Shown here: one piece after another, positions 1 through 64,000 of the stretch
Numbering within the stretch: position 1 is the first letter of the stretch
Layout of the letters: each line of letters opens with the position of its first letter
Source: a virus
Strand: one strand, 5' to 3'
Length of the DNA stretch: 64,000 nt
Virus record (IMG/VR): IMGVR_UViG_3300033407_000002
Coordinates: 1 to 64,000 of that record
Notes under the pieces: generated by a model
Seen by the model: only the letters and a program-made list of their open reading frames with translations
Database searches by the model: none
Told to the model about the DNA's origin: nothing
Position numbers and translations under genes: made by a program

Positions 1-686
1 GATCTCCTGAACGGCCCGGACCGCCTTGCCAATATCGCCGCTCGTCCATCGGCAGATATCCAATCCGCTCTCTTTCTTGAACTTCGCGATTGCTTCAATA
101 GCCTCCCGCCCAGCCCGCACCTCCCCCTTTAACTGCCACTCCACCCGCTTCTCGACCTCCTTATCGAACCGATCCTTCGCCGATGCGACTCCCTTTGCGT
201 GCGCCTCGCGCACTGCCTTTTGTACCTCGTCCTGCTGGAGACTCCGCCGAAGTAAACAGGCCAGAAAACCGTAGGTCAGCGGCTGCGGTTCCATCGCCGT
301 AGCTGGTCGGCGGACCTTCAGGCCCACTCCGCCCGGCTCGAGCAGTCCCCATGTCGCGGGTAGCTCCTCGAGCTTGACCAGTCCTCGGCCGGCACATATC
401 CACCAGTAGTGACAATGCTTGGCGAATGCTTCGCTCTTATCCGGGTCTTGCAGTTCCTTTAGCCAGTCGGACCGGCTCGCTTTGATCTCGTGACCGTGCA
501 AATGCAGGCCCCGGCTCGGCCACAGCCCCATGGCGATCGCATCGCACGAACGGTTGGCCTCGAACCCTGCCGCATTGCGCACTTCTTCGATGAACGCCCA
601 CCGCTCTGGTCCTCGGCGGATATCCGATGCGTAGCGCGCCTTGAGCAGCCCGCGCAGTTCAGCGGTGGAATGCCTCGCTATCGCCA
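1..686 (-). CDS. PD-(D/E)XK nuclease, MmcB-like DNA-repair family (C-terminus runs off window start)
   Basis: Own translation of the minus strand from ATG 686-684: MAIARHSTAELRGLLKARYASDIRRGPERWAFIEEVRNAAGFEANRSCDAIAMGLWPSRGLHLHGHEIKASRSDWLKEL... It has a D...E-I-K nuclease core and stays open to position 1, so it is absent from the ORF track. Track ORFs 26..274(+) and 161..415(-) are shadow frames. Confidence 0.6.
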
Positions 687-691
687 TACCG

Positions 692-967
692 CTACCGATG
701 GTCCACCGCAGGGTAAATGTGCATGAATTCCTGATCCTCCAGGTCGTTGCGGATGGCTTCAAGCAGCTCTTCCGGCGTGTCGAAGTGCAAGCCCTCGAAC
801 CAATACCCGAGGCCTCTGCCGTCTACCACCTCAGCCGCAATCAGTTTCTCCAGTAACCACTCGTTCGCCGCTTCCTCCGACTCGAAAATGTGAATCGACG
901 GGTCTTCGTCTCCGGCAAGTACGCGAGCAAACCTTGTCGTCTGAGACATGAAAAACAAACCAACCAT
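692..967 (-). CDS. hypothetical protein
   Basis: 91-aa track ORF. Its stop lies 6 nt upstream of the next start. Acidic, balanced composition; no motif recognised. Confidence 0.5.
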   Translation of the reverse strand: MVGLFFMSQTTRFARVLAGDEDPSIHIFESEEAANEWLLEKLIAAEVVDGRGLGYWFEGLHFDTPEELLEAIRNDLEDQEFMHIYPAVDHR

Positions 968-1036
968 CAGTAGTCCTTTCGTATGATTTCAATTGACTAA
1001 ATGTTTCAATCCGCGTCCGCACTTTCTAGCGGACGA

Positions 1037-1261
1037 TTATCGCCACTGCTCTACGTCGATCGGCAGGAAGAACGCGACCCGAAACCTGAATCCACGATAG
1101 AACTTCCGCGTTACGTACTCGCCCTGCGGTGGTAGCGTATGCAGCCGAAACAGCCCCAGGCTGAACCGCCACCATCCGGCACCGTGCAAGTGCGATCGCT
1201 CAAAACCGAATACCGCGTTCCACCTGCCAACCTGCCACCTACCGGGATATCTCCGTATCAT
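1037..1261 (-). CDS. hypothetical protein (Trp/Arg-rich)
   Basis: Track ORF 1037..1303 trimmed to internal ATG 1261-1259, which sits just after the TGA (1265-1263) of the upstream gene. Confidence 0.35.
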   Translation of the reverse strand: MIRRYPGRWQVGRWNAVFGFERSHLHGAGWWRFSLGLFRLHTLPPQGEYVTRKFYRGFRFRVAFFLPIDVEQWR

Positions 1262-1262
1262 T

Positions 1263-1481
1263 TCACGCCATCTCCATGTCAAGCAGTTCTTCGCCGGAAT
1301 CAATGTAATCGCCGGTCGTCATTAGGTCCTCACGCTTGCCGGCAATGACCGCCGCGATGATCAGACCCCCGTCGACTCGCGCGGCCGCTTCCGCCGCTTT
1401 AAGCGGTGACTCGGCGCGGTGATGACGAAGGTACTTCAGGCCCGTGTCGTCATAGAAACCTATCACCGTGTACTGTTTCAT
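1263..1481 (-). CDS. hypothetical protein
   Basis: 72-aa track ORF, tightly packed in a minus-strand operon. Confidence 0.5.
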   Translation of the reverse strand: MKQYTVIGFYDDTGLKYLRHHRAESPLKAAEAAARVDGGLIIAAVIAGKREDLMTTGDYIDSGEELLDMEMA

Positions 1482-1483
1482 GC

Positions 1484-1948
1484 TCAGTAGCCCGCCGCTT
1501 CAAGTCGATCGGCGAACGCTTCGTAGGCGGGGAGGCGCTCAAGATAGTTGTCGTTCGTGAGTTCCGGTAACGCATCACGATCCAAGGCGCAACGACAGAG
1601 ACTCTCGTGCGGTACGCCGAAGTAATTGGCAAGATGAACAAACTGGCCCTTCCGAAGGCTATCGATAACCCACTCGAATCTTCCCATGTCCATCACTTCA
1701 ATGTCGAGCATGATCGACGTTACAGTCAGCTTACCTATCTGGTCCGGGAGGAACCTCTTTCCGGTCGCCTGCTGCACCGCGCATGTAGCGGCGCAGCCAT
1801 AGCAGACGCCACCGATAGAATACCCGAAGGACTCCATGCGGACCCGGAACGTCTCCCCCGGTATCTCTCGCAGCCCATCCACCATCGCCCTGACGGCTGC
1901 CGATGGCTTCTTTAGTATCTCTCGGAATGTCTTGGGTTGATTATCCAC
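1484..1948 (-). CDS. hypothetical protein
   Basis: 154-aa track ORF; no motif recognised. Confidence 0.55.
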   Translation of the reverse strand: MDNQPKTFREILKKPSAAVRAMVDGLREIPGETFRVRMESFGYSIGGVCYGCAATCAVQQATGKRFLPDQIGKLTVTSIMLDIEVMDMGRFEWVIDSLRKGQFVHLANYFGVPHESLCRCALDRDALPELTNDNYLERLPAYEAFADRLEAAGY

Positions 1949-1959
1949 CTACTGTCTCC

Positions 1960-2433
1960 TTATTCGTATTCGACTGCCATTCGGGCAATGATCTCCAGCG
2001 GTACGCCGTGCGTATTCCTGGCCGCGCATGCCCTGATCTCCGAAACCGTTTCCACCTTGCACTCGCGGAATGACACTTCGTACCGTGCCAGCCTTGCCGC
2101 CAGAACGTAGTTCCGGTACTCCCATTCGCGGATGTTCGTATTGTCGACGATGACCAAATTGACGCCGGCGCTCAGCGACTCAAGGAACTTCGACATACAC
2201 GCCGCATGCGCTTCGGCGATCTTGGCCGGGTTGAAGCGGTACACCAACGGACCGCTCGGTTCCTCTCGCACCATGAAGTAATCGTCGGCGCTGCACACAG
2301 CGCACGAATCACCTTCATGGACAAGCCATTTCGCGAGATCGGCCACCATGGTTGACTTTCCACTGCCCGGCACGCCACGCATTATGATCACCCGCCGCAG
2401 TTCTTTATCCACTTGCCACCTCCGTCTTTTCAA
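1960..2433 (-). CDS. P-loop NTPase / kinase-like ATP-binding protein (AAA_33 / polynucleotide-kinase-like)
   Basis: Walker A motif RVIIMRGVPGSGKST followed by a VIVDNTN Walker-B-like strand. The 157-aa size is typical of small phage kinases. Confidence 0.7.
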   Translation of the reverse strand: MKRRRWQVDKELRRVIIMRGVPGSGKSTMVADLAKWLVHEGDSCAVCSADDYFMVREEPSGPLVYRFNPAKIAEAHAACMSKFLESLSAGVNLVIVDNTNIREWEYRNYVLAARLARYEVSFRECKVETVSEIRACAARNTHGVPLEIIARMAVEYE

Positions 2434-2662
2434 ATACCTTGTCGACCATCGCGCCGAACATCTCTTTCATCCGCCGCTGGACCAAACTCTCGACGTACTC
2501 GTCACTGACCGTGATCATGATCGACTTCGGACTATACCCCTCGACCTTCAGGTCAACTACGTCTGGCCTTACAAGCGTTTTGCCGAGCCGGAACCCTATG
2601 TGCGTACTCAGATCCAGATTGCTACTCGACATCAACTTAAATACGTCGTCTAACTTTGCCAC
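2405..2662 (-). CDS. hypothetical protein
   Basis: Track ORF 2405..2833 trimmed to GTG 2662-2660, preceded by GGAGTAGGA and lying 4 nt after the stop of 2667..2963. The upstream part of the track ORF is Arg/Ser-rich shadow. Confidence 0.45.
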   Translation of the reverse strand: MAKLDDVFKLMSSSNLDLSTHIGFRLGKTLVRPDVVDLKVEGYSPKSIMITVSDEYVESLVQRRMKEMFGAMVDKVFEKTEVASG

Positions 2663-2666
2663 GATC

Positions 2667-2963
2667 CTACTCCTCAGGCCAGTGTGGATAATCCTCTCCC
2701 GTTTCAGCGCGGGAGAATACATTGAGCGTCCGCCGCAATTCGCCGCGCGTCGTGACGCAACAGAAATCAATCTCTTCGCCGTCCTCCATGACGCGGTGAA
2801 GCGACCACCAGTACCTCCGTAGACCAGACACATTCCAGTAGAGAAACAGGTCCGTTCCCGGAATCGACCACGTGTTGGGATCCTTCTTCGCCCATCCGCT
2901 CAGCCATTCCCGGTCAATATCCAGTTCGTCTCCGTCGACAGTTGCCGTTGTTTCGGTTTTCAT
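2667..2963 (-). CDS. hypothetical protein
   Basis: 98-aa track ORF; overlaps the next gene by 4 nt. Confidence 0.55.
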   Translation of the reverse strand: MKTETTATVDGDELDIDREWLSGWAKKDPNTWSIPGTDLFLYWNVSGLRRYWWSLHRVMEDGEEIDFCCVTTRGELRRTLNVFSRAETGEDYPHWPEE

Positions 2964-3319
2964 TGACGAAGTCCCTTCAAACTATCCAGTACCGCACTTT
3001 CCACCAACTCAACCGCGCTCTCGGTCTCCAGCATCCGCTCTGGATCGCACTCGGCGGCAACTAGCTCGCGGCAGTTTACCGGCAGATCGTTCTCGATCGA
3101 CTCGACCACGTAACCGGCCAAGTCACGAGCATGCTTGCGGTCGGCTGCCGTTACCTTGCCGCTTGATCCGCCGAGCCGGCTTTTCAGCGACTCCAATTGC
3201 TCGATCAGCGCCCCGATAACGTCGGCTACATTGGCAATCGCGATTCCCGACGCGGCCTGTACGACCTCGCGCTCATAGTCGCGGCGGTCTTCCTCGGTCA
3301 TAGTTAATTGCTGGCTCAT
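2960..3319 (-). CDS. hypothetical protein (first gene of an operon)
   Basis: 119-aa track ORF. RBS AGGAGAG lies 7 nt before the ATG. Preceded by the leader hairpin 3332..3364 and promoter motif 3387..3417. Confidence 0.6.
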   Translation of the reverse strand: MSQQLTMTEEDRRDYEREVVQAASGIAIANVADVIGALIEQLESLKSRLGGSSGKVTAADRKHARDLAGYVVESIENDLPVNCRELVAAECDPERMLETESAVELVESAVLDSLKGLRQ

Positions 3320-3331
3320 CTTTACTCTCCT

Positions 3332-3364
3332 GGCTTGAGGTTTTATTCCCGGCTGGTAAGGCCG
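3332..3364 (-). promoter_or_regulatory. conserved 5'-leader element: hairpin CGGC[CUUACCA]GCCG + AAAACCUCAAGCC
   Basis: Minus strand reads ACGGCCTTACCAGCCGGGAATAAAACCTCAAGCCAGGAG. One of three leader copies (also 8883..8916 and 9006..9044) with a conserved loop and covarying stems. Confidence 0.55.
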
Positions 3365-3386
3365 TGAGTTGTTTTCGTCTCCACAG

Positions 3387-3417
3387 TACCGACTGGATTA
3401 CCGCCGGAATGTGTCGC
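3387..3417 (-). promoter_or_regulatory. promoter-like motif GCGACA-N18-GTC (copy 1)
   Basis: Minus strand: GCGACA CATTCCGGCGG TAATCCA GTCGGTA. It ends 68 nt upstream of ATG 3319. Confidence 0.6.
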
Positions 3418-3454
3418 CGAAACGGTGATTATTCAGAAAGTTTTTGCGTGAGCG

Positions 3455-3925
3455 TCATGGCTTTCCATACCTCCATAATTCGACAACGTAGCCAAGCACC
3501 CACCATTGAGGCTTCTCTTCGCTGTCACCCTTCGGAAAAATGAACGCCATGTAATGATGATGCGGCGGCATTCCCTGGCAAGATTCAGCAGGCGATAGTC
3601 CATAGAATATCCTCGCGCCATCGAACGATCCAAAACGATCAGTTGCGCCGCCCGCTAAATCTGCTACATCGTTTAGGCTGTTAGCGCCCTTAAAATCTGC
3701 CGATGATGAATCGATCGCCGTTTTGCCACTGTGCTTCAAAAAGCCGTATTTGTAACCCTTCTCTGCCAACTTAATAAACTCTTCGTCTGTCCAGTGCATA
3801 CCACTCACTCCCCTGTTTGACTTTAGTTCGTAGCGTACCGAGTTATGAGTCAACCACGCGCGACCGCACTGGCAGGCGATCTCGTGCGAATGGTTTTGAC
3901 ATATCATGTCTGCAAATTTACTCAT
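3455..3925 (-). CDS. hypothetical protein
   Basis: 156-aa track ORF, the last gene before the promoter/leader region. Confidence 0.55.
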   Translation of the reverse strand: MSKFADMICQNHSHEIACQCGRAWLTHNSVRYELKSNRGVSGMHWTDEEFIKLAEKGYKYGFLKHSGKTAIDSSSADFKGANSLNDVADLAGGATDRFGSFDGARIFYGLSPAESCQGMPPHHHYMAFIFPKGDSEEKPQWWVLGYVVELWRYGKP

Positions 3926-4502
3926 CGCTTAACAACTCCGAGTGAACCTTAAACGCCAGAGCAATGCCGCCCTTTTCCACCGTATCGCCAGTGGTGGCGA
4001 ACTCATTGGCGTAGTCGACCGCAGCCTGCCACGGGTCGCCCATGAACGATCTTTGACCCTGCGCCATGCAGATGCTCGCGGCCTGCTCTTCCGTCGCACC
4101 GTGATCGAACAGCCTCTCCGATAGCCATTCCCCGGAATCCCACAGGGACTTCGATCGGTCCGGCATCATCTCGGCGACCTTGAGCACGCTCGGGTCTTCG
4201 CACTCGAGCCGCTCCTTATCCAGCCTCTGGCCGTTCTCCTCGGCCCAACGCTTGGCTTCCTCTACGGTATACGGCGGCTCGGAGTCCGTGACGTTGTCGA
4301 GACGCCAGCGTTCCATGTCGTGCGCCAGTTCGGATGCTGCGCGGCATTTTTCTTCGTCGTGGATTCCGTGCGCTTCGAGTGCCCACGTGCGCACGATCTT
4401 GGGTGCGATCCGGTCCTTCGCCCGGAGCACGAAAATAGGCTCGTCATCGGCTGCCTTGTTCAGGCAGCTCTCAGCGGAAGCTAGTTCGTTTGCTTTGATC
4501 AC
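3918..4502 (-). CDS. hypothetical protein
   Basis: 194-aa track ORF with 8-nt overlap coupling. Confidence 0.6.
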   Translation of the reverse strand: MIKANELASAESCLNKAADDEPIFVLRAKDRIAPKIVRTWALEAHGIHDEEKCRAASELAHDMERWRLDNVTDSEPPYTVEEAKRWAEENGQRLDKERLECEDPSVLKVAEMMPDRSKSLWDSGEWLSERLFDHGATEEQAASICMAQGQRSFMGDPWQAAVDYANEFATTGDTVEKGGIALAFKVHSELLSDE

Positions 4503-4744
4503 GATAAATCCCCTTTCTTAGTCTTCAAATACGCTAGTGACTCTTCGAACGCCTCTTCGTAGCCGCTGCCGAACCGCTCGTATAGCTTGCGCTGCAGGTC
4601 CTTCGGTAGCCGGAAGTAACATGCCCGACAATGACTCTTCATGCTTTGCTTGGCTTTCCCGCAGCCCTCGCACTTCGTTGAGCCCAACGAGTCGAGTATC
4701 TCAATCCGACGATCGACCGGTATGTCAGCCAATTTATTACCCAC
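4499..4744 (-). CDS. hypothetical Cys-rich (zinc-ribbon-like) protein
   Basis: 81 aa containing CEGCGKAKQSMKSHCRAC; 4-nt overlap with the next gene. Confidence 0.5.
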   Translation of the reverse strand: MGNKLADIPVDRRIEILDSLGSTKCEGCGKAKQSMKSHCRACYFRLPKDLQRKLYERFGSGYEEAFEESLAYLKTKKGDLS

Positions 4745-5063
4745 CTTTCTTGCGTTTCATTCCTGGCGTGTTTTTTCGATGCACGCGAACCATCGTTACC
4801 TGCTTCGACCCGTTGAACTGCTCGGCCTTAACCGTCGCGACCATGTTCCGGCTGAACCGCATCCACAGCCAGCGCGCGTCTCCGACGATACGGCATGCTC
4901 CTGGATCATCTCCGTAAAACCGGCACAGCTCGTCGAATACTTCCGTGACTTCTTCCGTCCATGCTCCGAGATTGTTGTCCCAGCCTTCGGAGTAGATGCG
5001 GACAATCCGAGCTGTTAACTGCCGATCCTTGCCGATTCGGAAGAGGGCGTTGAACTGAGTCAT
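4737..5063 (-). CDS. hypothetical protein
   Basis: 108-aa track ORF. Confidence 0.5.
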   Translation of the reverse strand: MTQFNALFRIGKDRQLTARIVRIYSEGWDNNLGAWTEEVTEVFDELCRFYGDDPGACRIVGDARWLWMRFSRNMVATVKAEQFNGSKQVTMVRVHRKNTPGMKRKKGG

Positions 5064-5127
5064 CGCTTAGCCTTCTTCCGAGATACCGGCTTCATCGGCC
5101 TATCGCCACATTCCGGGCACCAGTGAG

Positions 5128-5403
5128 TCATCCAGCTACCCCGAATTCCTTGGCAGCTTTAATACCCGCCTCGGCCATCGACGCGCGGAACGTCGCCTGA
5201 GCTACGTGCGACATATGGCATTCCATCGCTTCCTTGGCGTCCTGCAATGCCTGCGGCAAAGCCAGTTTGACTTCGGCCCGCAAGCACTGACTGGCTACGT
5301 CGTAGTCCGGCACCTTCAGGCCGTTCAAGCGAATGAAATCAGCGGCGGCTCTCGATGCGGCATCGGCGGCGATACCCACCAGTGCGTCTATGTGCTCTGA
5401 CAT
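5128..5403 (-). CDS. hypothetical protein
   Basis: Track ORF 5128..5577 trimmed to ATG 5403-5401 (MSEHIDALVG...). The upstream part overlaps 5388..5834 and is Arg-rich shadow. Confidence 0.5.
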   Translation of the reverse strand: MSEHIDALVGIAADAASRAAADFIRLNGLKVPDYDVASQCLRAEVKLALPQALQDAKEAMECHMSHVAQATFRASMAEAGIKAAKEFGVAG

Positions 5404-5834
5404 GATTGCTCCTTTGGCCAAACGGCCGGATCGACTTCCAGAATGCGGAGCATGTCCAGTACGTCGCGCCGAGTCTGCACCCTGCACAACTTGATACTGG
5501 CGCCGACTAACTCTTTTCTGAACATCCACCACTGTCCGCGACGGTCTCCGGTACGGTAAAAGATAAAGAAGTAACAATGATCATTCACCTCCATCGCGAG
5601 CGTCGAACACTTGCACCATGACGCAAGCCACGTTCCCGTCACCGGTTGATTGCCGTCTTTCGCGGCTTCCAACGCATCATCCAAGCCCTCGAGCCACTCT
5701 TCGAACCTGCCGCCAGTTCGCAGTTCATCCCACGGCGCGATGTCGCCATTGAGGTGCAGCCCAGCCACACCGGTACTGTTAGCCATCAACGTTTCGACGG
5801 CTAGAAGGCCCTCCACTAAACACTGACTTGACAT
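5388..5834 (-). CDS. hypothetical protein
   Basis: 148-aa track ORF. Confidence 0.55.
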   Translation of the reverse strand: MSSQCLVEGLLAVETLMANSTGVAGLHLNGDIAPWDELRTGGRFEEWLEGLDDALEAAKDGNQPVTGTWLASWCKCSTLAMEVNDHCYFFIFYRTGDRRGQWWMFRKELVGASIKLCRVQTRRDVLDMLRILEVDPAVWPKEQSCQST

Positions 5835-5836
5835 GA

Positions 5837-6331
5837 TTACTCCTTGGAAACTTCGGATACTTCGGTTTCTTTACCCGTCGATGCGGGCACCAACACTAGG
5901 CACCCGCTGACTATTGGCTCTTGCGTCTTTTCCACAACCGTAGCGATTGGCCCCGGCTGCACTTGGTAGTCCTCGTCGAACACACGGACGCGACAGCCCG
6001 CCGAGAACGGCCTGATGAATGTCACGTCGCAGGTTCGCCCATCGAGATTCCCTCCGCGAAACAAGCACGTCTGCTTAAACACTTCCCACGTGTCGTCCTG
6101 CACCGGCTTGAGAAAGAGTCCCGACAGGGTCATCAGTACCGGCTCCATCGCGTCCGACATCTTCTCCTTGCACTCCTGCTCAAAAACTGCCGCGTCCTTT
6201 TCGAAAACCGGCTCAATGTGATGGACGAATATATTGCACCCGGTACCACCCGCAGTGGCGCCCAACCAGCGACGGCACCGAACTCCGTCAATCAACATGG
6301 TCCTGTTGGTGTCCGTCATTGATATCTGCAT
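5837..6331 (-). CDS. hypothetical protein
   Basis: Track ORF 5837..6352 trimmed to ATG 6331-6329, preceded by GGGAGGG at an 8-nt spacing. Confidence 0.55.
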   Translation of the reverse strand: MQISMTDTNRTMLIDGVRCRRWLGATAGGTGCNIFVHHIEPVFEKDAAVFEQECKEKMSDAMEPVLMTLSGLFLKPVQDDTWEVFKQTCLFRGGNLDGRTCDVTFIRPFSAGCRVRVFDEDYQVQPGPIATVVEKTQEPIVSGCLVLVPASTGKETEVSEVSKE

Positions 6332-6380
6332 CGCTCTGTCCCTCCCGAACAAGTTTTGGTCGCACGTTAAGTCCCTGATG

Positions 6381-6411
6381 TAACGACCGAATTACTCGGA
6401 CAATGTGTCGC
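6381..6411 (-). promoter_or_regulatory. promoter-like motif GCGACA-N18-GTC (copy 2)
   Basis: Minus strand: GCGACA CATTGTCCGAG TAATTCG GTCGTTA; 50 nt upstream of ATG 6331. Confidence 0.6.
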
Positions 6412-6416
6412 GCAAT

Positions 6417-7508
6417 TTAGATATGACAATCGACGATTGTTACCCACTGATCGCCACGGAGCGATGCAACCAACTTGCCGAACTCTCCATCCCATTCGTT
6501 CTGCTCGTTGGAAGCCATGCCCCACCATCCCATCGTCCCCTTCTCGTACCACTTGCCGTCCATCACGACGGCCCAAGCGCTCAGCGACGGTGCGGACTCT
6601 ATCCACTGACCGACCAGCATGCCTTCTGGAACTTCTGGCAATTCAAAATTCGCCTGGCCAGCCCTTGCCCCAAGCGGCCATCGCACCGACGCCCACTCGT
6701 AATACACACCTCCTCGCGGTCGCTCATCGGGCGGCAACAATAGCCACGCGGCATAAGCCTCACGGTTCTGCACGATGGCAATCTCGAACTCTTGCTCGTT
6801 TAGCTCAGCCCGCTTCATGCACTCGACCACCCACTCGCGCCTTTTATCGACGTTTGCCTGCTTCATCGCTTGGCGATCCATGTCGCCAACGCGAGCCTGG
6901 TCTACTTTCGTTCCCAGAATCTCAAGCCTGCCTTCATAACGTCCGCCTACAGTCCACCAGTCCCACCGTTTATTTGGGTTCGTTCTGCGGACGATCTTGA
7001 CCACTTGCCCGAGATCCACCATCGCGTACCCAAACTTGTGCTTCTCGTTCAGCTTCTCGCCAAAGTACGCCACCTCGCTCTGGCTCTTCGCGAAGTCCAA
7101 GAAACTACCTACCTCTGCGGCTGGCAATTCCACTTCCTCGTACCCATCCGGAACGAACTGCACCTTGGCGCGATATCCCTTTCCGTCGTTCCAGTCGTCC
7201 GACCGCCAGTGCATGCCATTTCCCCAGCCGGTCCCGGCGATCGGTCCGATCGTTACCAGCTCCTCGTGCGTCGGGTCACGAAAGAATCGCTCGTCGCTGG
7301 GCAGATGATACTCGCCTTCGCTATCCCGATACCGGACGACTTTCAACGTCTCGAACTCTTTTCGCGTTTCCTCGGTTTCGTCGATATCCTGCACGTACTC
7401 GTCATCGGTGCCCGTACATTCGAACTCATGCCATGGCTGCAACAGAGCAGTCAAACTCTCGTATGTCGGCTGCTCGTCGGTGACTACCATCACGCTGAAG
7501 TGACTCAT
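6417..7508 (-). CDS. conserved-looking hypothetical phage protein
   Basis: 363-aa track ORF (MSHFSVMVVTDEQP...PWHEFECTG...); no catalytic motif recognised. Confidence 0.65.
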   Translation of the reverse strand: MSHFSVMVVTDEQPTYESLTALLQPWHEFECTGTDDEYVQDIDETEETRKEFETLKVVRYRDSEGEYHLPSDERFFRDPTHEELVTIGPIAGTGWGNGMHWRSDDWNDGKGYRAKVQFVPDGYEEVELPAAEVGSFLDFAKSQSEVAYFGEKLNEKHKFGYAMVDLGQVVKIVRRTNPNKRWDWWTVGGRYEGRLEILGTKVDQARVGDMDRQAMKQANVDKRREWVVECMKRAELNEQEFEIAIVQNREAYAAWLLLPPDERPRGGVYYEWASVRWPLGARAGQANFELPEVPEGMLVGQWIESAPSLSAWAVVMDGKWYEKGTMGWWGMASNEQNEWDGEFGKLVASLRGDQWVTIVDCHI

Positions 7509-7554
7509 TTACTCGGCTCCTTGGACTTGGTTTGCTGATGTAACTTCCTGTCAC

Positions 7555-7585
7555 TACCGACCGAATTCCACGAGAAGTGTGTCGC
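7555..7585 (-). promoter_or_regulatory. promoter-like motif GCGACA-N18-GTC (copy 3)
   Basis: Minus strand: GCGACA CACTTCTCGTG GAATTCG GTCGGTA; 47 nt upstream of ATG 7508. Confidence 0.6.
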
Positions 7586-7593
7586 CGACAAAC

Positions 7594-7620
7594 GAAAAAA
7601 GCCCGGGATAAACCGGGCTC
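7594..7620 (-). terminator. intrinsic terminator
   Basis: Minus strand reads GAGCCCGG-TTTATC-CCGGGCT followed by TTTTTT, 22 nt after the stop of 7642..8202. Confidence 0.55.
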
Positions 7621-7641
7621 ATCGTGATATTTAGCTCTGTT

Positions 7642-8202
7642 CTACTCGCTCGGCATGTCACATTCACTTCTCGGTTTTATGCAACCGTCTTCCATGTCTC
7701 GGCACCAGCCGTCCGGAACCTCGCCTCGACTGACTGCGGATTCATCACGCTTGCGCTGCCGGATGAAATTGCGGAAGCCGCCAAGAGTCTGTCGACTGTA
7801 CCTACCCGTCCCGCGTCCGTAGGCGCCGCGCTCTTCGCGAGCCTCGTACTGTTTTACCCAGCGGCATTGATCCGCCGCCGCCCAAAAATCTATCCCGCCA
7901 TCCAGGACAGTCAGCCGCAACTTCCCCGTGCGCTCGCTCTGTGCGATCACGTAGTACGTCCGCCCCTTGTACTCAACTTTCCCATAGACGGGGCTGTCGG
8001 CTAAGTCCTCTTTGACTTCCTGGCCGTCGAGCTGCCCGACGATGCCTGAAATCTTGTCGGCCTTCGCCGCACCAATCCACCACTGCTTGCGTCCGCCATC
8101 CCAGTGGCAACCGGCACCCTTGAGGCGATCCTTGATCGCATACGTGTTGCCGACTACGTAAATGCGGGCACCAACTTTTTCGGTCGCTACTTCGATTGTC
8201 AT
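7642..8202 (-). CDS. hypothetical protein
   Basis: Track ORF 7642..8376 trimmed to ATG 8202-8200 (MTIEVATEK...), with AGGAAAAAGGA upstream. The N-terminal track extension overlaps the sigma gene and is Arg/Ser-rich. Confidence 0.55.
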   Translation of the reverse strand: MTIEVATEKVGARIYVVGNTYAIKDRLKGAGCHWDGGRKQWWIGAAKADKISGIVGQLDGQEVKEDLADSPVYGKVEYKGRTYYVIAQSERTGKLRLTVLDGGIDFWAAADQCRWVKQYEAREERGAYGRGTGRYSRQTLGGFRNFIRQRKRDESAVSRGEVPDGWCRDMEDGCIKPRSECDMPSE

Positions 8203-8242
8203 CGTTCTGTCCTTTTTCCTAGATTGTTTTGTATCCCAATAC

Positions 8243-8273
8243 ATCCGACCCGATTTCCCGCATGTTGTGTCGG
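8243..8273 (-). promoter_or_regulatory. promoter-like motif (C)CGACA-N18-GTC (copy 4)
   Basis: Minus strand: CCGACA CAACATGCGGG AAATCGG GTCGGAT; 41 nt upstream of ATG 8202. Confidence 0.5.
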
Positions 8274-8299
8274 AAAATCCGGCTACTTTTCGGCCCGAT

Positions 8300-8869
8300 T
8301 TAGAACAGGCTCGGCTGGCTGGCTTCCGCCCGTGCATTGACCAATCCCTTAGTGACCAGCGAGCGAGCTGCGCCAAGCGTCACGCCAAGCTGCTCGGCGA
8401 TCTGCTGATACTCGGCTCCTTCGATGTATCGCAGACGAACCGCCGCCTGTTGCAGTTGCGGCAGCCGGTCCAGTATCCCGAGCACATGACCACACTCTTC
8501 GCGGACAACCATCGATTCGCGTACCTCGCGGTCGTCCGCCGCCGGCTGGTATCCGTCGCGGCTCTGCTCGGTCGCTACTCCGATGGCAACCTGCTCGGAT
8601 CGCAGTGATCGCTTGCCGGCTCCTAGGTGCGTTGTAACGGCTGTCTCGCATGCGCACTTGGCGATCGTCAGTACCCAGTGGCGGAGCTGATCGAGCGACT
8701 CGGCTCGGCAGGCTGCGGCTCCGGTAACCGCTTTGAGGCATACGGTCTGGTACAGGTCGTCGAGGTCGAACCGCTGATTCATGCGGCTTAGACGGCGGCT
8801 GTAGCGGGCGCGGATGGTTGATTCCAGGTCGGCTAGCGTTTCGCAGACGAGGTCCGGGGTGACTTGCAT
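8300..8869 (-). CDS. ECF-type (group 4) sigma-70 family RNA polymerase sigma factor, paralog 1
   Basis: Region 2 (RFDLDDLYQTVCLKAV...LRHWVLTIAKCA) and region 4 HTH (LDRLPQLQQAAVRLRYIEGAEYQQIAEQLGVTLGAARSLVTKGL). Track ORF 8300..9106 trimmed to ATG 8869-8867, just downstream of a leader element. Confidence 0.8.
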   Translation of the reverse strand: MQVTPDLVCETLADLESTIRARYSRRLSRMNQRFDLDDLYQTVCLKAVTGAAACRAESLDQLRHWVLTIAKCACETAVTTHLGAGKRSLRSEQVAIGVATEQSRDGYQPAADDREVRESMVVREECGHVLGILDRLPQLQQAAVRLRYIEGAEYQQIAEQLGVTLGAARSLVTKGLVNARAEASQPSLF

Positions 8870-8882
8870 TTGAGTAGCTCCA

Positions 8883-8916
8883 GGCTTGAGGTTTTCGTTT
8901 CCGTGGTAAGTCGGAA
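8883..8916 (-). promoter_or_regulatory. conserved 5'-leader element: hairpin UUCCG[ACUUACCA]CGGAA + AAAACCUCAAGCC
   Basis: Minus strand: TTCCGACTTACCACGGAAACGAAAACCTCAAGCCTGGAG, directly before ATG 8869. A TATATA -10-like box lies at 8930-8935. Confidence 0.55.
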
Positions 8917-9005
8917 ATGATTTGTGGTCTATATAGAAAGGCTTGTTTTCAGGCGGTTCAGGGCGCGAAAAGCGGTTATTTTCTGAAAGGTTTTCGGCTC
9001 TGGAC

Positions 9006-9044
9006 GCTTGAGGTTTTTCGTCGCTCCGATTGGTAAGGTCGGAG
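9006..9044 (-). promoter_or_regulatory. conserved 5'-leader element: hairpin CUCCGA[CCUUACCAA]UCGGAG + AAAAACCUCAAGC
   Basis: Minus strand: CTCCGACCTTACCAATCGGAGCGACGAAAAACCTCAAGC. This is a second, tandem copy upstream of the sigma gene. Confidence 0.55.
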
Positions 9045-9063
9045 GTGTCTTTCGTATACCTAC

Positions 9064-9092
9064 ATTCTAGCAGATTGCCGCGCGGCGAACAG
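9064..9092 (-). promoter_or_regulatory. sigma70-like promoter with extended -10 (TGcTAGAAT)
   Basis: Minus strand: CTGTTC-N17-(TGC)TAGAAT, about 20 nt upstream of leader element 9006..9044. Candidate host-RNAP early promoter for the phage sigma gene. Confidence 0.4.
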
Positions 9093-9134
9093 AGGTTTGA
9101 GCCCATAAAACGCTCGGATTTCGCGATTATTTGC

Positions 9135-10172
9135 CTACTTACTTATCGGCAAAATCGGGGTTCCGACATGGGGAAATTCGCGGATTTTCAGCTCGTCCGG
9201 AAACGTGGCAAAGTCATTGAATCCCTTCGTGTCGGCCTGCGAGAACTGCTTGAAGTGGAACGGCACCTTGGCGGCCGCGCACTGGTCCCTGAGCGACCGC
9301 GCCCAGTTGATGTCCATGGGCCTTGCCTTGGGGCCGCTTTCTCCGCCAACTATGACCCAGTTGATACCCGCTGTTCGGTCGCCCCACGCCACCGTTCCCC
9401 AATGCGCAGCAATCATGTCGAGTGGTCCCAACAGCGGCTCGCAGCTCAAGAAAAGCACCGGCGACAAATCCCTGCACCTGAGCAGTTCGGGTATCCGTTT
9501 TTCGGCGTACTCTTGGTTCTCCACGCTGGTTCCAAGGAAAACATTCTCGCGGCGCTTTGGTGTGGCCTTCGACGTAAACGCGCTGGCCAAGTCGCCTTGC
9601 CATCCCGGCCACATGCGGCGGATATTCTCCGGGCGTTTCGTCAAAACTAACCAGTCCAGGTTCGGCGTTGCGTCGATCAGCCTAAACAATCGCGACCGAA
9701 CATCGTCCATGGTGACTGGTTCGCCCTCGCACGGAACGCTACTAGCAACCCACTCAGGCTGCGCGTGGTGCCACCGCTGGTACAACTGCTCGCCTTTGTG
9801 ATTGTGGATCGGCCCTTGCCAATCTTCGAAAACGTCGGCCAAACTAGCGCAGAAGACGCGGGGTCGAGATCGGTCTATCCCGTATTCGCACTCCGGGCAT
9901 CTTGGCAGATCATGCTTGGCGTCTGCGCCACACTGGGCGCAAACCGGTATGTAAGCAGGGGCTGCCTCTCGGTTCCACTTCAGCGGCTTCTTCCACATCG
10001 CCTCAGACGCGACGACTCGGGTTCCGTTCGGCCCCCACACGCCAAGCGTCTTAGGGTTGCGTTTCGACATCGTATCCGCATAACACGAGGCACACCCCGC
10101 CGAAACCTTCGTGCAACCGCGGACGTGGTTAAATGTAGAATCACACCAAGAAATTGCCGTGTTCTCAGCCAT
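9135..10172 (-). CDS. phage Gp37/Gp68 family protein (DUF5131)
   Basis: The N-terminus ISWCDSTFNHVRGCTKVSAGCASCYA is the family signature; 345 aa. Confidence 0.8.
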   Translation of the reverse strand: MAENTAISWCDSTFNHVRGCTKVSAGCASCYADTMSKRNPKTLGVWGPNGTRVVASEAMWKKPLKWNREAAPAYIPVCAQCGADAKHDLPRCPECEYGIDRSRPRVFCASLADVFEDWQGPIHNHKGEQLYQRWHHAQPEWVASSVPCEGEPVTMDDVRSRLFRLIDATPNLDWLVLTKRPENIRRMWPGWQGDLASAFTSKATPKRRENVFLGTSVENQEYAEKRIPELLRCRDLSPVLFLSCEPLLGPLDMIAAHWGTVAWGDRTAGINWVIVGGESGPKARPMDINWARSLRDQCAAAKVPFHFKQFSQADTKGFNDFATFPDELKIREFPHVGTPILPISK

Positions 10173-10360
10173 CAGTATCGCCCCTCATACTTCTCGATAA
10201 TCTTCAGAGCCGTCGCCCGCTGTTTCTCGGACAGCTTCCCGGTCCACTTGTACGCCACGGAATCAATGTAGCCAGCTTCCCACTGCGTTACGTCGATATC
10301 GTCGCTATTGTCGATTGCTAGCAGTTCTTCTCGGATTTGTACGTCGGTCATCTCAGCCAT
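10172..10360 (-). CDS. hypothetical small protein
   Basis: Track ORF 10172..10705 trimmed to ATG 10360-10358 (MAEMTDVQIREELL...). TGATG overlap with the Gp37/Gp68 start. Confidence 0.45.
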   Translation of the reverse strand: MAEMTDVQIREELLAIDNSDDIDVTQWEAGYIDSVAYKWTGKLSEKQRATALKIIEKYEGRY

Positions 10361-10751
10361 CGAAACTCTTACCTTCCTCCCCGGTCGGCGGCCAACCACC
10401 GGCAGCCAGCGCGTCCGTACCGTACATCGCCCAATGTTCATGGAACTTCTGGCAATGCGCCACCGGATCAAACGATTCGCCGCGCACCTCGGCGCATGTC
10501 CACGCGATGATAAGCCCGCTAATGTCGTCCGCATGCGCGATACCATAGCTTGCCACCGCGTCACGTTTAAGCGGTGAATCAGCCTCCCAGAACGACCAGG
10601 CGTTCCGCATACCGGTCCCGAGCGTATGGTGGAATACCGTGCCGTCACTCGCGGCGCGGATCGCTCGCTTGTCCTGCTCGTCCATTGCGCTGACAAGCGT
10701 TTCAACGGCGCTCTTGATGGATGACGGGATTATGTCTCCATTGATGTTCAT
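10353..10751 (-). CDS. hypothetical protein
   Basis: Track ORF 10353..10823 trimmed to ATG 10751 (MNINGDIIPSS...). Confidence 0.5.
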   Translation of the reverse strand: MNINGDIIPSSIKSAVETLVSAMDEQDKRAIRAASDGTVFHHTLGTGMRNAWSFWEADSPLKRDAVASYGIAHADDISGLIIAWTCAEVRGESFDPVAHCQKFHEHWAMYGTDALAAGGWPPTGEEGKSFDG

Positions 10752-10774
10752 GCGATGTTCCTTGCTTTCCCAAA

Positions 10775-11236
10775 TTAACTCGCTTGGCGTTTCATCCCAA
10801 GAGAATACGGCACTGTTGCCCAATGGAAGTCAACGCCTTCCGCGCACGCTCGCGACCATCCGAACTCGTCCTCCCACGCACGACGAAGCATTTCGTCATT
10901 TTCTACCCACCTCTCAATTGCCTGCTCCGCCGCCTTGCGGGTCTTGAAGCCGCACTGGCCGCCTCCATCGGATGTTAACACCCACGACTTGCCATTCTTT
11001 TGAATCGAGAACCTAGAGCGGACGCGGACATACGGTTCTCTCGGAACTAACTCCAGAAACCTATGCTCATGCGCCGCCTTCATTGCCGACTCCAGGCATT
11101 CGTGGTCGATGTTTTTGGTCATCTCACCGAACCTAATCTGCACCAACCATCTACGGTCATACGTCCGGCTGATGAACCACTGGGGATGCCTCTCGTCAAG
11201 GACTCGTGCAATCTCGTCAATACTCAGATCGGCCAC
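10775..11236 (-). CDS. hypothetical protein
   Basis: 153-aa track ORF. Confidence 0.55.
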   Translation of the reverse strand: MADLSIDEIARVLDERHPQWFISRTYDRRWLVQIRFGEMTKNIDHECLESAMKAAHEHRFLELVPREPYVRVRSRFSIQKNGKSWVLTSDGGGQCGFKTRKAAEQAIERWVENDEMLRRAWEDEFGWSRACAEGVDFHWATVPYSLGMKRQAS

Positions 11237-11252
11237 CTAACACTCCTATCGT

Positions 11253-11552
11253 TCAATCTTCCCTCTGTACCCCGAGACCTTCGGCAATTACCTCAATCTC
11301 AGCCGCTTCGTACACCAGAAACTGCTGGTCGTAATCGAACATTCCCCAGCGACTCTCAATCAAGTCGACTGCCGGCGCATCGCCGTTGTATGAGCACGCA
11401 ATCAGCGATGCCTCAAAGAAATCCTGCGGCCCGCCGTCGCGCGAAATCACTTCCCCACGTCGATACAAGCCCGCCACAATACATGGCTTCCAATATGAGA
11501 ACACGGTCCCGACTGGAAGCCTGCAAAACTCATCGAACCCGACGATCTTCAT
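11253..11552 (-). CDS. hypothetical protein
   Basis: 99-aa track ORF. Confidence 0.5.
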   Translation of the reverse strand: MKIVGFDEFCRLPVGTVFSYWKPCIVAGLYRRGEVISRDGGPQDFFEASLIACSYNGDAPAVDLIESRWGMFDYDQQFLVYEAAEIEVIAEGLGVQRED

Positions 11553-12294
11553 GTATCGATTCCTCCAACAAGGATGCTAGACGCTTCACCATGAGCGCTT
11601 CATCAAGCGTTCCGTCCACGCGATTCGCAATCGCCGCGATGATTCGATCGCGGATCTTAAAGTCGAGTACGTCATACCCTAGCGCGACCATCACGTCTTC
11701 TGCAATCATCCTCGATACGGAAACACACTTGTCTTTATCTGCCAGCCATACGCCTTCCCCTGTCCTGTATGCGGAAAACGCCACTCTAGGCTTCTCGTCC
11801 ACCGCTGCCTTCTGGCCAGAGGTGCCGTCATCCACTTGCAATGCGGACGACAGCCCGAGACTTCCAACGGCACTCGGAGGCACCCATCCCTTCCATCGGC
11901 TTTCCCGATCCACTGCGGTCGGATCGTCGGTACATGCACCCGCTTGGCGGATCGCCGCCTCCCATGCCGTCTTGATCTGATCCGGCAGTTCGCCCCACGG
12001 AGGCATCGGATCGCCACGAAAATTCTTGTTGCCGGTGCTCCATGAATAAGCACGGTACGCACTGTGCGCTATATCGCTCCATGCCATTCCTGCCGTCGCC
12101 TGCTGCGAGTCAAGCAACAACTCCGCATCATCGCATACGAACATGATTCCCAGCGGCGGCGCGAAGTCATCGTCATCGCCTTCCCAGTCGTTCTCAGCAC
12201 CAACGACAGCTCGCCATCGCTCCTCCGCTTCCGAGTAATTCTTCGCCAGCACATAGGCTGGACGGTCGGCGTCTTGGACGTGAAACAACGGCAT
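11530..12294 (-). CDS. hypothetical protein
   Basis: 254-aa track ORF. The 305-aa plus-strand ORF 11063..11980 over it is Ser/Arg/Pro-rich shadow. Confidence 0.6.
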   Translation of the reverse strand: MPLFHVQDADRPAYVLAKNYSEAEERWRAVVGAENDWEGDDDDFAPPLGIMFVCDDAELLLDSQQATAGMAWSDIAHSAYRAYSWSTGNKNFRGDPMPPWGELPDQIKTAWEAAIRQAGACTDDPTAVDRESRWKGWVPPSAVGSLGLSSALQVDDGTSGQKAAVDEKPRVAFSAYRTGEGVWLADKDKCVSVSRMIAEDVMVALGYDVLDFKIRDRIIAAIANRVDGTLDEALMVKRLASLLEESIHEDRRVR

Positions 12295-12533
12295 GCGTAT
12301 TGTCCCTTCAGGAATTAAGCGGCACTAATAAAAAATGAGCGGAGGATTCAAAGCGACTGGACACGTGCTTAAAGCTTAAATACTTGTCGTCGCGGTGCTG
12401 CTCTTATCCGCTCGGCCTACAGTCCCGGCCATTTCAATCACGACCGATCAAAGCCAGCCTTCCACTGGACCCGAGCATCCGACAATGCCTTGCGGTCGTA
12501 TAAACCCGACCACCTTCGGTGTTTTACCTATAC

Positions 12534-12857
12534 TCAGCCAGGACAGTTTCTCAATGCAACGATGGCCTTTTCAAGCAGCGCTATGCACTCGCCGACTTCA
12601 CCGCGAATCGTGCAATAGTTCATCCTCACCGGCATGTTTTCACCGCCTCCAATTGAAATGCGGAGTATGCCCTGTTCGTCGTTTGGCATAAGGCGGCAAT
12701 GGATGTCGTTCGACTTCCAATCGGCCAATGACTTTTCTCCTGCCGCGCCAGTCGTGATCGTCGACGCGGCCGCCTTCTGTGCTGCGTCCGCCCGCTCGCG
12801 AAGTCGCTTGAGGAATTCGCCTCGGAGGCTGTGCGATTCATCGTCATGCGTTTGCAT
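12534..12857 (-). CDS. hypothetical protein
   Basis: 107-aa track ORF; ATG 12857 lies 22 nt after the U-run of the ncRNA locus. Confidence 0.55.
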   Translation of the reverse strand: MQTHDDESHSLRGEFLKRLRERADAAQKAAASTITTGAAGEKSLADWKSNDIHCRLMPNDEQGILRISIGGGENMPVRMNYCTIRGEVGECIALLEKAIVALRNCPG

Positions 12858-12878
12858 AAGTCATTCCCTAATGAAATG

Positions 12879-13021
12879 AAAAAACAAAAAGATCGGCGGG
12901 GATTACCCTCTCGGCATACTGGCTTACCTGCAATCCATCCCTTCACCCGTTAGCCTCCCGGGAAGCCAACGCGCCTCGTTCGATCGCGCCTCCTCGAAGG
13001 AACTGCACGCGCCACCGATCC
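12879..13021 (-). ncRNA. candidate structured RNA, module C (closing helix + short hairpin + U-run)
   Basis: The 5' GGAUCGGUGG (13021-13012) can pair with CCGCCGAUC (12899-12891). That segment is preceded by hairpin GGG-UAAU-CCC and followed by UUUUUGUUUUUU. It starts with the same 12-mer GGATCGGTGGCG as module A. Confidence 0.35.
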
Positions 13022-13244
13022 AAGCGAGCGCTGCGGATTCGAACCGCTTCCCCAACCTGCTGGCCACGGCCTTAGGCACGCTGGGTTTAACCTGTGGTCT
13101 CCGTGGAAACCCGCTCGTAAGTGCTCTGCCGTCTCTCCGGCTGAGCAGTACGTCAAGCCTTGATTCGGTGGCTTCTCCCTACCCCAATTACTAGACATTT
13201 GAGAGCCGTCTTGAATTGGTAAGTCATCCAGCTCTACGCTTACT
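13022..13244 (-). ncRNA. candidate structured RNA, module B (canonical tRNA T-arm sequence, CUUACCA-loop hairpin)
   Basis: Minus strand carries GCGG-TTCGAAT-CCGC (13047-13033, an exact GGTTCGAATCC T-loop 11-mer). It also carries hairpin AGAGC...TGA[CTTACCAAT]TCA...GCTCT (13235-13202) and a 10-bp hairpin TGCTCAGCCG-GAGAGA-CGGCAGAGCA. No coding potential is convincing. Confidence 0.35.
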
Positions 13245-13430
13245 AAAAGGATCGGGCAGGATTCGCACCTGCACTCAGGGACTCTTCTCAATGCCATAGT
13301 TCGGCCACCTTCGCGCGATGGCGAGTCAGGTTAGCGCCGTTCAGCTTGAGGTTGGTACTTCTGATCGCCTTCGACCGACTTCAATTAGGTCCGCATCTAC
13401 AGGCTAGCGTCTACATGCCGCCACCGATCC
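13245..13430 (-). ncRNA. candidate tRNA-like RNA, module A (acceptor-like helix + T-arm + U-run, ~182 nt)
   Basis: The 5' GGAUCGG (13430-13424) is perfectly complementary to CCGAUCC (13255-13249). That segment directly follows T-arm GCAGG-UGCGAAU-CCUGC (13272-13256) and is followed by UUUU. The 5' end lies about 8 nt downstream of promoter motif 13443..13473. Confidence 0.45.
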
Positions 13431-13442
13431 GGTCTCCAACCA

Positions 13443-13473
13443 CATAGACCGATTTACCCAGCAAGTATGTCGC
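13443..13473 (-). promoter_or_regulatory. promoter-like motif GCGACA-N18-GTC (copy 5), drives the ncRNA locus
   Basis: Minus strand: GCGACA TACTTGCTGGG TAAATCG GTCTATG. Confidence 0.55.
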
Positions 13474-14015
13474 TACCCGCCGCGAATTTTATTCCACCGC
13501 CGTATCCGGCGCTCCTCCTTCGACTCCCGGCACTGCTTGGCGAATTCCATGTCGGCCAACCTATCGTCGGCAAGCACCTCATCCCTACGCTTCCTCTCCT
13601 CCGGCCCCTCGTAGACAACGCCATCGCTCTCATACAGTCCGGCCGGCGAACTACCGGCCACCTGTCCAATACCCACGTACGGCGCTACCTCCCGAATCTT
13701 CGCCAGCGAAAGCAGCCCCACATTGCGGCACGATAGCAGCTCCGAATCCGGCACATTCCTAACCGATCCAATCGTCACATAGCCGCGTGACTCCAGACCG
13801 TTGGCCATCCGGGTCGGCAGCACACTTGCCAGCGGCGTACAGTCCTCCATATTCCACTCGCGCGATGACGCCAGATCCTCGGATCGCTTCCGCCGCGCGT
13901 AACGAATGAACTCCCGGCAGGCTTGCACGTACTTCCGCTGCTGCATTAGCACCCGGACTTCACCCATTACCCTGGAGAAGTCCTCCATCCATGCATAGCC
14001 TACTTCTTTGTGCAT
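13473..14015 (-). CDS. RNA polymerase alpha-subunit C-terminal-domain-like (HhH) protein
   Basis: LPTRMANGLESRGYVTIGSVRNVPDSELLSCRNVGLLSLAKIREV aligns by eye with the alpha-CTD pattern L-V-R-S-A-N-C-L...I-G-D-L...E-L-L...N-L-G-K-K-S-L-x-E-I. Track ORF trimmed to ATG 14015 (MHKEVGYAW), 8 nt after the upstream stop. Confidence 0.6.
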   Translation of the reverse strand: MHKEVGYAWMEDFSRVMGEVRVLMQQRKYVQACREFIRYARRKRSEDLASSREWNMEDCTPLASVLPTRMANGLESRGYVTIGSVRNVPDSELLSCRNVGLLSLAKIREVAPYVGIGQVAGSSPAGLYESDGVVYEGPEERKRRDEVLADDRLADMEFAKQCRESKEERRIRRWNKIRGG

Positions 14016-14023
14016 CTGCGCGA

Positions 14024-14344
14024 TTACTCCTGCTCGTCGTACAGGCGGCGCCAGTCCCGTAGCGTGAACCGCTGCCACATGTGACGCTCATAGGACACTC
14101 GACCGAAGGCCGCTATGCCACGCAAAAGTGACCCTCGATTTCCAGTCTCTATCTCGTCCAGCAACCCCAGTCGGTCCCGGCATGTCCGACTGTTGCAGAC
14201 TAACGCCCAGGCCATCAACCCGAAAAACAACAGCCAGCCGAAACCAGTAAGCACCACTACAGCCATGCGATCACCTCTATCCCGATTAAGAGTAGCCGAG
14301 CACTTCAGCCGTTCAATGCTAGGACCGTAGAGTCGGCCAGACAT
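14024..14344 (-). CDS. hypothetical membrane protein (1 TM)
   Basis: Track ORF 14024..14470 trimmed to ATG 14344 (MSGRLYGPS...). TM segment AVVVLTGFGWLLFFGLMAWALV. The start is uncertain. Confidence 0.4.
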   Translation of the reverse strand: MSGRLYGPSIERLKCSATLNRDRGDRMAVVVLTGFGWLLFFGLMAWALVCNSRTCRDRLGLLDEIETGNRGSLLRGIAAFGRVSYERHMWQRFTLRDWRRLYDEQE

Positions 14345-14375
14345 GTCGCGCCGGATCACGATCTGAGCGGTACTC

Positions 14376-14855
14376 TTACCCGTTGTCCTTGCCGGCCGAT
14401 TCTTCCTCGCGCTTCTTTTTGTTCTCTTCGATCTTCTTTGGATCGGGTTTGTACTTGCCGGTCGATTCAATGCCGGTACCCTCGAGCATCGATTGCTTAG
14501 CGTCGGCCTCGGACATGCCGTGCTCCTGTAGAAACGCGACTAGCTTTTCGGCTTCGTCGATTTCGTCTTCTCCCCAGACAACCTCTGGCTCGCCACCTTC
14601 CGGTTCCTCGGCCTCTTCGGCGGTTTCTTCGATGGGTTTCGTTTCCGTAGCCTCGGTCTCAACTGACTCGGTCTCAACGTCCTCGGGCTTACCCTCCTCC
14701 GCGACTTCGGTTTCATCAGCCATCACGTCCTGCGCCGGGCTTTGTTCGTCACCTTCAACTACCAGATCACCAGCAGACCAAAGCATCTTGTTGCTCTGGC
14801 TTTTTACCGGTGGTGTATCGTCGGCTTCATTTACTTCATCTGCTTTTTCCGTCAT
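14376..14855 (-). CDS. highly acidic protein (scaffold-like or decoy-like; function unknown)
   Basis: 159 aa with long Glu/Asp/Thr-rich tracts; 4-nt overlap with the portal stop. Confidence 0.55.
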   Translation of the reverse strand: MTEKADEVNEADDTPPVKSQSNKMLWSAGDLVVEGDEQSPAQDVMADETEVAEEGKPEDVETESVETEATETKPIEETAEEAEEPEGGEPEVVWGEDEIDEAEKLVAFLQEHGMSEADAKQSMLEGTGIESTGKYKPDPKKIEENKKKREEESAGKDNG

Positions 14856-17800
14856 AGCAATAGCTCCGCTTGTACGACCCAGTATGAACCAACCTGTTTC
14901 CCGTCCGACATTATCGGCTTGCGGTCCACGCCTGTAACCTTGTATTTACTGTTCCGGTTCAAAACGACCTCATGCTGGTGCAATGATTCGTGGCCGAGCG
15001 CTACGTCTGGAGACAGCGCCTTAGTCCCTTTCGGCAGACTGATCTCGAACCTCCCTGTCTGGCCAGAGTCCACATTGTTGGCAAATCCATCGGCCACATT
15101 CTGCATCGTAGACGTCGAACCAAACCCTTTATCCGTGAGCGTCTTACCAATAAAGGACTCAGGATCACTGCCGAGCATGTTTTCAAAATCCCCGCCGCCG
15201 CGATAAACCGTCATCGGCTCGGCCAATTCCGGCGCTCTCTGAAATGCCCCGTCCAGATCCTTGATCTTTTGCTTGTTGTCCGAATCCATTTTCTGCTTGC
15301 CGCGCAGACCGTCGTTCATGTCGGAAAAACTACCGCCGGTATAGACCGCGATCGCGTCAATATCCTTTTCCGATGCTCCCTTGGCCCACTCTCCGAACTG
15401 CTTGTTGTGCAGTTCCGCCGAATCCTTGCCGGTCATCGACGAGGTGCCGATCTGGCTTTCCCACTTATGGCCACTGGCCAGCACAAACTCATTTGCCGTG
15501 CGGTCTACCTTAGGTTTTCCGGTTCCGCCTGACTTTAGATCGTCCGCCTGCGCCCGCATCCTCTTGGCATCACCACTCCATTTCGCCGCCAGTTCCGGGT
15601 TTAACTCGGCAAACTTCTTGGACTTGTCCTCGAGACGATCCGCTTCGGCGGTCAGTCCAGCGATCTCCTTCTTGACCTTGGGCGACAGTTCTTTCGGTGC
15701 CTCCTTTTTCGGTTCACCTGGAGCCTCCTCTTTCGGAGCCTCCTTTGGTTTCTCCTTTGTCTCGTCCTTCTTGCCGGCGGCCGGAGTCTCATCGCCACCA
15801 CCCGCTAATTTCGGAAACAGTTTTTTCGCTGAGGCTATGGACCCCGCAGCGGCTGCCACATTGCCCGACGATACCCATCTGCCGTTTGCGTCTCGCGGCT
15901 GATTCGGGTTGTACGCCTTGGCAAGACTGCCGCCGATGGCATCCACAATCGCCTTGACCAACCCGGCATCGACTCCCTTGCTTGCCCCCGCGTCGTGCTG
16001 CCGGAACTCGCTCTGAAGATGACCGACCACCGCCGACAATTCGCGGATGCTCTGACCGACATCATGCGAGACCGCCGCCTTCTGCAACTCCCTCAGTTCG
16101 GCGGACAGCGATTCGACTTGGCTCTTGATCGCAACGGTCTGCGGATCCTCAAAATCCACCCTCTCGGAAAATGCGGACTTGGCCAGCGCAATCCCCGGAG
16201 CACTGACCGGCTCACGTACCGGCCTGGTCGCGCCGCGCAACGGTACCCGGACCCTCTGCCCCCCAACGACCACGACCGCATAGGACAAGCTCGCCGCCGA
16301 ATTCAGTAGTTCATTACGTGGATCCGGTACAGACCCATGCTTCTGAATGTACCCAAGCGTCACATGCGGCTGATAATCCGGGTACGTTTCCACGACCGGT
16401 AGTGCCGCCAAGAGCCGGTCATGCGCTCCGTGGATCGCGGTACCCAGCACTTCGACCTTCAGTACGTTTTCGTCGTCGTTCTCGAACAGGCCACTTGGTC
16501 CGAATGTCACGTCAATCTGATCCAGCCGACGAACCTGGTCCACCACTTCTTTCAGCGGCGTTCCGACGATTCCATACAAGAGCGTTACGTGCGGCCATTC
16601 TTCCAGACCGTCTCCGACCATCGAGTCGGGATCGATCTTGGCTTGTTCGGCTTTGACCAGCTCCAAGACCGACGGCGGCAATTCGAGCATCACTGCTCCC
16701 GGCTTCTCCTCGGCCGGAGTGCCTCGCAATAAGCGGTCGCGTACTTCCCCCTCGGGCAATAGCGCCGCGATCTCCTCAATGCCCGCACCACCCGCTACCG
16801 CCCGATCGTCCCAGTAAACGTCCGCGAACACCTTGCCGCTTGGCATGTCGTTTAGCGCTACGTCCGGATTCTCGTTGATGCCGTCGTACGGTATCCCATG
16901 CGAATCGAGCCAACCTCGCAATAGTTCGTTGTCCTCCCGACAGGTGAAGATCACGATCCGGCAGCCGGCGCGCTTCAGGCGATGGAGCTTATCGACCGCC
17001 GACGATATCGGTTCACCTATTGTCTCGACATGAAACGAGCCGTCGTACTCGGCCAGCGTCCCGTCGAGGTCAACCGCAACGACTGGTCCGGGGCGCTCTG
17101 ACCTTCCGGGAATCGCCTTGGATAGCGACTTGCCGAACGACCGCGCAAACGGCGACGTGAGCCCGGCGGCACTACCATTGCCATTCGCCGCTCCTCCCAC
17201 TCCACCGTCTAGCGGAGGCTGACCCTGCTTCTTTGGCGGCTGCGGTTCGTCGACAACCAGACCAGTCGATGTGACTCGAGCATCGTCCCGCCAATCTCCA
17301 AACGGCTGTAATCCACGGATCGCCCGCCACTCACGCATGGTCCTAACACCGGCGGTCAAGTCGGTCGTTAACTGCTGCTCGATCAGCGTTGGATCGTCTA
17401 GCGGCTGCGTCTCGAACTCGACGCTGACTGTTGCCCCTTCGTCCTGCGCGAGCATCGTCCATTCGCCGCCAAGTAGGTCCAGGTCCCCTTGCACGACCGT
17501 TAGCGTTTGCATCAACGACGCGGCCAAACTGCCATAAGTCATATTGTCCGATAGACCGGCCGCCGATTCACCGACACCATGTCCGGCCAGTATGGACCGC
17601 TGCAACTGATCGAATGCCTGGACGTACTCCATGTCCACCGGCGCGGTATCGCGGCTCAACGTCGCACCGCCTCCCATCGCTATGGCCGATTGGTCGGTAT
17701 CCTCGTCCTGCAACTTTCGGTTGAGCCGCTTTTCCGCCGCGTCCAGCTCCGGCTCGCTGATCGTCTTATCTTCGAACGACACGAACCCCAGCGGCCGGGG

Positions 17801-18544
17801 TCCTCGCTTGAGCTGTTTCCACCTGGTCATGTCGACCATCAGAGCCGAGTCAATCCACCAGCCAACCGCATCGGTCGGACTCTTGCCGTCGCCCCTAAGG
17901 TAAGGGTGCGGCAGGCGGATCACGCTCAGGGATTCGACCGGCAGTATCGCGCCGGAGAGCATGCGAATGAGCGGATTGACGATGAAACCTAATCCGGCCT
18001 GGTAGTGCAGTAGCCGGATTCCGCCGTTGGGACAGTTCTCATACTGGCCGGGGTAGACCGGCTGAGTCAGCGCCATGGGAATGATATACCGCGCCGCTGT
18101 CCGGCTGCCGTCTTGCGTCGGTCGGTTCCAGATCAGGCAGCATCCGTGCAGGTGCAATTGCTGGATATATTCCCAGCGGAACATGGCTCCTGACTCGGTC
18201 CGGTTTGGCTGGTCGACCATGCGCGCGACCCAGTTATCTTCCGGCACGGTATCGGCTGAGCCGTCTTGCGCCATGGACTTCCAGATCGAGCCCCATTTCT
18301 TTCTGGCGGCCTTGCGCTTGGCGGTTTTGGCCGGTTCGGCGGAGTATACGTAGCCGTGGGCACGCGCGGCTTGTCGGCCAAGGACCGCGATCGCTACGTA
18401 GTTCCAGCCCTGGTAGCTTTTACTTTCCTTATTGTGGTCCGAGCCCCATTGGCCGATATTATGGTGGCCGAGTACGTCGGCTATTGCCTCGTGATAGGCG
18501 GGATCGGACTGGACCTGAAGGCCGGCCGGTAACTTGAATGCCAT
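14852..18544 (-). CDS. portal protein fused to HAD phosphatase, 2H phosphoesterase and ADP-ribosyltransferase domains
   Basis: A single 1230-aa ORF directly downstream of the terminase genes. Residues 1-435 are portal-like. Residues 485-585 are HAD (VAVDLDGTLA, VIFTCRE, KVFADVYWDD). Residues 615-770 are 2H, with two HxT motifs (PHVTLLY, PHVTLGY). A Lys/Glu-rich linker and an NPNQPRDANGRW motif follow. Residues 1015-1230 are an R-S-E ADP-ribosyltransferase (VYRGG, GFGSTS, QHEVVL). Confidence 0.85.
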   Translation of the reverse strand: MAFKLPAGLQVQSDPAYHEAIADVLGHHNIGQWGSDHNKESKSYQGWNYVAIAVLGRQAARAHGYVYSAEPAKTAKRKAARKKWGSIWKSMAQDGSADTVPEDNWVARMVDQPNRTESGAMFRWEYIQQLHLHGCCLIWNRPTQDGSRTAARYIIPMALTQPVYPGQYENCPNGGIRLLHYQAGLGFIVNPLIRMLSGAILPVESLSVIRLPHPYLRGDGKSPTDAVGWWIDSALMVDMTRWKQLKRGPRPLGFVSFEDKTISEPELDAAEKRLNRKLQDEDTDQSAIAMGGGATLSRDTAPVDMEYVQAFDQLQRSILAGHGVGESAAGLSDNMTYGSLAASLMQTLTVVQGDLDLLGGEWTMLAQDEGATVSVEFETQPLDDPTLIEQQLTTDLTAGVRTMREWRAIRGLQPFGDWRDDARVTSTGLVVDEPQPPKKQGQPPLDGGVGGAANGNGSAAGLTSPFARSFGKSLSKAIPGRSERPGPVVAVDLDGTLAEYDGSFHVETIGEPISSAVDKLHRLKRAGCRIVIFTCREDNELLRGWLDSHGIPYDGINENPDVALNDMPSGKVFADVYWDDRAVAGGAGIEEIAALLPEGEVRDRLLRGTPAEEKPGAVMLELPPSVLELVKAEQAKIDPDSMVGDGLEEWPHVTLLYGIVGTPLKEVVDQVRRLDQIDVTFGPSGLFENDDENVLKVEVLGTAIHGAHDRLLAALPVVETYPDYQPHVTLGYIQKHGSVPDPRNELLNSAASLSYAVVVVGGQRVRVPLRGATRPVREPVSAPGIALAKSAFSERVDFEDPQTVAIKSQVESLSAELRELQKAAVSHDVGQSIRELSAVVGHLQSEFRQHDAGASKGVDAGLVKAIVDAIGGSLAKAYNPNQPRDANGRWVSSGNVAAAAGSIASAKKLFPKLAGGGDETPAAGKKDETKEKPKEAPKEEAPGEPKKEAPKELSPKVKKEIAGLTAEADRLEDKSKKFAELNPELAAKWSGDAKRMRAQADDLKSGGTGKPKVDRTANEFVLASGHKWESQIGTSSMTGKDSAELHNKQFGEWAKGASEKDIDAIAVYTGGSFSDMNDGLRGKQKMDSDNKQKIKDLDGAFQRAPELAEPMTVYRGGGDFENMLGSDPESFIGKTLTDKGFGSTSTMQNVADGFANNVDSGQTGRFEISLPKGTKALSPDVALGHESLHQHEVVLNRNSKYKVTGVDRKPIMSDGKQVGSYWVVQAELLL

Positions 18545-18556
18545 GGGGTGGATCTC

Positions 18557-18578
18557 TCTCCGCTAGAGTAAGCGGAGA
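18557..18578 (-). promoter_or_regulatory. perfect 8-bp hairpin overlapping the portal Shine-Dalgarno region
   Basis: Minus strand: TCTCCGCT-TACTCT-AGCGGAGA followed by GAGATCCACCCC-ATG (18544). The 3' arm contains GGAGAGAG. Confidence 0.35.
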
Positions 18579-18632
18579 CGATACCACTGGCGGGGAGCAA
18601 TCTAAAGGTTTACCGGGAGGCGAGCGGTCCGC

Positions 18633-18974
18633 TCAGTAATCTCCGGGCTGCATGATCGTCATTCCGCCCTTGTCGTTGGGCATGATCCACACCGTTCCGG
18701 CGATCGTATCCTCGAGCTTCGCGAAGTCGCAACCGCCACGGCTTTTGGCCGCCTCCATTTGGCGTCTGACCTCCATCACGCAGTCCATTAGCAGCGGTAC
18801 TAAGCACTGGTCATAGTTCCGCGCTCCTTTCTCGGACTCTCCAGCGCAGGCCGCATGGATCGCGCTAGTAATCAGCAGCCACGGGTACCGCTCTGGGTAC
18901 GGGTGGACCAAAACGCCGTCTTCGATGGCGGACTCGGTAGTGTAAAGGCTAACGACATTCATGGCGGGCTCCAA
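18633..18974 (-). CDS. hypothetical protein
   Basis: 113-aa track ORF; promoter motif 26 nt upstream. Confidence 0.55.
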   Translation of the reverse strand: MEPAMNVVSLYTTESAIEDGVLVHPYPERYPWLLITSAIHAACAGESEKGARNYDQCLVPLLMDCVMEVRRQMEAAKSRGGCDFAKLEDTIAGTVWIMPNDKGGMTIMQPGDY

Positions 18975-18999
18975 AGGTTAGTGGATTTGACTGATGCAC

Positions 19000-19030
19000 T
19001 ACCGACTGGATTGCGGCCAGAATGTGTCGC
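19000..19030 (-). promoter_or_regulatory. promoter-like motif GCGACA-N18-GTC (copy 6)
   Basis: Minus strand: GCGACA CATTCTGGCCG CAATCCA GTCGGTA, just after the terminase stop. Confidence 0.6.
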
Positions 19031-19035
19031 GGATT

Positions 19036-20745
19036 CTATCTAGCGTTGAAATGTTTATGCGCTCTCTGGCAGCATTCCTGGGAGTGGTCGACTTTCATAC
19101 TCGGATCTTGGAACTGCGATGTTACCTCGCAGACCGAACAACAGTAGTCGCTACCCGGCGCTACGGGATGCTCGCAACCGGGAGCTGTGCAGATCGTCTG
19201 GACTTTCGCGCTTAGACCGGCCATTATCGCTGCCCTTGGCTTCTTCTTCCCGAGAGTCCCCTCTAGCATCAAGTGAGCGCCGGCTGCGGCGTCTACCTGA
19301 TCCTTGAATTTTCCGTTCGGGAAGAACTGCATTTGCTGCTTGAACACCGGAGTCCATTTGTCGTTCACAATGAACACTCGCCCTAGCCTCACATCCCTAG
19401 CCAGTGGCTTTGCTCGAGCATCCTTGTTGCCTACCGGTCGGACCGATTCGAAATTAACACCGCGCATATGCTTCTCGGTCGATCTCGCCGAGAGCTTGCC
19501 GCCGGAACCTCCCTCCTCCTCCATGCCGAACCGATAGCGGTCGAAACCGTATCGCGCTATGTCAACATCCTTGGCGAGTACAAGCTGAGTCTCCACGTCA
19601 TCCACATCCCACTGTCCGGCAATCACGTTCAGGATGTAGTAGTCGACGTGCTCCTCACCGAACTTATCCCTCCGAGTCTTCTTCCCAACCAAAACAAGAG
19701 CGGTTTCGCAACCCGCACCCTCGGTCGCCGCCTTGTCGACGAACCGCACCACTGCGTCCAGTTCAGGGACATCCTTAGCCTCTATGTCAATCAAGCACTC
19801 TGGCTTGAATATCCTCCCGGCGATTGCCTTGGGGTCCTGTTGCAATTGTGCCGGCGCATCATCCCCAAGCTCCCTCTCCATGTCGTCTACGATTTCGCCG
19901 GTCAGCCGCAAAGGATCCAGTAGCTGCCCGGTTTCCGTCCGCCAGTCTCCACCGTAGCCGTAATCCTTCATTGCCAAACTAGGGTCGAATCGCATCGGAA
20001 AGCGAATGATCGTCCAAGGCTCATCCCTACCCTCGAGCTGTGCCGACTCGTTCGCCTCGTACGCAATGGAACTCGGGTCATCCGGTGCCAATCGCTGTTG
20101 AGAAATGATATGCACAACTCCCTTTGTTCGCCCTCGCGTAGAGAGTTGACGGCGGTAGAACGTCTTCATGTCGTTCTTAACCTTCTCGTCGTAGGCATCT
20201 CGCGCGTTGAGCGGGTCCTCCCAAAGCACGAATCGCGGGTGCTCTCCGGTGACTCGCCCGCGCCGGGTCGTAGCCAGCCGCCATCCACCGGACTTATTCC
20301 GGTAGTTGCTCTTAGCCTTCGTGTCGTCCCGGAACTCCAGGTTATGCCACAGCGTACGAAACCATGGAGACTCCATTAGTGACTTTGCGTCCGATGCGTC
20401 GCGCGATGCCAAGTCTCGGTCGTAGCTAATACTGAGCACCCCGACTCGCGGATCCAGTGACCATATCCACGCTGGAAACACGACCGATATCAGGGACGAC
20501 TTTAGGGTCTCAGGCGGCAGATTGATGCAAAGCCGCGAGATCTTCCGGTAGTAAGCGGCCTCGAGATAGTTGCAAACGACCGGGATATACCCGGACATAA
20601 TGAGATCGCCGTCCACCCTCGGGACCGCTGGCCACGCATACTGAAGGAAATTGACCAGTCGGCGGCATGATCCACGGACGGTCGACCTAAGTTGCGGGTT
20701 CTGAGCTAACTGATCCGCCGTCGGCCTGAACGAGACCAGCTCCAT
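19036..20745 (-). CDS. terL: terminase large subunit
   Basis: 569 aa immediately upstream of the portal. Variant P-loop INLPPETLKS, nuclease-half motifs (VDKAATEGAG...ALVLVGK, EEEGGSGGK, DQVDAAAGA) and a C-terminal Cys cluster. Confidence 0.8.
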   Translation of the reverse strand: MELVSFRPTADQLAQNPQLRSTVRGSCRRLVNFLQYAWPAVPRVDGDLIMSGYIPVVCNYLEAAYYRKISRLCINLPPETLKSSLISVVFPAWIWSLDPRVGVLSISYDRDLASRDASDAKSLMESPWFRTLWHNLEFRDDTKAKSNYRNKSGGWRLATTRRGRVTGEHPRFVLWEDPLNARDAYDEKVKNDMKTFYRRQLSTRGRTKGVVHIISQQRLAPDDPSSIAYEANESAQLEGRDEPWTIIRFPMRFDPSLAMKDYGYGGDWRTETGQLLDPLRLTGEIVDDMERELGDDAPAQLQQDPKAIAGRIFKPECLIDIEAKDVPELDAVVRFVDKAATEGAGCETALVLVGKKTRRDKFGEEHVDYYILNVIAGQWDVDDVETQLVLAKDVDIARYGFDRYRFGMEEEGGSGGKLSARSTEKHMRGVNFESVRPVGNKDARAKPLARDVRLGRVFIVNDKWTPVFKQQMQFFPNGKFKDQVDAAAGAHLMLEGTLGKKKPRAAIMAGLSAKVQTICTAPGCEHPVAPGSDYCCSVCEVTSQFQDPSMKVDHSQECCQRAHKHFNAR

Positions 20746-21079
20746 ACCTATTCAGCCACTCCGTCTGCTCGTCCGGCGAGAGCATCTCGAGAAACTCGGT
20801 CAACGTATCCCGCTGACCAATGTTGTTATTGATGATCACTTGCGGCTTGTGATCCTGGAACATTTCGACCGTTTTCAGATTCTGCCGATGAGCCGTCTGA
20901 ATGCACTTGATCGCACCCAATACATACCGCTCCTTGCCACTGGCCATGATCGCCGCGCACTTATCGATCGCGGTCTTCATTAACTTCTCGTCGACCGGCC
21001 AACCTCGCTTGATCGCCTTAGCCAAAGCTACCAAGTCCGACCGCTCGTGGTGCGGATCCTCCAATAGCCCCTGTGACAC
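20687..21079 (-). CDS. hypothetical protein (small-terminase candidate by position only)
   Basis: 130 aa, GTG start with GGGGAG RBS; overlaps the terL start. Confidence 0.4.
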   Translation of the reverse strand: MSQGLLEDPHHERSDLVALAKAIKRGWPVDEKLMKTAIDKCAAIMASGKERYVLGAIKCIQTAHRQNLKTVEMFQDHKPQVIINNNIGQRDTLTEFLEMLSPDEQTEWLNRYGAGLVQADGGSVSSEPAT

Positions 21080-21271
21080 CGGTTTTCTCCCCTGACCCCT
21101 GACTCTCCAACTGCCCCGTCAATACACGGAACCCTCAAATACTCACGGCTATCTTGAGACACCCCCCTCTATTAGTCAAGCTCGCGATAATCGGTATCGG
21201 CTTAGAACTTGCCGTGTTTCATCACCTACTGGCTACCGCTGAACACCCGCCATATACTTACAGTCGCCGGC

Positions 21272-21574
21272 TCAGCGGCCTTGTGACTGAGACTCCCTGG
21301 CGATCTTAGCCGCCGTTTCCACGTCCGTGATTAGATTCGTCTGCTTGACGATGATCGGCGTTCCCACCCCCAGCGCCTGCGTCATGATGAACTTGATCGC
21401 GGCCTGATCCCCCGCCTTGGCCCGCTCGACCTGCTTGGCCATGATCTCCTTTACGTCCTCGGCGGTGATCGAATTGACCATCGCGGCGCGCAACCCCGCC
21501 TGCCAATTGAGCGTGTCGTTCGTCGTCTCGGCCAACTGCCGGTCGACCTCAGCCAGTTTCAGTGATGTCCCCAT
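21272..21574 (-). CDS. hypothetical protein (weak resemblance to DUF5681 / small-terminase-associated motif)
   Basis: 100 aa. AKAGDQAAIKFIMTQALG resembles the A-x-x-GD-x-x-A-x-K...G motif seen in small-terminase-like phage proteins. Confidence 0.5.
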   Translation of the reverse strand: MGTSLKLAEVDRQLAETTNDTLNWQAGLRAAMVNSITAEDVKEIMAKQVERAKAGDQAAIKFIMTQALGVGTPIIVKQTNLITDVETAAKIARESQSQGR

Positions 21575-22538
21575 GATTCGGCTCCACTCCCGCGTTTAGA
21601 AAATAAAGATCGATGTACTTAAACCGGCTCTTGCGCTTCGACGGATCCGGCGCTTCGCCATGCAGCCGCAAGTCGCCCGCTACCCGGATCGCCTTGGGTA
21701 ACCGCGTTACCAGCCCCTCGGCCTGCAATTCAGCCAGAACGGTTCCGTACCTCCGGCTTATGGGCGCGGTTCTCTTGGCCGACGATACGCCCATAAGTAC
21801 GCACAACTGAGCCCGAGTCAACTGCCGGTGATGCCGGAATAACTCCAGAGCCTGAACAGCCCTAATACTCAGATGCTCCGGCCATCCCTTTTCACGCTTC
21901 CACTGGTTCCAGCGATTGTTGCGGACCTCGGCCAGTGAGTCACAGCCTGCCTCTCGCACGGCTACCATAGTCCGTCGTCCGACCCTCTTACGGGAGTGCT
22001 CGCTACGTCGATTGTTCGGCAACCCTAGTTTCCGGCGCAGCCTGCCGACTCGGTGCCGATCTACGGTCCGTCCCGTCTTGGCTGTTAGCTCGCGGCGGAT
22101 CTCGTTATCACTCCATCCAGCGCGGTGCCGCTTTCGGATACCCGCGATGACCTGAGCATCGGTGGCAGATCTCCGCTTTTGATTCAGTCCCAAGCGGACC
22201 GCCTGCATGTAGACCTGTCTTACGGTTCGCTTGAGTCGCTTAGCGCACCATGGCGCGCCACGCTCCCGGTAGTTCTGCTTCAGTACAGATCTCTGCTTAT
22301 CGGTCCAGTATGTATTGCGGCCGCGCTGTACTCCTATGCGTTTGGCTCGGCTCTTGATGGACGAAACAGAGCGGCCCATGAGCTTGGCTGTTTCGCTTAG
22401 CCTCAGCCTCGGATAGTTGCGGCGCAGTATCGCGTCTTGCTTGGCTGTCCATCGCTCGGGTATCAAAACAACACTCCCTGGCGAGTTCGCTTGCGCACTA
22501 GCGGGATGTACGCCTCGTTCAGCTTGATCATGGGCCAA
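21549..22538 (-). CDS. Arg-rich DNA-binding protein with tandem Myb/SANT-like helix-turn-helix repeats
   Basis: Repeats RWTAKQDAILRRNYPRL...SIKSRAKRIG and YWTDKQRSVLKQNYRERG...QVYMQAVRLG, plus a third degenerate copy; 329 aa. Confidence 0.6.
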   Translation of the reverse strand: MAHDQAERGVHPASAQANSPGSVVLIPERWTAKQDAILRRNYPRLRLSETAKLMGRSVSSIKSRAKRIGVQRGRNTYWTDKQRSVLKQNYRERGAPWCAKRLKRTVRQVYMQAVRLGLNQKRRSATDAQVIAGIRKRHRAGWSDNEIRRELTAKTGRTVDRHRVGRLRRKLGLPNNRRSEHSRKRVGRRTMVAVREAGCDSLAEVRNNRWNQWKREKGWPEHLSIRAVQALELFRHHRQLTRAQLCVLMGVSSAKRTAPISRRYGTVLAELQAEGLVTRLPKAIRVAGDLRLHGEAPDPSKRKSRFKYIDLYFLNAGVEPNHGDITETG

Positions 22539-23017
22539 TGCCGCTATTCAGCCGTCGGCTTTCCTGATAGTACAAATCTAACTCTAGCAATTCCCCTGGC
22601 GTTCGGTGTCGCGGCCCCCATTTGCATGGGTTCATGTTGATATATCGCGCGCGATTCAGTTCACGAACCGCCGCAGTGAGAGCCAATGCGTTGTCCGCCT
22701 GCTTGGCCTTGATCCGGAGGTATGGCAGGCATGGCATACAAGGCGTCGGCAGCGATACGACTCTTGGCCGTCCAGCGAAGCATTAGCCGTGGGTTATTTA
22801 GTTTTTTGAGCTGTCCTGGCGTAGGATGTATCACCATCAGATGCCCGCCGAAAAGCTCCTTGGCAAGTTCGACTGCGGCAGACTCGACTTGCTGAATTGA
22901 TACGTTTACGGCATAACTCACGCCATCGCGGCTCCTGCCGTTGTTTTTTAGACGCTCAACGCGGATGCAGCCATCGGAATCTACGACGCCAGCGAGGTAA
23001 GCGATATCTGTGTTCAT
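22528..23017 (-). pseudogene. free-standing LAGLIDADG homing endonuclease, apparently frameshifted
   Basis: ATG 23017 overlaps the MTase stop (ATGA). MNTDIAYLAGVVDSDGCI... reads to ...AADALYAM, then the family-like continuation LPYLRIKAKQADNALALTAAVRELN lies in the +1 frame (track ORF 22528..22737). The shift is at the ATGCCATGCC tract near 22730-22740. Confidence 0.6.
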
Positions 23018-24240
23018 AATGGCAAACGCATTTGCTGAAGTCGCTTCTTTTGCAGTTCGGTATACGCCTCGCATATCTCGCACCCAATCCAGTCCCGACC
23101 CAGATCCTGCGCGACTTGTGCCGTGGTTCCCGATCCCAAGAAGGGGTCAAGTACGCGACCTCTCCGTGTTGCCCCGCCACACTGACAAGCTGCATGGAAG
23201 CCGCGGTCGATGTAACTAGTGACGTGCCGCTCCGCATCGCGATTGCCGACTACCTGCTCGTAGCGGTCGGACTTGTACTCATCTGAATGCTGCAGATCGC
23301 GGTCTTGAAACTGCCGAGAATTTCTTCCGGGCAGTTTTGTTTTCTCGCCTGGCCTGGTTGGCCTGCGCTCCGAGTCAACGACTCGTACCCATGGCTTTCC
23401 GCATTCGAGGCAGACGGTTTCGGGGCATCCTGCGAGAATGCAGGGTTCTACGAGCTTTCGAGGAAACGCGGCAAAGTGCTGGCCACTATAACTTTCTGCA
23501 GGAATGGTCCAAACCGATCTCTTGTTTCGGCGGTCGACTAAGTCAGTGACATGATCCTGGAAGTGGGCATTCTGCTTCGACTTGGTCTTTCCATTGCGTG
23601 TGTTACTGAGCGCCTTGGGTGCCTGCGCCCGTCCGCGACTATGCGTATTCTCGCTGCACGGCTCGCTGATAGCGTACCAGTCGTAGAAATATTTCCGCCG
23701 CTTCGCCAGAAGAAACAGATACTCATGGGCAGTCGTACAGCGATCCCGGACCGACGATGGCATCGGTGAGGGTTTTTCCCAGATTATGTCCTGTCTCAAA
23801 ACCCAACCAGCATCCTGGAGAGCAAACGCAAGCCTCCATGGAATGCCAAGCATGTTTTTTGGTGCGCGACCTGTGTTTTTCGACGGTCCCGTAATCGCTT
23901 TTCCAAGCGGTGCCGCTTTACATTGCCCGCCAGAAATTGTGCTAAGCCTTGCATTGCCTTCCTGGCCTCGAGATTGAGCGCCCCAACTCCCTGAATAAGT
24001 TTCTCCGATGTTTAGCCATAGCGTGCCATGGTCCGCAAGAACCCGCTTCACCTCAGAAAACACGCTGGCCAGTTCGGCGATGTATTCACCTGGCGTTTGC
24101 TCCAAGCCGATCTGTCCGTCTGCGCCGTAGTCTCTCAGGCCCCAGTAAGGAGGACTCGTGATACAACAGTCGATCGAACTGTCGGGGATCGACTTGAGAG
24201 TCTGCCGATTGTCTCCGATGAGGACTTGATTCAACTCCAT
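23014..24240 (-). CDS. DNA methyltransferase (N6-adenine/N4-cytosine, beta class)
   Basis: Motif IV ITSPPYWGLRDYG near the N-terminus and motif I VLDPFLGSGTTAQVA near the C-terminus; 408 aa. Confidence 0.85.
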   Translation of the reverse strand: MELNQVLIGDNRQTLKSIPDSSIDCCITSPPYWGLRDYGADGQIGLEQTPGEYIAELASVFSEVKRVLADHGTLWLNIGETYSGSWGAQSRGQEGNARLSTISGGQCKAAPLGKAITGPSKNTGRAPKNMLGIPWRLAFALQDAGWVLRQDIIWEKPSPMPSSVRDRCTTAHEYLFLLAKRRKYFYDWYAISEPCSENTHSRGRAQAPKALSNTRNGKTKSKQNAHFQDHVTDLVDRRNKRSVWTIPAESYSGQHFAAFPRKLVEPCILAGCPETVCLECGKPWVRVVDSERRPTRPGEKTKLPGRNSRQFQDRDLQHSDEYKSDRYEQVVGNRDAERHVTSYIDRGFHAACQCGGATRRGRVLDPFLGSGTTAQVAQDLGRDWIGCEICEAYTELQKKRLQQMRLPL

Positions 24241-27200
24241 TAGACCGCCGTCCTTAACTGCAACTGCCTCTGACCCATCGACTCCAGTAGACTCTTTGCG
24301 AGAGCAAGCCCCATGGACTCGCCGGCATCGCTAAGCGAACAAAGACCGTCACTAGAAAAACGGCCGTCAATTGATTCCGATGCCTGGATTTTCGCACCCA
24401 TCAACTCAACCAACCGCTGCTCCATACACGCCTCGTAGTGCATGTGGATTACCTTGCACGGCTCCGACTGTCCGATCCGGTACGCCCGGCCACTGGCCTG
24501 CCGCGTCGTCGAAGTCGATAGCGAATTCTGCCACCAAACTAAAGTCGCGAAGTTGTACTTATATCCGCCGTTCCCATCCCGCAGAAACAAATCGAGCCCC
24601 GTTTCGACCAGACGGGCATTGGAGATAATCACATCGCACCCCGGCGCATTACGAGCTATCCACTCCTCACGCTTCTTGGTCGACACTGCTTGGCTCCTGA
24701 GTACCTTGACCCGTAAACCGACCCTCTCTAGTAAGGACTCCAAGCGGACCTGAACATCACGCTTTTGCGTCATTTCTACAAAGATCCATACCTGACGGCC
24801 GGCCCGCGATTCAGCCCGGACCGTTTCTATCAACTCCCGCTCCTTGGGCCGTATCGTCGTCCGGCTCAAATTGCCCGGCGTTACCAAGTCGCACCACTCC
24901 CCGAACTCATCCTGATACCCGATCGAATCCCAGCCGTATGGAAAATCCGGATATCCGATTAAGCAGTGAACGAGCCGGCTCAAAAGGCTCATATCCTTCT
25001 TCTCCATCGCTACCTTTATCGCCCCCGCCATAGCCCGCTCGAGCTTGCGATACTCGGCCGCTTGCTCGCAGTCCATCGCCACTGACCGGACTGTCTTCTC
25101 CATCGATGGCAGTTCATCCGATACGTCAGCCAGACTGAGGAAAACTGACTTATCCAAGACGTGATCGCCGAACAAACTGGGCATGATTCCCGGCCGTACC
25201 TTGACAGTCGTTCGGCCCTTGCTGCCGCGACTGGTACGGTTCGATTCACCGAGCTTAGAGCGGACCGTCTTCTCCAGCCGGCCGTAGCGGCGAACAAACT
25301 CGGTCGTCTGACTGTAACTAAATCCGAGAGTCTTCAGTGTGGCTGGACTGCTCCGCCATAACAGATGGAAGATTGAATGCGCGTAGCCGTTTAAGTACGT
25401 TCCGGTGAGCGGCAGAACGTGGTCGACCGACTTTACTAATTTCGATGCTGAGCATGCTATCGCACTGGAGGCGGCACACGCAGTGTGCACTTCGTCGAGT
25501 ATCGCGTACTGGAACATCCCCCGCATTTTCTTGTGTATGTAGGTCGCGACCGGCCACCTGTCTAGTTCATGCGTCCACTGCCATAGCGGCGACTTGCACC
25601 CGGCGCAGTCGTGCTTCGTCTTCCCGAGGTCCTCGAGCGTCAGGAACTCGTAGCCGTCATCGCAGTCCTCGTTCCTCTTTCGCGGCTGGATATGACAGAC
25701 GGCGCAGTGCAGCGAACTACCGGTTACCGACTCCACTACGGCCGGCTCCCATGGCGTACCGAGCTTGGCCATCGACTCGCTGACAATGTAATACTCGGAG
25801 CCAGCCGGACTCACCCTGGAGCGTGCTAGTGGTATCAACTCGCGGTAGCGCTCGATGATTCTTGCAGTAGCCGCCGGCACGATAGCCGATATCTCGCGAG
25901 ACCACTTGGCTACCAGGTGCGGCGGACACATCACGATCGCTCGGTAGGGCCGGCAGGCAGCATGCGCATGGACGGCTAGCGTTGAAACAGAGGTGTTGTG
26001 AGTGACAATGCAGTCGTCCGTGACATAGAGATTCCTTTTAGTGCTTACCTTAATGCACTGGCATTCAGCCCAGCCAGCGTCTTGGATGTCACGAATGGAT
26101 CTTGCGGGAAGATACTTGGAGTTTGGCTTCCACTCCTTCTTTTTCCAAGACGATCTCGACGGGCTGATCGTGCTTGGCAGGCTTACGTTGATCCTGTAGT
26201 TCAACTGCCCTTCTTTTCTTTCGCCCTTGTACGAGAAGTACGGAACTCTCTGTGCGATAGAAGCACGACCGCCGATACTCCATACCAAAAATCGCACACC
26301 TTGAGCTAACTGCGGCGATACTGTGCTGTATTCGATGCCGCTTTTATAAAAGAACCCGTCCGTATCCAGCAGCCCCTGGAGCAACTGAACCCGTTGCTTC
26401 CAACTAGCGAACATATAGTCATGTGGAATGAACTTACTTTCAGCCCGCTTTTCCATGAGCCCAAGTGATTTGATTGCTCGAACTACTTCGTTTTTCTGCC
26501 CCTTCGTCTTACTGACAATACCGTAGTTCGCCCGCTCAGGATCTCTCCCTCGCTTCCTGAAAGTCGCTGTGCTTGGCAGCACCAATTCGATTAACTTCAG
26601 AATGTCGGGGTAAAACGTCGTGAAAGAAACAGTGTGATTTGTAAAGTGACCGTCACCAAGCAGCACTCCCAGCAAATACGGATCAAGTGGCAGTTTCTTG
26701 TCCTCTCCCCCTAGATTCAACAAAGGCAGGAAGAACTGACTCTGCAATGCGTAGCCCCCCTTGCCTCGCTTCAGAACACACTTGCCCTGCATTTGCCCTG
26801 CCGAGAGAACCTTGCCACCGGTCCCCCTGAATCGCTCGTTCGGCGTACGAACTAGCCACAAATGCTCATGGCAGCACCGCGTCTTTCCGCCGTCACTGGT
26901 GGTCACTTCAACAATCTGCTTAACGCCCTGGGGAAACACCCCCTCCACAAGCCCGACTCCACCATCAGGATCCACAACTTGGTCGCCGACCTTCATTTCG
27001 CCCATCAACTTCCATCCGGTCGGAGTCAACACCTTACAATCCAGCGGCTGTGCTTTTCCAGCCCCGATCTCGCCGATAAGATTGACGGTCCTTTGACCGG
27101 CGCGCATGGCTTTTACCATCGCGCAGATGGCATCGTACTGACCTCCGATCGGACGGCGGTTCTCAGGCGATAACTCGATAGACCGATCCCCTCGACGATG

Positions 27201-27278
27201 AAGCGGATCAAAGATGCTCTCTATCTTGGCCGATAACTCGTCGGCGTACTCAAGCATGTACTCTGCTACTGCACTCAC
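24240..27278 (-). CDS. SNF2/DEAD-like helicase, interrupted by an intein in the Walker A motif
   Basis: GTG start. GEIGAGK | intein | TSVSTL restores GxGKT. Also DExH (AILDEVH) and SNF2 motif VI (QASGRAYRIGQSEPCKV). The spliced product would be 659 aa. Confidence 0.85.
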   Translation of the reverse strand: MSAVAEYMLEYADELSAKIESIFDPLHRRGDRSIELSPENRRPIGGQYDAICAMVKAMRAGQRTVNLIGEIGAGKAQPLDCKVLTPTGWKLMGEMKVGDQVVDPDGGVGLVEGVFPQGVKQIVEVTTSDGGKTRCCHEHLWLVRTPNERFRGTGGKVLSAGQMQGKCVLKRGKGGYALQSQFFLPLLNLGGEDKKLPLDPYLLGVLLGDGHFTNHTVSFTTFYPDILKLIELVLPSTATFRKRGRDPERANYGIVSKTKGQKNEVVRAIKSLGLMEKRAESKFIPHDYMFASWKQRVQLLQGLLDTDGFFYKSGIEYSTVSPQLAQGVRFLVWSIGGRASIAQRVPYFSYKGERKEGQLNYRINVSLPSTISPSRSSWKKKEWKPNSKYLPARSIRDIQDAGWAECQCIKVSTKRNLYVTDDCIVTHNTSVSTLAVHAHAACRPYRAIVMCPPHLVAKWSREISAIVPAATARIIERYRELIPLARSRVSPAGSEYYIVSESMAKLGTPWEPAVVESVTGSSLHCAVCHIQPRKRNEDCDDGYEFLTLEDLGKTKHDCAGCKSPLWQWTHELDRWPVATYIHKKMRGMFQYAILDEVHTACAASSAIACSASKLVKSVDHVLPLTGTYLNGYAHSIFHLLWRSSPATLKTLGFSYSQTTEFVRRYGRLEKTVRSKLGESNRTSRGSKGRTTVKVRPGIMPSLFGDHVLDKSVFLSLADVSDELPSMEKTVRSVAMDCEQAAEYRKLERAMAGAIKVAMEKKDMSLLSRLVHCLIGYPDFPYGWDSIGYQDEFGEWCDLVTPGNLSRTTIRPKERELIETVRAESRAGRQVWIFVEMTQKRDVQVRLESLLERVGLRVKVLRSQAVSTKKREEWIARNAPGCDVIISNARLVETGLDLFLRDGNGGYKYNFATLVWWQNSLSTSTTRQASGRAYRIGQSEPCKVIHMHYEACMEQRLVELMGAKIQASESIDGRFSSDGLCSLSDAGESMGLALAKSLLESMGQRQLQLRTAV
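25995..27053 (-). mobile_element. intein (353 aa) with LAGLIDADG homing endonuclease; Ala1 / WCT class-3-type
   Basis: Residues 76-428 of the helicase. Block A is AQPLDCKVLTPTGW (Ala at position 1). Block B is ...CCHEHLW (Trp at B:12). LAGLIDADG motifs are LLGVLLGDGH and LLQGLLDTDGF. Block F is ECQCIKVS (Cys at F:4). Block G is IVTHN|T (Thr at G:5; HN with Thr at +1). Confidence 0.8.
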
Positions 27279-27412
27279 TTAGCATCCTCGCTGGCATTCC
27301 TCGCGTTCACACAATCGTCGCAATCGCCGCCCGCCGATTCTGTTCTGCGGCCGCATGTCGGACATACGTAAATGTCGGCATTGTCTTCTTGGTCCGGTTC
27401 GGTCGCGCTCAT
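27275..27412 (-). CDS. small zinc-ribbon protein (45 aa, not in ORF track)
   Basis: Own translation: MSATEPDQEDNADIYVCPTCGRRTESAGGDCDDCVNARNASEDAK. ATGA overlap with the upstream stop and GTGA overlap with the helicase start. Confidence 0.5.
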   Translation of the reverse strand: MSATEPDQEDNADIYVCPTCGRRTESAGGDCDDCVNARNASEDAK

Positions 27413-27951
27413 ACAAAAACCCGCCTTTGTTTAATCAACTTACTCACGATCACATCCACTTCCGCGCTCTCGAACTTCGCCACGTTTACCTCATAGCCAA
27501 AGCCGTTCGTGCCGCCGATCTTCGACCACCGATCCAGCTCCCCGCGTATCTGCGGAAGCCACGCCCTGAGCATCGGCGTGCTAATCCGGCTCGACATCAA
27601 ATACCGCCAGAGCGCCTCGTCAACCGGACCCAATAACAACTGCTCGTCGGCCGCTACGATCAATACCGATGCCGTCGAATAACCCGGCAGCCGAGCTATC
27701 GATACCCGGTAACCATCCTCGGAACACTTACTCACCCCGAACCCGGCCACGCTGACGCGGAACTCATTGCTGCCCCGCACCATCGCGCCAATCGCCCGAG
27801 CCACCATCGCTGGCGCGGCCACGTAAGCCAGTAACATCGCCGAGTCATCCATCCGCTCCGCAAACGCCACGGCCCGACCAGGCAAGTCGACCGCCTTACC
27901 GCTCGCATTCCACCTCTGAAACCTCACCTCCCGAACCGTCGACAATGTCAT
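27409..27951 (-). CDS. hypothetical protein
   Basis: 180-aa track ORF between the methyltransferase and the helicase. Confidence 0.55.
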   Translation of the reverse strand: MTLSTVREVRFQRWNASGKAVDLPGRAVAFAERMDDSAMLLAYVAAPAMVARAIGAMVRGSNEFRVSVAGFGVSKCSEDGYRVSIARLPGYSTASVLIVAADEQLLLGPVDEALWRYLMSSRISTPMLRAWLPQIRGELDRWSKIGGTNGFGYEVNVAKFESAEVDVIVSKLIKQRRVFV

Positions 27952-28825
27952 CTATCACCCCGCTTGCATCAACCTTGCGAATCAATAATTGAATCCGCTC
28001 CTCGATCACCTGCGTTACATAGCCGCCCGCCTTCGTCGTTTCCTTGACCCGCTCCACCTTGCGGCTCGTACCGCGAACCACATGCGGCGGCCGGCCCGGC
28101 TTGGCTACTCTGCCATTGAGATACCCAGCGGCTAACAACAACGCCTTGTGCCCATCCCCAAGCTCCAGTGGCGGCCTCAACTGACGACTCTCCCGATGAT
28201 TGCCAGTCATCGATTCAATCGCTCTATCGGTCCGCATTAACTTCAACAACTCTTGATCGGTGTACTGCTGTTTGCGGAACGCGAACATCACGCCAGCCCG
28301 CGCATCACGAACCGACAATTCGCTGGTCGACCGCAGGAAACCCATGTGAGTAAACTCATCGTTGATCGGCCTACGGCGCTTCGTGGCAATCACTACGCAC
28401 TCGTCGTAATCCCGCAACTCCTCCGGGAAGTCGAACGACTCCACGTCCGCATAGAGGTTATGGACCATCTTTCGCAGACCGCCGCCACGGACCCGAGAAC
28501 GCGGCACGACATAGATCAATATCCCCTGCGCAACCAGTATGTTCGTGGCCCGCGACAAGAACGTAGACTCCAGCCTTTCGGAGTACCCTAACTCACTGTC
28601 GTATGGCGGATTGAGATACAGCACGCTCGCGCCGCCACTCCCGTAAGTAGCCGACAGGAAGTCAACGCTACCCGTTACATGCGCTCGCGGCAGCCGCCGC
28701 ATGAGCGCCTCGGACCGGCCTACCTCAAGCTCAGCCGCTACGATCCGCTCTTGCGGTACTCCCAGCCGGATAGCCATCCGCTCGATCGCATGACCTTCAC
28801 CGGCGCATGGATCACAAAGAACCAT
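27896..28825 (-). CDS. N6-adenine DNA methyltransferase (gamma-like); true start probably upstream of the first ATG
   Basis: Motif I VLCDPCAGEGH and motif IV LYLNPPYD. The frame stays open a further 43 codons upstream (to 28954) and reads ...EKLGFYPCPLPVIDRISQLISPHPQ. Confidence 0.8.
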   Translation of the reverse strand: MVLCDPCAGEGHAIERMAIRLGVPQERIVAAELEVGRSEALMRRLPRAHVTGSVDFLSATYGSGGASVLYLNPPYDSELGYSERLESTFLSRATNILVAQGILIYVVPRSRVRGGGLRKMVHNLYADVESFDFPEELRDYDECVVIATKRRRPINDEFTHMGFLRSTSELSVRDARAGVMFAFRKQQYTDQELLKLMRTDRAIESMTGNHRESRQLRPPLELGDGHKALLLAAGYLNGRVAKPGRPPHVVRGTSRKVERVKETTKAGGYVTQVIEERIQLLIRKVDASGVIDDIVDGSGGEVSEVECER

Positions 28826-28960
28826 TTGCGGGTGCGGACTAATGAGCTGGCTGATTCGGTCGATGACCGGAAGCGGACACGGGTAGAAACCTAACTTCTC
28901 TCGAGCGGCTAAACGGGCGATTGCTTGGGTTCCTTTTCGGTCGACGAATGATCTCTACAC

Positions 28961-28991
28961 GTCAGACCGAAAATCAACTCAAGTATGTCGC
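28961..28991 (-). promoter_or_regulatory. promoter-like motif GCGACA-N18-GTC (copy 7)
   Basis: Minus strand: GCGACA TACTTGAGTTG ATTTTCG GTCTGAC. The predicted start site coincides with the beginning of the open frame of the methyltransferase. Confidence 0.5.
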
Positions 28992-29386
28992 GCCCAGCCG
29001 GATTGCACCGCCTTTAATGCCTCTTCAAATGCTTCGCGGTGATACGGATACTGCGTGTCGAACAACCAGAACGGGCGATCCCGCTGGGAGGTCAGTACGA
29101 AATCAATACACCAATCGCTCACGGCATTCGGCCAAACATGAGAATGGTAGGCGTTGACGAGCTTCCGCATCGTCTCTACGTCGCCGGACACCTTCAGCAG
29201 CCCATCCTCTTCCGTCTCCATGTCAAGCTTTGGAAAGTAGCTCAACTCATTGATTGGCCTGATCGTTCCGTCAGAGTCCAATCCGACAGGCTCCAGTTCA
29301 GGTCCGCTTGGCGGTCGCAATGCCGACAAGCCCAGAAGGCCCGACGCTGCATTGATTAGAAACGTCCGTCGCTCGTACATGCTCAC
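28979..29386 (-). CDS. secreted protein with twin-arginine (Tat) signal
   Basis: N-terminus MSMYERRTFLINAASGLLGLSAL matches S/T-R-R-x-F-L followed by a hydrophobic region. Confidence 0.6.
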   Translation of the reverse strand: MSMYERRTFLINAASGLLGLSALRPPSGPELEPVGLDSDGTIRPINELSYFPKLDMETEEDGLLKVSGDVETMRKLVNAYHSHVWPNAVSDWCIDFVLTSQRDRPFWLFDTQYPYHREAFEEALKAVQSGWARHT

Positions 29387-29396
29387 CTCGTTGCAG

Positions 29397-29558
29397 TCAA
29401 AGCCGTCCCGTCAGAAGCAATATCAACAGAATGATCAGGAGCACTCCGACAAGGCCACCGGGACCGTATCCCCAGTTTCGGCTATGCGGCCAAGTTGGCA
29501 ACGCCCCGAGCAGCAACAGGATCAGAATGATTATGAGAATGGTTGAAAGTGAGATCAT
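29397..29558 (-). CDS. DUF3309-family small membrane protein (53 aa, not in ORF track)
   Basis: Own translation: MISLSTILIIILILLLLGALPTWPHSRNWGYGPGGLVGVLLIILLILLLTGRL. GALPTWP...WGYGP is the family signature. ATGA overlap with the upstream stop. Confidence 0.65.
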   Translation of the reverse strand: MISLSTILIIILILLLLGALPTWPHSRNWGYGPGGLVGVLLIILLILLLTGRL

Positions 29559-29980
29559 GGCTTGTCTCCTTGAGTGGCTCTGAGATACATCAATTCCAGT
29601 AAGCCGGTAATAGCTTCTCTAGCCGCATCGTCAACATCGCCTTTACTTGTTTCGACCGAGCCGATCCAGCGACGTTCAGCTTCACAAGGCACTTCTAAAC
29701 CAAAGAGTTTTCCCGGTAACTTGTTCTGAAACATATACGAGAGTCTCTCTATGTCGGGAGAACCCACAAATCGCAGGCTTCCTCCGAGCGGCGTTAATCG
29801 CATCGCTGCAAACGCGGGCAGTTTATGCCAGCCGTCCCACTTCATGTTGTCCCATTGGTCACGGGACAGGTTTTCCTCAGCGAGAAACCGATCTACGGCC
29901 TTAGCCCGAATGCCGGCTACCATCTCCACGAACGACCGTTTTTCATGTGACATGGTTGCGTCGGCGGAAAGGTGGTTCAT
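29555..29980 (-). CDS. hypothetical protein
   Basis: 141-aa track ORF. Confidence 0.5.
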   Translation of the reverse strand: MNHLSADATMSHEKRSFVEMVAGIRAKAVDRFLAEENLSRDQWDNMKWDGWHKLPAFAAMRLTPLGGSLRFVGSPDIERLSYMFQNKLPGKLFGLEVPCEAERRWIGSVETSKGDVDDAAREAITGLLELMYLRATQGDKP

Positions 29981-29986
29981 GGTTGC

Positions 29987-30295
29987 TCAGCGACCTACGT
30001 AAGGACCAAGTGGCGTCTTGTAACCCACGCCACCAACAGCCTGATGATTCGTGCGAGAGAAATAGAACCCAACAATGAGAAACATTACGTTGACTAAATA
30101 AATGTTTTCTATTTTCATTATCGTCGTTGCGACAACACTGAATGTAATTGTCAATGCAATGAGAGCTTGTGTGTACTCCCAAACCAAACTGACATTACGC
30201 TGTCCCTTTGTGACGCGGTTTTCTTCCGCAGTTGTCGTTGGAGGAAGTGTAGTCTTATCTTCTGAGTCGATGATAGTTTCAGGCGTATCTGTCAT
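29987..30295 (-). CDS. hypothetical membrane protein (2 TM, holin-like topology)
   Basis: 102 aa. TM segments ALIALTITFSVVATTI and VNVMFLIVGFYF. Lies in a locally AT-richer stretch. Confidence 0.5.
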   Translation of the reverse strand: MTDTPETIIDSEDKTTLPPTTTAEENRVTKGQRNVSLVWEYTQALIALTITFSVVATTIMKIENIYLVNVMFLIVGFYFSRTNHQAVGGVGYKTPLGPYVGR

Positions 30296-30681
30296 TGGTT
30301 CTCTGGAAGCCTAGGGACTTCCTCTACTGGATTAACTAAAGGTTCGGGAACAACTAAAGGTTCTTGCTCTCCATTATCTTCACGCTCAGGTAATGTTGAA
30401 GACACAACTTCATTCCGTGCTTCTATCTCTTCGATGGTTTCTCTTGTAAAAAATCGTCGAGGTATAACGACATTTGGATTCGCTTTAAAGAACTGATGCC
30501 ACTTTCGTTCACTTAATTCTTGAGCTGCCGTCAGTGCTTCGCGATGTGCGATGATATCGAGCCGCGTTGCATGAGTGATGTAGCCAGTGATCCCGATCAC
30601 CGACAGTACGATCACGAATACGATCGCGTCAACGATCGGATTCTTCTTCCACCTCGAAACCCAACCCTCTGAATATGGCAC
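30292..30681 (-). CDS. hypothetical N-terminally anchored membrane protein
   Basis: 129 aa. TM segment IVDAIVFVIVLSVIGITGYI followed by an acidic/Pro-rich tail. Confidence 0.5.
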   Translation of the reverse strand: MPYSEGWVSRWKKNPIVDAIVFVIVLSVIGITGYITHATRLDIIAHREALTAAQELSERKWHQFFKANPNVVIPRRFFTRETIEEIEARNEVVSSTLPEREDNGEQEPLVVPEPLVNPVEEVPRLPENQ

Positions 30682-31000
30682 GCAAAACTTTCTTTATTAC
30701 TGTTTTAGCGAACTCCGTGACCTCGAGCGTGAAGTAACCAACGAATACCGCCACGGCCAAATAATAGATAGGACCAACAATGGAATCAGGACTGCGGCCA
30801 ATCCACAAAGCAACGCCTCCAAAACTGACAATTCCAGACGAAAGTATGCTACCGAGGCTGCGATGGAAACCAGGATAAGTTTGATCGCGAAGCAAGCGAG
30901 CCAATCCACCCAGGCAGCCGAACAGAAGCACCGCTGCGTAGTAAACGATTTCCGTTCTTTCAAATTCCACTTCATCGCATCCCGGCCTTCGGAGTTGCAT
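30629..31000 (-). CDS. hypothetical multi-pass membrane protein (holin-like)
   Basis: 123 aa with 3 predicted TM segments. The alternative frame 30697..31020 was judged less likely. Confidence 0.45.
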   Translation of the reverse strand: MQLRRPGCDEVEFERTEIVYYAAVLLFGCLGGLARLLRDQTYPGFHRSLGSILSSGIVSFGGVALWIGRSPDSIVGPIYYLAVAVFVGYFTLEVTEFAKTVIKKVLRAIFRGLGFEVEEESDR

Positions 31001-31003
31001 CTA

Positions 31004-31120
31004 TCACAAGCACGCGGCAACCACCGCCACGATCACAGCACCGACGAGCACGAGCACAATCGCACCAGTTGCCCCAGCGATGGTTCGCACGTCGTCCTCG
31101 TCATCAAAATCCGCGTTCAC
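31004..31120 (-). CDS. small single-TM protein (38 aa, not in ORF track)
   Basis: Own translation from a GTG (GTGA overlap with the upstream stop): VNADFDDEDDVRTIAGATGAIVLVLVGAVIVAVVAACL. Confidence 0.35.
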   Translation of the reverse strand: MNADFDDEDDVRTIAGATGAIVLVLVGAVIVAVVAACL

Positions 31121-31488
31121 TTCCAAACTCGCTTCCGATTTTCGAACGGGTAAACTTGCCGATTGTCACTCTCTGGATTTTGTGTCGTCCATGTTTCCAC
31201 GATGGTATCAGAGTAAATCACCAGTCGCTTTTCACGCTCTGGGTAATGGTCGTAAGCAGGAGGAGCGTAGTGGAAGTACACGGCATCATGGAAGATGGTT
31301 ATGTCTCTCGCTCTCCGGTAGTCCTCGCAAACATAAGTTCCACATTCAGTTCGCCGCCAGCAAATTACCTGTGTAAACTGCGGGAAGCCCACCTCGGTAG
31401 CTAGGTGATTTATCTCGACTGCGTCACAGGACGCAGGTTCCTTTCCCTCGCTGGAAAACAGAGCTAGAAGTAAAATCAGCGATGGCAT
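31117..31488 (-). CDS. secreted protein (signal peptide)
   Basis: 123 aa; N-terminus MPSLILLLALFSS. Confidence 0.5.
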   Translation of the reverse strand: MPSLILLLALFSSEGKEPASCDAVEINHLATEVGFPQFTQVICWRRTECGTYVCEDYRRARDITIFHDAVYFHYAPPAYDHYPEREKRLVIYSDTIVETWTTQNPESDNRQVYPFENRKRVWK

Positions 31489-31530
31489 CGAACTAACCTC
31501 CGCAGCCCAGTCGCTCCGTACACTGCACGC

Positions 31531-31776
31531 TTATCGAACCAACCTCCGCACGAAACTCCTTACCGGCTGCCGAGCAACAATCCGCTGCCGAGTCGCCTGA
31601 ATCGTCGCGGTTACTCTCGTCGCCACAACAGACCGACTGACAGCCGATGACCTGGCAACTACCGGAGCCACCGCGCGAACCCGTATCGAACATTCGCCAT
31701 TGGCGCACTGAGCGTCCGCCTGCGAACAAGTGAAGCTGCAAGCCACCAACGCCGCCAAACAACCTAAACGTCGCAT
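31531..31776 (-). CDS. small secreted Arg/Val-rich protein
   Basis: Track ORF trimmed to ATG 31776 (MRRLGCLAALVACSFTCSQADAQC...), with AGGAA 8 nt upstream. Confidence 0.45.
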   Translation of the reverse strand: MRRLGCLAALVACSFTCSQADAQCANGECSIRVRAVAPVVARSSAVSRSVVATRVTATIQATRQRIVARQPVRSFVRRLVR

Positions 31777-31815
31777 TACCATTTCCTTCCTAGATCCCAG
31801 AACTCCAAAACACCA

Positions 31816-31846
31816 ACCCGACGACCGCAAAAAACACTCAAGTCGC
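31816..31846 (-). promoter_or_regulatory. promoter-like motif GCGACt-N18-GTC (copy 8, weaker)
   Basis: Minus strand: GCGACT TGAGTGTTTTT TGCGGTC GTCGGGT; 40 nt upstream of ATG 31776. Confidence 0.4.
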
Positions 31847-32446
31847 CAGCTCGTAAAACCCTTCAAACCATATCACAGGATCGGACAATGTCACCGGCTC
31901 GTTCAGCATCGCCGCTTCCATGCTCCCGAATAATTTCAAAAGCATTTCGATCATTGCGATAATCTGCGGCATCTTCTCAATGAGTAAATCGATCAACTCC
32001 CGTAGCTTATCGGGGTCTATCTGCGCATCGACGGAGGCAACTGACATACCACCTTCGTTCACGAAATCTAGGCATTGCTCCTCCACCGCTGAGCGTATCG
32101 CTGGCCTCACTGCCATTGTCAATCGCGACAGGAGCTTCTTTCCAAATGGCTCGTTGCTCTCCCGAATCGCTTGCTGCACCGCACCTGAGAACGTCATTCG
32201 ATTCCGGCCGAATATCGCGGTCGCATCCACATCCGTCGTCGTCTCCGCAGATTCAGCAGGCTCGGATCGAGCAGATAAAAGAGCCACTTGCTTCCTGTTG
32301 GCTTCGCATTGCGGACAAGGACATTCGACATGCCGAGCGACCCTGTCAGCTTGCACCCCCTGAGCGTCAACCGCCTGAGCCTTAACCGACTCGCCAAGCG
32401 AACCGATCAGTAAACACGCGCACAGAACACCTATCAAACCACGCAT
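31838..32446 (-). CDS. secreted protein (signal peptide)
   Basis: 202 aa; MRGLIGVLCACLLIGSLGESVKAQA; CPCPQC motif after the signal peptide. Confidence 0.55.
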   Translation of the reverse strand: MRGLIGVLCACLLIGSLGESVKAQAVDAQGVQADRVARHVECPCPQCEANRKQVALLSARSEPAESAETTTDVDATAIFGRNRMTFSGAVQQAIRESNEPFGKKLLSRLTMAVRPAIRSAVEEQCLDFVNEGGMSVASVDAQIDPDKLRELIDLLIEKMPQIIAMIEMLLKLFGSMEAAMLNEPVTLSDPVIWFEGFYELAT

Positions 32447-32471
32447 GAAAAACCCCTTTGATTTTGTTGGA

Positions 32472-33182
32472 TCACTCTTTAACCGCTAAAAAATAAGTAA
32501 GCGTCTGGCCATCAACCTGCCTCTGAACGCGGCTCGCGTCCACATGACTCGGCAGCCGATGCCCCAGCGAAACCACTCTGGTCCCTGACTTGATTTTCGG
32601 CCAAGCGGCTTCAATCAATTCCGGGAATAGGAACATCGTCACAACGTCTGCATCAAATGCCGGCGTGTCCAGAATATCGCGCTCCAGCACGAGCACCCTA
32701 TCCGTCACGCCAGCCTCTATCGCATTGGCTCTTGCGAGTTTCGCTGACTCGGGATTCAACTCCAGACCAACCGCCTGTACCCCATAGCGCACCGCCGCTG
32801 CAATCAGAATCCGTCCATCGCCGCAACCCAAATCAACCAGCAACTCTCCCGGCTCGGGCGACACAATCGCCAACATCGCATCGACGGCACCCTTGGGTGA
32901 AGGTTCCAGTCTCGTATCGGCCAGCGGATTGTGTACCGGCTTCACGGCCTCGGGAAGCCGAGTCTCTCGCCGCTCGGCCTTCGTCACAACCGGCGTAAAC
33001 AACCACTGTTGTCTCTGCGCGGCCAACATCGTTTCGATCCTGTTGCACATCTCGCACCACGGATTCGAGCAGACTCGCGACGTATAAGTACCTCTCCCGT
33101 ATCGCACCGACTGGGCGTGGCCGACGCTGGCGCAGTCTCCCGCGATCACGAGAGCGATCAGTGCCGACAGGAACCTATTCAT
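32472..33182 (-). CDS. class I SAM-dependent methyltransferase carrying an N-terminal signal peptide
   Basis: MNRFLSALIALVIAGDCASVGHAQ, then a Cys motif CSNPWCEMC, then SAM motif I LLVDLGCGDGRI and the post-I segment VGLELN. Confidence 0.7.
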   Translation of the reverse strand: MNRFLSALIALVIAGDCASVGHAQSVRYGRGTYTSRVCSNPWCEMCNRIETMLAAQRQQWLFTPVVTKAERRETRLPEAVKPVHNPLADTRLEPSPKGAVDAMLAIVSPEPGELLVDLGCGDGRILIAAAVRYGVQAVGLELNPESAKLARANAIEAGVTDRVLVLERDILDTPAFDADVVTMFLFPELIEAAWPKIKSGTRVVSLGHRLPSHVDASRVQRQVDGQTLTYFLAVKE

Positions 33183-33364
33183 TCTCCTCCTCCCGCTTCC
33201 CGCTCATCGTCCTGTAGTCGCGAAAACCGATCGAACAATAATGCCACGCGCACGACGAGCAATGCCGGAAACGCGATGGCCAAAACGGAATAAGCCACGG
33301 CACCAACGGCCAGCGACACGAGTGCGATTTTAATCATCTGGCAAGCTCCCAGTCCCAGCCCCAA
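33179..33364 (-). CDS. small membrane protein
   Basis: 61-aa track ORF with 2 hydrophobic segments. The start is uncertain (alternative ATG 33337). Confidence 0.4.
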   Translation of the reverse strand: MGLGLGACQMIKIALVSLAVGAVAYSVLAIAFPALLVVRVALLFDRFSRLQDDEREAGGGE

Positions 33365-33368
33365 ATGT

Positions 33369-33602
33369 TCATAAAACCCTACTACCTACCGCCGCCGCGA
33401 CTTCGACTACATTCAGAAACCAAAATAAATACCACTGCCACTTGCGTTCCTGATGCCACCATGCAACAGCTAACCCACCCATAAACAAATGGGCTACGTC
33501 AACATAAACATGTAACCACGAAAAGGCTTCTGGCTCCACTTCAAACGCTAGCCATATTCGCGATGCAGCCAAGACTAATCCGAAGGCTATTGTTGGTACC
33601 AT
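33369..33602 (-). CDS. small membrane protein
   Basis: Track ORF 33369..33698 trimmed to ATG 33602 (MVPTIAFGLVLAASRIW...); TGATG overlap with the upstream stop. Confidence 0.45.
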   Translation of the reverse strand: MVPTIAFGLVLAASRIWLAFEVEPEAFSWLHVYVDVAHLFMGGLAVAWWHQERKWQWYLFWFLNVVEVAAAVGSRVL

Positions 33603-34348
33603 CACAGCCCCTTTGCAGCCGCGCGCATGATCGCCAAATACGGCCCCGTCTCGGTCGGATTCACCTGATTGATCGCCGCCGCAATGTGCCGTCTCCAACC
33701 CTCAAGCCAATCCGTACTTGGCACCGTGCGCGTTAGCATCACCCGCTCTATCTCCGCGACTATCGCCTGCTTGGCCTCCGCAAGATTCGGACACAAGCCG
33801 CGACTGCACAACTCTTCGAGCCTTTCGCACGTTCCATCGATTGCAGTCTTCAGTCTCGCGGCAGTGGTCGGATCGTTCAGTTCCGCCGATCTCTCTGAAC
33901 TGATCTTTGTTACCCAGTCGAGTTCGGGCACTGGTGGCGGAGGCGGAGGAGGAGGTGGCGGTGGCGGTGGCGGATCAGGCTTACCTTCGATCTCGACCGT
34001 AATCCAGATCGGCAGCCCCTCCCCGCGTTGCGACACGTAAAACCGCTGGCCAGATTCCCCGCGAATCAGAAACTGACCAGGCCGGAATTCCTCGTGCACG
34101 GTCGGCGGAAACGGAGCTGCAACATCATGCACCTCGATCCACTTGACGCCTGGCAACGCATCCAGCAGCACCCCGCGACCCTGCTTCTCCGATAGCTCCT
34201 CGACGAGAATCACCACGCCATCACCATCGGGCGTTACCGTGGCATGCCTGGCGGACAGGAACGTAACCTGATACTGTCCTTCGACCCCAAAAGCCGATGC
34301 AAACAGCGATGCAACCAGAACAATCGCAGAGAAGCCGACTCGTATCAT
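33602..34348 (-). CDS. secreted protein with a 14-residue poly-proline linker
   Basis: Trimmed to ATG 34348 (ATGA overlap with the protease stop). Signal peptide MIRVGFSAIVLVASLFASAFG. The P14 tract is encoded at 33932-33973. Confidence 0.6.
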   Translation of the reverse strand: MIRVGFSAIVLVASLFASAFGVEGQYQVTFLSARHATVTPDGDGVVILVEELSEKQGRGVLLDALPGVKWIEVHDVAAPFPPTVHEEFRPGQFLIRGESGQRFYVSQRGEGLPIWITVEIEGKPDPPPPPPPPPPPPPPVPELDWVTKISSERSAELNDPTTAARLKTAIDGTCERLEELCSRGLCPNLAEAKQAIVAEIERVMLTRTVPSTDWLEGWRRHIAAAINQVNPTETGPYLAIMRAAAKGL

Positions 34349-35289
34349 GTGCCACTTCCCCCGGTAGTTTTTGCAAGAATCCAAGTGATGATATTTTTCG
34401 ACACGATCACTACCCCGTCTCCGAAACGCGGATCGCGACCAACCGGCCCCGCGTCCTTAAGGAACTCTTCGGAGCGCAAGAACGCGACCAGCTCGCGCAT
34501 GCCCATGTAGACGTCCATTCCGAGCTGCTTCATCGCTTGCCGAAGCAACAGCAAATCTCCAGCGGCTGTAGGTGACGCCATGCTCGTTCCTGACATCAGC
34601 ACAAGATCGTTATTCAGGCCGCACGAAATGATTCCACCGCCACCTGCGGCTAAGTCAATCGCCGGTCCACCACTGGAAAATCCCGACAAAGAACCGTCTT
34701 GGTTCGTCGAACTGACCGCTACATTCGTCGGACTGATCGCCGGCGCAATCACCGTATTGGATCCGTTGAACCCCGAATTACCACCCGAAAACAACAGCCA
34801 CTTGCCGGACTCAACGATGCGTTTCATCGCCCTCTCTGTTCCGGAATCAACGGACTGCCCGCCGCCCCAGGAACAGTTCACTACATCGCCTTCTTGATCC
34901 GCTGCCCAGTCCAGACCGGCAATCGTGTTGGAACCGCTGCCGTTATCCCCGAGTACCTTACCGACCTTGATTCCAGCTCCGGGAGCACCACCAATTCCAT
35001 TCCGACCGGCCATACTGCCGATGGTATGAACGCCATGGGAGTGCCTATCCGTGATGTTCGACGAACCGCCGCCGGTGAAATTCTTGCCGTCCAGCGGCTC
35101 GGGCAACGACGGATGAGCTTTCCATCCCGTATCGAGACTAATGCCGATACATCCGCGCCCATCGATCCCCGCATCCCACACCGGTTGCATCAGCGCCGGC
35201 GGCCGGGTCCATGGCGTTGCGCCCTGCATGACCATGACGTTCGTGTGAACGTACGTATCCGGCGGGACCCCGTAAATCGGCTGAGTCAT
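34345..35289 (-). CDS. subtilisin-like serine protease (peptidase S8)
   Basis: Catalytic triad motifs GISLDTG (Asp), HSHGVHTIGSMAG (His) and GTSMASPTAAG (Ser), plus the oxyanion-region NCSWGGG; 314 aa. No obvious signal peptide. Confidence 0.85.
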   Translation of the reverse strand: MTQPIYGVPPDTYVHTNVMVMQGATPWTRPPALMQPVWDAGIDGRGCIGISLDTGWKAHPSLPEPLDGKNFTGGGSSNITDRHSHGVHTIGSMAGRNGIGGAPGAGIKVGKVLGDNGSGSNTIAGLDWAADQEGDVVNCSWGGGQSVDSGTERAMKRIVESGKWLLFSGGNSGFNGSNTVIAPAISPTNVAVSSTNQDGSLSGFSSGGPAIDLAAGGGGIISCGLNNDLVLMSGTSMASPTAAGDLLLLRQAMKQLGMDVYMGMRELVAFLRSEEFLKDAGPVGRDPRFGDGVVIVSKNIITWILAKTTGGSGT

Positions 35290-35320
35290 GCGCGTTTAAA
35301 CCCCTAAACGAAGATGATCG

Positions 35321-35677
35321 CTACGAAAGCTTTTCCAGCAGCAACCGAATCAACTTCTGTAGCAGTGCCACAGCCACCGGATTCATTGCCGCCGATGCTG
35401 CAACCTCATCCGCTCGCGGCGCGTATAGCACCGACTCCAGAGCCGCCGAACATCCCTCGATCGTGTCGGGCGTTGCCGTCGCTACTGCCTCCATTGCCGT
35501 CACCGGCTCCTCTGGCGTCTGCTCTAGATACTCGCCGAGACTCCCCAGCGCGCAGCCGCTGTGCTTGAGGACATCGGCCTTGCGAGCGAGAAAGTCGCCC
35601 GACCTGGCGATCTTGATCAGTTCCAGCGCGCAACTGACCTGCAGAACGGCCGCAAACTTACAGGGGCACTCGGTCAT
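35321..35677 (-). CDS. hypothetical protein
   Basis: 118-aa track ORF. Confidence 0.5.
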   Translation of the reverse strand: MTECPCKFAAVLQVSCALELIKIARSGDFLARKADVLKHSGCALGSLGEYLEQTPEEPVTAMEAVATATPDTIEGCSAALESVLYAPRADEVAASAAMNPVAVALLQKLIRLLLEKLS

Positions 35678-35796
35678 TTAGGATTCCCTTTTGCGATAAG
35701 TCGCTTGAGCAGCACCTCACGCATCGCCGCGGCCTTAGCCCGGTCGGCGCGCCGGATCTTCCGGATCCGCTCAAGCGTTTTCTTTGGTAGCTTCAT
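35674..35796 (-). CDS. small basic protein (40 aa)
   Basis: Track ORF 35674..35913 trimmed to ATG 35796 (MKLPKKTLERIRKIRRADRAKAAAMREVLLKRLIAKGNPK). Confidence 0.35.
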   Translation of the reverse strand: MKLPKKTLERIRKIRRADRAKAAAMREVLLKRLIAKGNPK

Positions 35797-35839
35797 GCGG
35801 TCCAAGTGACGACCGCCGCGCGACAATCGCAAGCCCACG

Positions 35840-36082
35840 CTAGCCGTGCGGTCGCAAATCAACGACCGACCACATGCCGGCGTGCCGCTGCCTACCCCGC
35901 TCGATCCGGACATAGACCATGTCCGGCAGTAGAGAATGACCGGCTACGGTGCCGATCGATCGGATCATCGAAAGATTGCCGGGAGTTCGGCGAACATATA
36001 CCTGCTCACCGACCCCCGGAATCCGATCACTTGCGGGCGACAAGAATGCCCGCTGTCGTGCTGTTCTTGCGGCCACGCTCAA
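35840..36082 (-). CDS. hypothetical protein
   Basis: 80 aa; TTG start overlapping the upstream TGA (TTGA). Confidence 0.4.
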   Translation of the reverse strand: MSVAARTARQRAFLSPASDRIPGVGEQVYVRRTPGNLSMIRSIGTVAGHSLLPDMVYVRIERGRQRHAGMWSVVDLRPHG

Positions 36083-36957
36083 CCCACCAATTCGTATTCG
36101 TACTCCTGGAATTCAACCGGCTCCTGTCCCGGTAGACTCACGATAGCCACGTTGTCATCCCGGACCGTCGCTTCGTACGTATCGCCCGGCTGAAGACTGT
36201 CCGACTGGCCAGCGAAGGTCATGATCTTGATCTTCTTGGTTTCGGCCGGCATCTCTCCCGGTTCAGCCCGGTGCTCGGCAGCCGTACTCGGCAACTGCTG
36301 AACAAGCTTGGCAATCGCCGCGCCTCCGAGCCCCTTGATGGACGCGAACCCCTTGGGGTAGTTCTTCCAGTTCCCGTTGCCCAGGTCTACTAGATCGGCC
36401 ATCGTCAAGGCCCCGGTATTGGCAAGCAGGCCCTTCTGACGCTCGGTCAAGTCGAGCGCCTTGATATCGGTCGGTAGCGGCAACGCCTGGTCCTTCTTGG
36501 TCTCCACCTTCGGAGGATCCTCAACGACTTCAAAGTCCGCATCGATCGCTTCGCCGTATCCCTCCTCGTCCTCAAGGTCGTTGGTACCGACCGCTTCACC
36601 GCGCACACCCTGCCGGACCTCCCGCTTGTCCTGCCGCTGAATCGCACGCTTAACCTCTTCGGCTTCGTCCTCATCGTCCTCCGGCTCGTCCTCCTCATCC
36701 GGCTCATCCTCGCTGGCAAACGGAAGCCTTCCCTGCGGATCCGGCTTGGGCGGTCCGCCGGAAATCAGGTCGTTGAGATCCGCCGACAGCGTATCCATCG
36801 CCTTCTTCTTTTCGAGCGACTTATCCCGCGCATACAGGTAATCGGTCCGGGCCTGCTCCACATGATGGCTCAACGCCCGGATCTGCTGCAAGAACTCATG
36901 CTCTTTTTCGAGTGCCTCCAGTTTCGCCTTGGGCACTTCAATCGTCGGTATATCCAT
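36079..36957 (-). CDS. acidic protein with an alpha-CTD-like / helix-hairpin-helix segment
   Basis: Trimmed to ATG 36957 (MDIPTIEVPK...). Coiled-coil N-terminus, an Asp/Glu-rich linker, then LDLTERQKGLLANTGALTMADLVDL...IKGLGGAAIAKLVQQL. Confidence 0.55.
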   Translation of the reverse strand: MDIPTIEVPKAKLEALEKEHEFLQQIRALSHHVEQARTDYLYARDKSLEKKKAMDTLSADLNDLISGGPPKPDPQGRLPFASEDEPDEEDEPEDDEDEAEEVKRAIQRQDKREVRQGVRGEAVGTNDLEDEEGYGEAIDADFEVVEDPPKVETKKDQALPLPTDIKALDLTERQKGLLANTGALTMADLVDLGNGNWKNYPKGFASIKGLGGAAIAKLVQQLPSTAAEHRAEPGEMPAETKKIKIMTFAGQSDSLQPGDTYEATVRDDNVAIVSLPGQEPVEFQEYEYELVG

Positions 36958-36970
36958 TTCATCCTCGTAA

Positions 36971-37519
36971 TTAAATAATGACCCGAAGGTCGGGCTGAAG
37001 TGTTCGATCTGACTTCCCGAAGAGCGTCCATGGCACCTCGACCCCATGCCGCGCGCAGTCGTCGCGACTCAGTGAACGAAGGTCCGCCGATAGAAACTCC
37101 CGCCATATTTCCATTTCGGGATGAACTGGCATCGCGTACGTTATGGCCGCCTCCTCTTTCGTTTTGAGTATTCTGGCATTCCAGTGGAATAGAAAAAAAC
37201 ACCGCACGTCGTAGAGCGATTTATCAAACATGTAGTTGAGCTGCCGCCGCCGACTACCCCGAGTCTCATCGCGGTACGGCGCAAGATTGAAACTCGCCTG
37301 ACTGCATACCTTGCAGTCGAAGCAGACCGGCACCGGCCCCCTGAACACCCCCTCGAAGTCCGGGCGCGAGGGAATCACCTGCCACTCGCCGCCACTCCGC
37401 ATCGTGGCCTGCACGCCTGAGCGGCGAATGTCGGCGATCTTATTCTGCCGGTACTTCTGCAGCCGGTCCTGAACGATACCCTCAAACTCGGTACCGCTAA
37501 GCTTCGTCATCGTCGTCAT
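36971..37519 (-). CDS. PD-(D/E)XK nuclease, RecU/Holliday-junction-resolvase-like
   Basis: Trimmed to ATG 37519, preceded by GGGAGGAGGGGAG. The core reads PDFEGV...VCFDCKV. Sits next to the RecT/exonuclease module. Confidence 0.6.
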   Translation of the reverse strand: MTTMTKLSGTEFEGIVQDRLQKYRQNKIADIRRSGVQATMRSGGEWQVIPSRPDFEGVFRGPVPVCFDCKVCSQASFNLAPYRDETRGSRRRQLNYMFDKSLYDVRCFFLFHWNARILKTKEEAAITYAMPVHPEMEIWREFLSADLRSLSRDDCARHGVEVPWTLFGKSDRTLQPDLRVII

Positions 37520-38336
37520 CACTCCCCTCCTCCCGCTCGCGGTCCGCGATGATATCCCGGTATTCGTACCGCTCGATCTCGCCACAGCCCTCCGCCTGAA
37601 GGATAGGACTCGGAAAACCCGCCGGCGTTAGCCCGATAACGTAAACATGTCGGCCAATACTTGTTCGGCTGAGCATCCACAGAACATCCACCGCCCGGTC
37701 CATGATCTTCGTATCGCCCCAACAGGCTATGGACTTATCGCAGTACCGTGTCATCCACCGCAGCCAGAGCATGCCGACTCCCGTTACCGGATAGGACAGC
37801 CGCTTGACTTCCGACTCGGCCAGTACGCGCGCACTGAACAGACTGCCGACCGCCACGAACGACGCGCCGCGCGATTCGGCATGCTTTCGAATAGCCGACA
37901 ATTCCCGGTCGGTCGTCTCGCTTTCACCAAAGCTATCGCGGTAACCCGCCGCTGCGGTAATGTAATGCAGCTTCTCGCCATGTCCACCCAGATGGATCCA
38001 TACGCAGTACCGATGGCGCCGGCCCTCTGGGTCCTTGCCAACCACCGCGCCAAACCGCTCATCGCCCACTACGCGATAGTCCACACGCTCATATGCGTAC
38101 TGCGCATCGCCCGCATCGCCGCCGATCCACAGAGCCTGACCGCGACCCAGCCGTTCGATAATGGCCGCTATCTTCTCCGGACTTCCTGGCGGCGACTCGA
38201 CCGGTCTTGGCAATCGCGTCGCCTCATAGCCAAGATCGTCCCCGAAAGCTTTAGACCACTCGAACACGTTTTGAGGGAACCGAATTAGTCCCTTGCGTTT
38301 GCCCATGCGTTGCACTACTCCACACATGTCATTCAA
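37497..38336 (-). CDS. hypothetical protein (possibly DUF1643-like)
   Basis: 279 aa. YCVWIHLGG...TDRELSAIRKHAESRGASFVAVGSLFSAR is loosely DUF1643-like. Poly-Asp C-terminus. Confidence 0.55.
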   Translation of the reverse strand: MNDMCGVVQRMGKRKGLIRFPQNVFEWSKAFGDDLGYEATRLPRPVESPPGSPEKIAAIIERLGRGQALWIGGDAGDAQYAYERVDYRVVGDERFGAVVGKDPEGRRHRYCVWIHLGGHGEKLHYITAAAGYRDSFGESETTDRELSAIRKHAESRGASFVAVGSLFSARVLAESEVKRLSYPVTGVGMLWLRWMTRYCDKSIACWGDTKIMDRAVDVLWMLSRTSIGRHVYVIGLTPAGFPSPILQAEGCGEIERYEYRDIIADREREEGSDDDDDEA

Positions 38337-38499
38337 GCCACGTTTCTCATTGCAGTAAAGACCAGCGCGAGACTGAAGCCCAGTTCCGGATGACGGCTGT
38401 CCACGTAGACGCGCCGTATCGCCATCCCCACATAACTAGGCCAGAAAACGTAGATGAACGTGTGACCTCCCGAGATAAATGAGATCCCTTCCTTGCGAC

Positions 38500-39609
38500 T
38501 CATAGCGCCGCCCGGCGGCTATCAACGGCTCGCTCGAGGAACCTCTTTTCGTCGGGCCCGAGCGACTTGGATTTCTTGATCGACAGCCGGACGATCTCGA
38601 GATCCTCTTCGGAATCGCATGCATCCACTCGCCGGCGGAAGTCGCCGATGATATCCGGCTCATCGTCCGCCACTTGACTTACGTGCTGGTCCGCTGCCTT
38701 CTCAGTCGTCTTCTCGACCGACTTATCAGCGGCCTTGTCCTGCGGCTTATCCTTCCCCGTTTCCGCCGCCTCTTCCTTGCGGTCCCCTTTACCACTCTCA
38801 GCCTGCCGCTGATCCCTGTTCGCCTTCTTCTTTTCCAGATCGTCAGTTAGTCCGTCCATGTCGGTATCGACTTGCGGCTGCTTGGGTACCGCCACTACGA
38901 AATCCGCATCGACCGTATACGCCTCTCCCATGTCCGCCGCGTTGCTGGCATCGATCGCCGCCTGAAGCTCGATCGACTTGGGTAGGTACTTGAGCACCTG
39001 AAGCAGCGCCACTTTGCGCGCGTACATCTCCCAGTTGTTCTCATTCGCGTACGAGTAATGCTTCTTCCCGACCTTGTTGTACCTGTCTCGATGTGTGACC
39101 ACCGACGGCATATTCCACACTTCGATGATTGGCCAGTCGCCCCCCTTGCTCCGACCGATCGCGTAGACGTGCGTGATCTTGTCCTTCGATCCGCATGGCT
39201 TGTGCTTCAGGAACGGCGAATCCCCAAGCTCGCAGTCATACCAGTCCCCGTCGTAAATGGCACCAGTCCAAGCACTGCCTCGACCACTGCGATTGAGCAG
39301 TTCAATCAGTCCCATCCACCCCGGAACGAACGTCGCCGTTGTCCCGTACGGCACAATCCAGCCCTGACCGCCTACCCCAATCTCCAGCCCCATCTGTGAA
39401 GCGACAATGACCGACGCAGCCACCGATTCAAACGTGCATAAATGCAGTTTGGGCTCGGCACTGAACGCCGTCAGTGCCAGCCGAGCCATGCGATCGGGTG
39501 TCATGTGCTTGGGTAGCACTAGACCGATCTGCTTCTTGAGCGTCTCCAAGTGATTGCTGAGCAGTGTCAGCGCGTTCTTCGGTTTCGGTTCCTGAGCTGT
39601 TGCGACCAT
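38500..39609 (-). CDS. recT: RecT-family single-strand annealing recombinase
   Basis: PDRMARLALTAFSAEPKLHLCTFESVAASVIVASQMGLEIG...GWIVPYG...FVPGWMGLIELLNRSG is a typical RecT core. The C-terminal tail is Lys/Asp-rich. Confidence 0.85.
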   Translation of the reverse strand: MVATAQEPKPKNALTLLSNHLETLKKQIGLVLPKHMTPDRMARLALTAFSAEPKLHLCTFESVAASVIVASQMGLEIGVGGQGWIVPYGTTATFVPGWMGLIELLNRSGRGSAWTGAIYDGDWYDCELGDSPFLKHKPCGSKDKITHVYAIGRSKGGDWPIIEVWNMPSVVTHRDRYNKVGKKHYSYANENNWEMYARKVALLQVLKYLPKSIELQAAIDASNAADMGEAYTVDADFVVAVPKQPQVDTDMDGLTDDLEKKKANRDQRQAESGKGDRKEEAAETGKDKPQDKAADKSVEKTTEKAADQHVSQVADDEPDIIGDFRRRVDACDSEEDLEIVRLSIKKSKSLGPDEKRFLERAVDSRRAAL

Positions 39610-40520
39610 TACCCCACCCTTACTTTCCCGTTGTGCGGCTTGAGCTTGCGCTTGCCACCGCGATTTGATTTGAAACTAAACCACTGACCACCAGAGGTAA
39701 CTAGAAATTCCGCGCCTTCCGCCTCTTGAACAAGACGATTGCGGCAGCGCTCCAGCGCCCGTGAGTCCGACTCGATTGACTGCTCGAGCGTTAGCATTTC
39801 GGCGACTAACCCACTGGCTCGCTCGTCTAGGTGCGCGGCGTCCATCGGCACTACTGGATAGACTCTTTTTAAGGCTTCGTGTGTCGCGTCGGAATCATCA
39901 ATTGGCGGTTCGACACCGCCAACCACGTACGCCCAGAACTGCGAATACTCCTCAAGCATCGCGCTGATCAACCCGTCATGCCGTTTGACGGGGACTACAT
40001 GGATATCGAATCCGTGGAGACCGACCAGATATCCCTTACTCCAGCCGGTTACCGCCAATTGGTGCTGAACTTGGATCGAGTTCTTTAGCGGCGCTTTGCC
40101 CGATTTCGAATCCCAGTGCCGCCCCATCCAGCCCGATAAATTCTTGAACTCCAATACAACAGGTTCGCCTTCCTCAGTCATCCAGGCATCGAGCGAAGCG
40201 GTCAGATACGGTAGTTTTATATTGCGCCGGTAACTGTAGTCCGGATCAAACTGGATATCCCAACCGCGCTCAAGTCGGCACAGTCCGGCTATGTATGGCT
40301 CGGCCAATTTGCCTTTCTCGAACATGCGAAGCGTCTCTGCGGTACGCTCCGGCGAAAGACCTTTGCTTTTTTCGGCCCAGAGCGCATACCAACTAGACGA
40401 CGCAGCGTAGCCATGACCAAGGAGACCTGGACCGTCGCTAGATCCGATCGACGCGGCCCTACCATTTAACCATTGCGACTGGTCGCTGTGCTTTACGATG
40501 ATGCTGGATTCGGTCGCCAT
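39609..40520 (-). CDS. YqaJ-like viral recombinase exonuclease
   Basis: N-terminal WLNGRAASIGSSDGPGLLG and ...EKGKLAEPYI...; 1-nt overlap with the recT start. Classic exo/annealase pair. Confidence 0.8.
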   Translation of the reverse strand: MATESSIIVKHSDQSQWLNGRAASIGSSDGPGLLGHGYAASSSWYALWAEKSKGLSPERTAETLRMFEKGKLAEPYIAGLCRLERGWDIQFDPDYSYRRNIKLPYLTASLDAWMTEEGEPVVLEFKNLSGWMGRHWDSKSGKAPLKNSIQVQHQLAVTGWSKGYLVGLHGFDIHVVPVKRHDGLISAMLEEYSQFWAYVVGGVEPPIDDSDATHEALKRVYPVVPMDAAHLDERASGLVAEMLTLEQSIESDSRALERCRNRLVQEAEGAEFLVTSGGQWFSFKSNRGGKRKLKPHNGKVRVG

Positions 40521-40537
40521 GTGTTTTGCTCCACATA

Positions 40538-40568
40538 CTACGACCGATTTTCTGCGAGCTTATGTCAC
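40538..40568 (-). promoter_or_regulatory. promoter-like motif GtGACA-N18-GTC (copy 9)
   Basis: Minus strand: GTGACA TAAGCTCGCAG AAAATCG GTCGTAG; 18 nt upstream of ATG 40520, with GGAG in between. Confidence 0.5.
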
Positions 40569-41105
40569 GTCTTTCGGACCATTTCTCGGATTCTCTTCAT
40601 CAGCGTTGGTAACGATCGTTCCAGACCTCGTAACGCCAACCAGCGGTGGCCTGTTTAGATTGTCCGGGTCGACCTCGAATCGCACCAGCCTTTCCAGCAT
40701 ATCCACGTCAATACTTTTGTAGTTGAGCTTCCCCGTTCGGTCGAACCTTCCCCACCCGAGCATCTCCGTATCACTCGGATCAACACCAACCATCCGCAAT
40801 ACGGACACCCCAAAATGCCTTACGCATATCTGCTCGTTGAACCCAACAGACATCACATGGATTTTCCAAAGTGTGTCTCGCTGCGAGTCTCCTACTTCTC
40901 CTTCTCGCGTCTTTACTTCGATCATCATGATCCCCTGCGCGTCACGAGTTCCCTCTGATCCCACTCGACATAGGAAACGGTGGACATACAAATCAACGTC
41001 AGTGGCGGCTATTCCGCAGTCCCGACCATTCGATGGAAGCCTTTCATTATCCCGAAACCACGCCATGAACGGAACATCACTTCCGAAACGCCTCGAGCGA
41101 GTCAT
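40560..41105 (-). CDS. hypothetical protein, PD-(D/E)XK-nuclease-like
   Basis: Trimmed to ATG 41105 (ATGA overlap with the upstream stop; GGAGGG RBS). The core reads DVDLYV...IMMIEVK. Confidence 0.5.
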   Translation of the reverse strand: MTRSRRFGSDVPFMAWFRDNERLPSNGRDCGIAATDVDLYVHRFLCRVGSEGTRDAQGIMMIEVKTREGEVGDSQRDTLWKIHVMSVGFNEQICVRHFGVSVLRMVGVDPSDTEMLGWGRFDRTGKLNYKSIDVDMLERLVRFEVDPDNLNRPPLVGVTRSGTIVTNADEENPRNGPKDVT

Positions 41106-42610
41106 TTCATTACCCTCCATACGATAATCTCACGAGTCAGAACCAAACAACGCTTATTCTCCTTGGACCACTCGACCATCTGAGCGTTGCATTGCTGCGA
41201 CTCATACGGGACCGAGTAACGCATGTCGACGGGTAGCTTGACTAGCCGCAACATATCGCCGATATGGTCGGTAAACTGACGCCCCGGCGCATTCCATTGA
41301 GTCGGCTGGATAATGAGAGCGATGTAAGCGTCAGCAACGCGAGACCGCTTTAGCTTCTCCGCGTACTGCTTGATGAGGGATGAAAGCGAATCGTTAAACG
41401 CTTCCAATTTCATATTCGACAAGTCGGTCGCGTCCTTGCTGTACCTGCCTTCCGCTTGCTTCCAGTACGGTGGGTCGAGGTAGACCAACCGCACGTCCTT
41501 CCATTGCGGCGGCGACAAGACGCCTTCCGTCACATCGTGCGTCCGAAGGTCGTAGCGAATGTCAACCGGCTTACGGTCGGAAACCAAGTAGCGCCGCAGG
41601 CGAGACTTGCACAGGTCGATTGCCGATCCGCCGCCAGCGAACGGATCGATCACAACGTCGAATGGCTTAGTGTAGAGGTACAACAGATTGTCGAGCCAAG
41701 TGATTTCCGTATTCCCGAAGTGGCTCACTTGGTCGCTGCGGTCCTGTTGCTTCCAGATGTTGTAGACGGGTGGCCTGAAGTGCTCGTCAACGTGGTTGGC
41801 GCGGACCAACAGTCGCTTGTCGAGCTTGTAGACGCCAAGGCTGTTGGAGTCTCCGTCGTCATCGTCCTCGAATTCCATGTCATCCACTGGAGTTTCAGTG
41901 AGTGACCTAGTTTCCGACAACTCTTCGCTTTCGCCACCGGTGGCGTTTCCGAAGAACTGTAGTGTTTTGAGGAACTCACTAACCGGACCGGCAGCATACC
42001 CTACCGCCTCGGCAATCTCCCCCTGCGTGTAGCAGGCCAGCCACATATCGAACGCGGTCTGCCGAAGTTCGGCCTTCAGGTCTTTGTCGATGCGGCTTGT
42101 GGCATCTTTAATGTAACTGATGCTCCGGCTGTAGTCCGCCGCCATTTCCCGCTTCAATTCGGCGCGGCCCGCCTGGTCGAGCTTGTCCATCTTCGCTCGG
42201 TATTCGTCGCGAATCAGCTTACCTAGTTCGCGCTCGGTCTGCGGCAATCCATGCCGAAAGTTAGAACGTGCGGCCTTCCGGCGGATCGCATACATGTCCA
42301 CCGTCCCATCGGAGAGAACGAATCCGCTGGTATCCAGAATCTCCGCGTCGATTGCCTGGAGCTTCTGTTTCTTATGAGCCATCCACCTATGCCAACCGTC
42401 GAGCAAAATATTCTCGTGATTGACGAGGATCGGAGGGAAGCCACCACCTTCTATCGACAAGGCGTATTCGTTAACCTTCTCGGGGCTCTGCGACTCCGAC
42501 CGCGTGTAATACGACTTGTCAAAAACTACGTCATCGACGCCGAGCGTCTTAGTTACAGCCACTGATATATTTCTCCATGCTTTGCGTCCATACCGAACCG
42601 CCATCACCAC
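41102..42610 (-). CDS. ParB-like nuclease domain fused to a DNA N6-adenine methyltransferase
   Basis: ParB N-terminal motif FPPILVNHENILLDGWHRW. MTase motif I VVIDPFAGGGSAID and motif IV VYLDPPYW. The exact start is uncertain (GTG 42610, ATG 42604 or a later GTG). Confidence 0.8.
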   Translation of the reverse strand: MVMAVRYGRKAWRNISVAVTKTLGVDDVVFDKSYYTRSESQSPEKVNEYALSIEGGGFPPILVNHENILLDGWHRWMAHKKQKLQAIDAEILDTSGFVLSDGTVDMYAIRRKAARSNFRHGLPQTERELGKLIRDEYRAKMDKLDQAGRAELKREMAADYSRSISYIKDATSRIDKDLKAELRQTAFDMWLACYTQGEIAEAVGYAAGPVSEFLKTLQFFGNATGGESEELSETRSLTETPVDDMEFEDDDDGDSNSLGVYKLDKRLLVRANHVDEHFRPPVYNIWKQQDRSDQVSHFGNTEITWLDNLLYLYTKPFDVVIDPFAGGGSAIDLCKSRLRRYLVSDRKPVDIRYDLRTHDVTEGVLSPPQWKDVRLVYLDPPYWKQAEGRYSKDATDLSNMKLEAFNDSLSSLIKQYAEKLKRSRVADAYIALIIQPTQWNAPGRQFTDHIGDMLRLVKLPVDMRYSVPYESQQCNAQMVEWSKENKRCLVLTREIIVWRVMK

Positions 42611-42641
42611 CTAGGACCGAATGACTCGCCGCCCATGTCGT
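42611..42641 (-). promoter_or_regulatory. promoter-like motif aCGACA-N18-GTC (copy 10)
   Basis: Minus strand: ACGACA TGGGCGGCGAG TCATTCG GTCCTAG, abutting the ParB-MTase start (leaderless or a later start). Confidence 0.45.
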
Positions 42642-43060
42642 CACTTTTCTGATTTTCCCGCCACTACATCCCTTGGCGATAGATTCAAATGCACCATCAA
42701 CACCGCATCCTGACGGCTCGCATTGAACGCCTTTTCGAAAATAACCACCGCAAGAGACGCGGCAGCCTGACGACTGAACTGAACCTCGTCATCCCCGCGA
42801 ATCCCCGCTAGATCCGCGATCGCCAGCAAGCCGACATCCTTTGCGGACAGCCGCGCGACCGCGCCCAAATGCTCCTCCAGCCAGTGGTGCGATTCGTGAA
42901 AAACGTAGTAGCCGCGCTCATCGGGTTCGCCGCACAGTGCTTGCAAAACGTCCTGGACCTTGAGCCGGCCAGTGGGCCACGTATCTGAACTGAACGCATA
43001 CCCGCCGCTGTCCGTGTGTATGATCAGACTGCCGTAAACCCATGCCGGCGAAATTAGCAT
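42641..43060 (-). CDS. hypothetical protein
   Basis: Track ORF 42641..43090 trimmed to ATG 43060 (MLISPAWVYG...), preceded by GGAGGA at 8 nt. The earlier ATG lies inside the promoter motif. Confidence 0.5.
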   Translation of the reverse strand: MLISPAWVYGSLIIHTDSGGYAFSSDTWPTGRLKVQDVLQALCGEPDERGYYVFHESHHWLEEHLGAVARLSAKDVGLLAIADLAGIRGDDEVQFSRQAAASLAVVIFEKAFNASRQDAVLMVHLNLSPRDVVAGKSEK

Positions 43061-43078
43061 CGTTGTGTCCTCCGGTGG

Positions 43079-43109
43079 CATAGACCGCAAAACGGCGAGA
43101 GTGTGTCAC
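43079..43109 (-). promoter_or_regulatory. promoter-like motif GtGACA-N18-GTC (copy 11)
   Basis: Minus strand: GTGACA CACTCTCGCCG TTTTGCG GTCTATG; 19 nt upstream of ATG 43060. Confidence 0.5.
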
Positions 43110-43555
43110 TACTGGCGACGAAGCGATTCGCGAATCACAGTCTGAAGGATGTCTTGCTCCTCCTGCTCAGCCAGTCCCTTGGCTTGCAGTTCTGCGATTT
43201 TCTGACTGCGAGCCCTTTGTTCATGGATCTCGCACATCCGGCTTGTCAATATTTGCAGTCGAAACGGCGTGTAAATCTGCGAGTACGGATTCTTGGCCCT
43301 GGCTTGTTCGGCCAATGTTGCCACCAATTCCTTAAGCGGGTCGTCGATCGCTTTCAATACGTCGTCGAGTTCCAGCGACTGACCGCTAAACCACAACTGC
43401 TGGTACGCATCCAGTATCTGCCTTGCTGGATCGCTATCCAGCCACTCCAGACACACTTGCTCCAGTGCGACGTGAGCGACACGCGGCAATACGATAATCA
43501 ACTCCAAAAGCTCCCGCTCAATCGACGATAGTTCGCTTAGACGTGCGTTTTGCAT
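43109..43555 (-). CDS. primase C-terminal (DnaB-binding) domain-like protein
   Basis: Trimmed to ATG 43555. ERELLELIIVLPRVAHVALEQV...ARQILDAY resembles the DnaG helicase-interaction domain, and it sits directly after dnaB. Confidence 0.45.
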   Translation of the reverse strand: MQNARLSELSSIERELLELIIVLPRVAHVALEQVCLEWLDSDPARQILDAYQQLWFSGQSLELDDVLKAIDDPLKELVATLAEQARAKNPYSQIYTPFRLQILTSRMCEIHEQRARSQKIAELQAKGLAEQEEQDILQTVIRESLRRQ

Positions 43556-43562
43556 CTTTAAG

Positions 43563-44882
43563 TTACATTTCCTCGTATTCGAAGTCCTCGAACTTGGTTG
43601 CCGAAGCATGCCAGCGCACCTTCAACACCCCTTCGCCACCGTGGCGATTCTTTAAAATGTGCAGTTCCTTCGTCCCCTTGGACTCCTCCGGTGTATGGAT
43701 CGCGATAATCGAATCCGCGTCCTGCTCCAGCGAACCGGACCCCTTGAGGTCCTCCGCCCTGGGAACCCTGCCGCCGCCGTCCCGATTCAACTGACACAAC
43801 AGCAAAACCGGGATCCCAAACTCCCGAGCCACGTTGTTCTTCACTAACTTAGACACCTCTTCTAACTGCTCATGTCGCGGTTTCCGGTAATCGCTCGGAA
43901 CTATTAACTGCACGTAGTCAATCACCACCGCCGCAATCGGTCCCCGGCTCATCGCCAACCGAACCGCCGCCACGATGTTTCGGACCGTCGCCGTTTCCGG
44001 CGCGTAAAACGAAACCGGGTAACTGAGCGAATCGACAAACGCCCCTATCCGGTCCACCTGCTCTTGGGTAATCGTGCCGTTGCGGATCGACTTGGAATCC
44101 ACCCCCGAGACCGCGCACAGTAGCCGAGTCGTTAGCTCCGTGTCCTTCATTTCCAGCGAGACGACCAGTACCTGATTGCCGTCGATCGCCATGTTGGACG
44201 CTATCTGCATCGCCATCGCGGTCTTTCCCTGACCCGGACGCGCGGCGAGTATGATGACCTCCGACTCGCACAGTCCGCCCATCGCCTCGTCCAGACAGCG
44301 AATGCCGGTCGGTATCCCGTGACCGGTCCCGAGCGTTACCGCGTTCTGGATCCGCTGGTGAGTCCGGACAGCCGACTCCCGTAGCGTCAATATCTCGATC
44401 TTCTTCTGAGACTGGATATTGAGAATCTGCGATACCAGTTTCTCCGTGATGCCGTCCACGTCCGGCTTTTCTTCGTATAGTTTGCCGATGGCCTTGGTGA
44501 CGACCTGGATCGTCCGCCGGTGGCGCGACATTTTCGCGACCTCCTCGGCGTAGAACTCGATATTGGACGCTGTCGGCGTGGCGTTAACACACTGAGCGAT
44601 AGCCGCCGCACCAAAGCCCGAGTCCACCAGTCCGTACCGACGGAACTTGGTCAGCAGTAACTGCACGTCGCCAACCGGCTGGCCGAGTTCATGCAGCGAT
44701 ACAATCGCGTCGAACACCTGCCCATGAATGTCGCCGTAGAAATCGCCGCCGGTCAGTAGGGTGCTGGCGATGTCGACCGCGCTGGCCGGATCCAGAATCA
44801 TGGATCCCAGTACGCACTGCTCCAGCGAGATATCGTTGGGCGGCACTCTATCCAGCATGGTGGGAGCCGTGGCGGCCGGCAT
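43563..44882 (-). CDS. dnaB: replicative DNA helicase DnaB
   Basis: N-terminal PPNDISLEQCVLGSMILDP, Walker A AARPGQGKTAMAMQIA, Walker B VVIDYVQL and the RecA-like C-terminus LKGSGSLEQDADSII; 439 aa with no intein. Confidence 0.9.
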   Translation of the reverse strand: MPAATAPTMLDRVPPNDISLEQCVLGSMILDPASAVDIASTLLTGGDFYGDIHGQVFDAIVSLHELGQPVGDVQLLLTKFRRYGLVDSGFGAAAIAQCVNATPTASNIEFYAEEVAKMSRHRRTIQVVTKAIGKLYEEKPDVDGITEKLVSQILNIQSQKKIEILTLRESAVRTHQRIQNAVTLGTGHGIPTGIRCLDEAMGGLCESEVIILAARPGQGKTAMAMQIASNMAIDGNQVLVVSLEMKDTELTTRLLCAVSGVDSKSIRNGTITQEQVDRIGAFVDSLSYPVSFYAPETATVRNIVAAVRLAMSRGPIAAVVIDYVQLIVPSDYRKPRHEQLEEVSKLVKNNVAREFGIPVLLLCQLNRDGGGRVPRAEDLKGSGSLEQDADSIIAIHTPEESKGTKELHILKNRHGGEGVLKVRWHASATKFEDFEYEEM

Positions 44883-44891
44883 CGGCTAGTC

Positions 44892-45512
44892 CTATCTATT
44901 CCGGGTGCGGAAACTGGGCCACTTGCACAGAAACCGAACCGAACCGTGATTGAGCCGGTCCGCGACCTGGAGGCCGATACGTCGATCGAAGTCCATCAGG
45001 TCGTGAGCGTTGGCGGTAACGATAGTCGGCTTCTTATGCCGATACCGATAGTCGACAATGAGATACAGAAACCGCATTTGCCAATCGGTCAGATTCCCGC
45101 TGTTCTCCGCAAGTCCCTTAGGCGGTAGCGGGTCACTAAGCCAGAGTAAGTCGGGCTGGGTGTACCGCCGCGCTGTCTGATACTCGGTATCGCGACTGCC
45201 CATCGCATCCCTGGCTGCGGCGAACAGTTCCTCTCCGTTCTCCCATGCCACGCTGAACCCCGCCTTAAAAACGGCGCTGGCCACGCAGAAGCTCAGGTGA
45301 TCCTTGCCGGTACCCATGGTTCCGATCAGCACGAGCCCACCGCCGCTTTCAATCATCGCCGCTGGATTCGCGGCAACCTCCCTTAGCTTGTCCACCAACA
45401 TGGCCTGCGCGGGCTCATCTCCAACTTGGTAATTGTCGAATGTCGCGCCCGACAACCTCGGACCGATGCGCTCGACTAATGACATCCACGCCGCTTTTTG
45501 AAACTGATCCAT
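44892..45512 (-). CDS. DnaC/IstB-like AAA+ helicase loader
   Basis: Trimmed to ATG 45512. Walker A LIGTMGTGKDHL and Walker B-like LLWLSDP. Confidence 0.65.
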   Translation of the reverse strand: MDQFQKAAWMSLVERIGPRLSGATFDNYQVGDEPAQAMLVDKLREVAANPAAMIESGGGLVLIGTMGTGKDHLSFCVASAVFKAGFSVAWENGEELFAAARDAMGSRDTEYQTARRYTQPDLLWLSDPLPPKGLAENSGNLTDWQMRFLYLIVDYRYRHKKPTIVTANAHDLMDFDRRIGLQVADRLNHGSVRFLCKWPSFRTRNR

Positions 45513-45522
45513 ACTTTGCCTT

Positions 45523-46692
45523 TCATACAAAACCGGATTTAACTTCGTCCCCCGGAACAAACAACGCGCTGTTCCTGTAATCGTTATCCTTCCATGCTTC
45601 TTTGTGGTCCTCCCAGCAGCAGCCGTTTAGCCACGGTTCGGGACCCTTTACATAACGTCCCTGGCCGACCGGACTAGCCGCATACTCCGACGCTCGGCGA
45701 ACCAGATGCGATGCCCACGAACCGTCCTCCTCGGGCGGCTCCACCAGCGCCAGAGAATCAATGGCCCTATTCCACGCGACATAGGCCGCGCCCTTGTTGG
45801 TCCGTCGCTTCGGAGGATAGACCGCCCAGAACTCCTCGAACTCCTCCGAGTACCGTCCGGCTTTCTTAGCCAGCAGGCTTTTCATCAGACCGACCAGTGA
45901 CCGCCGCTGCGAAGTGGGGCAGGCGTCAAATAGAATCCTTGCCACTTGCAATTTGTCTGAATCGCTGATGGCCGCTTTGAGCTGCTCTTGGTCGATCTCC
46001 ATGCCCGAGAGCATGGCTTGACCGCTGCACGAGCATTCCGGCTCACTCGGCTCGCTTGGCTTATCGCCGTACAGGTCCGCTAGCTCGCGTGCCACCTCGC
46101 GCCGCGAACTCTCCGATAGACCGCCGACCATTGCCATAATCTTGGCTCTGACCGCTCGCTCCCGGTCCTCTTGCGTCTCTTCCAGGGTCTCTTCCTCAGC
46201 GTCCCGGGCGGTGTCCTGCGGCTCAACTGGCGGACTGCTTGGTCCGTAGACCGCCTCGATATTCTCAGTGATGCGGCTCTGCTCCGGCCGGCTTGGCCGA
46301 TGCTCCGCGATGACTTCCTCTACCTGCTTGACCGTGACCTTTTCACCGCCGCTGACTCTCTGCTTGACTTCCTCGATGGCCTCCTCGGGAACGTCGGACG
46401 AGGACAATTTCACCATGACAGTCAGTCCCAAATGTCCATTTAGTGGACATTTGCCGAACGTCTCGGCCACCCGCATGTAGTTGTTTGCATTGGATTTCTT
46501 GAGTCCCACGTCCTCCTGGAGCCATCTTTCAAACTGTCCGTGCCCCAGTAATTGCTTGGCCCGGATGAGGGATCGGCCTATGTCGATGGCCTCCTCGGCG
46601 ATGGACCCTAGTGAACTGCGGATGCGCTGTGCCAGGTGGCGTACTTCCGATGCGTGACCATTGAGGGACTCATAGACAGAGATCATTTTCAT
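45523..46692 (-). CDS. DUF3102-domain replication-associated (initiator/organiser-like) protein
   Basis: N-terminal AEEAIDIGRSLIRAKQLLGHGQFERWLQEDVGL is DUF3102-like. C-terminal FEEFWAVYPPKRRTNKGAAYVAWNRAI is a phage replisome-organiser-like motif. Confidence 0.6.
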   Translation of the reverse strand: MKMISVYESLNGHASEVRHLAQRIRSSLGSIAEEAIDIGRSLIRAKQLLGHGQFERWLQEDVGLKKSNANNYMRVAETFGKCPLNGHLGLTVMVKLSSSDVPEEAIEEVKQRVSGGEKVTVKQVEEVIAEHRPSRPEQSRITENIEAVYGPSSPPVEPQDTARDAEEETLEETQEDRERAVRAKIMAMVGGLSESSRREVARELADLYGDKPSEPSEPECSCSGQAMLSGMEIDQEQLKAAISDSDKLQVARILFDACPTSQRRSLVGLMKSLLAKKAGRYSEEFEEFWAVYPPKRRTNKGAAYVAWNRAIDSLALVEPPEEDGSWASHLVRRASEYAASPVGQGRYVKGPEPWLNGCCWEDHKEAWKDNDYRNSALFVPGDEVKSGFV

Positions 46693-46743
46693 AGACTCCG
46701 GCGGATAGAGGTGGACAAGTGACGAGAAAAGCGGGTCTTCAAG

Positions 46744-47085
46744 TTACGCGCCGCTGAGCGAAGTTCCATGTTGCGCCGGGCGCGTAAACCTAATCGCCGG
46801 ATGCGCGTCAATTGCGATCTTGACACCCCTGGATGCCCGACCGATATACATGTAGCAGTCCGCTACATTGAGCCGGCTGCCGATGGTCGCCACAAACTCC
46901 CCCGGCTTATCGGGATAGGCCAGTCCGCCGGTAATCTGGTCGAGCTTATCCAGGACGGTAAACGGCAGCCGACTCAGCACCGCAAGAGAGAACGCGCAAC
47001 CCAGATCCGAAGATCCGCGAAAATGCAGCTCAAAAAGATTTTGAGCTAAAAGAGATTCGTTCGGTCGAATATAGAGATAAAGCAT
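46744..47085 (-). CDS. hypothetical protein
   Basis: 113-aa track ORF. A faint CsrA-like stretch (GVKIAIDAHPAIRFTRP) is not sufficient for a call. Confidence 0.5.
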   Translation of the reverse strand: MLYLYIRPNESLLAQNLFELHFRGSSDLGCAFSLAVLSRLPFTVLDKLDQITGGLAYPDKPGEFVATIGSRLNVADCYMYIGRASRGVKIAIDAHPAIRFTRPAQHGTSLSGA

Positions 47086-47220
47086 GGCACTTCCTTTCTA
47101 AACCCGCTCGGCGCATCCATCGCGCCAAGCGGCTAACCAGTCCATCTGCCACGGCGCATTCCCGAGCGCCACGGCTTCGTGCGGCCAATCTTTGACCGCC
47201 TCCTTACTTCACGCTTTCGA

Positions 47221-47787
47221 TCACTCTTCAAACCCCGGCAGCGAATACTGCCCCAGTTCCGCCCTCGCTTGTCGGACCGCTTGGCATACGCTGGTCCTCG
47301 CGGCCGCTATTGTCACCCCGAGTTCTTCCGCGATCTGTTGATACGACCGCTGCTCGAGGAACCGCATTCTCAGCACGGCCTGACGCTGGGGCGGCAATCG
47401 GTCCAGACATGCCAGCATGTGCCGGCACGCTTCACCATGGACCAGCTCACTGGACTGTTCGCACCACGGCTCCACGTACGGCAGGTCACCGGAAGTGGCT
47501 ACGATGGCTCGCTCCCGCATGGTCGACCGCTTGCCGCTGAGCCGATGGGTCGCGATCGCCGAACGGAACACGTTGGCGGCGATTTTCAGAATCCAGTTCC
47601 GGCACTCGGCTGCGGACTGAGCCTGGCATCGCTCGTGATTCCGGTAAGCTCGCCAGCAGACCGACTGATAGAGGTCGTCCACATCGAACCGATGGCTCAC
47701 TCCCGAGAGCGCGCCGCGGTAGCGTTGTTCGATGATGGGCTGTACTTCCGACAAGACTTCGACAAGATCGTCCGATCCAACAGACAT
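47221..47787 (-). CDS. ECF-type sigma-70 family sigma factor, paralog 2
   Basis: RFDVDDLYQSVCWRAY...CRNWILKIAANVF (region 2) and LDRLPPQRQAVLRMRFLEQRSYQQIAEELGVTIAAARTSV (region 4). Confidence 0.8.
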   Translation of the reverse strand: MSVGSDDLVEVLSEVQPIIEQRYRGALSGVSHRFDVDDLYQSVCWRAYRNHERCQAQSAAECRNWILKIAANVFRSAIATHRLSGKRSTMRERAIVATSGDLPYVEPWCEQSSELVHGEACRHMLACLDRLPPQRQAVLRMRFLEQRSYQQIAEELGVTIAAARTSVCQAVRQARAELGQYSLPGFEE

Positions 47788-47824
47788 GCCACTTCCCTTA
47801 GCTAGTTTCTCTGCTCACCACGAG

Positions 47825-47850
47825 CGCGCGAAGCAATCGAGCTTCGCGCG
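47825..47850 (-). promoter_or_regulatory. perfect 10-bp hairpin between the two sigma genes
   Basis: CGCGCGAAGC-(6 nt)-GCTTCGCGCG with no U-run. Possible processing, attenuation or protein-binding site. Confidence 0.4.
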
Positions 47851-47860
47851 AAACAGTCGA

Positions 47861-48397
47861 CTACCTGGACAGTTCACGCACGTTATCAAGTCCTCTGGTT
47901 ACCAGAGTCCGAGCAGCGCTGACGGTTATTCCCATGCGATCGGCGATTGCCGGGTATCCCAGTTCCTCGAGATATCGCATGCGGATAGCGGCCGCTTGAC
48001 GCTGGGGAATTTGGTCGAGACTCCGCTGTACGATTTGGAACTGACCGGCGGTTTCCTCGGCTGCCTCGATCGCCTGTAGTGGCTGCGGCTCTGGAGCAAC
48101 CGCCTCATCGCCGGCATTGCTCTGGACCAGTACCGGTCGCTTCTGGGTCCCTAGTTCCTTCTGCAGTTCCGAGAGCATCGTGTGTTTGGCGATGACCAAT
48201 ACCCAGTTCCGTAGGTCTTCCATGGACTTGGCGCGGCACGTATCGGCGGCTCGGGTGGCTTTCATCGCGGTAACCTGTACCAGGTCATCCGCGTCAAACC
48301 GCGACTGGATCGGCGATAGACGGTTTCTGGCTCGCCGGCGGACTTCCGGGGCTGTCTGCTCCAGCGCGGCATGAATATCGAGGGGCTCGGATGACAC
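47861..48397 (-). CDS. ECF-type sigma-70 family sigma factor, paralog 3
   Basis: RFDADDLVQVTAMKAT...LRNWVLVIAKHTM (region 2) and LDQIPQRQAAAIRMRYLEELGYPAIADRMGITVSAARTLV (region 4). Confidence 0.8.
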   Translation of the reverse strand: MSSEPLDIHAALEQTAPEVRRRARNRLSPIQSRFDADDLVQVTAMKATRAADTCRAKSMEDLRNWVLVIAKHTMLSELQKELGTQKRPVLVQSNAGDEAVAPEPQPLQAIEAAEETAGQFQIVQRSLDQIPQRQAAAIRMRYLEELGYPAIADRMGITVSAARTLVTRGLDNVRELSR

Positions 48398-48429
48398 TGT
48401 CGGGATTCCTTGAGAAGTGTGGTGGGGGA

Positions 48430-48741
48430 CTACGAAACGTCTTTGGTGACTGGGTTGGATGGTTTGGGACCGCCGAAACCACGCTGGCCGAACTTACCTT
48501 CCGTCATCCGTTCCTGCTCGGTCGTTTTGCCGGCCTTGATGGCCCGCAGCGTTGCGTGATAGCACTTCGGATGGCACTGGCGAATCTGATCCCACTTGAG
48601 GAATTCGCCCTTCTCGCCGAATACAGCGACTAGTGGCTCCAAACATGCCACGCAGAGATGTTCCAGCTCCGCCTTTTCAATCCGCTGCCTTGCTGATTCG
48701 CGCACCTGAAGAACCCTTTTTTCAAACACAGTCACCTGCAT
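48430..48741 (-). CDS. Cys4 zinc-ribbon-like protein, first gene of the leftward early operon (candidate switch regulator)
   Basis: 103 aa. CVACLEP...CHPKCY; paralogous in pattern to the divergent gene 48937..49302. Confidence 0.55.
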   Translation of the reverse strand: MQVTVFEKRVLQVRESARQRIEKAELEHLCVACLEPLVAVFGEKGEFLKWDQIRQCHPKCYHATLRAIKAGKTTEQERMTEGKFGQRGFGGPKPSNPVTKDVS

Positions 48742-48936
48742 GGATGCACCTCAAATGTTGAAACATCCATGCGGAAATTTATTTATCGTCCATATTTTAA
48801 GGAGTGTAAAACAGTTTGTAAACAGGTGTGCAATCGATTTGAGAAAAATGGCTGCAATCTGTTTATTGCTCCGCTCCATAAGTCTTTTCCATACTGGTAG
48901 TTGCGTCCGCGCAAAATAACCCGAAAATGGCCCGTC
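48742..48936. promoter_or_regulatory. AT-rich divergent switch region with operator-like repeats
   Basis: TGTAAAACAG (48805-14), TGTAAACAG (48817-25) and inverted CTGTTTA (48859-65). A 9-bp inverted repeat GCATGGATG/CATCCATGC (48738-46 / 48764-72) spans the leftward start codon. Confidence 0.5.
48794..48822 (-). promoter_or_regulatory. sigma70-type leftward promoter (TTTACA-N17-TAAAAT)
   Basis: Minus strand: -35 TTTACA (48822-17), 17-nt spacer, -10 TAAAAT (48799-94). The -35 overlaps an operator-like repeat. Confidence 0.5.
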
Positions 48937-49302
48937 ATGGACGAACAACAAGTGCTTAAAAAGCTCCTAGCAGCTCAGAAGGCGTTAGACCAAGCGATAG
49001 CCGCCATGCGACCGAAGCCCGCTGTAGCTAATGCATCCGATCCGATTTGCCTGTACTGCGAAGAACCGATCCTTCCGGGCGATAAACTCAAGCGTGGGAT
49101 TCACGATGCCTGCTACCAAGACGCTCGGATACTAGTTAAAGACCCGAATACTCCAGACACATGGAAATCGCTGGAGGAAGAGGGATTCATTCCGCCTCCC
49201 GCAAAGCGTGGTCGCCCCAAGGTGCGACGCAAGGCGACCGCCGCCGCCACGAAGCAGGCCGATCAGGCCGTCAAGAAGTCTCGAGGGAAATCCACCAACT
49301 AA
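48937..49302 (+). CDS. Cys-rich zinc-ribbon-like protein with basic RGRP tail (candidate repressor/regulator)
   Basis: Track ORF trimmed to ATG 48937 (MDEQQVLKK...). CLYCEEP...HDACY, then KRGRPKVRRK. Confidence 0.55.
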   Translation: MDEQQVLKKLLAAQKALDQAIAAMRPKPAVANASDPICLYCEEPILPGDKLKRGIHDACYQDARILVKDPNTPDTWKSLEEEGFIPPPAKRGRPKVRRKATAAATKQADQAVKKSRGKSTN

Positions 49303-49312
49303 GGAACCTCCG

Positions 49313-50146
49313 ATGAGCAAAGTTCCCACGAAAATCGCTGACCGCATTGTGGCTGGCATCAAGCGGTTTCAGCCCATACTCTCCTCAGCCAAGACGCGAG
49401 ACGTCGGGGAATCCGATACGGTCACTATCGTGGTCGACATGCTGGCCGATATCTTCGGCTACGACAAATACGCCGAAATCACCTCCGAGCACGCTATCCG
49501 GGGGACCTACTGTGACCTGGCAACCAAGATCGACGGCGCTCTACAGATGCTCATCGAGGTCAAAGCGGTCGGAACCGACCTGAAAGAATGGCACGTCAAG
49601 CAGGCAATTGACTATGCCGCCAACCAGGGCGTTGACTGGGTCATCCTGACCAACGGCTTATCCTGGAAAGTTTTCAAAGTCACATTCGCCAAGCCGATCG
49701 GACAAGAACTGGTCCTGTTTATCGAATTCTGCTCTCTCAACGCACGGACCGCCAAGGACGTCGAATCGCTCTACCTGCTGTGCAAAGAGGGCTGGATCAA
49801 GTCTGCCCTGGGAGAGTTCCACACGCAGAAGGAAGCCCTCAACCGCTTCTTGCTCGGCGCGATGATCCTGAGCGAGCCGATCCTGCAGGTCTTGCGGCGG
49901 GAGCTGCGCAAGCTATCGCCGGATGTCCGCGTCGATACCCAAGAGATCGCCACCGTCCTTGTCAACGAAGTGCTCAAGCGGGAAGTCACCGAAGGCGATC
50001 AAGCCAAAGACTCCGCAAAGAAGCTTGCCCGGTTCGCTTCCAAACTACTCGCTAAGAAGCCCAAGCCAGCTACAGAAGCCGACGTTCCAGCAACACCTAG
50101 CGACGTTCCGGACGAACCGATACTGACCGATCCAAACGAGCCATAA
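49313..50146 (+). CDS. HsdR-N-terminal-like (HSDR_N_2) PD-(D/E)XK nuclease-domain protein
   Basis: Trimmed to ATG 49313, after AAGGAACC. The core reads DMLADIFGYDKY...YCDLATKIDGALQMLIEVKAVG...QAIDYAANQGVDWVILTNGLSWKVF. Confidence 0.7.
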   Translation: MSKVPTKIADRIVAGIKRFQPILSSAKTRDVGESDTVTIVVDMLADIFGYDKYAEITSEHAIRGTYCDLATKIDGALQMLIEVKAVGTDLKEWHVKQAIDYAANQGVDWVILTNGLSWKVFKVTFAKPIGQELVLFIEFCSLNARTAKDVESLYLLCKEGWIKSALGEFHTQKEALNRFLLGAMILSEPILQVLRRELRKLSPDVRVDTQEIATVLVNEVLKREVTEGDQAKDSAKKLARFASKLLAKKPKPATEADVPATPSDVPDEPILTDPNEP

Positions 50147-50372
50147 AACGGCGGCCGTCCATGGCCGTCCTAGCGTCGTCAGTGAATCAGGTTGGTCCCG
50201 CCCCAACTAACGTCCCCTGTTGCATCCTCGCCTTGAAACTTCGGCGGTCGCCCGTCTTATATCCGTAGGCTCAATTGGATGCCGGCCCGGCATTCTGGAC
50301 GCCCTGTTGGGAACCTAAGTCCCTCTCAGCCGGGAGGTGCGCGTCATCTGGCCGCGCTGCTGATCTACCATT

Positions 50373-50723
50373 TCAGCCCGCCAAACTACGTGAGCCTACC
50401 TGTATTTGCAACTCCGGGGCCCAGTCCGGCCAGTACAGACAGACGGCATGTTCGCTTCTGGCACGGCCATTCCAACTGCGGAACATCTTGGCCGCCTCCC
50501 GGACGGTTAGCCGCTGCTCGATCGTCGTAATCTCCCCGGTCTCCAGGTCGGCCACCAATACCCGCCACTGTCTCTTTGGCTTGCGGCGAATCACCGCTCG
50601 ATGCCCGCTAGCCATTGCCAGTTCCCGTGCCAGTTCCCGCGCCGCGCCGGTCCCCTGGACTTCCACCGTTACACGCTCGCCGCTATGGCGGTCGGTGTAC
50701 TCGATCTCAAACACTACGTTCAT
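50373..50723 (-). CDS. hypothetical protein
   Basis: Trimmed to ATG 50723 (MNVVFEIEY...), preceded by AAGGAG. Confidence 0.5.
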   Translation of the reverse strand: MNVVFEIEYTDRHSGERVTVEVQGTGAARELARELAMASGHRAVIRRKPKRQWRVLVADLETGEITTIEQRLTVREAAKMFRSWNGRARSEHAVCLYWPDWAPELQIQVGSRSLAG

Positions 50724-51061
50724 GTAGAACTCCTTACTCACCCCCGTCATGGGAAATTTAAGACATCAAACCTGCTAAGAATTAACGGTTGCGTCGATTT
50801 TGTCCAGCGCCGCGACACGTTTGGTCACTGATAGCAAAACACTTAAATCCCCTAGCGAACGGACCTTGCGCGCGGTTGAAAAGTTGTCGGCTCCCCGGCC
50901 GGCTTCCCTTTGGTGCCCGACTGTCTACCGGCACTCCACGGAGGTACGCCACCGCTCGAGAACTGCGGCAATGAGTGGCAACGATATGGCAACGACGGCC
51001 CCCAAAACAGCCTCATTTCGTGCCCTGCCTAACATGTTTTCCCTGTGAAAACCGCTACCGG

Positions 51062-51110
<49 letters not shown>

Positions 51111-51271
51111 GCCAAAAACCCTAGGAAATCAAGGACTTTCACGCTTTTTAAGAATCAGCCGCGTGGACCAAAAAGCATGACTGGCAACGCTTTTGGCAAC
51201 ACGCCCTTCCAGTCCCTATAAACTTATCGCTTTCCTGAGACGGATTTTCCGGGGAAGTTGAAAGCGATAAC

Positions 51272-52291
51272 ATGCGCAAGCCGTTCTACCGCAAGAGCCG
51301 CAATAAGTGGTTCGTCGTCAACGCCCACGGCAAGTTTCTCCCCCTGCATGAAGATGAGACCGAAGCCTATCGACTCTGGAATCAGATGCTCGAGCTATCG
51401 CGGCAACCCGGAGACCCGCGACTAACCGTCCTGTCGCTCTGTAGCCTCTTCCTGAGCGAACATGAGGTCTTACTTAAACCCGACCGCTACAAGCACCTGG
51501 AGCACTACGTGACGACGTTTGGCGTCGATAAAGGACATCTACTCTGCCGGGACATCACCAAGGCTACAATCGTCTCCTGGGTAGACTCCCATGCGGCATG
51601 GGGCGACTGGTCCCGGCGCGATGCCATCGCGTCCGCAAAGTATGTCTTCCGCTGGGGACTGAGCCACAAGTACATAGCGGACAACCACATAGCCGAACTG
51701 CCCAACCCACGACCGGAATCACGCGAGCGCGTTCTAACCGATGAGGAACACGCTCTGCTGATAACCGCCGCTCGGAAGCAGAAGGAGAACGGCAAGGAAT
51801 TTACGCTAGTCCTCATTGCCAGCCGCTGCGGAGCGCGACCCAAGCAGATCCGCGAAGTGACCGCCGGCAACGTCTTTGGCAATACGTGGGTCTTCAAGAA
51901 GCACAAGACACGCGGCAAGACAGGCAAACCGCTCGTAGTCTACCTACCGCCCTGCCTGGCCGTTCTGACGGCTATGCTGGTCCGCATGCACCCGACCGGT
52001 CCCTTATTCCGCCAAGCGTCCGGAAGGCCCTGGAGCAAGGACACCATCGCACGGCGGCTACTGAGGCTTCGCCGCTCGATCAATTTAGACGATCAGGTAA
52101 TCATGTACGCTTACCGGCATACTTACGCGACCAATGCCATGATGGCCGGATTATCCACGGCGGAGGTCGCAACGCTCTTGGGACATTCCGACACAAGAAT
52201 GGTCAGCGAAGTCTACGGGCACCTGGACCAGAACAACCAGCACATGCTCGGCGTGGCGGCTAGGAGTTACCGGCGCGCCGCAGAGCCTTGA
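51272..52291 (+). CDS. int: tyrosine recombinase / phage integrase
   Basis: 339 aa. C-terminal catalytic region AYRHTYATNAMMAGLSTAEVATLLGHSDTRMVSEVYGHL (H-x-x-R, LGH, catalytic Tyr). Confidence 0.9.
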   Translation: MRKPFYRKSRNKWFVVNAHGKFLPLHEDETEAYRLWNQMLELSRQPGDPRLTVLSLCSLFLSEHEVLLKPDRYKHLEHYVTTFGVDKGHLLCRDITKATIVSWVDSHAAWGDWSRRDAIASAKYVFRWGLSHKYIADNHIAELPNPRPESRERVLTDEEHALLITAARKQKENGKEFTLVLIASRCGARPKQIREVTAGNVFGNTWVFKKHKTRGKTGKPLVVYLPPCLAVLTAMLVRMHPTGPLFRQASGRPWSKDTIARRLLRLRRSINLDDQVIMYAYRHTYATNAMMAGLSTAEVATLLGHSDTRMVSEVYGHLDQNNQHMLGVAARSYRRAAEP

Positions 52292-52577
52292 CCAGCGCCG
52301 GGTGGAGCGGAACCACGTTTACCTTCGGGGGCGGCTCCACGGCCTCGACCGGATGATAGCCGGTTACCCGCGCGAGTGCTTCTTCGGGTATGCGGTACGT
52401 TTTCCGCTTGGTACCCGAGCCGATTGTGACGCTCGGGAGCTTGCCGGCGGCCACCATATTGCGAACGGTGGCCGCTGAGCACTGTAGTTTTTCGGCCACC
52501 TGAGCCGGTGTAAGCATGTTTTCCACGGCATTCCTCCTAACCTTCCCATGGTTAGGACCTACGATTGCCGTGCTCAT
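52260..52577 (-). CDS. xis: excisionase-family (MerR-like HTH) DNA-binding protein
   Basis: MLTPAQVAEKLQCSAATVRNMVAAGKLPSVTIGSGTKRKTYRIPEEAL is the excisionase HTH signature. Convergent with int. ATGA overlap with the upstream stop supports start 52577. Confidence 0.65.
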   Translation of the reverse strand: MSTAIVGPNHGKVRRNAVENMLTPAQVAEKLQCSAATVRNMVAAGKLPSVTIGSGTKRKTYRIPEEALARVTGYHPVEAVEPPPKVNVVPLHPALVKALRRAGNS

Positions 52578-52954
52578 GTCGTGCGGAACACTTCGATATC
52601 ACCCTCAGGCGGCGGTTCTTCCATGATAAGCACCCGGCTCCGCGTATCGGGAAGCCAGTTGAACCACCGGAAGCCAAGGAAGCCTGCCGCATCGGCTACG
52701 TGGTCTATCGTGATCTCGAGGTTTATCGGGTTCTCCGCGCCACCGCTGATATCGTTGGCTATCAACAGAGCCTGCCGACTTTCCGGCTCACCGCCAAGAT
52801 ACTGAAGTAGGAATACTTCATGCGGCGCATAGACATTCTGGCCGGCATAGACGACCAAAGCCTTCATGCCGAGCTTCATTAGCGGCTCCCTGAGGATGTT
52901 CGCATGCACCCTCGGGATGTCTAGTTCGTCTATCGGAGTCCAGTCTATGATCAT
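52574..52954 (-). CDS. hypothetical protein
   Basis: Track ORF 52574..53281 trimmed to ATG 52954 (MIIDWTPIDEL...), 3 nt after the upstream stop. Confidence 0.5.
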   Translation of the reverse strand: MIIDWTPIDELDIPRVHANILREPLMKLGMKALVVYAGQNVYAPHEVFLLQYLGGEPESRQALLIANDISGGAENPINLEITIDHVADAAGFLGFRWFNWLPDTRSRVLIMEEPPPEGDIEVFRTT

Positions 52955-52956
52955 CG

Positions 52957-53367
52957 CTACCACACTTTGATTCTTGCCTCTACCGTTGTTTGCTCTACCA
53001 CTACCAAGCTCGGGTCCGCCAAGTAAATCATGCCGCCACAATGACACCTTGGCTTCTGTGACACATCCTCCGTTTCCCATGAATTCGCTGAAATTCGGCT
53101 GAGGTGACCGCACAAATAGCACTTTGCGTCCACTATGCCACGCAGTTTCGCTGCCATCGGCAGAACGACTTGCCGCGTACGCTTCTCTCCGCTCTTTTCG
53201 ACGTGACCACGCTTCTTTCCGTCGAGACCACGGCGAAGGATTTCTTGGTGAATCTCCGCTAGAAGTGGGTGGTTCTTCCATGCGTTCGCCATCGCCAAAA
53301 TAGAGGCGTCGGCAAGGGTCGATAACTCTTTGCCCGCATGCTTGCCTGCTGGAATTATCATTTTCAC
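52957..53367 (-). CDS. DUF3820-like protein
   Basis: N-terminus MKMIIPAGKHAGKELSTLADASILAMA resembles the FGK(Y/H)xGxxL...YL motif of DUF3820. Cys cluster at the C-terminus. Confidence 0.5.
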   Translation of the reverse strand: MKMIIPAGKHAGKELSTLADASILAMANAWKNHPLLAEIHQEILRRGLDGKKRGHVEKSGEKRTRQVVLPMAAKLRGIVDAKCYLCGHLSRISANSWETEDVSQKPRCHCGGMIYLADPSLVVVEQTTVEARIKVW

Positions 53368-53406
53368 GTCGCTCCCGTTATTTAGTATCCTGCTCGTTCC
53401 TGCAGG

Positions 53407-53437
53407 AATGGACCAAATATGCCGGGCAATATGTCGC
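53407..53437 (-). promoter_or_regulatory. promoter-like motif GCGACA-N18-GTC (copy 12)
   Basis: Minus strand: GCGACA TATTGCCCGGC ATATTTG GTCCATT; 40 nt upstream of ATG 53367. Confidence 0.5.
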
Positions 53438-53818
53438 TGCTACATGACCCTATATGACATAGTCCTAAATCGCCTAGCGCGCACCGCCCCCTTACATCCC
53501 TGGTTGATGCCACCAGCGTCCGCTGGTAACGGGATAGTTAGTACGCTATAGCTCAGACGATTCAGCCCTGTCCTAGCGCCAGTATGTGTATCAACCGAGG
53601 TCAAGAGTTGTCGGGGTTTGGACAGTGCTCTCACTGGGGTTACTGGCAGTCGGTTTGCTGGGTTGCGATTCCATCACCCAGGGCTTGGGATTTATTAGGT
53701 CCCTCGTGCGATTGGCCGGCCGGTGCTCTTTTCCCCCGCCGTGTTTTAAGAGCTTTCCCTAATTCGCCTATCGCGTTCGCTATTCGTTCGTCGAATCAAA
53801 TTGCTCTACGCGACCTTA

Positions 53819-53853
53819 GAAACGAAAACAGCCACTAGGTGACCCAGCGGCTG
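53819..53853 (-). terminator. intrinsic terminator
   Basis: Minus strand: CAGCCGCT-GGGTCACCT-AGTGGCTG (8 bp, including one G-U pair) followed by TTTTCGTTTC. Confidence 0.45.
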
Positions 53854-54063
53854 CTTTCTATTCTCAGAACCTGATGGTGGGCGTGCGCGGTGAACGTGAG
53901 GAAACCGTGCAGGCACTCAGGTGCGAGCTTCAGATTATACACGTTCGTGCGACAAATCCCACCAAGGATCTTAGGTCACGCGAGAAAAGTTACCGACATG
54001 CGGGACAGACTGCAAGCTCTAGATAGGTCGCATGGACCGGAATACGGAAATTAGTTCTCGGCG

Positions 54064-54303
54064 TCAGCGCGTCTGGACAGTGGCTGGCAAACGCTCACCA
54101 CCCTCCCCGCCGCGTCTGGGCCTAACGTAGCGGTGGCCACTTGCCTCACCTGGACCCGTATAGCAGATCAACCATCGCCCGCCGTCAGTGTCCTCTATCA
54201 AAAGTCGGCTCCCGCTGTGGGTCGCGCACCAAGAGAGGATCTTCAGCACTTTGATCGAGTCGCTGCCGATTGTGATTTTATCGCCGATGGAGAGTTTGGT
54301 CAT
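54064..54303 (-). CDS. hypothetical protein
   Basis: 79-aa track ORF. Confidence 0.45.
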   Translation of the reverse strand: MTKLSIGDKITIGSDSIKVLKILSWCATHSGSRLLIEDTDGGRWLICYTGPGEASGHRYVRPRRGGEGGERLPATVQTR

Positions 54304-54312
54304 CCGATTGTC

Positions 54313-54528
54313 CTATTCATCGTTCCAGCATTGGCACGGCATACCTACCGGCTGAATGCAACCGCATGAACTGCAAAACAGTTGCAATATGTTGAGACGC
54401 TGCTGGGCGGTCATATCCGCCATTTGGTTTGCAACGTCCGCAGTTTCGCTACCGACGGCTTCCCATGGGCCGTTCGGTTCTCTTCGGACCTTGAGTTGAC
54501 CGTCAACAATTCTCGATTCGTAGAACAT
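54313..54528 (-). CDS. hypothetical Cys-rich protein
   Basis: 71-aa track ORF; CSSCGC...CQC. Confidence 0.45.
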   Translation of the reverse strand: MFYESRIVDGQLKVRREPNGPWEAVGSETADVANQMADMTAQQRLNILQLFCSSCGCIQPVGMPCQCWNDE

Positions 54529-54547
54529 AATCAGCCTGACTCCACTA

Positions 54548-54889
54548 CTATGCGTACCACTTCTTAACAGCTTTCCATGCCTCTACGGTCTGATTGCATC
54601 CGAGCGCTAACAGCAATTCACACAGCAATTCATCGGCGATTTGGTGCCCATCCTCGGAGCCTTGGTCTGCCGTCTCCTCCTTGATTTTGTTTGCAAATAC
54701 CGTGTCTTTCACCGGGATAAGCCAATCGTGCCCGCCGGACACTTTGCCCGCCACCCAAGCCGCGGACGCATCCCAGCCTTTCTGGATCTCCGGCGATAAG
54801 TGCTCCCACTGCGGAAGCGGACCGCCGGCGTGATTCGCGTACGCCTCATAGGCTTCTTGGGCTAATAGCATTCCGAGACTCCGTCGCAA
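54548..54889 (-). CDS. hypothetical protein
   Basis: 113-aa track ORF. Confidence 0.5.
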   Translation of the reverse strand: MRRSLGMLLAQEAYEAYANHAGGPLPQWEHLSPEIQKGWDASAAWVAGKVSGGHDWLIPVKDTVFANKIKEETADQGSEDGHQIADELLCELLLALGCNQTVEAWKAVKKWYA

Positions 54890-54964
54890 TTACATGTGCG
54901 TTTTTTGGTCGTTCCCGTGTCGGCAATCGGCACAGCGGCCGGCGCGGGGTGGGTAGGTGATCAT

Positions 54965-55258
54965 CTAAACTAAGCGATACGAAACGTAATAGGTTTTCTG
55001 GCAATAAAAAGAAGTATCCTGATTGCCGCCCGTGCTGCGTCTGAGCAGTCCATCGAGCCACATTCGCCGCAGCGTCGCGGCCAGGTCGGGGCAGGACGCT
55101 GGGCCAATCGTGTACTGCCTCAGCGCAACACCGAATTCGGCAGCGTACGCCTCTTCCATCTCACCCTCGCCCACCATCACACGCTTGTACGATCGCTTGC
55201 CGATGTAGGCCAAGAGCCAATCACGCTTCTGGTGATATTTACGTCGAGTCTTCACCAT
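54965..55258 (-). CDS. hypothetical protein
   Basis: 97-aa track ORF. Confidence 0.5.
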   Translation of the reverse strand: MVKTRRKYHQKRDWLLAYIGKRSYKRVMVGEGEMEEAYAAEFGVALRQYTIGPASCPDLAATLRRMWLDGLLRRSTGGNQDTSFYCQKTYYVSYRLV

Positions 55259-55261
55259 GGT

Positions 55262-55426
55262 TCAGCCTTCGATTGCCTGCAATGCATCCTTAGGTTTGTT
55301 GGCTGGTGCCAGCCAAACTGTATCCATCCACCAGCCGCTTTTAGTGTCGCCCAAAAAATCCTCTTTCTTTTCGAGCTTGGCCCCCATCTCGATCAGTCTC
55401 TCAGTCGCTTCGCGTTCTGTCATCAT
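55262..55426 (-). CDS. small hypothetical protein (54 aa, not in ORF track)
   Basis: Own translation: MMTEREATERLIEMGAKLEKKEDFLGDTKSGWWMDTVWLAPANKPKDALQAIEG. GGAG RBS; a promoter motif ends 54 nt upstream. Confidence 0.45.
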   Translation of the reverse strand: MMTEREATERLIEMGAKLEKKEDFLGDTKSGWWMDTVWLAPANKPKDALQAIEG

Positions 55427-55479
55427 TCTTCTCCAGGTTAGGCCTGCGGGCCGTGCAAGTTAGTGTTCTGTCGATACCC

Positions 55480-55510
55480 TACCGACTAGATTACCAGCAA
55501 TTTGTGTCGT
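55480..55510 (-). promoter_or_regulatory. promoter-like motif aCGACA-N18-GTC (copy 13)
   Basis: Minus strand: ACGACA CAAATTGCTGG TAATCTA GTCGGTA. Confidence 0.55.
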
Positions 55511-55523
55511 CTTGTTGGCGGAA

Positions 55524-55970
55524 TTACCCGGAAATTTCCCGAATACTCACTCCCCGAATCGGATAGTCCCCACGCCGGCGCATGTACCGCTGAACAGCCC
55601 CCACGCATGGCGGCAACATTACCGGCAGTTTCCGGACGCTAAACCGACCCAAGAACTCCCGGTCAAACTGGCCCCAGTCAAAGCGATGCTTAAGCCAGAG
55701 CATCTGTTCCAGTCCCGGACGCTCGACCATCAGGCTCTGCTTGAGCAGGTCTCCGCTCTGCACCCGATGACAGCGGGAACACATTAAAACCACCACCCTG
55801 CGGTCCTCGATTCGCGGCATGCTCACGATATGGCACCGCTCGATCAGCCACGGCGCATGCCACGGCTCCGGCCGGTCCTCCTGGGTCCTCCCGCAGTACC
55901 AACACCATGGGTAGTCGGTGTCCTGCAACATGCTCGCGTAGCCGCGCGGTTCCGCCAGTGCGTGCTTCAT
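55524..55970 (-). CDS. HNH-like zinc-finger endonuclease
   Basis: 148 aa. CWYCG...ERCHIV...CSRCH resembles an HNH/Cys4 arrangement. Confidence 0.5.
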   Translation of the reverse strand: MKHALAEPRGYASMLQDTDYPWCWYCGRTQEDRPEPWHAPWLIERCHIVSMPRIEDRRVVVLMCSRCHRVQSGDLLKQSLMVERPGLEQMLWLKHRFDWGQFDREFLGRFSVRKLPVMLPPCVGAVQRYMRRRGDYPIRGVSIREISG

Positions 55971-55988
55971 CCGTCAATCCTCCGGTTA

Positions 55989-56019
55989 TCTAGACCGGAT
56001 TATTCGGACGGTATGTCGC
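55989..56019 (-). promoter_or_regulatory. promoter-like motif GCGACA-N18-GTC (copy 14)
   Basis: Minus strand: GCGACA TACCGTCCGAA TAATCCG GTCTAGA; 19 nt upstream of ATG 55970, with GGAGGA in between. Confidence 0.55.
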
Positions 56020-56275
56020 GCCAGCGCTTGAGCCATGCCGTGCATTCAGACCACCAGCGGTTGAGCCACGCCTGCCGCTTGCGGCAGCCGCACTGCTTGC
56101 CAGTTAGCCGCTTGTAGAGCCGCTTGAATTGCCGTCCGCCTATCGGGTCGATAACGCGGGCGAACTTCGTCCCTAAACCGTACCTGACGAATTTGCAACT
56201 CGGGCACTTGGGCTCAGTTACGTTTGGCCCTAATCGTAACTGCGTGCCGCACCTTGGGCAGTCAAAGAATAACAT
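56000..56275 (-). CDS. zinc-ribbon protein
   Basis: 91 aa; CPRCG...CPSC. Confidence 0.45.
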   Translation of the reverse strand: MLFFDCPRCGTQLRLGPNVTEPKCPSCKFVRYGLGTKFARVIDPIGGRQFKRLYKRLTGKQCGCRKRQAWLNRWWSECTAWLKRWRDIPSE

Positions 56276-56984
56276 ACGACATGGCCACGCCTGTTAGGTC
56301 GCACCAGTCCTCGTCAGGGGCGATGAATGTGGTTTGATTGGGATATTTCAAATGCAAACTAGAATTATCGCTTGTCTGGCCACTTGTATTGATTGTTGAG
56401 TCGAAAGTATAGCTTTCATCGATAGACTCTTCTTCCAACGTAGGAAATTCGCACCGTACATCCACTCCGAATGTAATATCTTTTATCCATTGGATTACAG
56501 CTCGCGGCACTCCTAGAAGATTAGGTTTTCGTACCCCCGATATTACCTTTGTGATCAGATGTATTTTGTAGGGAAAGGTGCTTGTGTCATTTCCCCAAAA
56601 TATACTGAATTGTCTGTTGTATCTTGTATTGCCCCCGTCCGTGTCGCATAGATTATCAATAAACACTTGGGTTGCTGCTGTATCGCACGACACTTGATAA
56701 ATGCCGTTTATGTTTGCACAGTCGTAGCAATCGACGGTGGCTACTTGCAGTATTCCGGATATGGTTACTTGGACATCAGGTATCGAAAGAAACCAGTTGT
56801 CAATTGGAACGAAGTACTTGCACGAATTTTCTATTGCTGGACATTCCTCCTCGCCGCACTTCGCTAAATGCCCGCTGGCCGTCCGCGTCAAATGCCCACT
56901 CGTCAGCTTCAAGTGGCCCATGAGCAGCCGCGACCAGTCAGGACGCCAGTGCGGTCGATAGCTCGGAAGAATCAATCCGCTCAC
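56262..56984 (-). CDS. tail-fibre / receptor-binding-like protein (hypothetical)
   Basis: Trimmed to GTG 56984 (GTGA overlap with the upstream stop). N-terminal SGHL repeats. The C-terminal two thirds lie in a visibly AT-richer, Asn/Ser/Thr/Cys-rich segment. It is the last gene of the tail block. Confidence 0.5.
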   Translation of the reverse strand: MSGLILPSYRPHWRPDWSRLLMGHLKLTSGHLTRTASGHLAKCGEEECPAIENSCKYFVPIDNWFLSIPDVQVTISGILQVATVDCYDCANINGIYQVSCDTAATQVFIDNLCDTDGGNTRYNRQFSIFWGNDTSTFPYKIHLITKVISGVRKPNLLGVPRAVIQWIKDITFGVDVRCEFPTLEEESIDESYTFDSTINTSGQTSDNSSLHLKYPNQTTFIAPDEDWCDLTGVAMSYVIL

Positions 56985-58561
56985 ACGCAGTCCTCCGCCG
57001 TATCGATGGTCGTGTAAGTCGTGCCGTCCTTGGTTTGCCGGAGGGTTGGATCGACCCATGCGACACCGACAACATACGGGCCAAGTGCGTAGTAATCGTC
57101 GCCCTCCTTAACGCACATGCCGCGGTAGCCGCTCGTCAAGCCGGCAAAGTGGCCAAGCGGATCTTTGAGCGTTGCTCCCGTTTCGATCTCGGTATCATCG
57201 GCTAGATTGCGAATCGTCGCCGTTCCCGTTCCGCCGCTGATCGTTCCAGTGAGCGTGTAAAGGTACGTCGCGTTGCCTGCTGTTTCACCCCGGTAGAAGC
57301 TCGTGATCCGCCACGCCTCATCCCGATAACTGTATTCCGCTTCGCCCTTCTGACCGGATAGGCCGTTGATGACTAGCTTCATCGGATCCGATAGCGTCGT
57401 CGGTACCGGCACGTCTCCCGCCGTGTACTCAGCCGCCTGCAAAACGGTAAAGTCCGTAGTCGTCGTTATCGTCTCCGTCGGCATGTCGTCCGACAACTCG
57501 AACTGAATCCGCCGCTTCTCGACCGGCAAAATCGCGATGAGTTCAAACCACCCCGCATTGTCGTTCCATGCCACAATACCGTCGTCGCCGCTGAGCCCGA
57601 TCAGGTTGTGCGGATTGTGAATCGTCGGTCTTGGCGTTGGCAGGAACGAAAATGGATACGGCGTCAGCGCTACGAAACTGGACGTGGTTATCGGATCCTG
57701 ATCCGCCACCTTTCCCTGCGTCGTGGACCCTACCGAAAACCCGTGCGTATCGGCACTGAACGTGATGAGCGACCACATCGCATATTGGTCAATTTCCGAC
57801 AGCCAATACTCATCCCCAATCTTCACCGCCCATCCCACCGCGCCCACGAACCCCTTCTTGAGCCCCGTGTTGTAAACCGCGATCGGCTCGCCGGCCAATA
57901 TGCCGAACTCGCCGCTAACCGTGATCGTCGCCGCCGCAACCTGACCCACTCCAGCCGCCAAGTTGCTGGTCAAAACGAACACATGCCCCTTGCCAACTCC
58001 GCTCGCCAGATCGGTGAGCTTCGGTATCGGAGCTACCCAGCACAATCCCTCTCGCGCGGTGAGCGAATCGCTACTGAGCATCACCACCTGTTTCTGGTCC
58101 TGCACGTCGCCGTTGGCTACTGCGTACTCGGGCGTGCTAAACCGACTGGCTACTCCTCCGCCGGCTGAGGTGTCCGGATAGAGCACCTTGCCGCGCAGTG
58201 CCGATAGCGGGTTGGTTGCATGACCGACTCTCGCAAGCGCCGGAAAGTCGCTGGTGACGCTGCCGAACCGCTGCGTAGTGTCCGTTGCTCGGCTGCCACG
58301 GATGCGCGCCGGTCCGTTGACGCACAGCACCGCTCGGGACCTGGTCGCATTGCTGCCGTCGGGAGCCTGAGAGGTATACGGCGAAACACCCATCACGTCC
58401 GTCAAGGGATGCCGCTGTGAAGTTAAAAAGTCCTGCTGGAGAGCTGGGAAAATGTAGCACGGTGCAAACGGCTCGATGTCAAACTCACTGCCGTTGAAGA
58501 CCGGAAACCAGCGCGACGACTCGCGATAGGTCGATGGTATTTTTCCATTGAGCGTTGTCAT
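56981..58561 (-). CDS. tail/baseplate structural protein (hypothetical)
   Basis: 526-aa track ORF, translationally coupled within the tail block. Confidence 0.6.
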   Translation of the reverse strand: MTTLNGKIPSTYRESSRWFPVFNGSEFDIEPFAPCYIFPALQQDFLTSQRHPLTDVMGVSPYTSQAPDGSNATRSRAVLCVNGPARIRGSRATDTTQRFGSVTSDFPALARVGHATNPLSALRGKVLYPDTSAGGGVASRFSTPEYAVANGDVQDQKQVVMLSSDSLTAREGLCWVAPIPKLTDLASGVGKGHVFVLTSNLAAGVGQVAAATITVSGEFGILAGEPIAVYNTGLKKGFVGAVGWAVKIGDEYWLSEIDQYAMWSLITFSADTHGFSVGSTTQGKVADQDPITTSSFVALTPYPFSFLPTPRPTIHNPHNLIGLSGDDGIVAWNDNAGWFELIAILPVEKRRIQFELSDDMPTETITTTTDFTVLQAAEYTAGDVPVPTTLSDPMKLVINGLSGQKGEAEYSYRDEAWRITSFYRGETAGNATYLYTLTGTISGGTGTATIRNLADDTEIETGATLKDPLGHFAGLTSGYRGMCVKEGDDYYALGPYVVGVAWVDPTLRQTKDGTTYTTIDTAEDCV

Positions 58562-60306
58562 CGCTTGTCCTTGCTCTCGTCCTGCTTGGCCAGTTGCCGC
58601 GTCAATTTCTCCATCGTCGCCAATCTAGCCACCGCCCTACGCCGCTCCTCATAACTCTGGAGATTGATCAGTCCTTCGATCTCGCGGTAGATCGACGTGC
58701 CGCAAAAACCCTCGGAGTCAATCTCGTAAACCACCTGCGCTATTCGTCCGTCGGGTGATGCCGGCACAATCCACGGATACGTCCCGCTGGCCGGTACCTT
58801 CGGCTCATACTCCCGCAGCGCATGGGCGAGGTATAGGTCTAGCTCCTTGTTGACCTCCGGCAGATTGTCCTTTCTCCCGACCGCCTTGTTGTTCCACTCC
58901 GGGACCACGTCCTCGCGCGACTCCCATGCCACGATTGACTTATCGAATCCCCCCGGAACTATCGCACGCTTGTGATGCCGATAAGCGGCGCGCGTCTTGA
59001 GACTGCGGAAATTACAAGCGACCCTCAACCGGATATCGGGCCAGAACGTAATCCTCGGCATGACAATGAACTGCCACCGCTCGGCCGCTCTAGGATGCAG
59101 CCGGTAAACGGGATCCCCGAACATCACGATCCCCCGATCGTTGTCAATCTGGAATCCCTTGGAGTAGATCAACTTGCTGACCGTTGACGTTACGCTGCCG
59201 TCGTCGTTGATCAGCGGCTTACCCGGCTTATCCAGGTCATCGCTAAAACGCGGTACGTTGTTTTTTCCGCCGTCCTCGGAGTAAAACACGCCGAACACCT
59301 GCGGCGGCTTGCGGGTGACTAACTCCGCGTCAAGCGCCCCAGCGCCACCCGCTACCTGCTGCTCGAGGGTTAGTTTCAGGAAGTCAAGTTGGTGATCCAG
59401 TAGCGGCAGCAATTGCCGAATGGAGGTTACGTCCTCATTGGTTCCCGGCATTTTTTCCATGCCGGTCGGCAGCCGCAAGGCAAACCACTTCCAAACCGTT
59501 TCCGCCGCCAATCTTCGGCCGTATCGCGGCAGACCATGGAAGCTCTCTGGCAGGATGTATCCCCATCCACCCTTGGGCGCGTAACTGAGCTTGTCGATCG
59601 GTTTGATTTTATTGTCGACGTCCAGTCCCACCGGCTCAAGCCGCAAATCCAACTGCCACTGCTGCGGACCGGTCGCGATGGCCACGTAGTACGGCTTGGG
59701 TCCGAAGTCCTGAGCGGTGCTAACGGAACTACTGGGTATGTTCGGCAGATCCTGACCATGGCCGTCGGGGTAGATCACGAACGAGTCGTTGTCGGCGCGT
59801 GGTGCCACATGGGATTCCACCTCTTGGCAAAGCTGGTCCAGTGCGCTATCGACGCGAGTCTCAAACTCCCAGTTTACATAAGGGAATGTACCGTTTGGCA
59901 TGTTGGAAACGTCGTACCTAGTCTCGCCGACTGCCTCGAAACACAGCTCCGCTAATTGCCGTGGAGTCTTGCGCGTCGACTCGATGATCTTGCCGCCTCT
60001 CCGCACGTTATAGGTGCCAGAAACGAAGCCGAACTTCCACTTCCATCGCCGGTCGAATATCGAAACCGTCAGAGTCTGATAACCGCTCCCATCGATTTGA
60101 GGCGACACGTCGGCCATGCGGCACTGGCTGAAAGAGACCTTGCGAACTCCATCCCCGAATGTCATTAAGTGCGGCAGTCGATCGATCTGAGTTCCCGGCA
60201 GAATGGATATCGTACAGACCGACGGCGATACTCCGCGAGACAGCGGAAAGCTCGCCGACTCCACCGCCTTGATATTGCCGAACTGAAAGTAAGGAGTAAG
60301 AGCCAA
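58558..60306 (-). CDS. tail/baseplate structural protein (hypothetical)
   Basis: 582-aa track ORF with 4-nt overlap coupling. Confidence 0.6.
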   Translation of the reverse strand: MALTPYFQFGNIKAVESASFPLSRGVSPSVCTISILPGTQIDRLPHLMTFGDGVRKVSFSQCRMADVSPQIDGSGYQTLTVSIFDRRWKWKFGFVSGTYNVRRGGKIIESTRKTPRQLAELCFEAVGETRYDVSNMPNGTFPYVNWEFETRVDSALDQLCQEVESHVAPRADNDSFVIYPDGHGQDLPNIPSSSVSTAQDFGPKPYYVAIATGPQQWQLDLRLEPVGLDVDNKIKPIDKLSYAPKGGWGYILPESFHGLPRYGRRLAAETVWKWFALRLPTGMEKMPGTNEDVTSIRQLLPLLDHQLDFLKLTLEQQVAGGAGALDAELVTRKPPQVFGVFYSEDGGKNNVPRFSDDLDKPGKPLINDDGSVTSTVSKLIYSKGFQIDNDRGIVMFGDPVYRLHPRAAERWQFIVMPRITFWPDIRLRVACNFRSLKTRAAYRHHKRAIVPGGFDKSIVAWESREDVVPEWNNKAVGRKDNLPEVNKELDLYLAHALREYEPKVPASGTYPWIVPASPDGRIAQVVYEIDSEGFCGTSIYREIEGLINLQSYEERRRAVARLATMEKLTRQLAKQDESKDKR

Positions 60307-60309
60307 CCG

Positions 60310-63189
60310 CTATCCTCCCACGACGCCGCCGCCACCATTGACGAAGCTAGTCGAGTTGTAACTGACCGCCACCGATTGCTCCCGCTTAAAGACGCCCTGC
60401 GAGCCGAAGTCAGCATCCATGAATCCGGGATACGAGTGCCACCGGAGATCGGCAATCGTGATCAGCGGATCTCGGATAACCGCGTCCTCGCTCTGCAGCA
60501 CGATCGGAGCCGGCGCAAACCGGATTAGTCCCAACTCGCTGAAGTCCAGCTCGCCGCCCACACCTATTCGCATGGCATCTGCCAGTCCCCACTTCGCTCC
60601 GTCACTACTGCTGGTCGGCACGTCGCCGCCGCCGCCGAAAAAGTCGTCGAAGAACGCCTCGTCAATCGTACCTTCCGCAATGTACGTTGCATCGCTCCCC
60701 ACCAGCGCGAACGTATCGGCGGTGAGTACCTCGATAATGAAATACTTGTCCGCGAACCCGAATATGCCGCGCACGAATACCAGGTCGCCGCTGGCCAGTC
60801 CATGCGCTACGCTCGTGATGATCAGCCGATCGTTAATGTCCGCCGACAATGTCGTGATTTCTCCTTGCAGTCCCAAGTTCCCGGCCGCCATGTATCGCAA
60901 GATAGCATTGCGCACCGAGAGCTGATTGATATTCCCCACGCCGCGAATCGAGACCGCTCCACCGCTCACGAACATCGCGACCGGCACCGAGCCGCACCGA
61001 AGCGTTCCACCGTTGGATTCGACATACGCGACCGTTGCCGACTCGCCCCACTCAAGTACCGCATTGCTATCGGTCCCCGGAGAAAACCGCAGTTCATCGA
61101 TCGTCGTTACCAGTCCGGTCCGTCCCGAGAACAGCACGCTCGCTGAATTGACCTGCACGCTCGCAAGGTCCCCAGCAAGTCCAATCGTGTAGAGCGTCTG
61201 CGTTCCGGCGGTTGACGAGTAGACTACCGACACATCCGCCTCCTGAGCCTGGGTATTGATGCGCACGACCGTCGGTCCGTCGCCGTCGTCCCCCAGTCCG
61301 ATGCGGATCGCGATCTTGGTCCCCAGATCCGACAGCGACAATTCCTGCGGCAGCGTTTCAGTTGACCCGTCCTCGCGCGTTTCAGGTAGTCCTATCATGC
61401 CTCCGGAGTATCCCCGGTAAACATCTAGTCCAGCGATGGCCGGCACGTTGGCGATTCCATATAGGCACGGGACCGATCCAGATTCAAAGACCGCAGTATC
61501 GGTACTGGCCGGTACGTTCCCCAGCGACCAGTTGGCCGCGTTGGTCCACCAGTTCGGACCGGTCGGCGACGTGATTTCCACCTCGGTCGCCGTGACCGAA
61601 TCGGTGATCGTCAGGCTCGCACCGCTGCCGGTTATCAGGCTCACCGCCTGCGCCGCAAGAGTTCCTTGGAAACTGACCAGCCACGGTCCGCCGTCGTTGC
61701 CATCGACCGCCGCATTGCCCGCTCCGATGCTCGCCAGTGCCTCCAGTGCCGTTTGAATCGTGGCCGCTGAAGCGTTGTAGGCTAGTCCCGCCGTTGTATT
61801 GGCCCCGTAGGTCAGCGTGAACGTGCCGCCGTCCGGATCGCTATGCAGCGCTACCTGCTGGAGTCCGTTGCGTGCCGCGCGGGAGCTTTGAACCGTACGG
61901 ACCTCGATCGCATCGCAGCCGACCAGGGTATGAGTCAGCGTTACAATGCCGGTATCGTACGGCTCATCGGAAGTCAGTTCGATCACGAGCGGCTGATTGG
62001 TTGCCTTGGTCAGCAGCGTAGCCGTCCACGGAATGGCCGCGGTGGTCAATTCCGTGTTGATGTCCCCGATCACGACGGTTGCGATTGGCATGGCGGCGGT
62101 CGATACCCCGTCGTAATTGAGCGTGATATTGCCCGAAGCGAATCGCGGCAGATTATGCACCGTGATTCGGAGCACCGTCTGGACCGGCTCGGTCGCTCCC
62201 GCTGTTTCGGTCAGTGTCGGCGTTGTCTCACCGGCCACCGTTTCGACCGTGAGGGTTTCGACGTCGGTTCCAATCAGGGTCGAGGTCATGGCGATCGACA
62301 GCGATCCATCGGATGCCGCCTGCACGTCCACGTTACCGCTCAGAGCGGGTATCGATTCCAGCGCCGCCTGTACCTGCGCCGCCGATGCCGCGCCGGTAAA
62401 GTAGTGACTTTCCACGCCGCCGAACAGGAACCGCATGAGGTGCTCGGAGTCATCGTCCAGCGCGGTCATGGCGTAAGTTGTGCGAGTGATACCGCCGCGC
62501 ACTGTGACTTCATAAGCCGCCGTAGCCGTGCCGGTACTATCGGTGGAAAACGCAACGAGCAGATCCGCGTCCGTTCCCGCAAGAGATCCCTGGAACTCTA
62601 CGGTGTAGCCGGCCGTGTGACTGCCGCTGACCGCCACGTTACCCGCTCCGATACTCGTCAGTGCCTCCAGCGCGGTCTGGACGGTCGCGGCGGCGGCGTT
62701 GTACGCAACACTCGTGGAGTCATCCTGATACCGCAGCGATAGCGTTCCGGCGGTCGGAGTTCTAGGCCACTTGATAATCTGCTGCTCGTTCTGCGCGGTG
62801 CGACCGGCTTGCAGTTCGATAACTTTGACGCTCGAGGAACTCGCTTCGCTTGCCGATAGCTCCACGTCGATCGGAGCACCCGTACTAACCCCGCGCGCGA
62901 CCAGTGACCATATACCGCTGACCAGTTCGGCGGCCAGGGATTCAATCGTTTGGCTCGAGCCGCCGCCCAGTCCGCCACCGGCGTACGCATCGGAGAGTCC
63001 CTCGCAGACCGTCTCGGCGCGCTCTTGATCGGTCAATCCCACGGGGTCGATCGATGCCGAATAGGTATAGGTGAAATTCTGGCCGCCGACTCTCAGGACC
63101 CATACCGAGCCGGGGGAGATATTCGACGGCTGAAAGGCTTTCACCGCTACGCGCGGCGGCGCGATACCCAGCCATTTGTTCGATGCCAT
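60310..63189 (-). CDS. large tail structural protein with internal ~90-aa repeats
   Basis: 959 aa. Repeats include YNAAAATVQTALEALTSIGAGNVAVSGSHTAGYTVEFQGSLAGTDADLLV, YNASAATIQTALEALASIGAGNAAVDGNDGGPWLVSFQGTLAAQAVSLIT and AASAAQVQAALESIPALSGNVDVQAASDGSLSIAMTSTLIGTDVETLTV. Confidence 0.65.
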   Translation of the reverse strand: MASNKWLGIAPPRVAVKAFQPSNISPGSVWVLRVGGQNFTYTYSASIDPVGLTDQERAETVCEGLSDAYAGGGLGGGSSQTIESLAAELVSGIWSLVARGVSTGAPIDVELSASEASSSSVKVIELQAGRTAQNEQQIIKWPRTPTAGTLSLRYQDDSTSVAYNAAAATVQTALEALTSIGAGNVAVSGSHTAGYTVEFQGSLAGTDADLLVAFSTDSTGTATAAYEVTVRGGITRTTYAMTALDDDSEHLMRFLFGGVESHYFTGAASAAQVQAALESIPALSGNVDVQAASDGSLSIAMTSTLIGTDVETLTVETVAGETTPTLTETAGATEPVQTVLRITVHNLPRFASGNITLNYDGVSTAAMPIATVVIGDINTELTTAAIPWTATLLTKATNQPLVIELTSDEPYDTGIVTLTHTLVGCDAIEVRTVQSSRAARNGLQQVALHSDPDGGTFTLTYGANTTAGLAYNASAATIQTALEALASIGAGNAAVDGNDGGPWLVSFQGTLAAQAVSLITGSGASLTITDSVTATEVEITSPTGPNWWTNAANWSLGNVPASTDTAVFESGSVPCLYGIANVPAIAGLDVYRGYSGGMIGLPETREDGSTETLPQELSLSDLGTKIAIRIGLGDDGDGPTVVRINTQAQEADVSVVYSSTAGTQTLYTIGLAGDLASVQVNSASVLFSGRTGLVTTIDELRFSPGTDSNAVLEWGESATVAYVESNGGTLRCGSVPVAMFVSGGAVSIRGVGNINQLSVRNAILRYMAAGNLGLQGEITTLSADINDRLIITSVAHGLASGDLVFVRGIFGFADKYFIIEVLTADTFALVGSDATYIAEGTIDEAFFDDFFGGGGDVPTSSSDGAKWGLADAMRIGVGGELDFSELGLIRFAPAPIVLQSEDAVIRDPLITIADLRWHSYPGFMDADFGSQGVFKREQSVAVSYNSTSFVNGGGGVVGG

Positions 63190-63198
63190 TGCGCGGTC

Positions 63199-63939
63199 CT
63201 AACCGATTAAATAGTGCGGCTCGCCGATGAGCCGGATTGGGAATTGGTAGTTGTACGTCCAGCTCAGCGGCCGGTTGATGTAAGCGGTATTGCCGCCGGA
63301 GAGCGTTTCGGGTCCAGATCCATCGATATCAGGTAACTGGTCGACCAGTGCATGCGGCCAGATTGGTGGCGGCGGTATGGGGTTACCGACGTAGAGGATC
63401 GAGCTACCCGACTGCGTTGCGAAGCAAGTCGTGTGGGTGCGGAGTTGTTGGCGGACTCCCGGACCGCGATTGACTTCTCGGCAGCCCCATCGCATGCCAC
63501 CGCCGCGGATGGAGAGGTTTTCGGTGAAGTCGATATAGATCGATTGTCCGGCTAGGATTGGCCGAATCCCCTTGACCGCCACGGTATAGGTCCGGTACGA
63601 GACGTATTCACCGGATCCGCCGTCGGGGAATTCCGGGAGCTGCGCTATTCTTGTGCCGCCAAGGCAGTCGCGGCTCAGTAGCGCGTGATGGCTGAGGCTT
63701 CCGGAGGTATGTTCCAGGACGAGGTCTTGTCCGTGGCGGGAGTAGGCTTCCTCGAAAGCGGCGATGATTGGTGCCATGCCGGTCGCGGATCCGGTACGAT
63801 TATGCAAGCGGCCTCGGATACTCCAGGTTTCATCGAAGGAGAGGATTTGGCCGAGCTTGTTTACGTCCCTGGGAGTCCGGCGGATTTGCAGGTTTCCTTC
63901 GGCGATGCGGTGTCGGTAGTTTCCGTATCGGACTCGCAC
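63199..63939 (-). CDS. tail/baseplate structural protein (hypothetical)
   Basis: 246 aa, GTG start; same block. Confidence 0.55.
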   Translation of the reverse strand: MRVRYGNYRHRIAEGNLQIRRTPRDVNKLGQILSFDETWSIRGRLHNRTGSATGMAPIIAAFEEAYSRHGQDLVLEHTSGSLSHHALLSRDCLGGTRIAQLPEFPDGGSGEYVSYRTYTVAVKGIRPILAGQSIYIDFTENLSIRGGGMRWGCREVNRGPGVRQQLRTHTTCFATQSGSSILYVGNPIPPPPIWPHALVDQLPDIDGSGPETLSGGNTAYINRPLSWTYNYQFPIRLIGEPHYLIG

Positions 63940-64000
63940 TCGGGTTTTCCTGGAAACTGCTGGCCATATGGACTTGGATCGCTAGGATTATCAGAGAGGG

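Follow-up and report, generated by a model that had tools for sequence, protein, structure and literature searches.

A probable phage operon of non-decoding tRNA-like RNAs with a constant handle and variable inserts

Introduction

In engineered tRNA scaffolds, in the TMERs of MHV68 and in mascRNA, a tRNA-like fold serves as a handle through which another RNA element is processed and stabilised. These systems are eukaryotic or synthetic, and in TMERs and mascRNA the cargo is found outside the tRNA-like fold and does not replace the anticodon arm. In tmRNA, both ends of a longer RNA come together as acceptor stem and T arm, and its middle replaces the anticodon arm.

Bacterial Y RNAs are encoded beside the Ro60 gene (PMC4201824). 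YrlA (RF02553; Chen et al. 2014, PMC4201824) is non-decoding, joins a tRNA-like domain to a second, non-tRNA module and also occurs in phages; in M. smegmatis it is cleaved by RNase P and CCA is added to it. The staphylococcal 'non-proteogenic' tRNA-Gly species carry TGC or TGT instead of TTC in the T loop and bind poorly to EF-Tu and the ribosome (PMC7826273). Phage tRNA clusters and array units are composed of tandem, closely spaced, tRNA-shaped genes with isoacceptor-specific sequences (PMC4758250, PMC5966550, PMC6409571). In our study, a phage locus lying in a 64,000-nt stretch of DNA (the window) has been analysed and its tRNA-like units are compared with these systems.

Results

Between 13471 and 12879, the minus strand of the window carries no coding gene and has tRNA-like RNA units that are preceded by a phage-specific promoter motif. 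Its features are as follows.

13446-13471, minus strand: promoter-like motif GACATACTTGCTGGGTAAATCGGTCT, ending 15 nt 5' of G1 of module A
13249-13430, minus strand: module A, a 182-nt 'type-1' tRNA-like scaffold RNA, recognised by covariance model R1
13245-13248, minus strand: UUUU, a trailer contiguous with the 3' acceptor strand of module A; CCA is not encoded
13146-13244, minus strand: spacer B1, between module A and the GAGAGA hairpin; no family match
13124-13145, minus strand: GAGAGA-loop hairpin CUCAGCCGGAGAGACGGCAGAG, conserved in related phage loci
13025-13117, minus strand: unit B2, a putative 93-nt cloverleaf-like tRNA mimic, assigned from its minimum-free-energy (MFE) fold and position
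12890-13021, minus strand: module C, a marginal, diverged type-1 unit of 132 nt, assigned from its R1 match
12879-12890, minus strand: U5GU6 run at which the RNA operon ends; the start codon of the following gene (12857) lies 22 nt further on

All sequence features described in the initial annotation of this DNA were found, with positions differing by at most 4 nt. Its division of the locus into three modules holds in that tRNA-like units exist, but A and C appear to be two copies, one of them diverged, of a single family. The middle module does contain the T arm and the GAGAGA hairpin reported for it, but it consists of a spacer carrying a conserved hairpin and of a distinct 93-nt unit, cloverleaf-like in shape, that abuts C.

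Three open reading frames overlapping or adjoining the units (12953-13297, 115 aa; 12927-13079; 12629-12946) gave zero Pfam or PHROG matches at E 1. The codon-usage score of the 115-aa frame is -0.095, which is outside the range of in-frame windows of the phage's genes (0.24 +/- 0.09, minimum 0.04; out-of-frame windows, -0.27 +/- 0.09). These results uphold the view that the locus has no protein-coding gene. The proteins flanking the locus have no relatives in IMG/VR, the upstream neighbour being a singleton among 5.8 billion proteins, and blastn of the locus and the surrounding 12 kb against deposited phages found no match. As syntenic relatives are lacking, B1, B2, C and the insert of A are not open to covariation analysis. 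Elsewhere the phage encodes three sigma factors, one integrase and a P-loop kinase, as well as domains of the 2H phosphoesterase and HAD phosphatase-like types. These last two are fused to a portal protein and an ADP-ribosyltransferase, an arrangement that resembles an injected effector more than a set for RNA repair.

The promoter motif noted upstream of the locus proved to be real. It is one of nine copies in the window of the recurrent motif CGACAYA-N11-12-RWAATYNRGTCK, all on the minus strand and all upstream of genes; the copy at 13471-13446 thus has its motif in common with eight other transcription units. In a related locus (L072), a TATAAT box ends 6 nt ahead of G1, which would place the 5' end of the transcript at the acceptor stem. 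At the other end, a terminator scan of 12400-14100 found zero sites with a short G+C-rich hairpin directly before a U run. U runs at the locus come after long-range closing stems, and the U5GU6 run was not called because the stem preceding it is long-range; this run may terminate transcription after module C. The terminator-like character first given to the modules is plausible solely for this run, and doubtful for A, where only UUUU follows a long-range stem.

In module A, the acceptor strand GGAUCGG (13430-13424) is perfectly complementary to CCGAUCC (13255-13249), which lies directly 3' of the T arm GCAGG-UGCGAAU-CCUGC (13272-13256, loop UGCGAAU). A D-like arm, GCG-GCAUGUAGA-CGC, is found at 13421-13407, the insert is about 130 nt and the third acceptor pair is A3-U70. 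The match to model R1, built with the window sequence left out, scored 43.2 bits (E 2e-7 over the window, E 2e-9 over the locus). The last 24 nt of the module, comprising the T arm and the 3' acceptor strand, are identical in nine IMG/VR contigs and match a slightly degenerate 24-mer signature present in 54 metagenome contigs. A generic search for acceptor-plus-T-arm minihelices gave one match in the window against 2.4 in shuffles, which is not significant alone. Single-sequence folding energies were also unremarkable (z = 0.0 for A, -0.4 for C and -2.3 for B), and neither A nor C is thermodynamically more stable than shuffled sequence. The significance of the locus comes from homology, namely the 24-mer identical in nine contigs and the R1 match at E 2e-7.

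Module C begins with the same 12-mer as module A, GGAUCGGUGGCG (13430-13419 in A, 13021-13010 in C). The stem that closes it, GAUCGGUGG/CCGCCGAUC, is offset by one base, and the T arm adjoining CCGCCGAUC (12899-12891) is shrunk to GGG-UAAU-CCC. It matched R1 at 15.6 bits, with E 0.17 over the window and E 0.0018 in a locus-only search, and hence may be taken as a marginal, diverged type-1 member.

Upstream of module C, a 16-17-mer of the GAGAGA hairpin, CAGCCGGAGAGACGGC(A), is identical in ten related phage loci, in six of which the hairpin stands 1-6 nt 5' of a type-1 unit; the variant in L008, GCCAGAGCACUGGC, keeps the stem. Spacer B1 carries UUGACGUACUG just 5' of the hairpin, and ACGUACU motifs are also seen in the spacers of L020 and L028. 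Unit B2 has a 6-bp acceptor stem (CGAGCG/CGCUCG), a D-like hairpin GGUUUC-CACG-GAGACC with a 4-nt loop, one long arm and the T arm GCGG-UUCGAAU-CCGC (13047-13033) with the canonical GGUUCGAAUCC. Its MFE fold is a four-way junction that makes up 61% of the ensemble (z = -2.0). Against Rfam it gave only tRNA-Sec at 14.7 bits (E 8.9), which is at chance level. No homologue of B2 was found with statistical support, and no match to the 3' end of either B2 or C turned up in exact-pattern scans of IMG/VR. B2 ends 3 nt upstream of module C, and 'type-2' tRNA-likes likewise precede type-1 units in L020, L040, L027 and L014. The suggested relation between them is one of position and a short resemblance in the D region only. 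A single model of B2 and the type-2 tRNA-likes was attempted and not built, as MAFFT gave no sensible alignment.

From its sequence, module A is assigned to a previously unannotated RNA family of environmental phages, with C as a diverged member. About 55 distinct members were recovered from IMG/VR and metagenome contigs; the 5'-anchored pattern scan returned mostly a DNA-polymerase coding motif, and the true members were picked from it by eye. The consensus begins GGAUCGG-CG-GCGUG-GACAGYGA-CACGC, continues with a variable insert of 20-130 nt and ends GCAGG-UGCRAWU-CCUGC-CCGAUCC followed by UUU or AUU (family-wide trailer [U/A][U/c]U); the conservation of these ends, the handle, is partly by construction because members were gathered by acceptor/T-arm or 5'-end patterns. 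Model R1, built from 36 other phage sequences, describes a 7-bp acceptor stem, a 5-bp D-like arm, a 5-bp T arm with the 7-nt loop U-G-N-R-A-W-U and the variable insert. It gave 56 matches at E < 0.01 from 41 sources; a locus has 1-5 copies in tandem, and members are 65-190 nt long. Neither the units of the window nor those of the related loci scanned are recognised by Rfam 15. The family is absent from 50,697 deposited phage genomes, where blastn of a 124-nt member gave chance matches only and no cultured phage with the family came up, and full-text literature searches did not find it.

Covariation in related phages, which had been proposed as a check, was found in all three stems of the handle: two-sided compensatory changes occur at 5 of 5 pairs of the D-like stem, 3 of 5 of the T stem and 1 of 7 of the acceptor (pair 6-67). 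Paired cells amount to 97.3% compared with 23-46% for slid partners, and none of 500 shuffles reached the observed values, in an alignment that was itself fitted to the model. The neighbouring units of L020 have GGAUCAG/CUGAUCC and GGAUCGG/CCGAUCC as acceptor pairs, which indicates pairing inside each unit and not between units; pairing in trans between adjacent units in a YrlA-like order is contradicted by this locus. The inserts of paralogues differ completely, whereas among orthologues they are conserved and structured, with hairpins retained through compensatory changes and, in one subfamily, a loop-to-3' pseudoknot that also has a compensatory change. Some units lie among genuine tRNA genes, namely tRNA-Met and tRNA-Cys, in L027, L067 and L006. 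Clustering of all open reading frames from 71 loci brought out no conserved protein partner; all that emerged were general genes for early functions, replication and recombination (DnaN, RecT, a YqaJ-like nuclease, SSB-like).

The units are tRNA-like and are not canonical tRNA or tmRNA, as had been proposed. Within the window, ARAGORN (introns, tmRNA and permuted tmRNA covered) reported 0 genes, Rfam gave nothing at gathering thresholds, and Rfam tmRNA gave no match at E 10. A 7-nt anticodon loop on a 5-bp stem is absent from A, C and all 44 members scored, and B2 has the UUCGAAU T loop yet no anticodon loop. The family T loop, U-G-N-R-A, has G at the psi55 position, and the D-like loops (GCAUGUAGA or GACAGYGA) are without G18G19.

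Discussion

The locus is probably (we would put it at roughly 60%) a small phage operon of stable, non-decoding tRNA-like RNAs, from which units with a constant handle and a variable insert would be released by host processing. Transcription would start from the phage-specific promoter (13471-13446) and run through module A, the spacer with its hairpin, B2 and C up to the U-rich run at 12890-12879. The ends of A and of C are predicted to fold into a tRNA-like handle, in which the 7-bp acceptor stem is stacked on the 5-bp T arm and a D-like arm is added, and the insert would stand where a tRNA has its anticodon and variable arms. This handle may allow host tRNA-processing enzymes to excise the units (RNase P at the 5' end, and at the N-U-U trailer either RNase Z or exonucleases), and it may shield them from decay. 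Recognition by RNase P and RNase Z does not need such extreme conservation of the handle, so processing alone leaves this conservation unexplained. The handle could further be a constant docking surface for one conserved partner, with the variable insert giving each unit its specific activity; the units themselves would be unable to serve as translation adaptors. In a more specific and clearly speculative form, which we hold to be rather improbable, the handle is evolutionarily tied to bacterial Ro60-associated tRNA-like genes and presents a repertoire of structured domains, several per genome and in arrays, to a single host machine (for example Ro60/Rsr-PNPase or tRNA processing/repair). If so, the units would be programmable adaptors that redirect one host machine to different targets in infection.

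A tie to Y RNAs is suggested by the 24-mer signature, which has a single match among 185,579 bacterial and archaeal species genomes: it is intergenic and lies directly 3' of a Ro60 gene (TROVE, vWA_Ro60) in a Polyangiaceae MAG. The units could then be phage versions of bacterial Y RNAs, in which a circular permutation of YrlA's tRNA-like domain has placed the ends in the acceptor stem and a stem within the insert is bound by host Ro60/Rsr, whereby the phage redirects Rsr-PNPase decay or Rsr/RtcB repair. Orthologous Ro60 genes of Myxococcota are also flanked by tRNA-like genes and sub-threshold YrlA matches, a quarter of the T arms at these loci have the unusual U-G-C-R-A loop, and the contig of the window, k141_4721222 of ERZ27256991, falls within the ENA numbering range of two of these Myxococcota contigs. 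In module A, GGUCGAAGG (13376-13368), on the 5' strand of the long insert stem, contains GUCGAAGG, which fits the proposed Rsr-binding motif GNCGAAN0-1G; this motif is present in only 7 of 44 members as against 3.1 expected (P ~0.03). The Ro60 link comes from one locus, and Ro60 itself is absent from the 64-kb window (tblastn), from a further 10 kb of the 100-kb contig (called genes) and from every family locus (tblastn); in viral contigs, none was found by two peptide patterns, both derived from Myxococcota only. Moreover, the Rfam YrlA model has no match in 12700-13600 even at E 10, the YrlA order of T arm, acceptor-like stem-loop and D arm differs from the order here, position 55 is a TruB-modified U in YrlA and G in the family, and the copy in L010 is without the 5' acceptor strand. 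The match beside Ro60 supports a link to Y RNAs and is not proof of it, and the reading of the units as phage Y RNAs remains a minority one in our judgement. Of the earlier description as YrlA-like tRNA mimics, the mimicry stands and gains from this sole genome match beside Ro60/Rsr, but the units are not standard YrlA. Somewhat less probable is that they are anti-defence decoys, which would imitate tRNA and sequester or inhibit the host enzymes that attack it in infection (anticodon nucleases, or acceptor-end toxins of the CapRel or MenT type), a role similar to the one proposed for phage tRNA arrays against tRNA-targeting defence. The acceptor/T-arm minihelix, which acceptor-end enzymes read, is the most conserved part, arrays of units adjoin genuine or aberrant tRNA genes, and units of tRNA arrays are discussed as putative anti-defence systems (PMC12803027). 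However, anticodon-loop mimics are absent, hence the units cannot decoy anticodon nucleases; a pure sponge needs no distinct, individually conserved, structured inserts; and no association with defence or toxin genes was seen. The P-loop kinase, HAD-type phosphatase-like and 2H phosphoesterase domains of the phage would suit such a role, but HAD and 2H lie within the portal-ADP-ribosyltransferase fusion and not in a repair operon.

The remaining explanations have little probability. The conserved ends could act at the DNA level or in cis, as attP or integration copies of a host tRNA-like gene, as remnants of a small mobile element bounded by inverted ends or as terminators, since GGATCGG...CCGATCC form inverted repeats, the phage has an integrase, U runs stand behind the units and a weak third copy is found 0.9 kb from the integrase gene. 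This gene is nevertheless 38 kb from the locus, the units are full length, strand-specific and tandem, the diversity of the inserts is too great for a miniature transposon, and the U runs are without a terminator-type hairpin before them. The compensatory changes of the internal D-like and T stems are explained only by selection on a single-stranded fold, and we hold a DNA-level or cis-acting role to be very improbable; an attP fragment as such was rejected in view of full-length units and internal covariation. Scarcely any weight can be given to decoding tRNAs enlarged by very long introns or expansions, or to a permuted tRNA or tmRNA missed by standard tools. The 7/5 geometry of the acceptor and T arm, the canonical GGUUCGAAUCC T arm of B2 and a G3:U70 pair (alanine identity) in a few family members agree with decoding, but ARAGORN is silent, Rfam tRNA and tmRNA give nothing above chance, and no anticodon loop is found in any of the 44 members. 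The 20-130-nt inserts are mutually unrelated and show no splice-site-like conservation, and G55 in the T loop, the D loop without G18G19 and the A3-U70 pair of the window copy also speak against it; the permuted or intron-containing tRNA once considered for this locus was accordingly abandoned. A tmRNA was likewise rejected, as the window copy has neither G3:U70 nor a tag reading frame.

Returning to an operon of non-decoding tRNA-like RNAs, its interest lies partly in its distribution, as the family recurs in dozens of environmental phage contigs and is often multicopy per genome. It would offer a clonable set of RNAs for probing the role of the tRNA-like part in bacterial Y RNAs and for asking how phages exploit the host machinery for tRNA processing, RNA repair or RNA decay. 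A natural design of the 'tRNA scaffold plus cargo' kind may also be of practical interest for the expression of stable structured RNA in bacteria.

In comparison with the known systems, YrlA is similar in being non-decoding, in having two modules and in its occurrence in phages. It ends in the Ro-binding stem whereas the RNA here ends in the acceptor stem; its T loop has U/psi55 and not G55; its second module is a conserved Ro-binding stem and not hypervariable; and in our locus the D loop is without the conserved bases of tRNA type, the Rfam model is negative and no Ro60 gene is nearby. With tmRNA, the family shares the formation of acceptor and T arm from both ends of a longer RNA and, in a few members, G3:U70; on the other hand, it has no tag frame or pseudoknot series, its members are only 65-190 nt long and the window copy has A3-U70. 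The staphylococcal tRNA-Gly species (PMC7826273) resemble the family in having UGC or UGU for U-psi-C in the T loop and an aberrant D loop, and they have a job outside translation; unlike the present units, they are in other respects ordinary tRNAs of 75 nt that have an anticodon, are charged by GlyRS and serve the Fem transferases, and nothing suggests charging of the family units. Phage tRNA clusters share the tandem, close arrangement of tRNA-shaped genes. Whereas their sequences are isoacceptor-specific, the units described here have no anticodon loop, have one nearly invariant acceptor/T/D-like sequence and are invisible to tRNA finders. Hence, the family would extend the short list of natural tRNA mimics by one in which a constant handle is combined with a hypervariable domain where the anticodon arm would stand.

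Organization of the RNA locus

The window is a portion of a 100-kb contig from an uncultured and probably temperate phage, and nearly all of the phage genes in it are carried on the minus strand. The main features are listed below.

Features of the window
13473-14015, minus strand: gene directly upstream of the RNA operon, 180-aa product
13430-13249, minus strand: unit A (module A)
13145-13124, minus strand: GAGAGA-loop hairpin
13117-13025, minus strand: unit B2
13021-12890, minus strand: unit C (module C)
50184-50366, minus strand: weak third scaffold-like element, 183 nt
14852-18544, minus strand: portal fused to HAD-like, 2H-phosphoesterase and ADP-ribosyltransferase domains, 1230 aa
19036-20745: large terminase subunit
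8300-9106, 47221-47787, 47861-48397: three sigma-factor genes
51272-52291, plus strand: integrase gene
3390-3415, 6384-6409, 7558-7583, 8246-8271, 13446-13471, 19003-19028, 40541-40566, 55483-55508, 55992-56017, all minus strand: CGACAYA-N11-12-RWAATYNRGTCK motif

The sequence features described in the initial annotation were all found on the minus strand. In unit A, GGAUCGG (13430-13424) pairs with CCGAUCC (13255-13249), which lies directly 3' of the hairpin GCAGG-UGCGAAU-CCUGC and is followed by UUUU. A second T-arm-like hairpin, GCGG-UUCGAAU-CCGC, occupies 13047-13033, and the 12-mer GGAUCGGUGGCG is repeated at 13021-13010, where it pairs in unit C with CCGCCGAUC (12899-12891) immediately 5' of a U5GU6 run. 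The locus begins with the putative promoter and unit A, which at 182 nt is the second-longest among the members seen. A 99-nt spacer leads to the hairpin CUCAGCCGGAGAGACGGCAGAG; unit B2 comes next, unit C follows after a gap of three bases, and a U-rich run ends the locus. The nine copies of the CGACAYA motif all precede transcription units, and the copy at 13471-13446 ends 15 nt 5' of the first G of unit A; as three phage sigma factors are present, this motif is most simply read as a phage-specific promoter.

The locus had been proposed to be non-coding, and this is borne out: its 115-codon ORF has no Pfam or PHROG match, and its codon usage falls outside the in-frame range of the phage's genes and near the out-of-frame range. 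A protein-coding gene is thus ruled out. ARAGORN, and Rfam at gathering thresholds, returned nothing in the whole window, and when the locus was scanned with permissive Rfam settings, only chance-level matches appeared.

The protein encoded directly upstream matches the C-terminal domain of the RNA polymerase alpha subunit (E 2e-5), with no homologue besides itself among 5.8 billion proteins. In the 1230-aa portal fusion, probably an effector delivered by the virion, the HAD part is polynucleotide-kinase-phosphatase-like, the 2H phosphoesterase is weakly Acb1-like and the ADP-ribosyltransferase is C-terminal. RecT, a YqaJ-like nuclease and DnaB are also encoded. The terminase is 31% identical to its closest GenBank phage match, and no DNA-level relative was found among deposited phages.

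A family of tRNA-like scaffold RNAs

The final 24 nt of unit A (T arm and 3' acceptor strand) are identical in 9 IMG/VR contigs and, with three degenerate positions, occur in 54 metagenome contigs and in one of 185,579 species genomes. In nearly all cases a complementary GGRUCGG is present 65-190 nt upstream; next to it come CG and then a hairpin, which in most members is GCGUG-GACAGYGA-CACGC. A 5'-anchored search recovered additional members with altered T arms. The inserts that replace the anticodon arm are 20-130 nt long; those of paralogues are unrelated, while orthologous groups are common to several phages. Directly 3' of the units stands UUU, AUU or ACU, and in no case CCA. Many loci (L008, L020 and L067 among them) carry tandem arrays of 2-5 units.

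The covariance model R1, built from 36 members with the window sequence left out, scored 43.2 bits (E 2e-7) against unit A and 15.6 bits against unit C (E 0.17 window-wide, 0.0018 within the locus), and at E < 0.1 it detected 77 units, spread over 54 loci. Unit C has the 5' end of the family, a T arm reduced to GGG-UAAU-CCC and a closing stem shifted by one base, and appears to be a diverged family copy. The third element (R1 13.4 bits, E 0.5) has the layout AGAUCAG-CA-GCGCG-GCCAGAUGA-CGCGC, insert, GUUGG-GGCGGGA-CCAAC-CUGAUUC. The gap that holds it is rich in stop codons and about 0.9 kb distant from the integrase gene; the element could be a decayed copy or attachment-site-related.

Among 54 distinct sequences, compensatory changes were seen in 5 of 5 pairs of the D-like stem, 3 of 5 pairs of the T stem and acceptor pair 6-67, and 97% of cells were paired against 23-46% in slid controls; these values call for caution, since members were fished with the acceptor and T arms and the alignment was fitted to the model. 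The D-like stem is the cleanest evidence because it was not used to select members. In L020, neighbouring units alternate between GGAUCAG/CUGAUCC and GGAUCGG/CCGAUCC, and therefore the acceptor stem is closed by both ends of one unit and not between neighbours. Hairpins in orthologous inserts are also kept through compensatory changes. A 93-94-nt subfamily (L047 46-138, L059 181-273, L049 600-693) has a covarying loop-to-3' pseudoknot, in which a 13-nt hairpin loop pairs through GCUAG or GCUUG with a stretch just 5' of the T arm (CUAGC or CAAGC).

Associated elements of the arrays

The core of the GAGAGA hairpin is identical in ten other loci, in 6 of which it lies 1-6 nt 5' of a family unit; in the L008 variant the loop differs but the stem is retained. 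The hairpin is a second conserved element of the arrays, and it may serve as a processing signal, as a protein site or as the 3' end of the spacer. It also closes an element of about 140 nt, with the pattern GGCAUC..GGUGCCCGUUGUCAGAGGAUCGCUGGACGCAGCGAUU..ACGUACU.., that is conserved in the spacers of L020 (9230-9372), L028 (130-275) and L034 (1400-1543) and may be a further RNA of the arrays. In L020 the hairpin is followed by AAUUUUGU and then a protein gene.

B2 folds as a four-way junction (61% ensemble frequency). Its acceptor stem has 6 bp and its T arm is canonical (UUCGAAU); the other two branches are a D-like hairpin and one long arm. It abuts unit C in the way that separate tRNA-like genes (type-2) adjoin family units in L020, L040, L027 and L014. 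Such genes are found at L020 8598-8674, L028 629-704, L040 863-935, L046 551-623 and L052 965-1041 and have in common the D arm GGUGU(U)AAUCCAGGAAACAC; several are labelled 'tRNA-???' by ARAGORN, whose calls give them anticodons of two or four bases in loops of 6 or 8 nt. No sound alignment of B2 with these genes was obtained, and its assignment to type-2, by position and a short D-region resemblance only, is provisional.

Relation to Ro60 and other tRNA-like RNAs

The only species-genome match of the 24-mer lies in a Polyangiaceae MAG (L010), in the intergenic region directly 3' of a Ro60/Rsr gene (TROVE and vWA_Ro60). [quoted passage not shown] About 0.1 chance matches are expected in 596 Gb by a rough estimate, which is not negligible, but a chance match adjoining a Ro60 gene is very unlikely. 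In six orthologous Myxococcota loci, Ro60 is placed within dense tRNA arrays with sub-threshold YrlA hits and an HNH gene, an arrangement for which no description was found in the literature searched. These loci and L010 (L088-L093 and L010; Polyangiaceae, Labilithrix and relatives; e.g. L089 1-5605, L090 1-5590) carry 6-16 ARAGORN tRNAs per 4-5.6 kb in 5 of 7 cases and 1-2 in L093 and L010. The L010 Ro60 frame is broken by an in-frame TAG (1531-1536) and resumes in the same frame to 1761, which could reflect an assembly error, read-through or a pseudogene. A U-G-C-R-A T loop (G at position 55) is present in 18 of 71 T arms of the Myxococcota Ro60 loci, including those of a tRNA-Gly(GCC) gene and of a conserved tRNA-like gene that immediately follows Ro60; therefore T loops of the odd kind seen in the phage family also exist in bacteria, near Ro60.

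In its simple form, this lead would make the units phage Y RNAs. Against this, searches of the window, of another 10 kb of contig and of the family loci revealed no Ro60 homologue, and the 5' acceptor strand is missing from the L010 copy. Unit A does carry the proposed Rsr-binding motif GNCGAAN0-1G (GGUCGAAGG, 13376-13368), but the enrichment of this motif in the family is weak (7 of 44 against 3.1 expected). A search of viral contigs with Myxococcota-derived peptide patterns, of low sensitivity, gave no Ro60 match. Standard YrlA is ruled out by the silent Rfam model, a different element order and the lack of a nearby Ro60 gene. A tRNA is ruled out by the absence of an anticodon loop and of G18G19, the G at position 55 and the silent tRNA tools, and tmRNA by A3-U70 in the window copy, the lack of a tag frame and negative ARAGORN and Rfam results. 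Full-length strand-specific units, internal covariation and highly diverse inserts rule out an attP fragment or a miniature transposon.

Proposed function

Our study shows that the locus is a promoter-proximal non-coding array in which conserved, covariation-supported tRNA-like handles (acceptor stem, T arm and D-like arm) surround variable structured inserts, and that such arrays are found in many phages. Substrates of RNase P and of 3' tRNA processing are recognised by their acceptor stem of 7 bp, stacked on the T arm. RNase P cleaves the YrlA of M. smegmatis, which has a stem of this kind and to which CCA is added (PMC4201824), and in staphylococci the tRNAs that avoid EF-Tu and the ribosome are marked by UGC or UGU in the T loop (PMC7826273). 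On account of these precedents, it is proposed that host tRNA-processing enzymes may cut the units out of the transcript and that the excised units may persist as stable small RNAs kept out of translation. The nearly invariant handle would be the docking site for a single conserved partner, and the insert would supply the function specific to each unit. That the handle is nearly identical in otherwise unrelated phages argues for a partner that reads sequence, because far more variation would be acceptable if processing were its only role. Candidate partners are Rsr/Ro60, a toxin or enzyme acting on the acceptor end, and a phage protein beyond the sampled flanks.

Rfam 15 recognises none of the units in the window or in the related loci scanned, a search of 50,697 deposited phage genomes found no member of the family, and full-text literature searches did not reveal it, though a 2023 structured-RNA survey of IMG/VR, which reported unnamed tRNA-like candidates, could include it (PMC10690425). 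These RNAs belong to the known category of tRNA mimics but represent a new form of it, and all functional readings are offered as proposals.

Follow-up and report, generated by a model that had tools for sequence, protein, structure and literature searches.

A portal-anchored polyvalent phage protein combining HAD phosphatase, 2H phosphoesterase and ADP-ribosyltransferase domains

What might a phage portal protein do with some 800 residues of enzyme-like sequence attached to its portal fold? We addressed this question for a 1230-aa open reading frame in a window of 64 kb, the whole stretch of DNA that was analysed, which comes from a genome of 100 kb or more in which a second, conventional portal gene elsewhere is formally possible. 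The original prediction of a single unbroken reading frame was borne out (Table 1), and its nucleotide ranges for the domains translate correctly to residues 1-435, 485-585, 615-770 and 1015-1230. All motifs that it had placed were found at their sites (DLDGT at 492, FTC at 533, YWDD at 577, HVT at 652 and 727, NPNQPRD at 879, YRGG at 1114, STS at 1143 and QHE at 1190). Profile matches back all four domains that had been called, namely a portal, a HAD phosphatase, a 2H phosphoesterase and an R-S-E ADP-ribosyltransferase (ART), together with their catalytic residues, and the structure model backs the portal and 2H folds. The domain order is that of an HK97-type portal, a disordered linker, HAD, 2H, a helical and Lys/Glu-rich spacer, and a VIP2/C3/ExoS-type ART.

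Table 1. Features of the portal-effector locus, with positions in the window
Feature	Residues	Position	Strand	Basis or remark
Portal-anchored polyvalent protein, whole ORF	1-1230	14852..18544	-	ATG start, no internal stop
Portal domain, HK97/PF04860 type	1-435	17240..18544	-	Pfam, AF2 model, Foldseek
Pro/Gly/Gln-rich disordered linker	436-485	17090..17239	-	pLDDT <50 at residues 435-483
HAD-type phosphatase domain	486-602	16739..17089	-	small, apparently capless, BT0820/HAD-IIIA-like
2H phosphoesterase domain	612-772	16229..16711	-	Pfam, two invariant HxT, Foldseek
NPNQPRDANGRW motif	879-890	15875..15910	-	within helical spacer 776-910
Lys/Glu/Pro-rich low-complexity linker	911-959	15668..15814	-	sequence; pLDDT <50 in C-terminal model
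ART domain, VIP2/C3/ExoS R-S-E clade	1040-1229	14855..15427	-	Pfam, PHROG, PDB profiles
Very acidic 159-aa ORF		14376..14855	-	ATG overlaps portal stop codon (ATGA)
Large terminase subunit gene terL		19036..20745	-	PHROG 38, E 4.8e-48; upstream of portal gene

The N-terminal region matches the Pfam family Phage_portal at residues 95-340 (E 4.9e-9) with 36.2 bits, slightly below the cut-off of 39.1, and the same family is matched by 21/21 relatives (best E 2.1e-19) and by all 30 of 30 giant relatives (best E 6.8e-40). The portal core of the AF2 model has a pLDDT of ~80-90, and in Foldseek searches the model matches the HK97 portal 8cez (E 1.8e-11, prob 1.0, TMt 0.57) as well as the T5, lambda and GTA portals. 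The portal gene had been placed directly next to terL, which is not so, as a 109-aa ORF (18633..18962) sits between them; the order terL, small gene, portal is also found in L002-L004 and L006. Downstream of the portal gene there is no recognisable immunity gene, the next gene being that of the acidic 159-aa protein, for which family searches gave no match. Residues 102-142 of this protein are 71% identical to residues 776-816 of the relative P0002 (E 9e-12), and its module is also 54% identical to residues 911-938 of P0005, similarities that tblastn bears out in L008 and L007. A module that is encoded by a separate ORF in this phage stands inside the polyprotein in its relatives.

The HAD domain gave zero Pfam matches and was recognised by PHROG 1238 (E 8.5e-24), PHROG 415 'polynucleotide kinase' (E 5.2e-9), the NCBIfam BT0820-family HAD phosphatase model NF046079 (E 1.5e-9) and TIGR01662 (HAD-IIIA), as well as by the PDB entries 2obb (E 1.6e-6) and 1xpj (E 1.1e-5), with weak matches to PNKP, T4 Pnk and Pnkp1. 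Its catalytic motifs are D492-x-D494-x-T496, T534, K570 and D578-D579. The 2H domain that follows matches the Pfam family 2_5_RNA_ligase2 at residues 649-735 with 37.3 bits, over the cut-off of 27, and H652, T654, H727 and T729 stay the same in all 21 members. By fold it looks like the generic enzymes Usb1, LigT and CPDase, which its model matches in Foldseek at prob 1.0 and a TMt of 0.60-0.66.

The assignment of the C-terminal ART rests on sequence profiles, its structure model having a pLDDT of 46.7. These profiles include the Pfam family ADPrib_exo_Tox at residues 1047-1208 (76.3 bits, over the cut-off of 23.4), PHROG 802 'Alt-like RNA polymerase ADP-ribosyltransferase' over residues 928-1160 (E 9.5e-14) and, in the PDB, Lmo0066 (8za7, E 6e-12) together with ExoS, CPILE-a and VIP2. 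R1115, S1143-T-S and Q1190-x-E1192 line up with the R, STS/STT and E-x-E of the toxins, and the replacement of the relatives' E-x-E by Q-x-E suggests that this ART may have an acceptor other than arginine. The sole close homolog of the C-terminal part, P0022, is a MuF (PF04233)-ART fusion. Between the domains, the linker after the portal differs in length and sequence among family members, and the motif at residues 879-890, in its general form KxF[DN]Px[QEH]PR[DG]xxG[RK][WF], recurs 12 times in 9 members, against 0.155 occurrences expected from shuffles; P0045 holds three copies of it.

An exhaustive profile search at a threshold of E<=1e-30 places the protein in a portal clade of 718 clusters, many members of which are 1000-2250 aa long. 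Among the 163 proteins whose domain make-up was counted, the architecture is portal-2H in 41, portal-HAD-2H in 34, portal-HAD-2H-ART in 4 and portal-2H-ART in 1, and P0124 has the arrangement Portal-2H-(MuF)-NUDIX-ART. Cargo in the clade includes 2H, NUDIX, ART, ART-PolyVal, InPase, LPD1 and Zeta toxin domains, all of them typical of the polyvalent proteins of Iyer et al. 2017 (PMC5512222). The portal(-HAD)-2H core is kept across the clade, and the distal module is exchanged, being ART, NUDIX, InPase, ART-PolyVal, Zeta toxin or others. Portal-HAD-2H-ART recurs independently in P0002, P0003 and P0005, on separate contigs and at 41-56% identity, and portal-HAD-2H(-ART) homologs on independent metagenomic contigs share the synteny with terL.

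Taken jointly, these data make it moderately probable that the protein is a portal-anchored polyvalent effector whose three-enzyme extension of ~800 residues is enclosed in the head and acts on the host. In established portal structures the C-terminus, or crown, points into the capsid, which would place as many as 12 cargo copies in the head, surrounding the channel by which the DNA leaves. If T4 Alt, MuF-toxin fusions and other ejection proteins are a guide, the cargo would be released, probably via cleavage in the exposed linkers, and could then enter the host together with the DNA or work in the first moments of infection. There the 2H domain would most likely cut the (cyclic) oligonucleotides by which host immunity signals, or else 2',3'-cyclic phosphate ends, its neighbour HAD may then take off the resulting terminal phosphate, and the ART may modify a host protein using NAD+. 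A virion-carried package for host takeover or counter-defence, as the original prediction had it, would be a reasonable description of such a protein and repeats what has been predicted in print for this class (PMC5512222, PMC9503650).

It is also conceivable, albeit unlikely in our judgement, that the cargo never reaches the host, either because the enzymes do their work before assembly, in the cell that makes the phage, the polyprotein serving only as a co-expression device, or because they remain in the capsid, where, attached to the portal, they would form an inner body that has a structural role or helps to retain the DNA. A portal-bound domain can leave the capsid only after cleavage, and the covalent bond to the portal argues against ejection without processing. 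A cleavage site was not identified, nor was a protease: family searches recognised no prohead protease or peptidase domain in the 1230-aa protein or its neighbours, and a subtilase, 16 kb off, was the sole peptidase to emerge. The HAD motifs, moreover, are degenerate in P0014, P0016, P0019 and P0021, as they might be if the role were in part structural. Against non-delivery, the catalytic residues are invariant in 2H and kept in most family members in HAD and ART, the distal cargo is exchanged like effector cassettes, and MuF, a carrier known from the head interior, is the fusion partner in the ART part's nearest homolog. T4 Alt offers a precedent of a head-packaged ART that is injected (background in PMC5512222).

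An RNA end-healing pathway appears rather improbable. The 2H domain would open the 2',3'-cyclic phosphates at RNA ends that host anticodon nucleases or toxins produce, HAD would remove the phosphate, a kinase would phosphorylate the 5'-OH and a ligase would reseal the tRNA, as in T4 Pnkp/Rnl. Such a pathway agrees with the LigT- and CPDase-like fold of the 2H domain and with the HAD-IIIA/Pnkp-like type of the phosphatase, and Pfam AAA_33 confirms the P-loop kinase that had been noted at 1960..2433 (E 4e-12). However, the kinase is 12 kb distant and unlinked to the portal gene, there is no obvious reason to tether a repair enzyme to a portal, and the distal modules of relatives (ART, NUDIX, InPase, Zeta toxin) suit a conflict over nucleotides or NAD better than they do repair. 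Since Pfam or PHROG scans recognised no RNA ligase in the window ORFs that they covered, and since Iyer et al. 2017 (PMC5512222) never saw the 2H domain of a polyvalent protein accompanied by an RNA ligase, the proposal that this kinase completes an end-healing set is not supported.

Finally, it is extremely improbable that the ORF is an artefact in which an ordinary portal gene has been joined to enzyme genes unrelated to it, by a chimeric assembly or by a frameshift or stop that was overlooked: the GC content of the ART part is somewhat lower than that of the portal part (0.535 against 0.605) and no support for an artefact was found, whereas the identical protein (P0001) is carried by three contigs from different sources (JGI, Logan and ENA), the same domain order recurs on the independent contigs of P0002, P0003 and P0005, portal-HAD-2H is seen in 38 proteins overall and GC3 in the coding frame remains high along the entire ORF.

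Returning to the portal-anchored effector, several known systems offer a comparison. T4 Alt is a free protein that reaches the prohead by means of a capsid-targeting sequence and is shortened by the gp21 protease. In both cases an R-S-E type ART is tied to the phage head, a location that is predicted here, whereas the ART described here forms the C-terminal end of the portal polypeptide, with Q-x-E in the place of E-x-E. By family profile, the nearest solved structure to the 2H domain is the anti-CBASS 2H enzyme Acb1 of T4 (7t26, E 1.9e-4; 9q2g, E 5.6e-4), and Pfam Acb1 is matched by 8/21 family members, with the 1230-aa protein scoring 16.5 bits, below the cut-off of 27. Acb1 is a free protein of ~150 aa (chains of 144-165 aa) and to our knowledge not virion-associated, whereas the 2H domain here is part of the portal polypeptide. 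With T4 Pnkp and other HAD-IIIA 3'-phosphatases and with the BT0820 family, the HAD domain has in common a DxDxT core of ~115 residues, apparently without a cap; it differs from T4 Pnkp in lacking a fused kinase domain, and its score of 38 bits is far under the BT0820 equivalog cut-off of 165. MuF-toxin fusions and polymorphic toxins (Jamet et al. 2017, PMC5576092) likewise follow a head-internal carrier with a variable C-terminal cassette, and P0022 provides a link to them; here, by contrast, the carrier is the portal itself, with no MuF domain detected by Pfam.

With the polyvalent proteins of phages and conjugative elements, the protein shares the joining of several unrelated effector domains to a virion domain, in a terminase-portal phage, and its relatives bear the polyvalent-protein marker families ART-PolyVal, LPD1 and InPase; unlike those proteins, it has no peptidase domain by Pfam. 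The original prediction knew of no described portal with such a domain load, which was overstated, since 2H-portal, Nudix-portal and ART-portal/MuF fusions have been reported, with head packaging and injection predicted for them (Iyer et al. 2017, PMC5512222; 2022, PMC9503650), and cargo-bearing portals are common in the clade. The terms 'HAD phosphatase' and 'HAD superfamily' are absent from the searched text of the 2017 paper, and neither a HAD-2H tandem right after the portal nor the exact portal-HAD-2H-ART(QxE) set is described there (PMC5512222). The 1230-aa protein is therefore no new kind of system but a well-supported case of the polyvalent head-packaged effectors already described, to which it adds a specific domain combination, a conserved HAD-2H tandem, a QxE variant of the ART and a recurrent inter-module motif.

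We show that a single ORF of 1230 codons, beginning with ATG and free of internal stops, encodes a protein in which an N-terminal portal is predicted to be followed by a HAD phosphatase, a 2H phosphoesterase and an ADP-ribosyltransferase (ART). This domain interpretation, first made from the sequence alone, proved sound: profiles support the portal, HAD, 2H and ART assignments, folds support the portal and the 2H domain, and the motifs named in the original prediction were all found in place (DLDGT at residue 492, FTC at 533, YWDD at 577, HVT at 652 and 727, NPNQPRD at 879, YRGG at 1114, STS at 1143 and QHE at 1190). The accompanying statement that the gene lies directly downstream of terL holds for proximity and fails for direct adjacency, as a 109-aa gene intervenes; the order terL, small gene, portal is also present in relatives.

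Profile, fold and position near terL all argue that the N-terminal part is a portal. The Pfam profile Phage_portal (PF04860, HK97-type) matches residues 95-340 with 36.2 bits (E 4.9e-9), slightly missing the gathering score of 39.1, and it matches 21 of 21 relatives (best E 2.1e-19) and 30 of 30 giant relatives (best E 6.8e-40). An AF2 model of residues 1-780, built from 21 family sequences (mean pLDDT 74.9), contains a disordered stretch at 435-483, and its best match in the PDB by Foldseek is the HK97 portal (E 1.8e-11, prob 1.0), with the portals of T5, lambda, GTA and phage 812 also matched at prob 1.0; TMt is 0.5-0.59 across these portals. Portals in BFVD match the same model with E-values of 1e-14 to 1e-19. 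No second portal was recognized among the ORFs scanned in the 64-kb window, the genome being at least 100 kb long.

The possibility that the fusion is an assembly chimera, raised in the original prediction, can be dismissed, since the identical protein occurs in three source collections, on three contigs. The same portal-HAD-2H-ART order is found at 41-56% identity on independent contigs from other samples, near a terminase gene wherever the contig extends that far, and codon-position GC is coherent throughout the ORF. The portal part (GC 0.605, GC3 0.729) exceeds the ART module on both measures, which is consistent with a more recently acquired distal cassette and not with a mis-join.

Positions of the features discussed, in the window and on contigs of relatives (L-numbers)
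Feature	Location	Coordinates	Strand	Remarks
AAA_33 P-loop kinase	window	1960..2433	-	E 4e-12
363-aa protein	window	6417..7508	-	matched over its full length by PHROG 10079 (function unknown), E 3.1e-84
Sigma-70 region-4 (ECF-like) gene	window	8300..8869	-	few genes downstream of portal
Sigma-70 counterpart	L002	11189..11737
Sigma-70 counterpart	L004	11211..11795
Sigma-70 counterpart	L005	12815..13408
Sigma-70 counterpart	L006	10816..11412
Sigma-70 counterpart	L007	7126..7683
Sigma-70 counterpart	L008	11205..11756
180-aa protein	window	13473..14015	-	Pfam RNA polymerase alpha C-terminal domain, residues 66-109, 24.6 vs 23.8 bits, E 2e-5
159-aa very acidic ORF	window	14376..14855	-	ATGA overlap with portal stop, translationally coupled
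Counterpart of 41-residue module	L008	3564..3677
Counterpart of 41-residue module	L007	5665..5763
1230-aa portal ORF	window	14852..18544	-
ART module	window	14855..15427	-	GC 0.535, GC3 0.647
Spacer motif	window	15875..15910	-
terL	window	19036..20745		upstream of portal ORF; PHROG 38, E 4.8e-48
1012-aa P-loop protein	window	24240..27278	-	primase, helicase and 'terminase large subunit' PHROGs; weak LAGLIDADG_3
Counterpart of 1012-aa protein	L003	1..1783
Subtilase (Peptidase_S8)	window	34345..35289	-	E 3e-29
HSDR_N (type I restriction) domain protein	window	49208..50146	+
Tyrosine integrase	window	51272..52291	+	Pfam Phage_integrase, E 6.3e-14
Relative of portal-HAD-2H core	L009	3001..5133		contig JBCDIU010000010.1

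The protein belongs to a large family with a stable core and a variable tail. An alignment of 21 homologs shares about 750 residues, comprising the portal, a variable Pro-rich linker, HAD and 2H; distal to 2H the homologs diverge, four carrying an ART, five a NUDIX domain and several nothing further. An exhaustive HMM search with the core profile against 1.84 billion cluster representatives returned 13,513 proteins at E<=1e-3, of which 718 reached E<=1e-30, and many among the best 150 matches are 1000-2246 aa long. When locally built, family-derived domain HMMs were used to classify 163 proteins, 70 were portal only, 41 portal-2H, 34 portal-HAD-2H, four portal-HAD-2H-ART and one portal-2H-ART, the remaining 13 being other layouts or fragments. 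Pfam domains in the 30 longest relatives include NUDIX (6), InPase (3) and ART-PolyVal (3), as well as Zeta toxin, LPD1, Peptidase_C39, topoisomerase I core, PI3/PI4-kinase-like, GNAT and AAA_33. Individual layouts range from Portal-2H-InPase-...-LPD1 (protein P0088) and Portal-...-ART-PolyVal (P0116) to 2H-NUDIX-... (P0045) and Portal-2H-(weak MuF)-NUDIX-ART (P0124). BFVD likewise holds many 700-1200-aa portals of uncultured Caudovirales, and a 722-aa 'HAD_like domain containing protein' in that collection aligns across 697 columns. When the complete protein was compared by tblastn with 50,697 phage records (INPHARED), the HAD, 2H and ART parts were matched only separately and the portal part never; a cultured relative is therefore absent from these records. 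A Planctomycetota MAG has, on a contig of 200 kb, a relative of the portal-HAD-2H core with 29% identity over residues 34-733; this relative may belong to a prophage and may point to hosts that the clade infects. Five further relatives are in IMG/VR.

Motifs I-IV of the HAD domain are complete, as had been proposed: D492-L-D494-G-T496, T534 (FTC), K570 (SGK) and D578-D579 (YWDD). D492, D494, T496 and D579 are each at least 90% conserved across the family, with motif I degenerate in four of the 21 aligned homologs. The domain is matched by PHROG 1238 (E 8.5e-24), a small-HAD family mislabelled 'phosphoheptose isomerase', and by PHROG 415 'polynucleotide kinase'; NCBIfam gives NF046079 (BT0820-family HAD phosphatase, E 1.5e-9) and TIGR01662 (HAD-IIIA), and in the PDB 2obb and 1xpj match, with PNKP and T4 Pnk matching weakly. 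Because Pfam gave no match for the domain and the score falls under the BT0820 equivalog cut-off, the predicted HAD is assigned at the superfamily level only.

The two HxT motifs of the 2H domain (H652-V-T654 and H727-V-T729) are invariant in 21 of 21 members, which bears out their original identification. PF13563 (2_5_RNA_ligase2) matches residues 649-735 with 37.3 bits, above its cut-off of 27, and in the AF2 model the fold resembles Usb1, LigT and CPDase (Foldseek against the PDB, prob 1.0, target TM-scores 0.60-0.66), that is, generic 2H enzymes. The solved protein in the PDB closest in sequence to the family's 2H domain is Acb1, and the Acb1 profile PF23474 is matched by eight of 21 relatives at E<=1e-3 (best 3.2e-6). 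The 1230-aa protein itself scores 16.5 bits against a PF23474 threshold of 27, so that kinship with Acb1, as judged from sequence, is the best functional lead to the substrate and falls short of family membership.

In the C-terminal part, Pfam ADPrib_exo_Tox (PF03496) scores 76.3 bits over residues 1047-1208 (cut-off 23.4), and PDB profile matches comprise the Listeria ART Lmo0066 (E 6e-12), ExoS, CPILE-a, VIP2 and CdtA. The proposed R-S-E residues, R1115 (YRG), S1143-T-S and Q1190-H-E1192, align with the R, STS/STT and E-x-E of solved toxins, the counterparts being YRG, STT and E-A-E in Lmo0066 and E-Y-E in CPILE-a. Unusually, the ExE motif of the 1230-aa protein starts with Gln; in its portal-HAD-2H-ART relatives P0002, P0003 and P0005 and in the MuF-ART protein P0022 it starts with Glu and reads EME, ETE, EWE or ELE. 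For the C-terminal 450 residues, a single homolog was retrieved, P0022, so a deep alignment of this region is impossible; the AF2 model of residues 781-1230, from an alignment of just five sequences, has a pLDDT of 46.7, too low for use in a fold search. Judging by their catalytic residues, HAD, 2H and ART all look catalytically competent.

The spacers between the cargo modules carry a motif, KxF[DN]Px[QEH]PR[DG]xxG[RK][WF] (with xxxG following), that occurs 12 times in nine family members against 0.155 expected from shuffling. It is found in the 1230-aa protein and in P0002, P0003, P0005, P0045 (three times), P0090, P0107, P0127, P0134 and P0135, always in such spacers. The polyvalent-protein paper and a wider literature search gave nothing relevant on this motif, and the NPNQPRD segment had no tblastn match among cultured phages. 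The motif might act as a signal for processing, docking or packaging.

Immediately beyond the portal gene, the acidic ORF includes a 41-residue module (LVAFLQEHGMSEADAKQSM...KPDPKK) sharing 71% identity with residues 776-816 of P0002, where the corresponding segment lies inside the portal polyprotein, between the NANQPRD motif and the ART. Counterparts are present on two other contigs of relatives, and the window's own polyprotein is without the segment. This placement suggests that the 3' end of the gene has undergone module shuffling or fission. Another reading of the acidic gene, as an immunity gene for the ART, is not supported: it has no family match, the small genes at other ART loci are acidic but non-homologous, and the only conserved stretch in it corresponds to polyprotein-internal sequence of relatives. 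The alpha-CTD-like 180-aa protein was also considered as a mimic of the ART's target or as a decoy, a reading rejected because a homolog is located between terL and portal in the ART-less relative L003; it may instead be a DNA-binding or packaging-associated protein.

Domain identities and order, catalytic residues, flexible linkers, the near-terL position and a distal part that turns over like a cassette are established from the data and frame a possible mechanism. In solved portal structures the portal C-terminus is directed into the capsid, and on this basis the head would enclose, around the channel, an enzyme string of about 86 kDa in up to twelve copies. If T4 Alt, MuF-toxin fusions and ejection proteins are a guide, this cargo would be freed and would enter the host together with the DNA. 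To our knowledge, no portal-tethered enzyme has been demonstrated to be packaged, released or active. Release is the weakest link in this mechanism, because the 1230-aa protein has no peptidase domain, a search near the portal gene recognized no prohead protease, and the sole peptidase recognized in the window, a subtilase, is encoded 16 kb away. This subtilase is a candidate processor of virion polyproteins.

Cleavage by a 2H enzyme leaves a terminal phosphate, and for this reason a neighbouring phosphatase makes sense for the destruction of signals and for the healing of RNA ends alike. For the latter, the original prediction had pointed to a separate P-loop kinase that could complete an end-healing set with HAD and 2H. 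The kinase is indeed encoded, but at a distance of 12 kb from the portal gene; the repair reading is not supported, as no RNA ligase was found among the window ORFs scanned. Signal destruction is favoured on that ground and because the distal cassettes of relatives are NAD- or nucleotide-directed. In its most specific form, which we consider unlikely, the portal-HAD-2H core would be a virion-preloaded, two-step destroyer of immune signals, in which Acb1-like cleavage of cyclic oligonucleotides is followed by dephosphorylation and which is released from the portal at ejection so as to act ahead of phage gene expression; in this phage it would be combined with a Q-x-E ART acting on a non-arginine target. 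If true, it would be the first anti-signalling system tethered to a portal, with the KxFNPxQPRDxxGRW motif as its release or docking signal. Effectors packaged in the head are the first move of a phage against host defence, ahead of phage gene expression. With its hundreds of clusters, fixed portal(-HAD)-2H core and swappable ART, NUDIX, InPase or Zeta toxin cassette, the clade offers a clear set of constructs for tests of cargo exit from a portal, and it would let one ask if cyclic-nucleotide immunity can be pre-empted by an Acb1-like 2H domain acting with a phosphatase.

The window, which encodes DnaB, RecE/RecT and methyltransferases, appears to belong to a large temperate phage whose lineage is undescribed. 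Its tyrosine integrase and HSDR_N genes are on the strand opposite to nearly all others, suggesting a temperate lifestyle or an integrated island. The sigma-70 gene is conserved near the portal gene in most relatives, and a sigma factor within the head-gene region of a phage is unusual. The 1012-aa P-loop protein, kept in a relative, may be an intein-containing replicative helicase/primase. Pfam and NCBIfam gave no match for the 363-aa protein, which may be the major capsid protein of the lineage because of its position in the late region.

The original prediction knew of no described portal with such a domain load, a claim of novelty that is overstated, the class having already been described computationally as polyvalent proteins (Iyer et al. 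2017, PMC5512222; extended by Iyer et al. 2022, PMC9503650). The earlier study, from which the Pfam families ART-PolyVal, LPD1 and InPase derive, reported 2H domains fused to MuF or portal and one InPase fused to a portal, predicted head packaging and injection for such fusion proteins, and proposed that these 2H domains, never seen alongside RNA ligases in polyvalent proteins, are RNases or degraders of nucleotide second messengers (PMC5512222). Nudix-MuF/portal fusions and ARTs on head-associated or portal proteins were added later (PMC9503650). Absent from both papers are HAD (neither 'HAD phosphatase' nor 'HAD superfamily' is found in the text of PMC5512222), the conserved HAD-2H tandem beside the portal, the four-domain combination and the Q-x-E ART. 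The 1230-aa protein is thus a clean and well-supported example of a described class and not a new kind of system; as one extra combination from an uncultured phage, its immediate value is limited. Like polyvalent proteins, it joins at least two disparate effector domains (phosphatase, phosphodiesterase and ADP-ribosyltransferase) in one polypeptide, its effectors are fused to an N-terminal portal near terL, and its relatives carry ART-PolyVal, LPD1 and InPase; virion packaging and host delivery are predictions in the literature (PMC5512222, PMC9503650) as they are here. Unlike MuF polymorphic toxins, it lacks an N-terminal MuF domain: PF04233 gave no match in the protein at E<=1, and MuF is weakly matched in P0124 and present in P0022.
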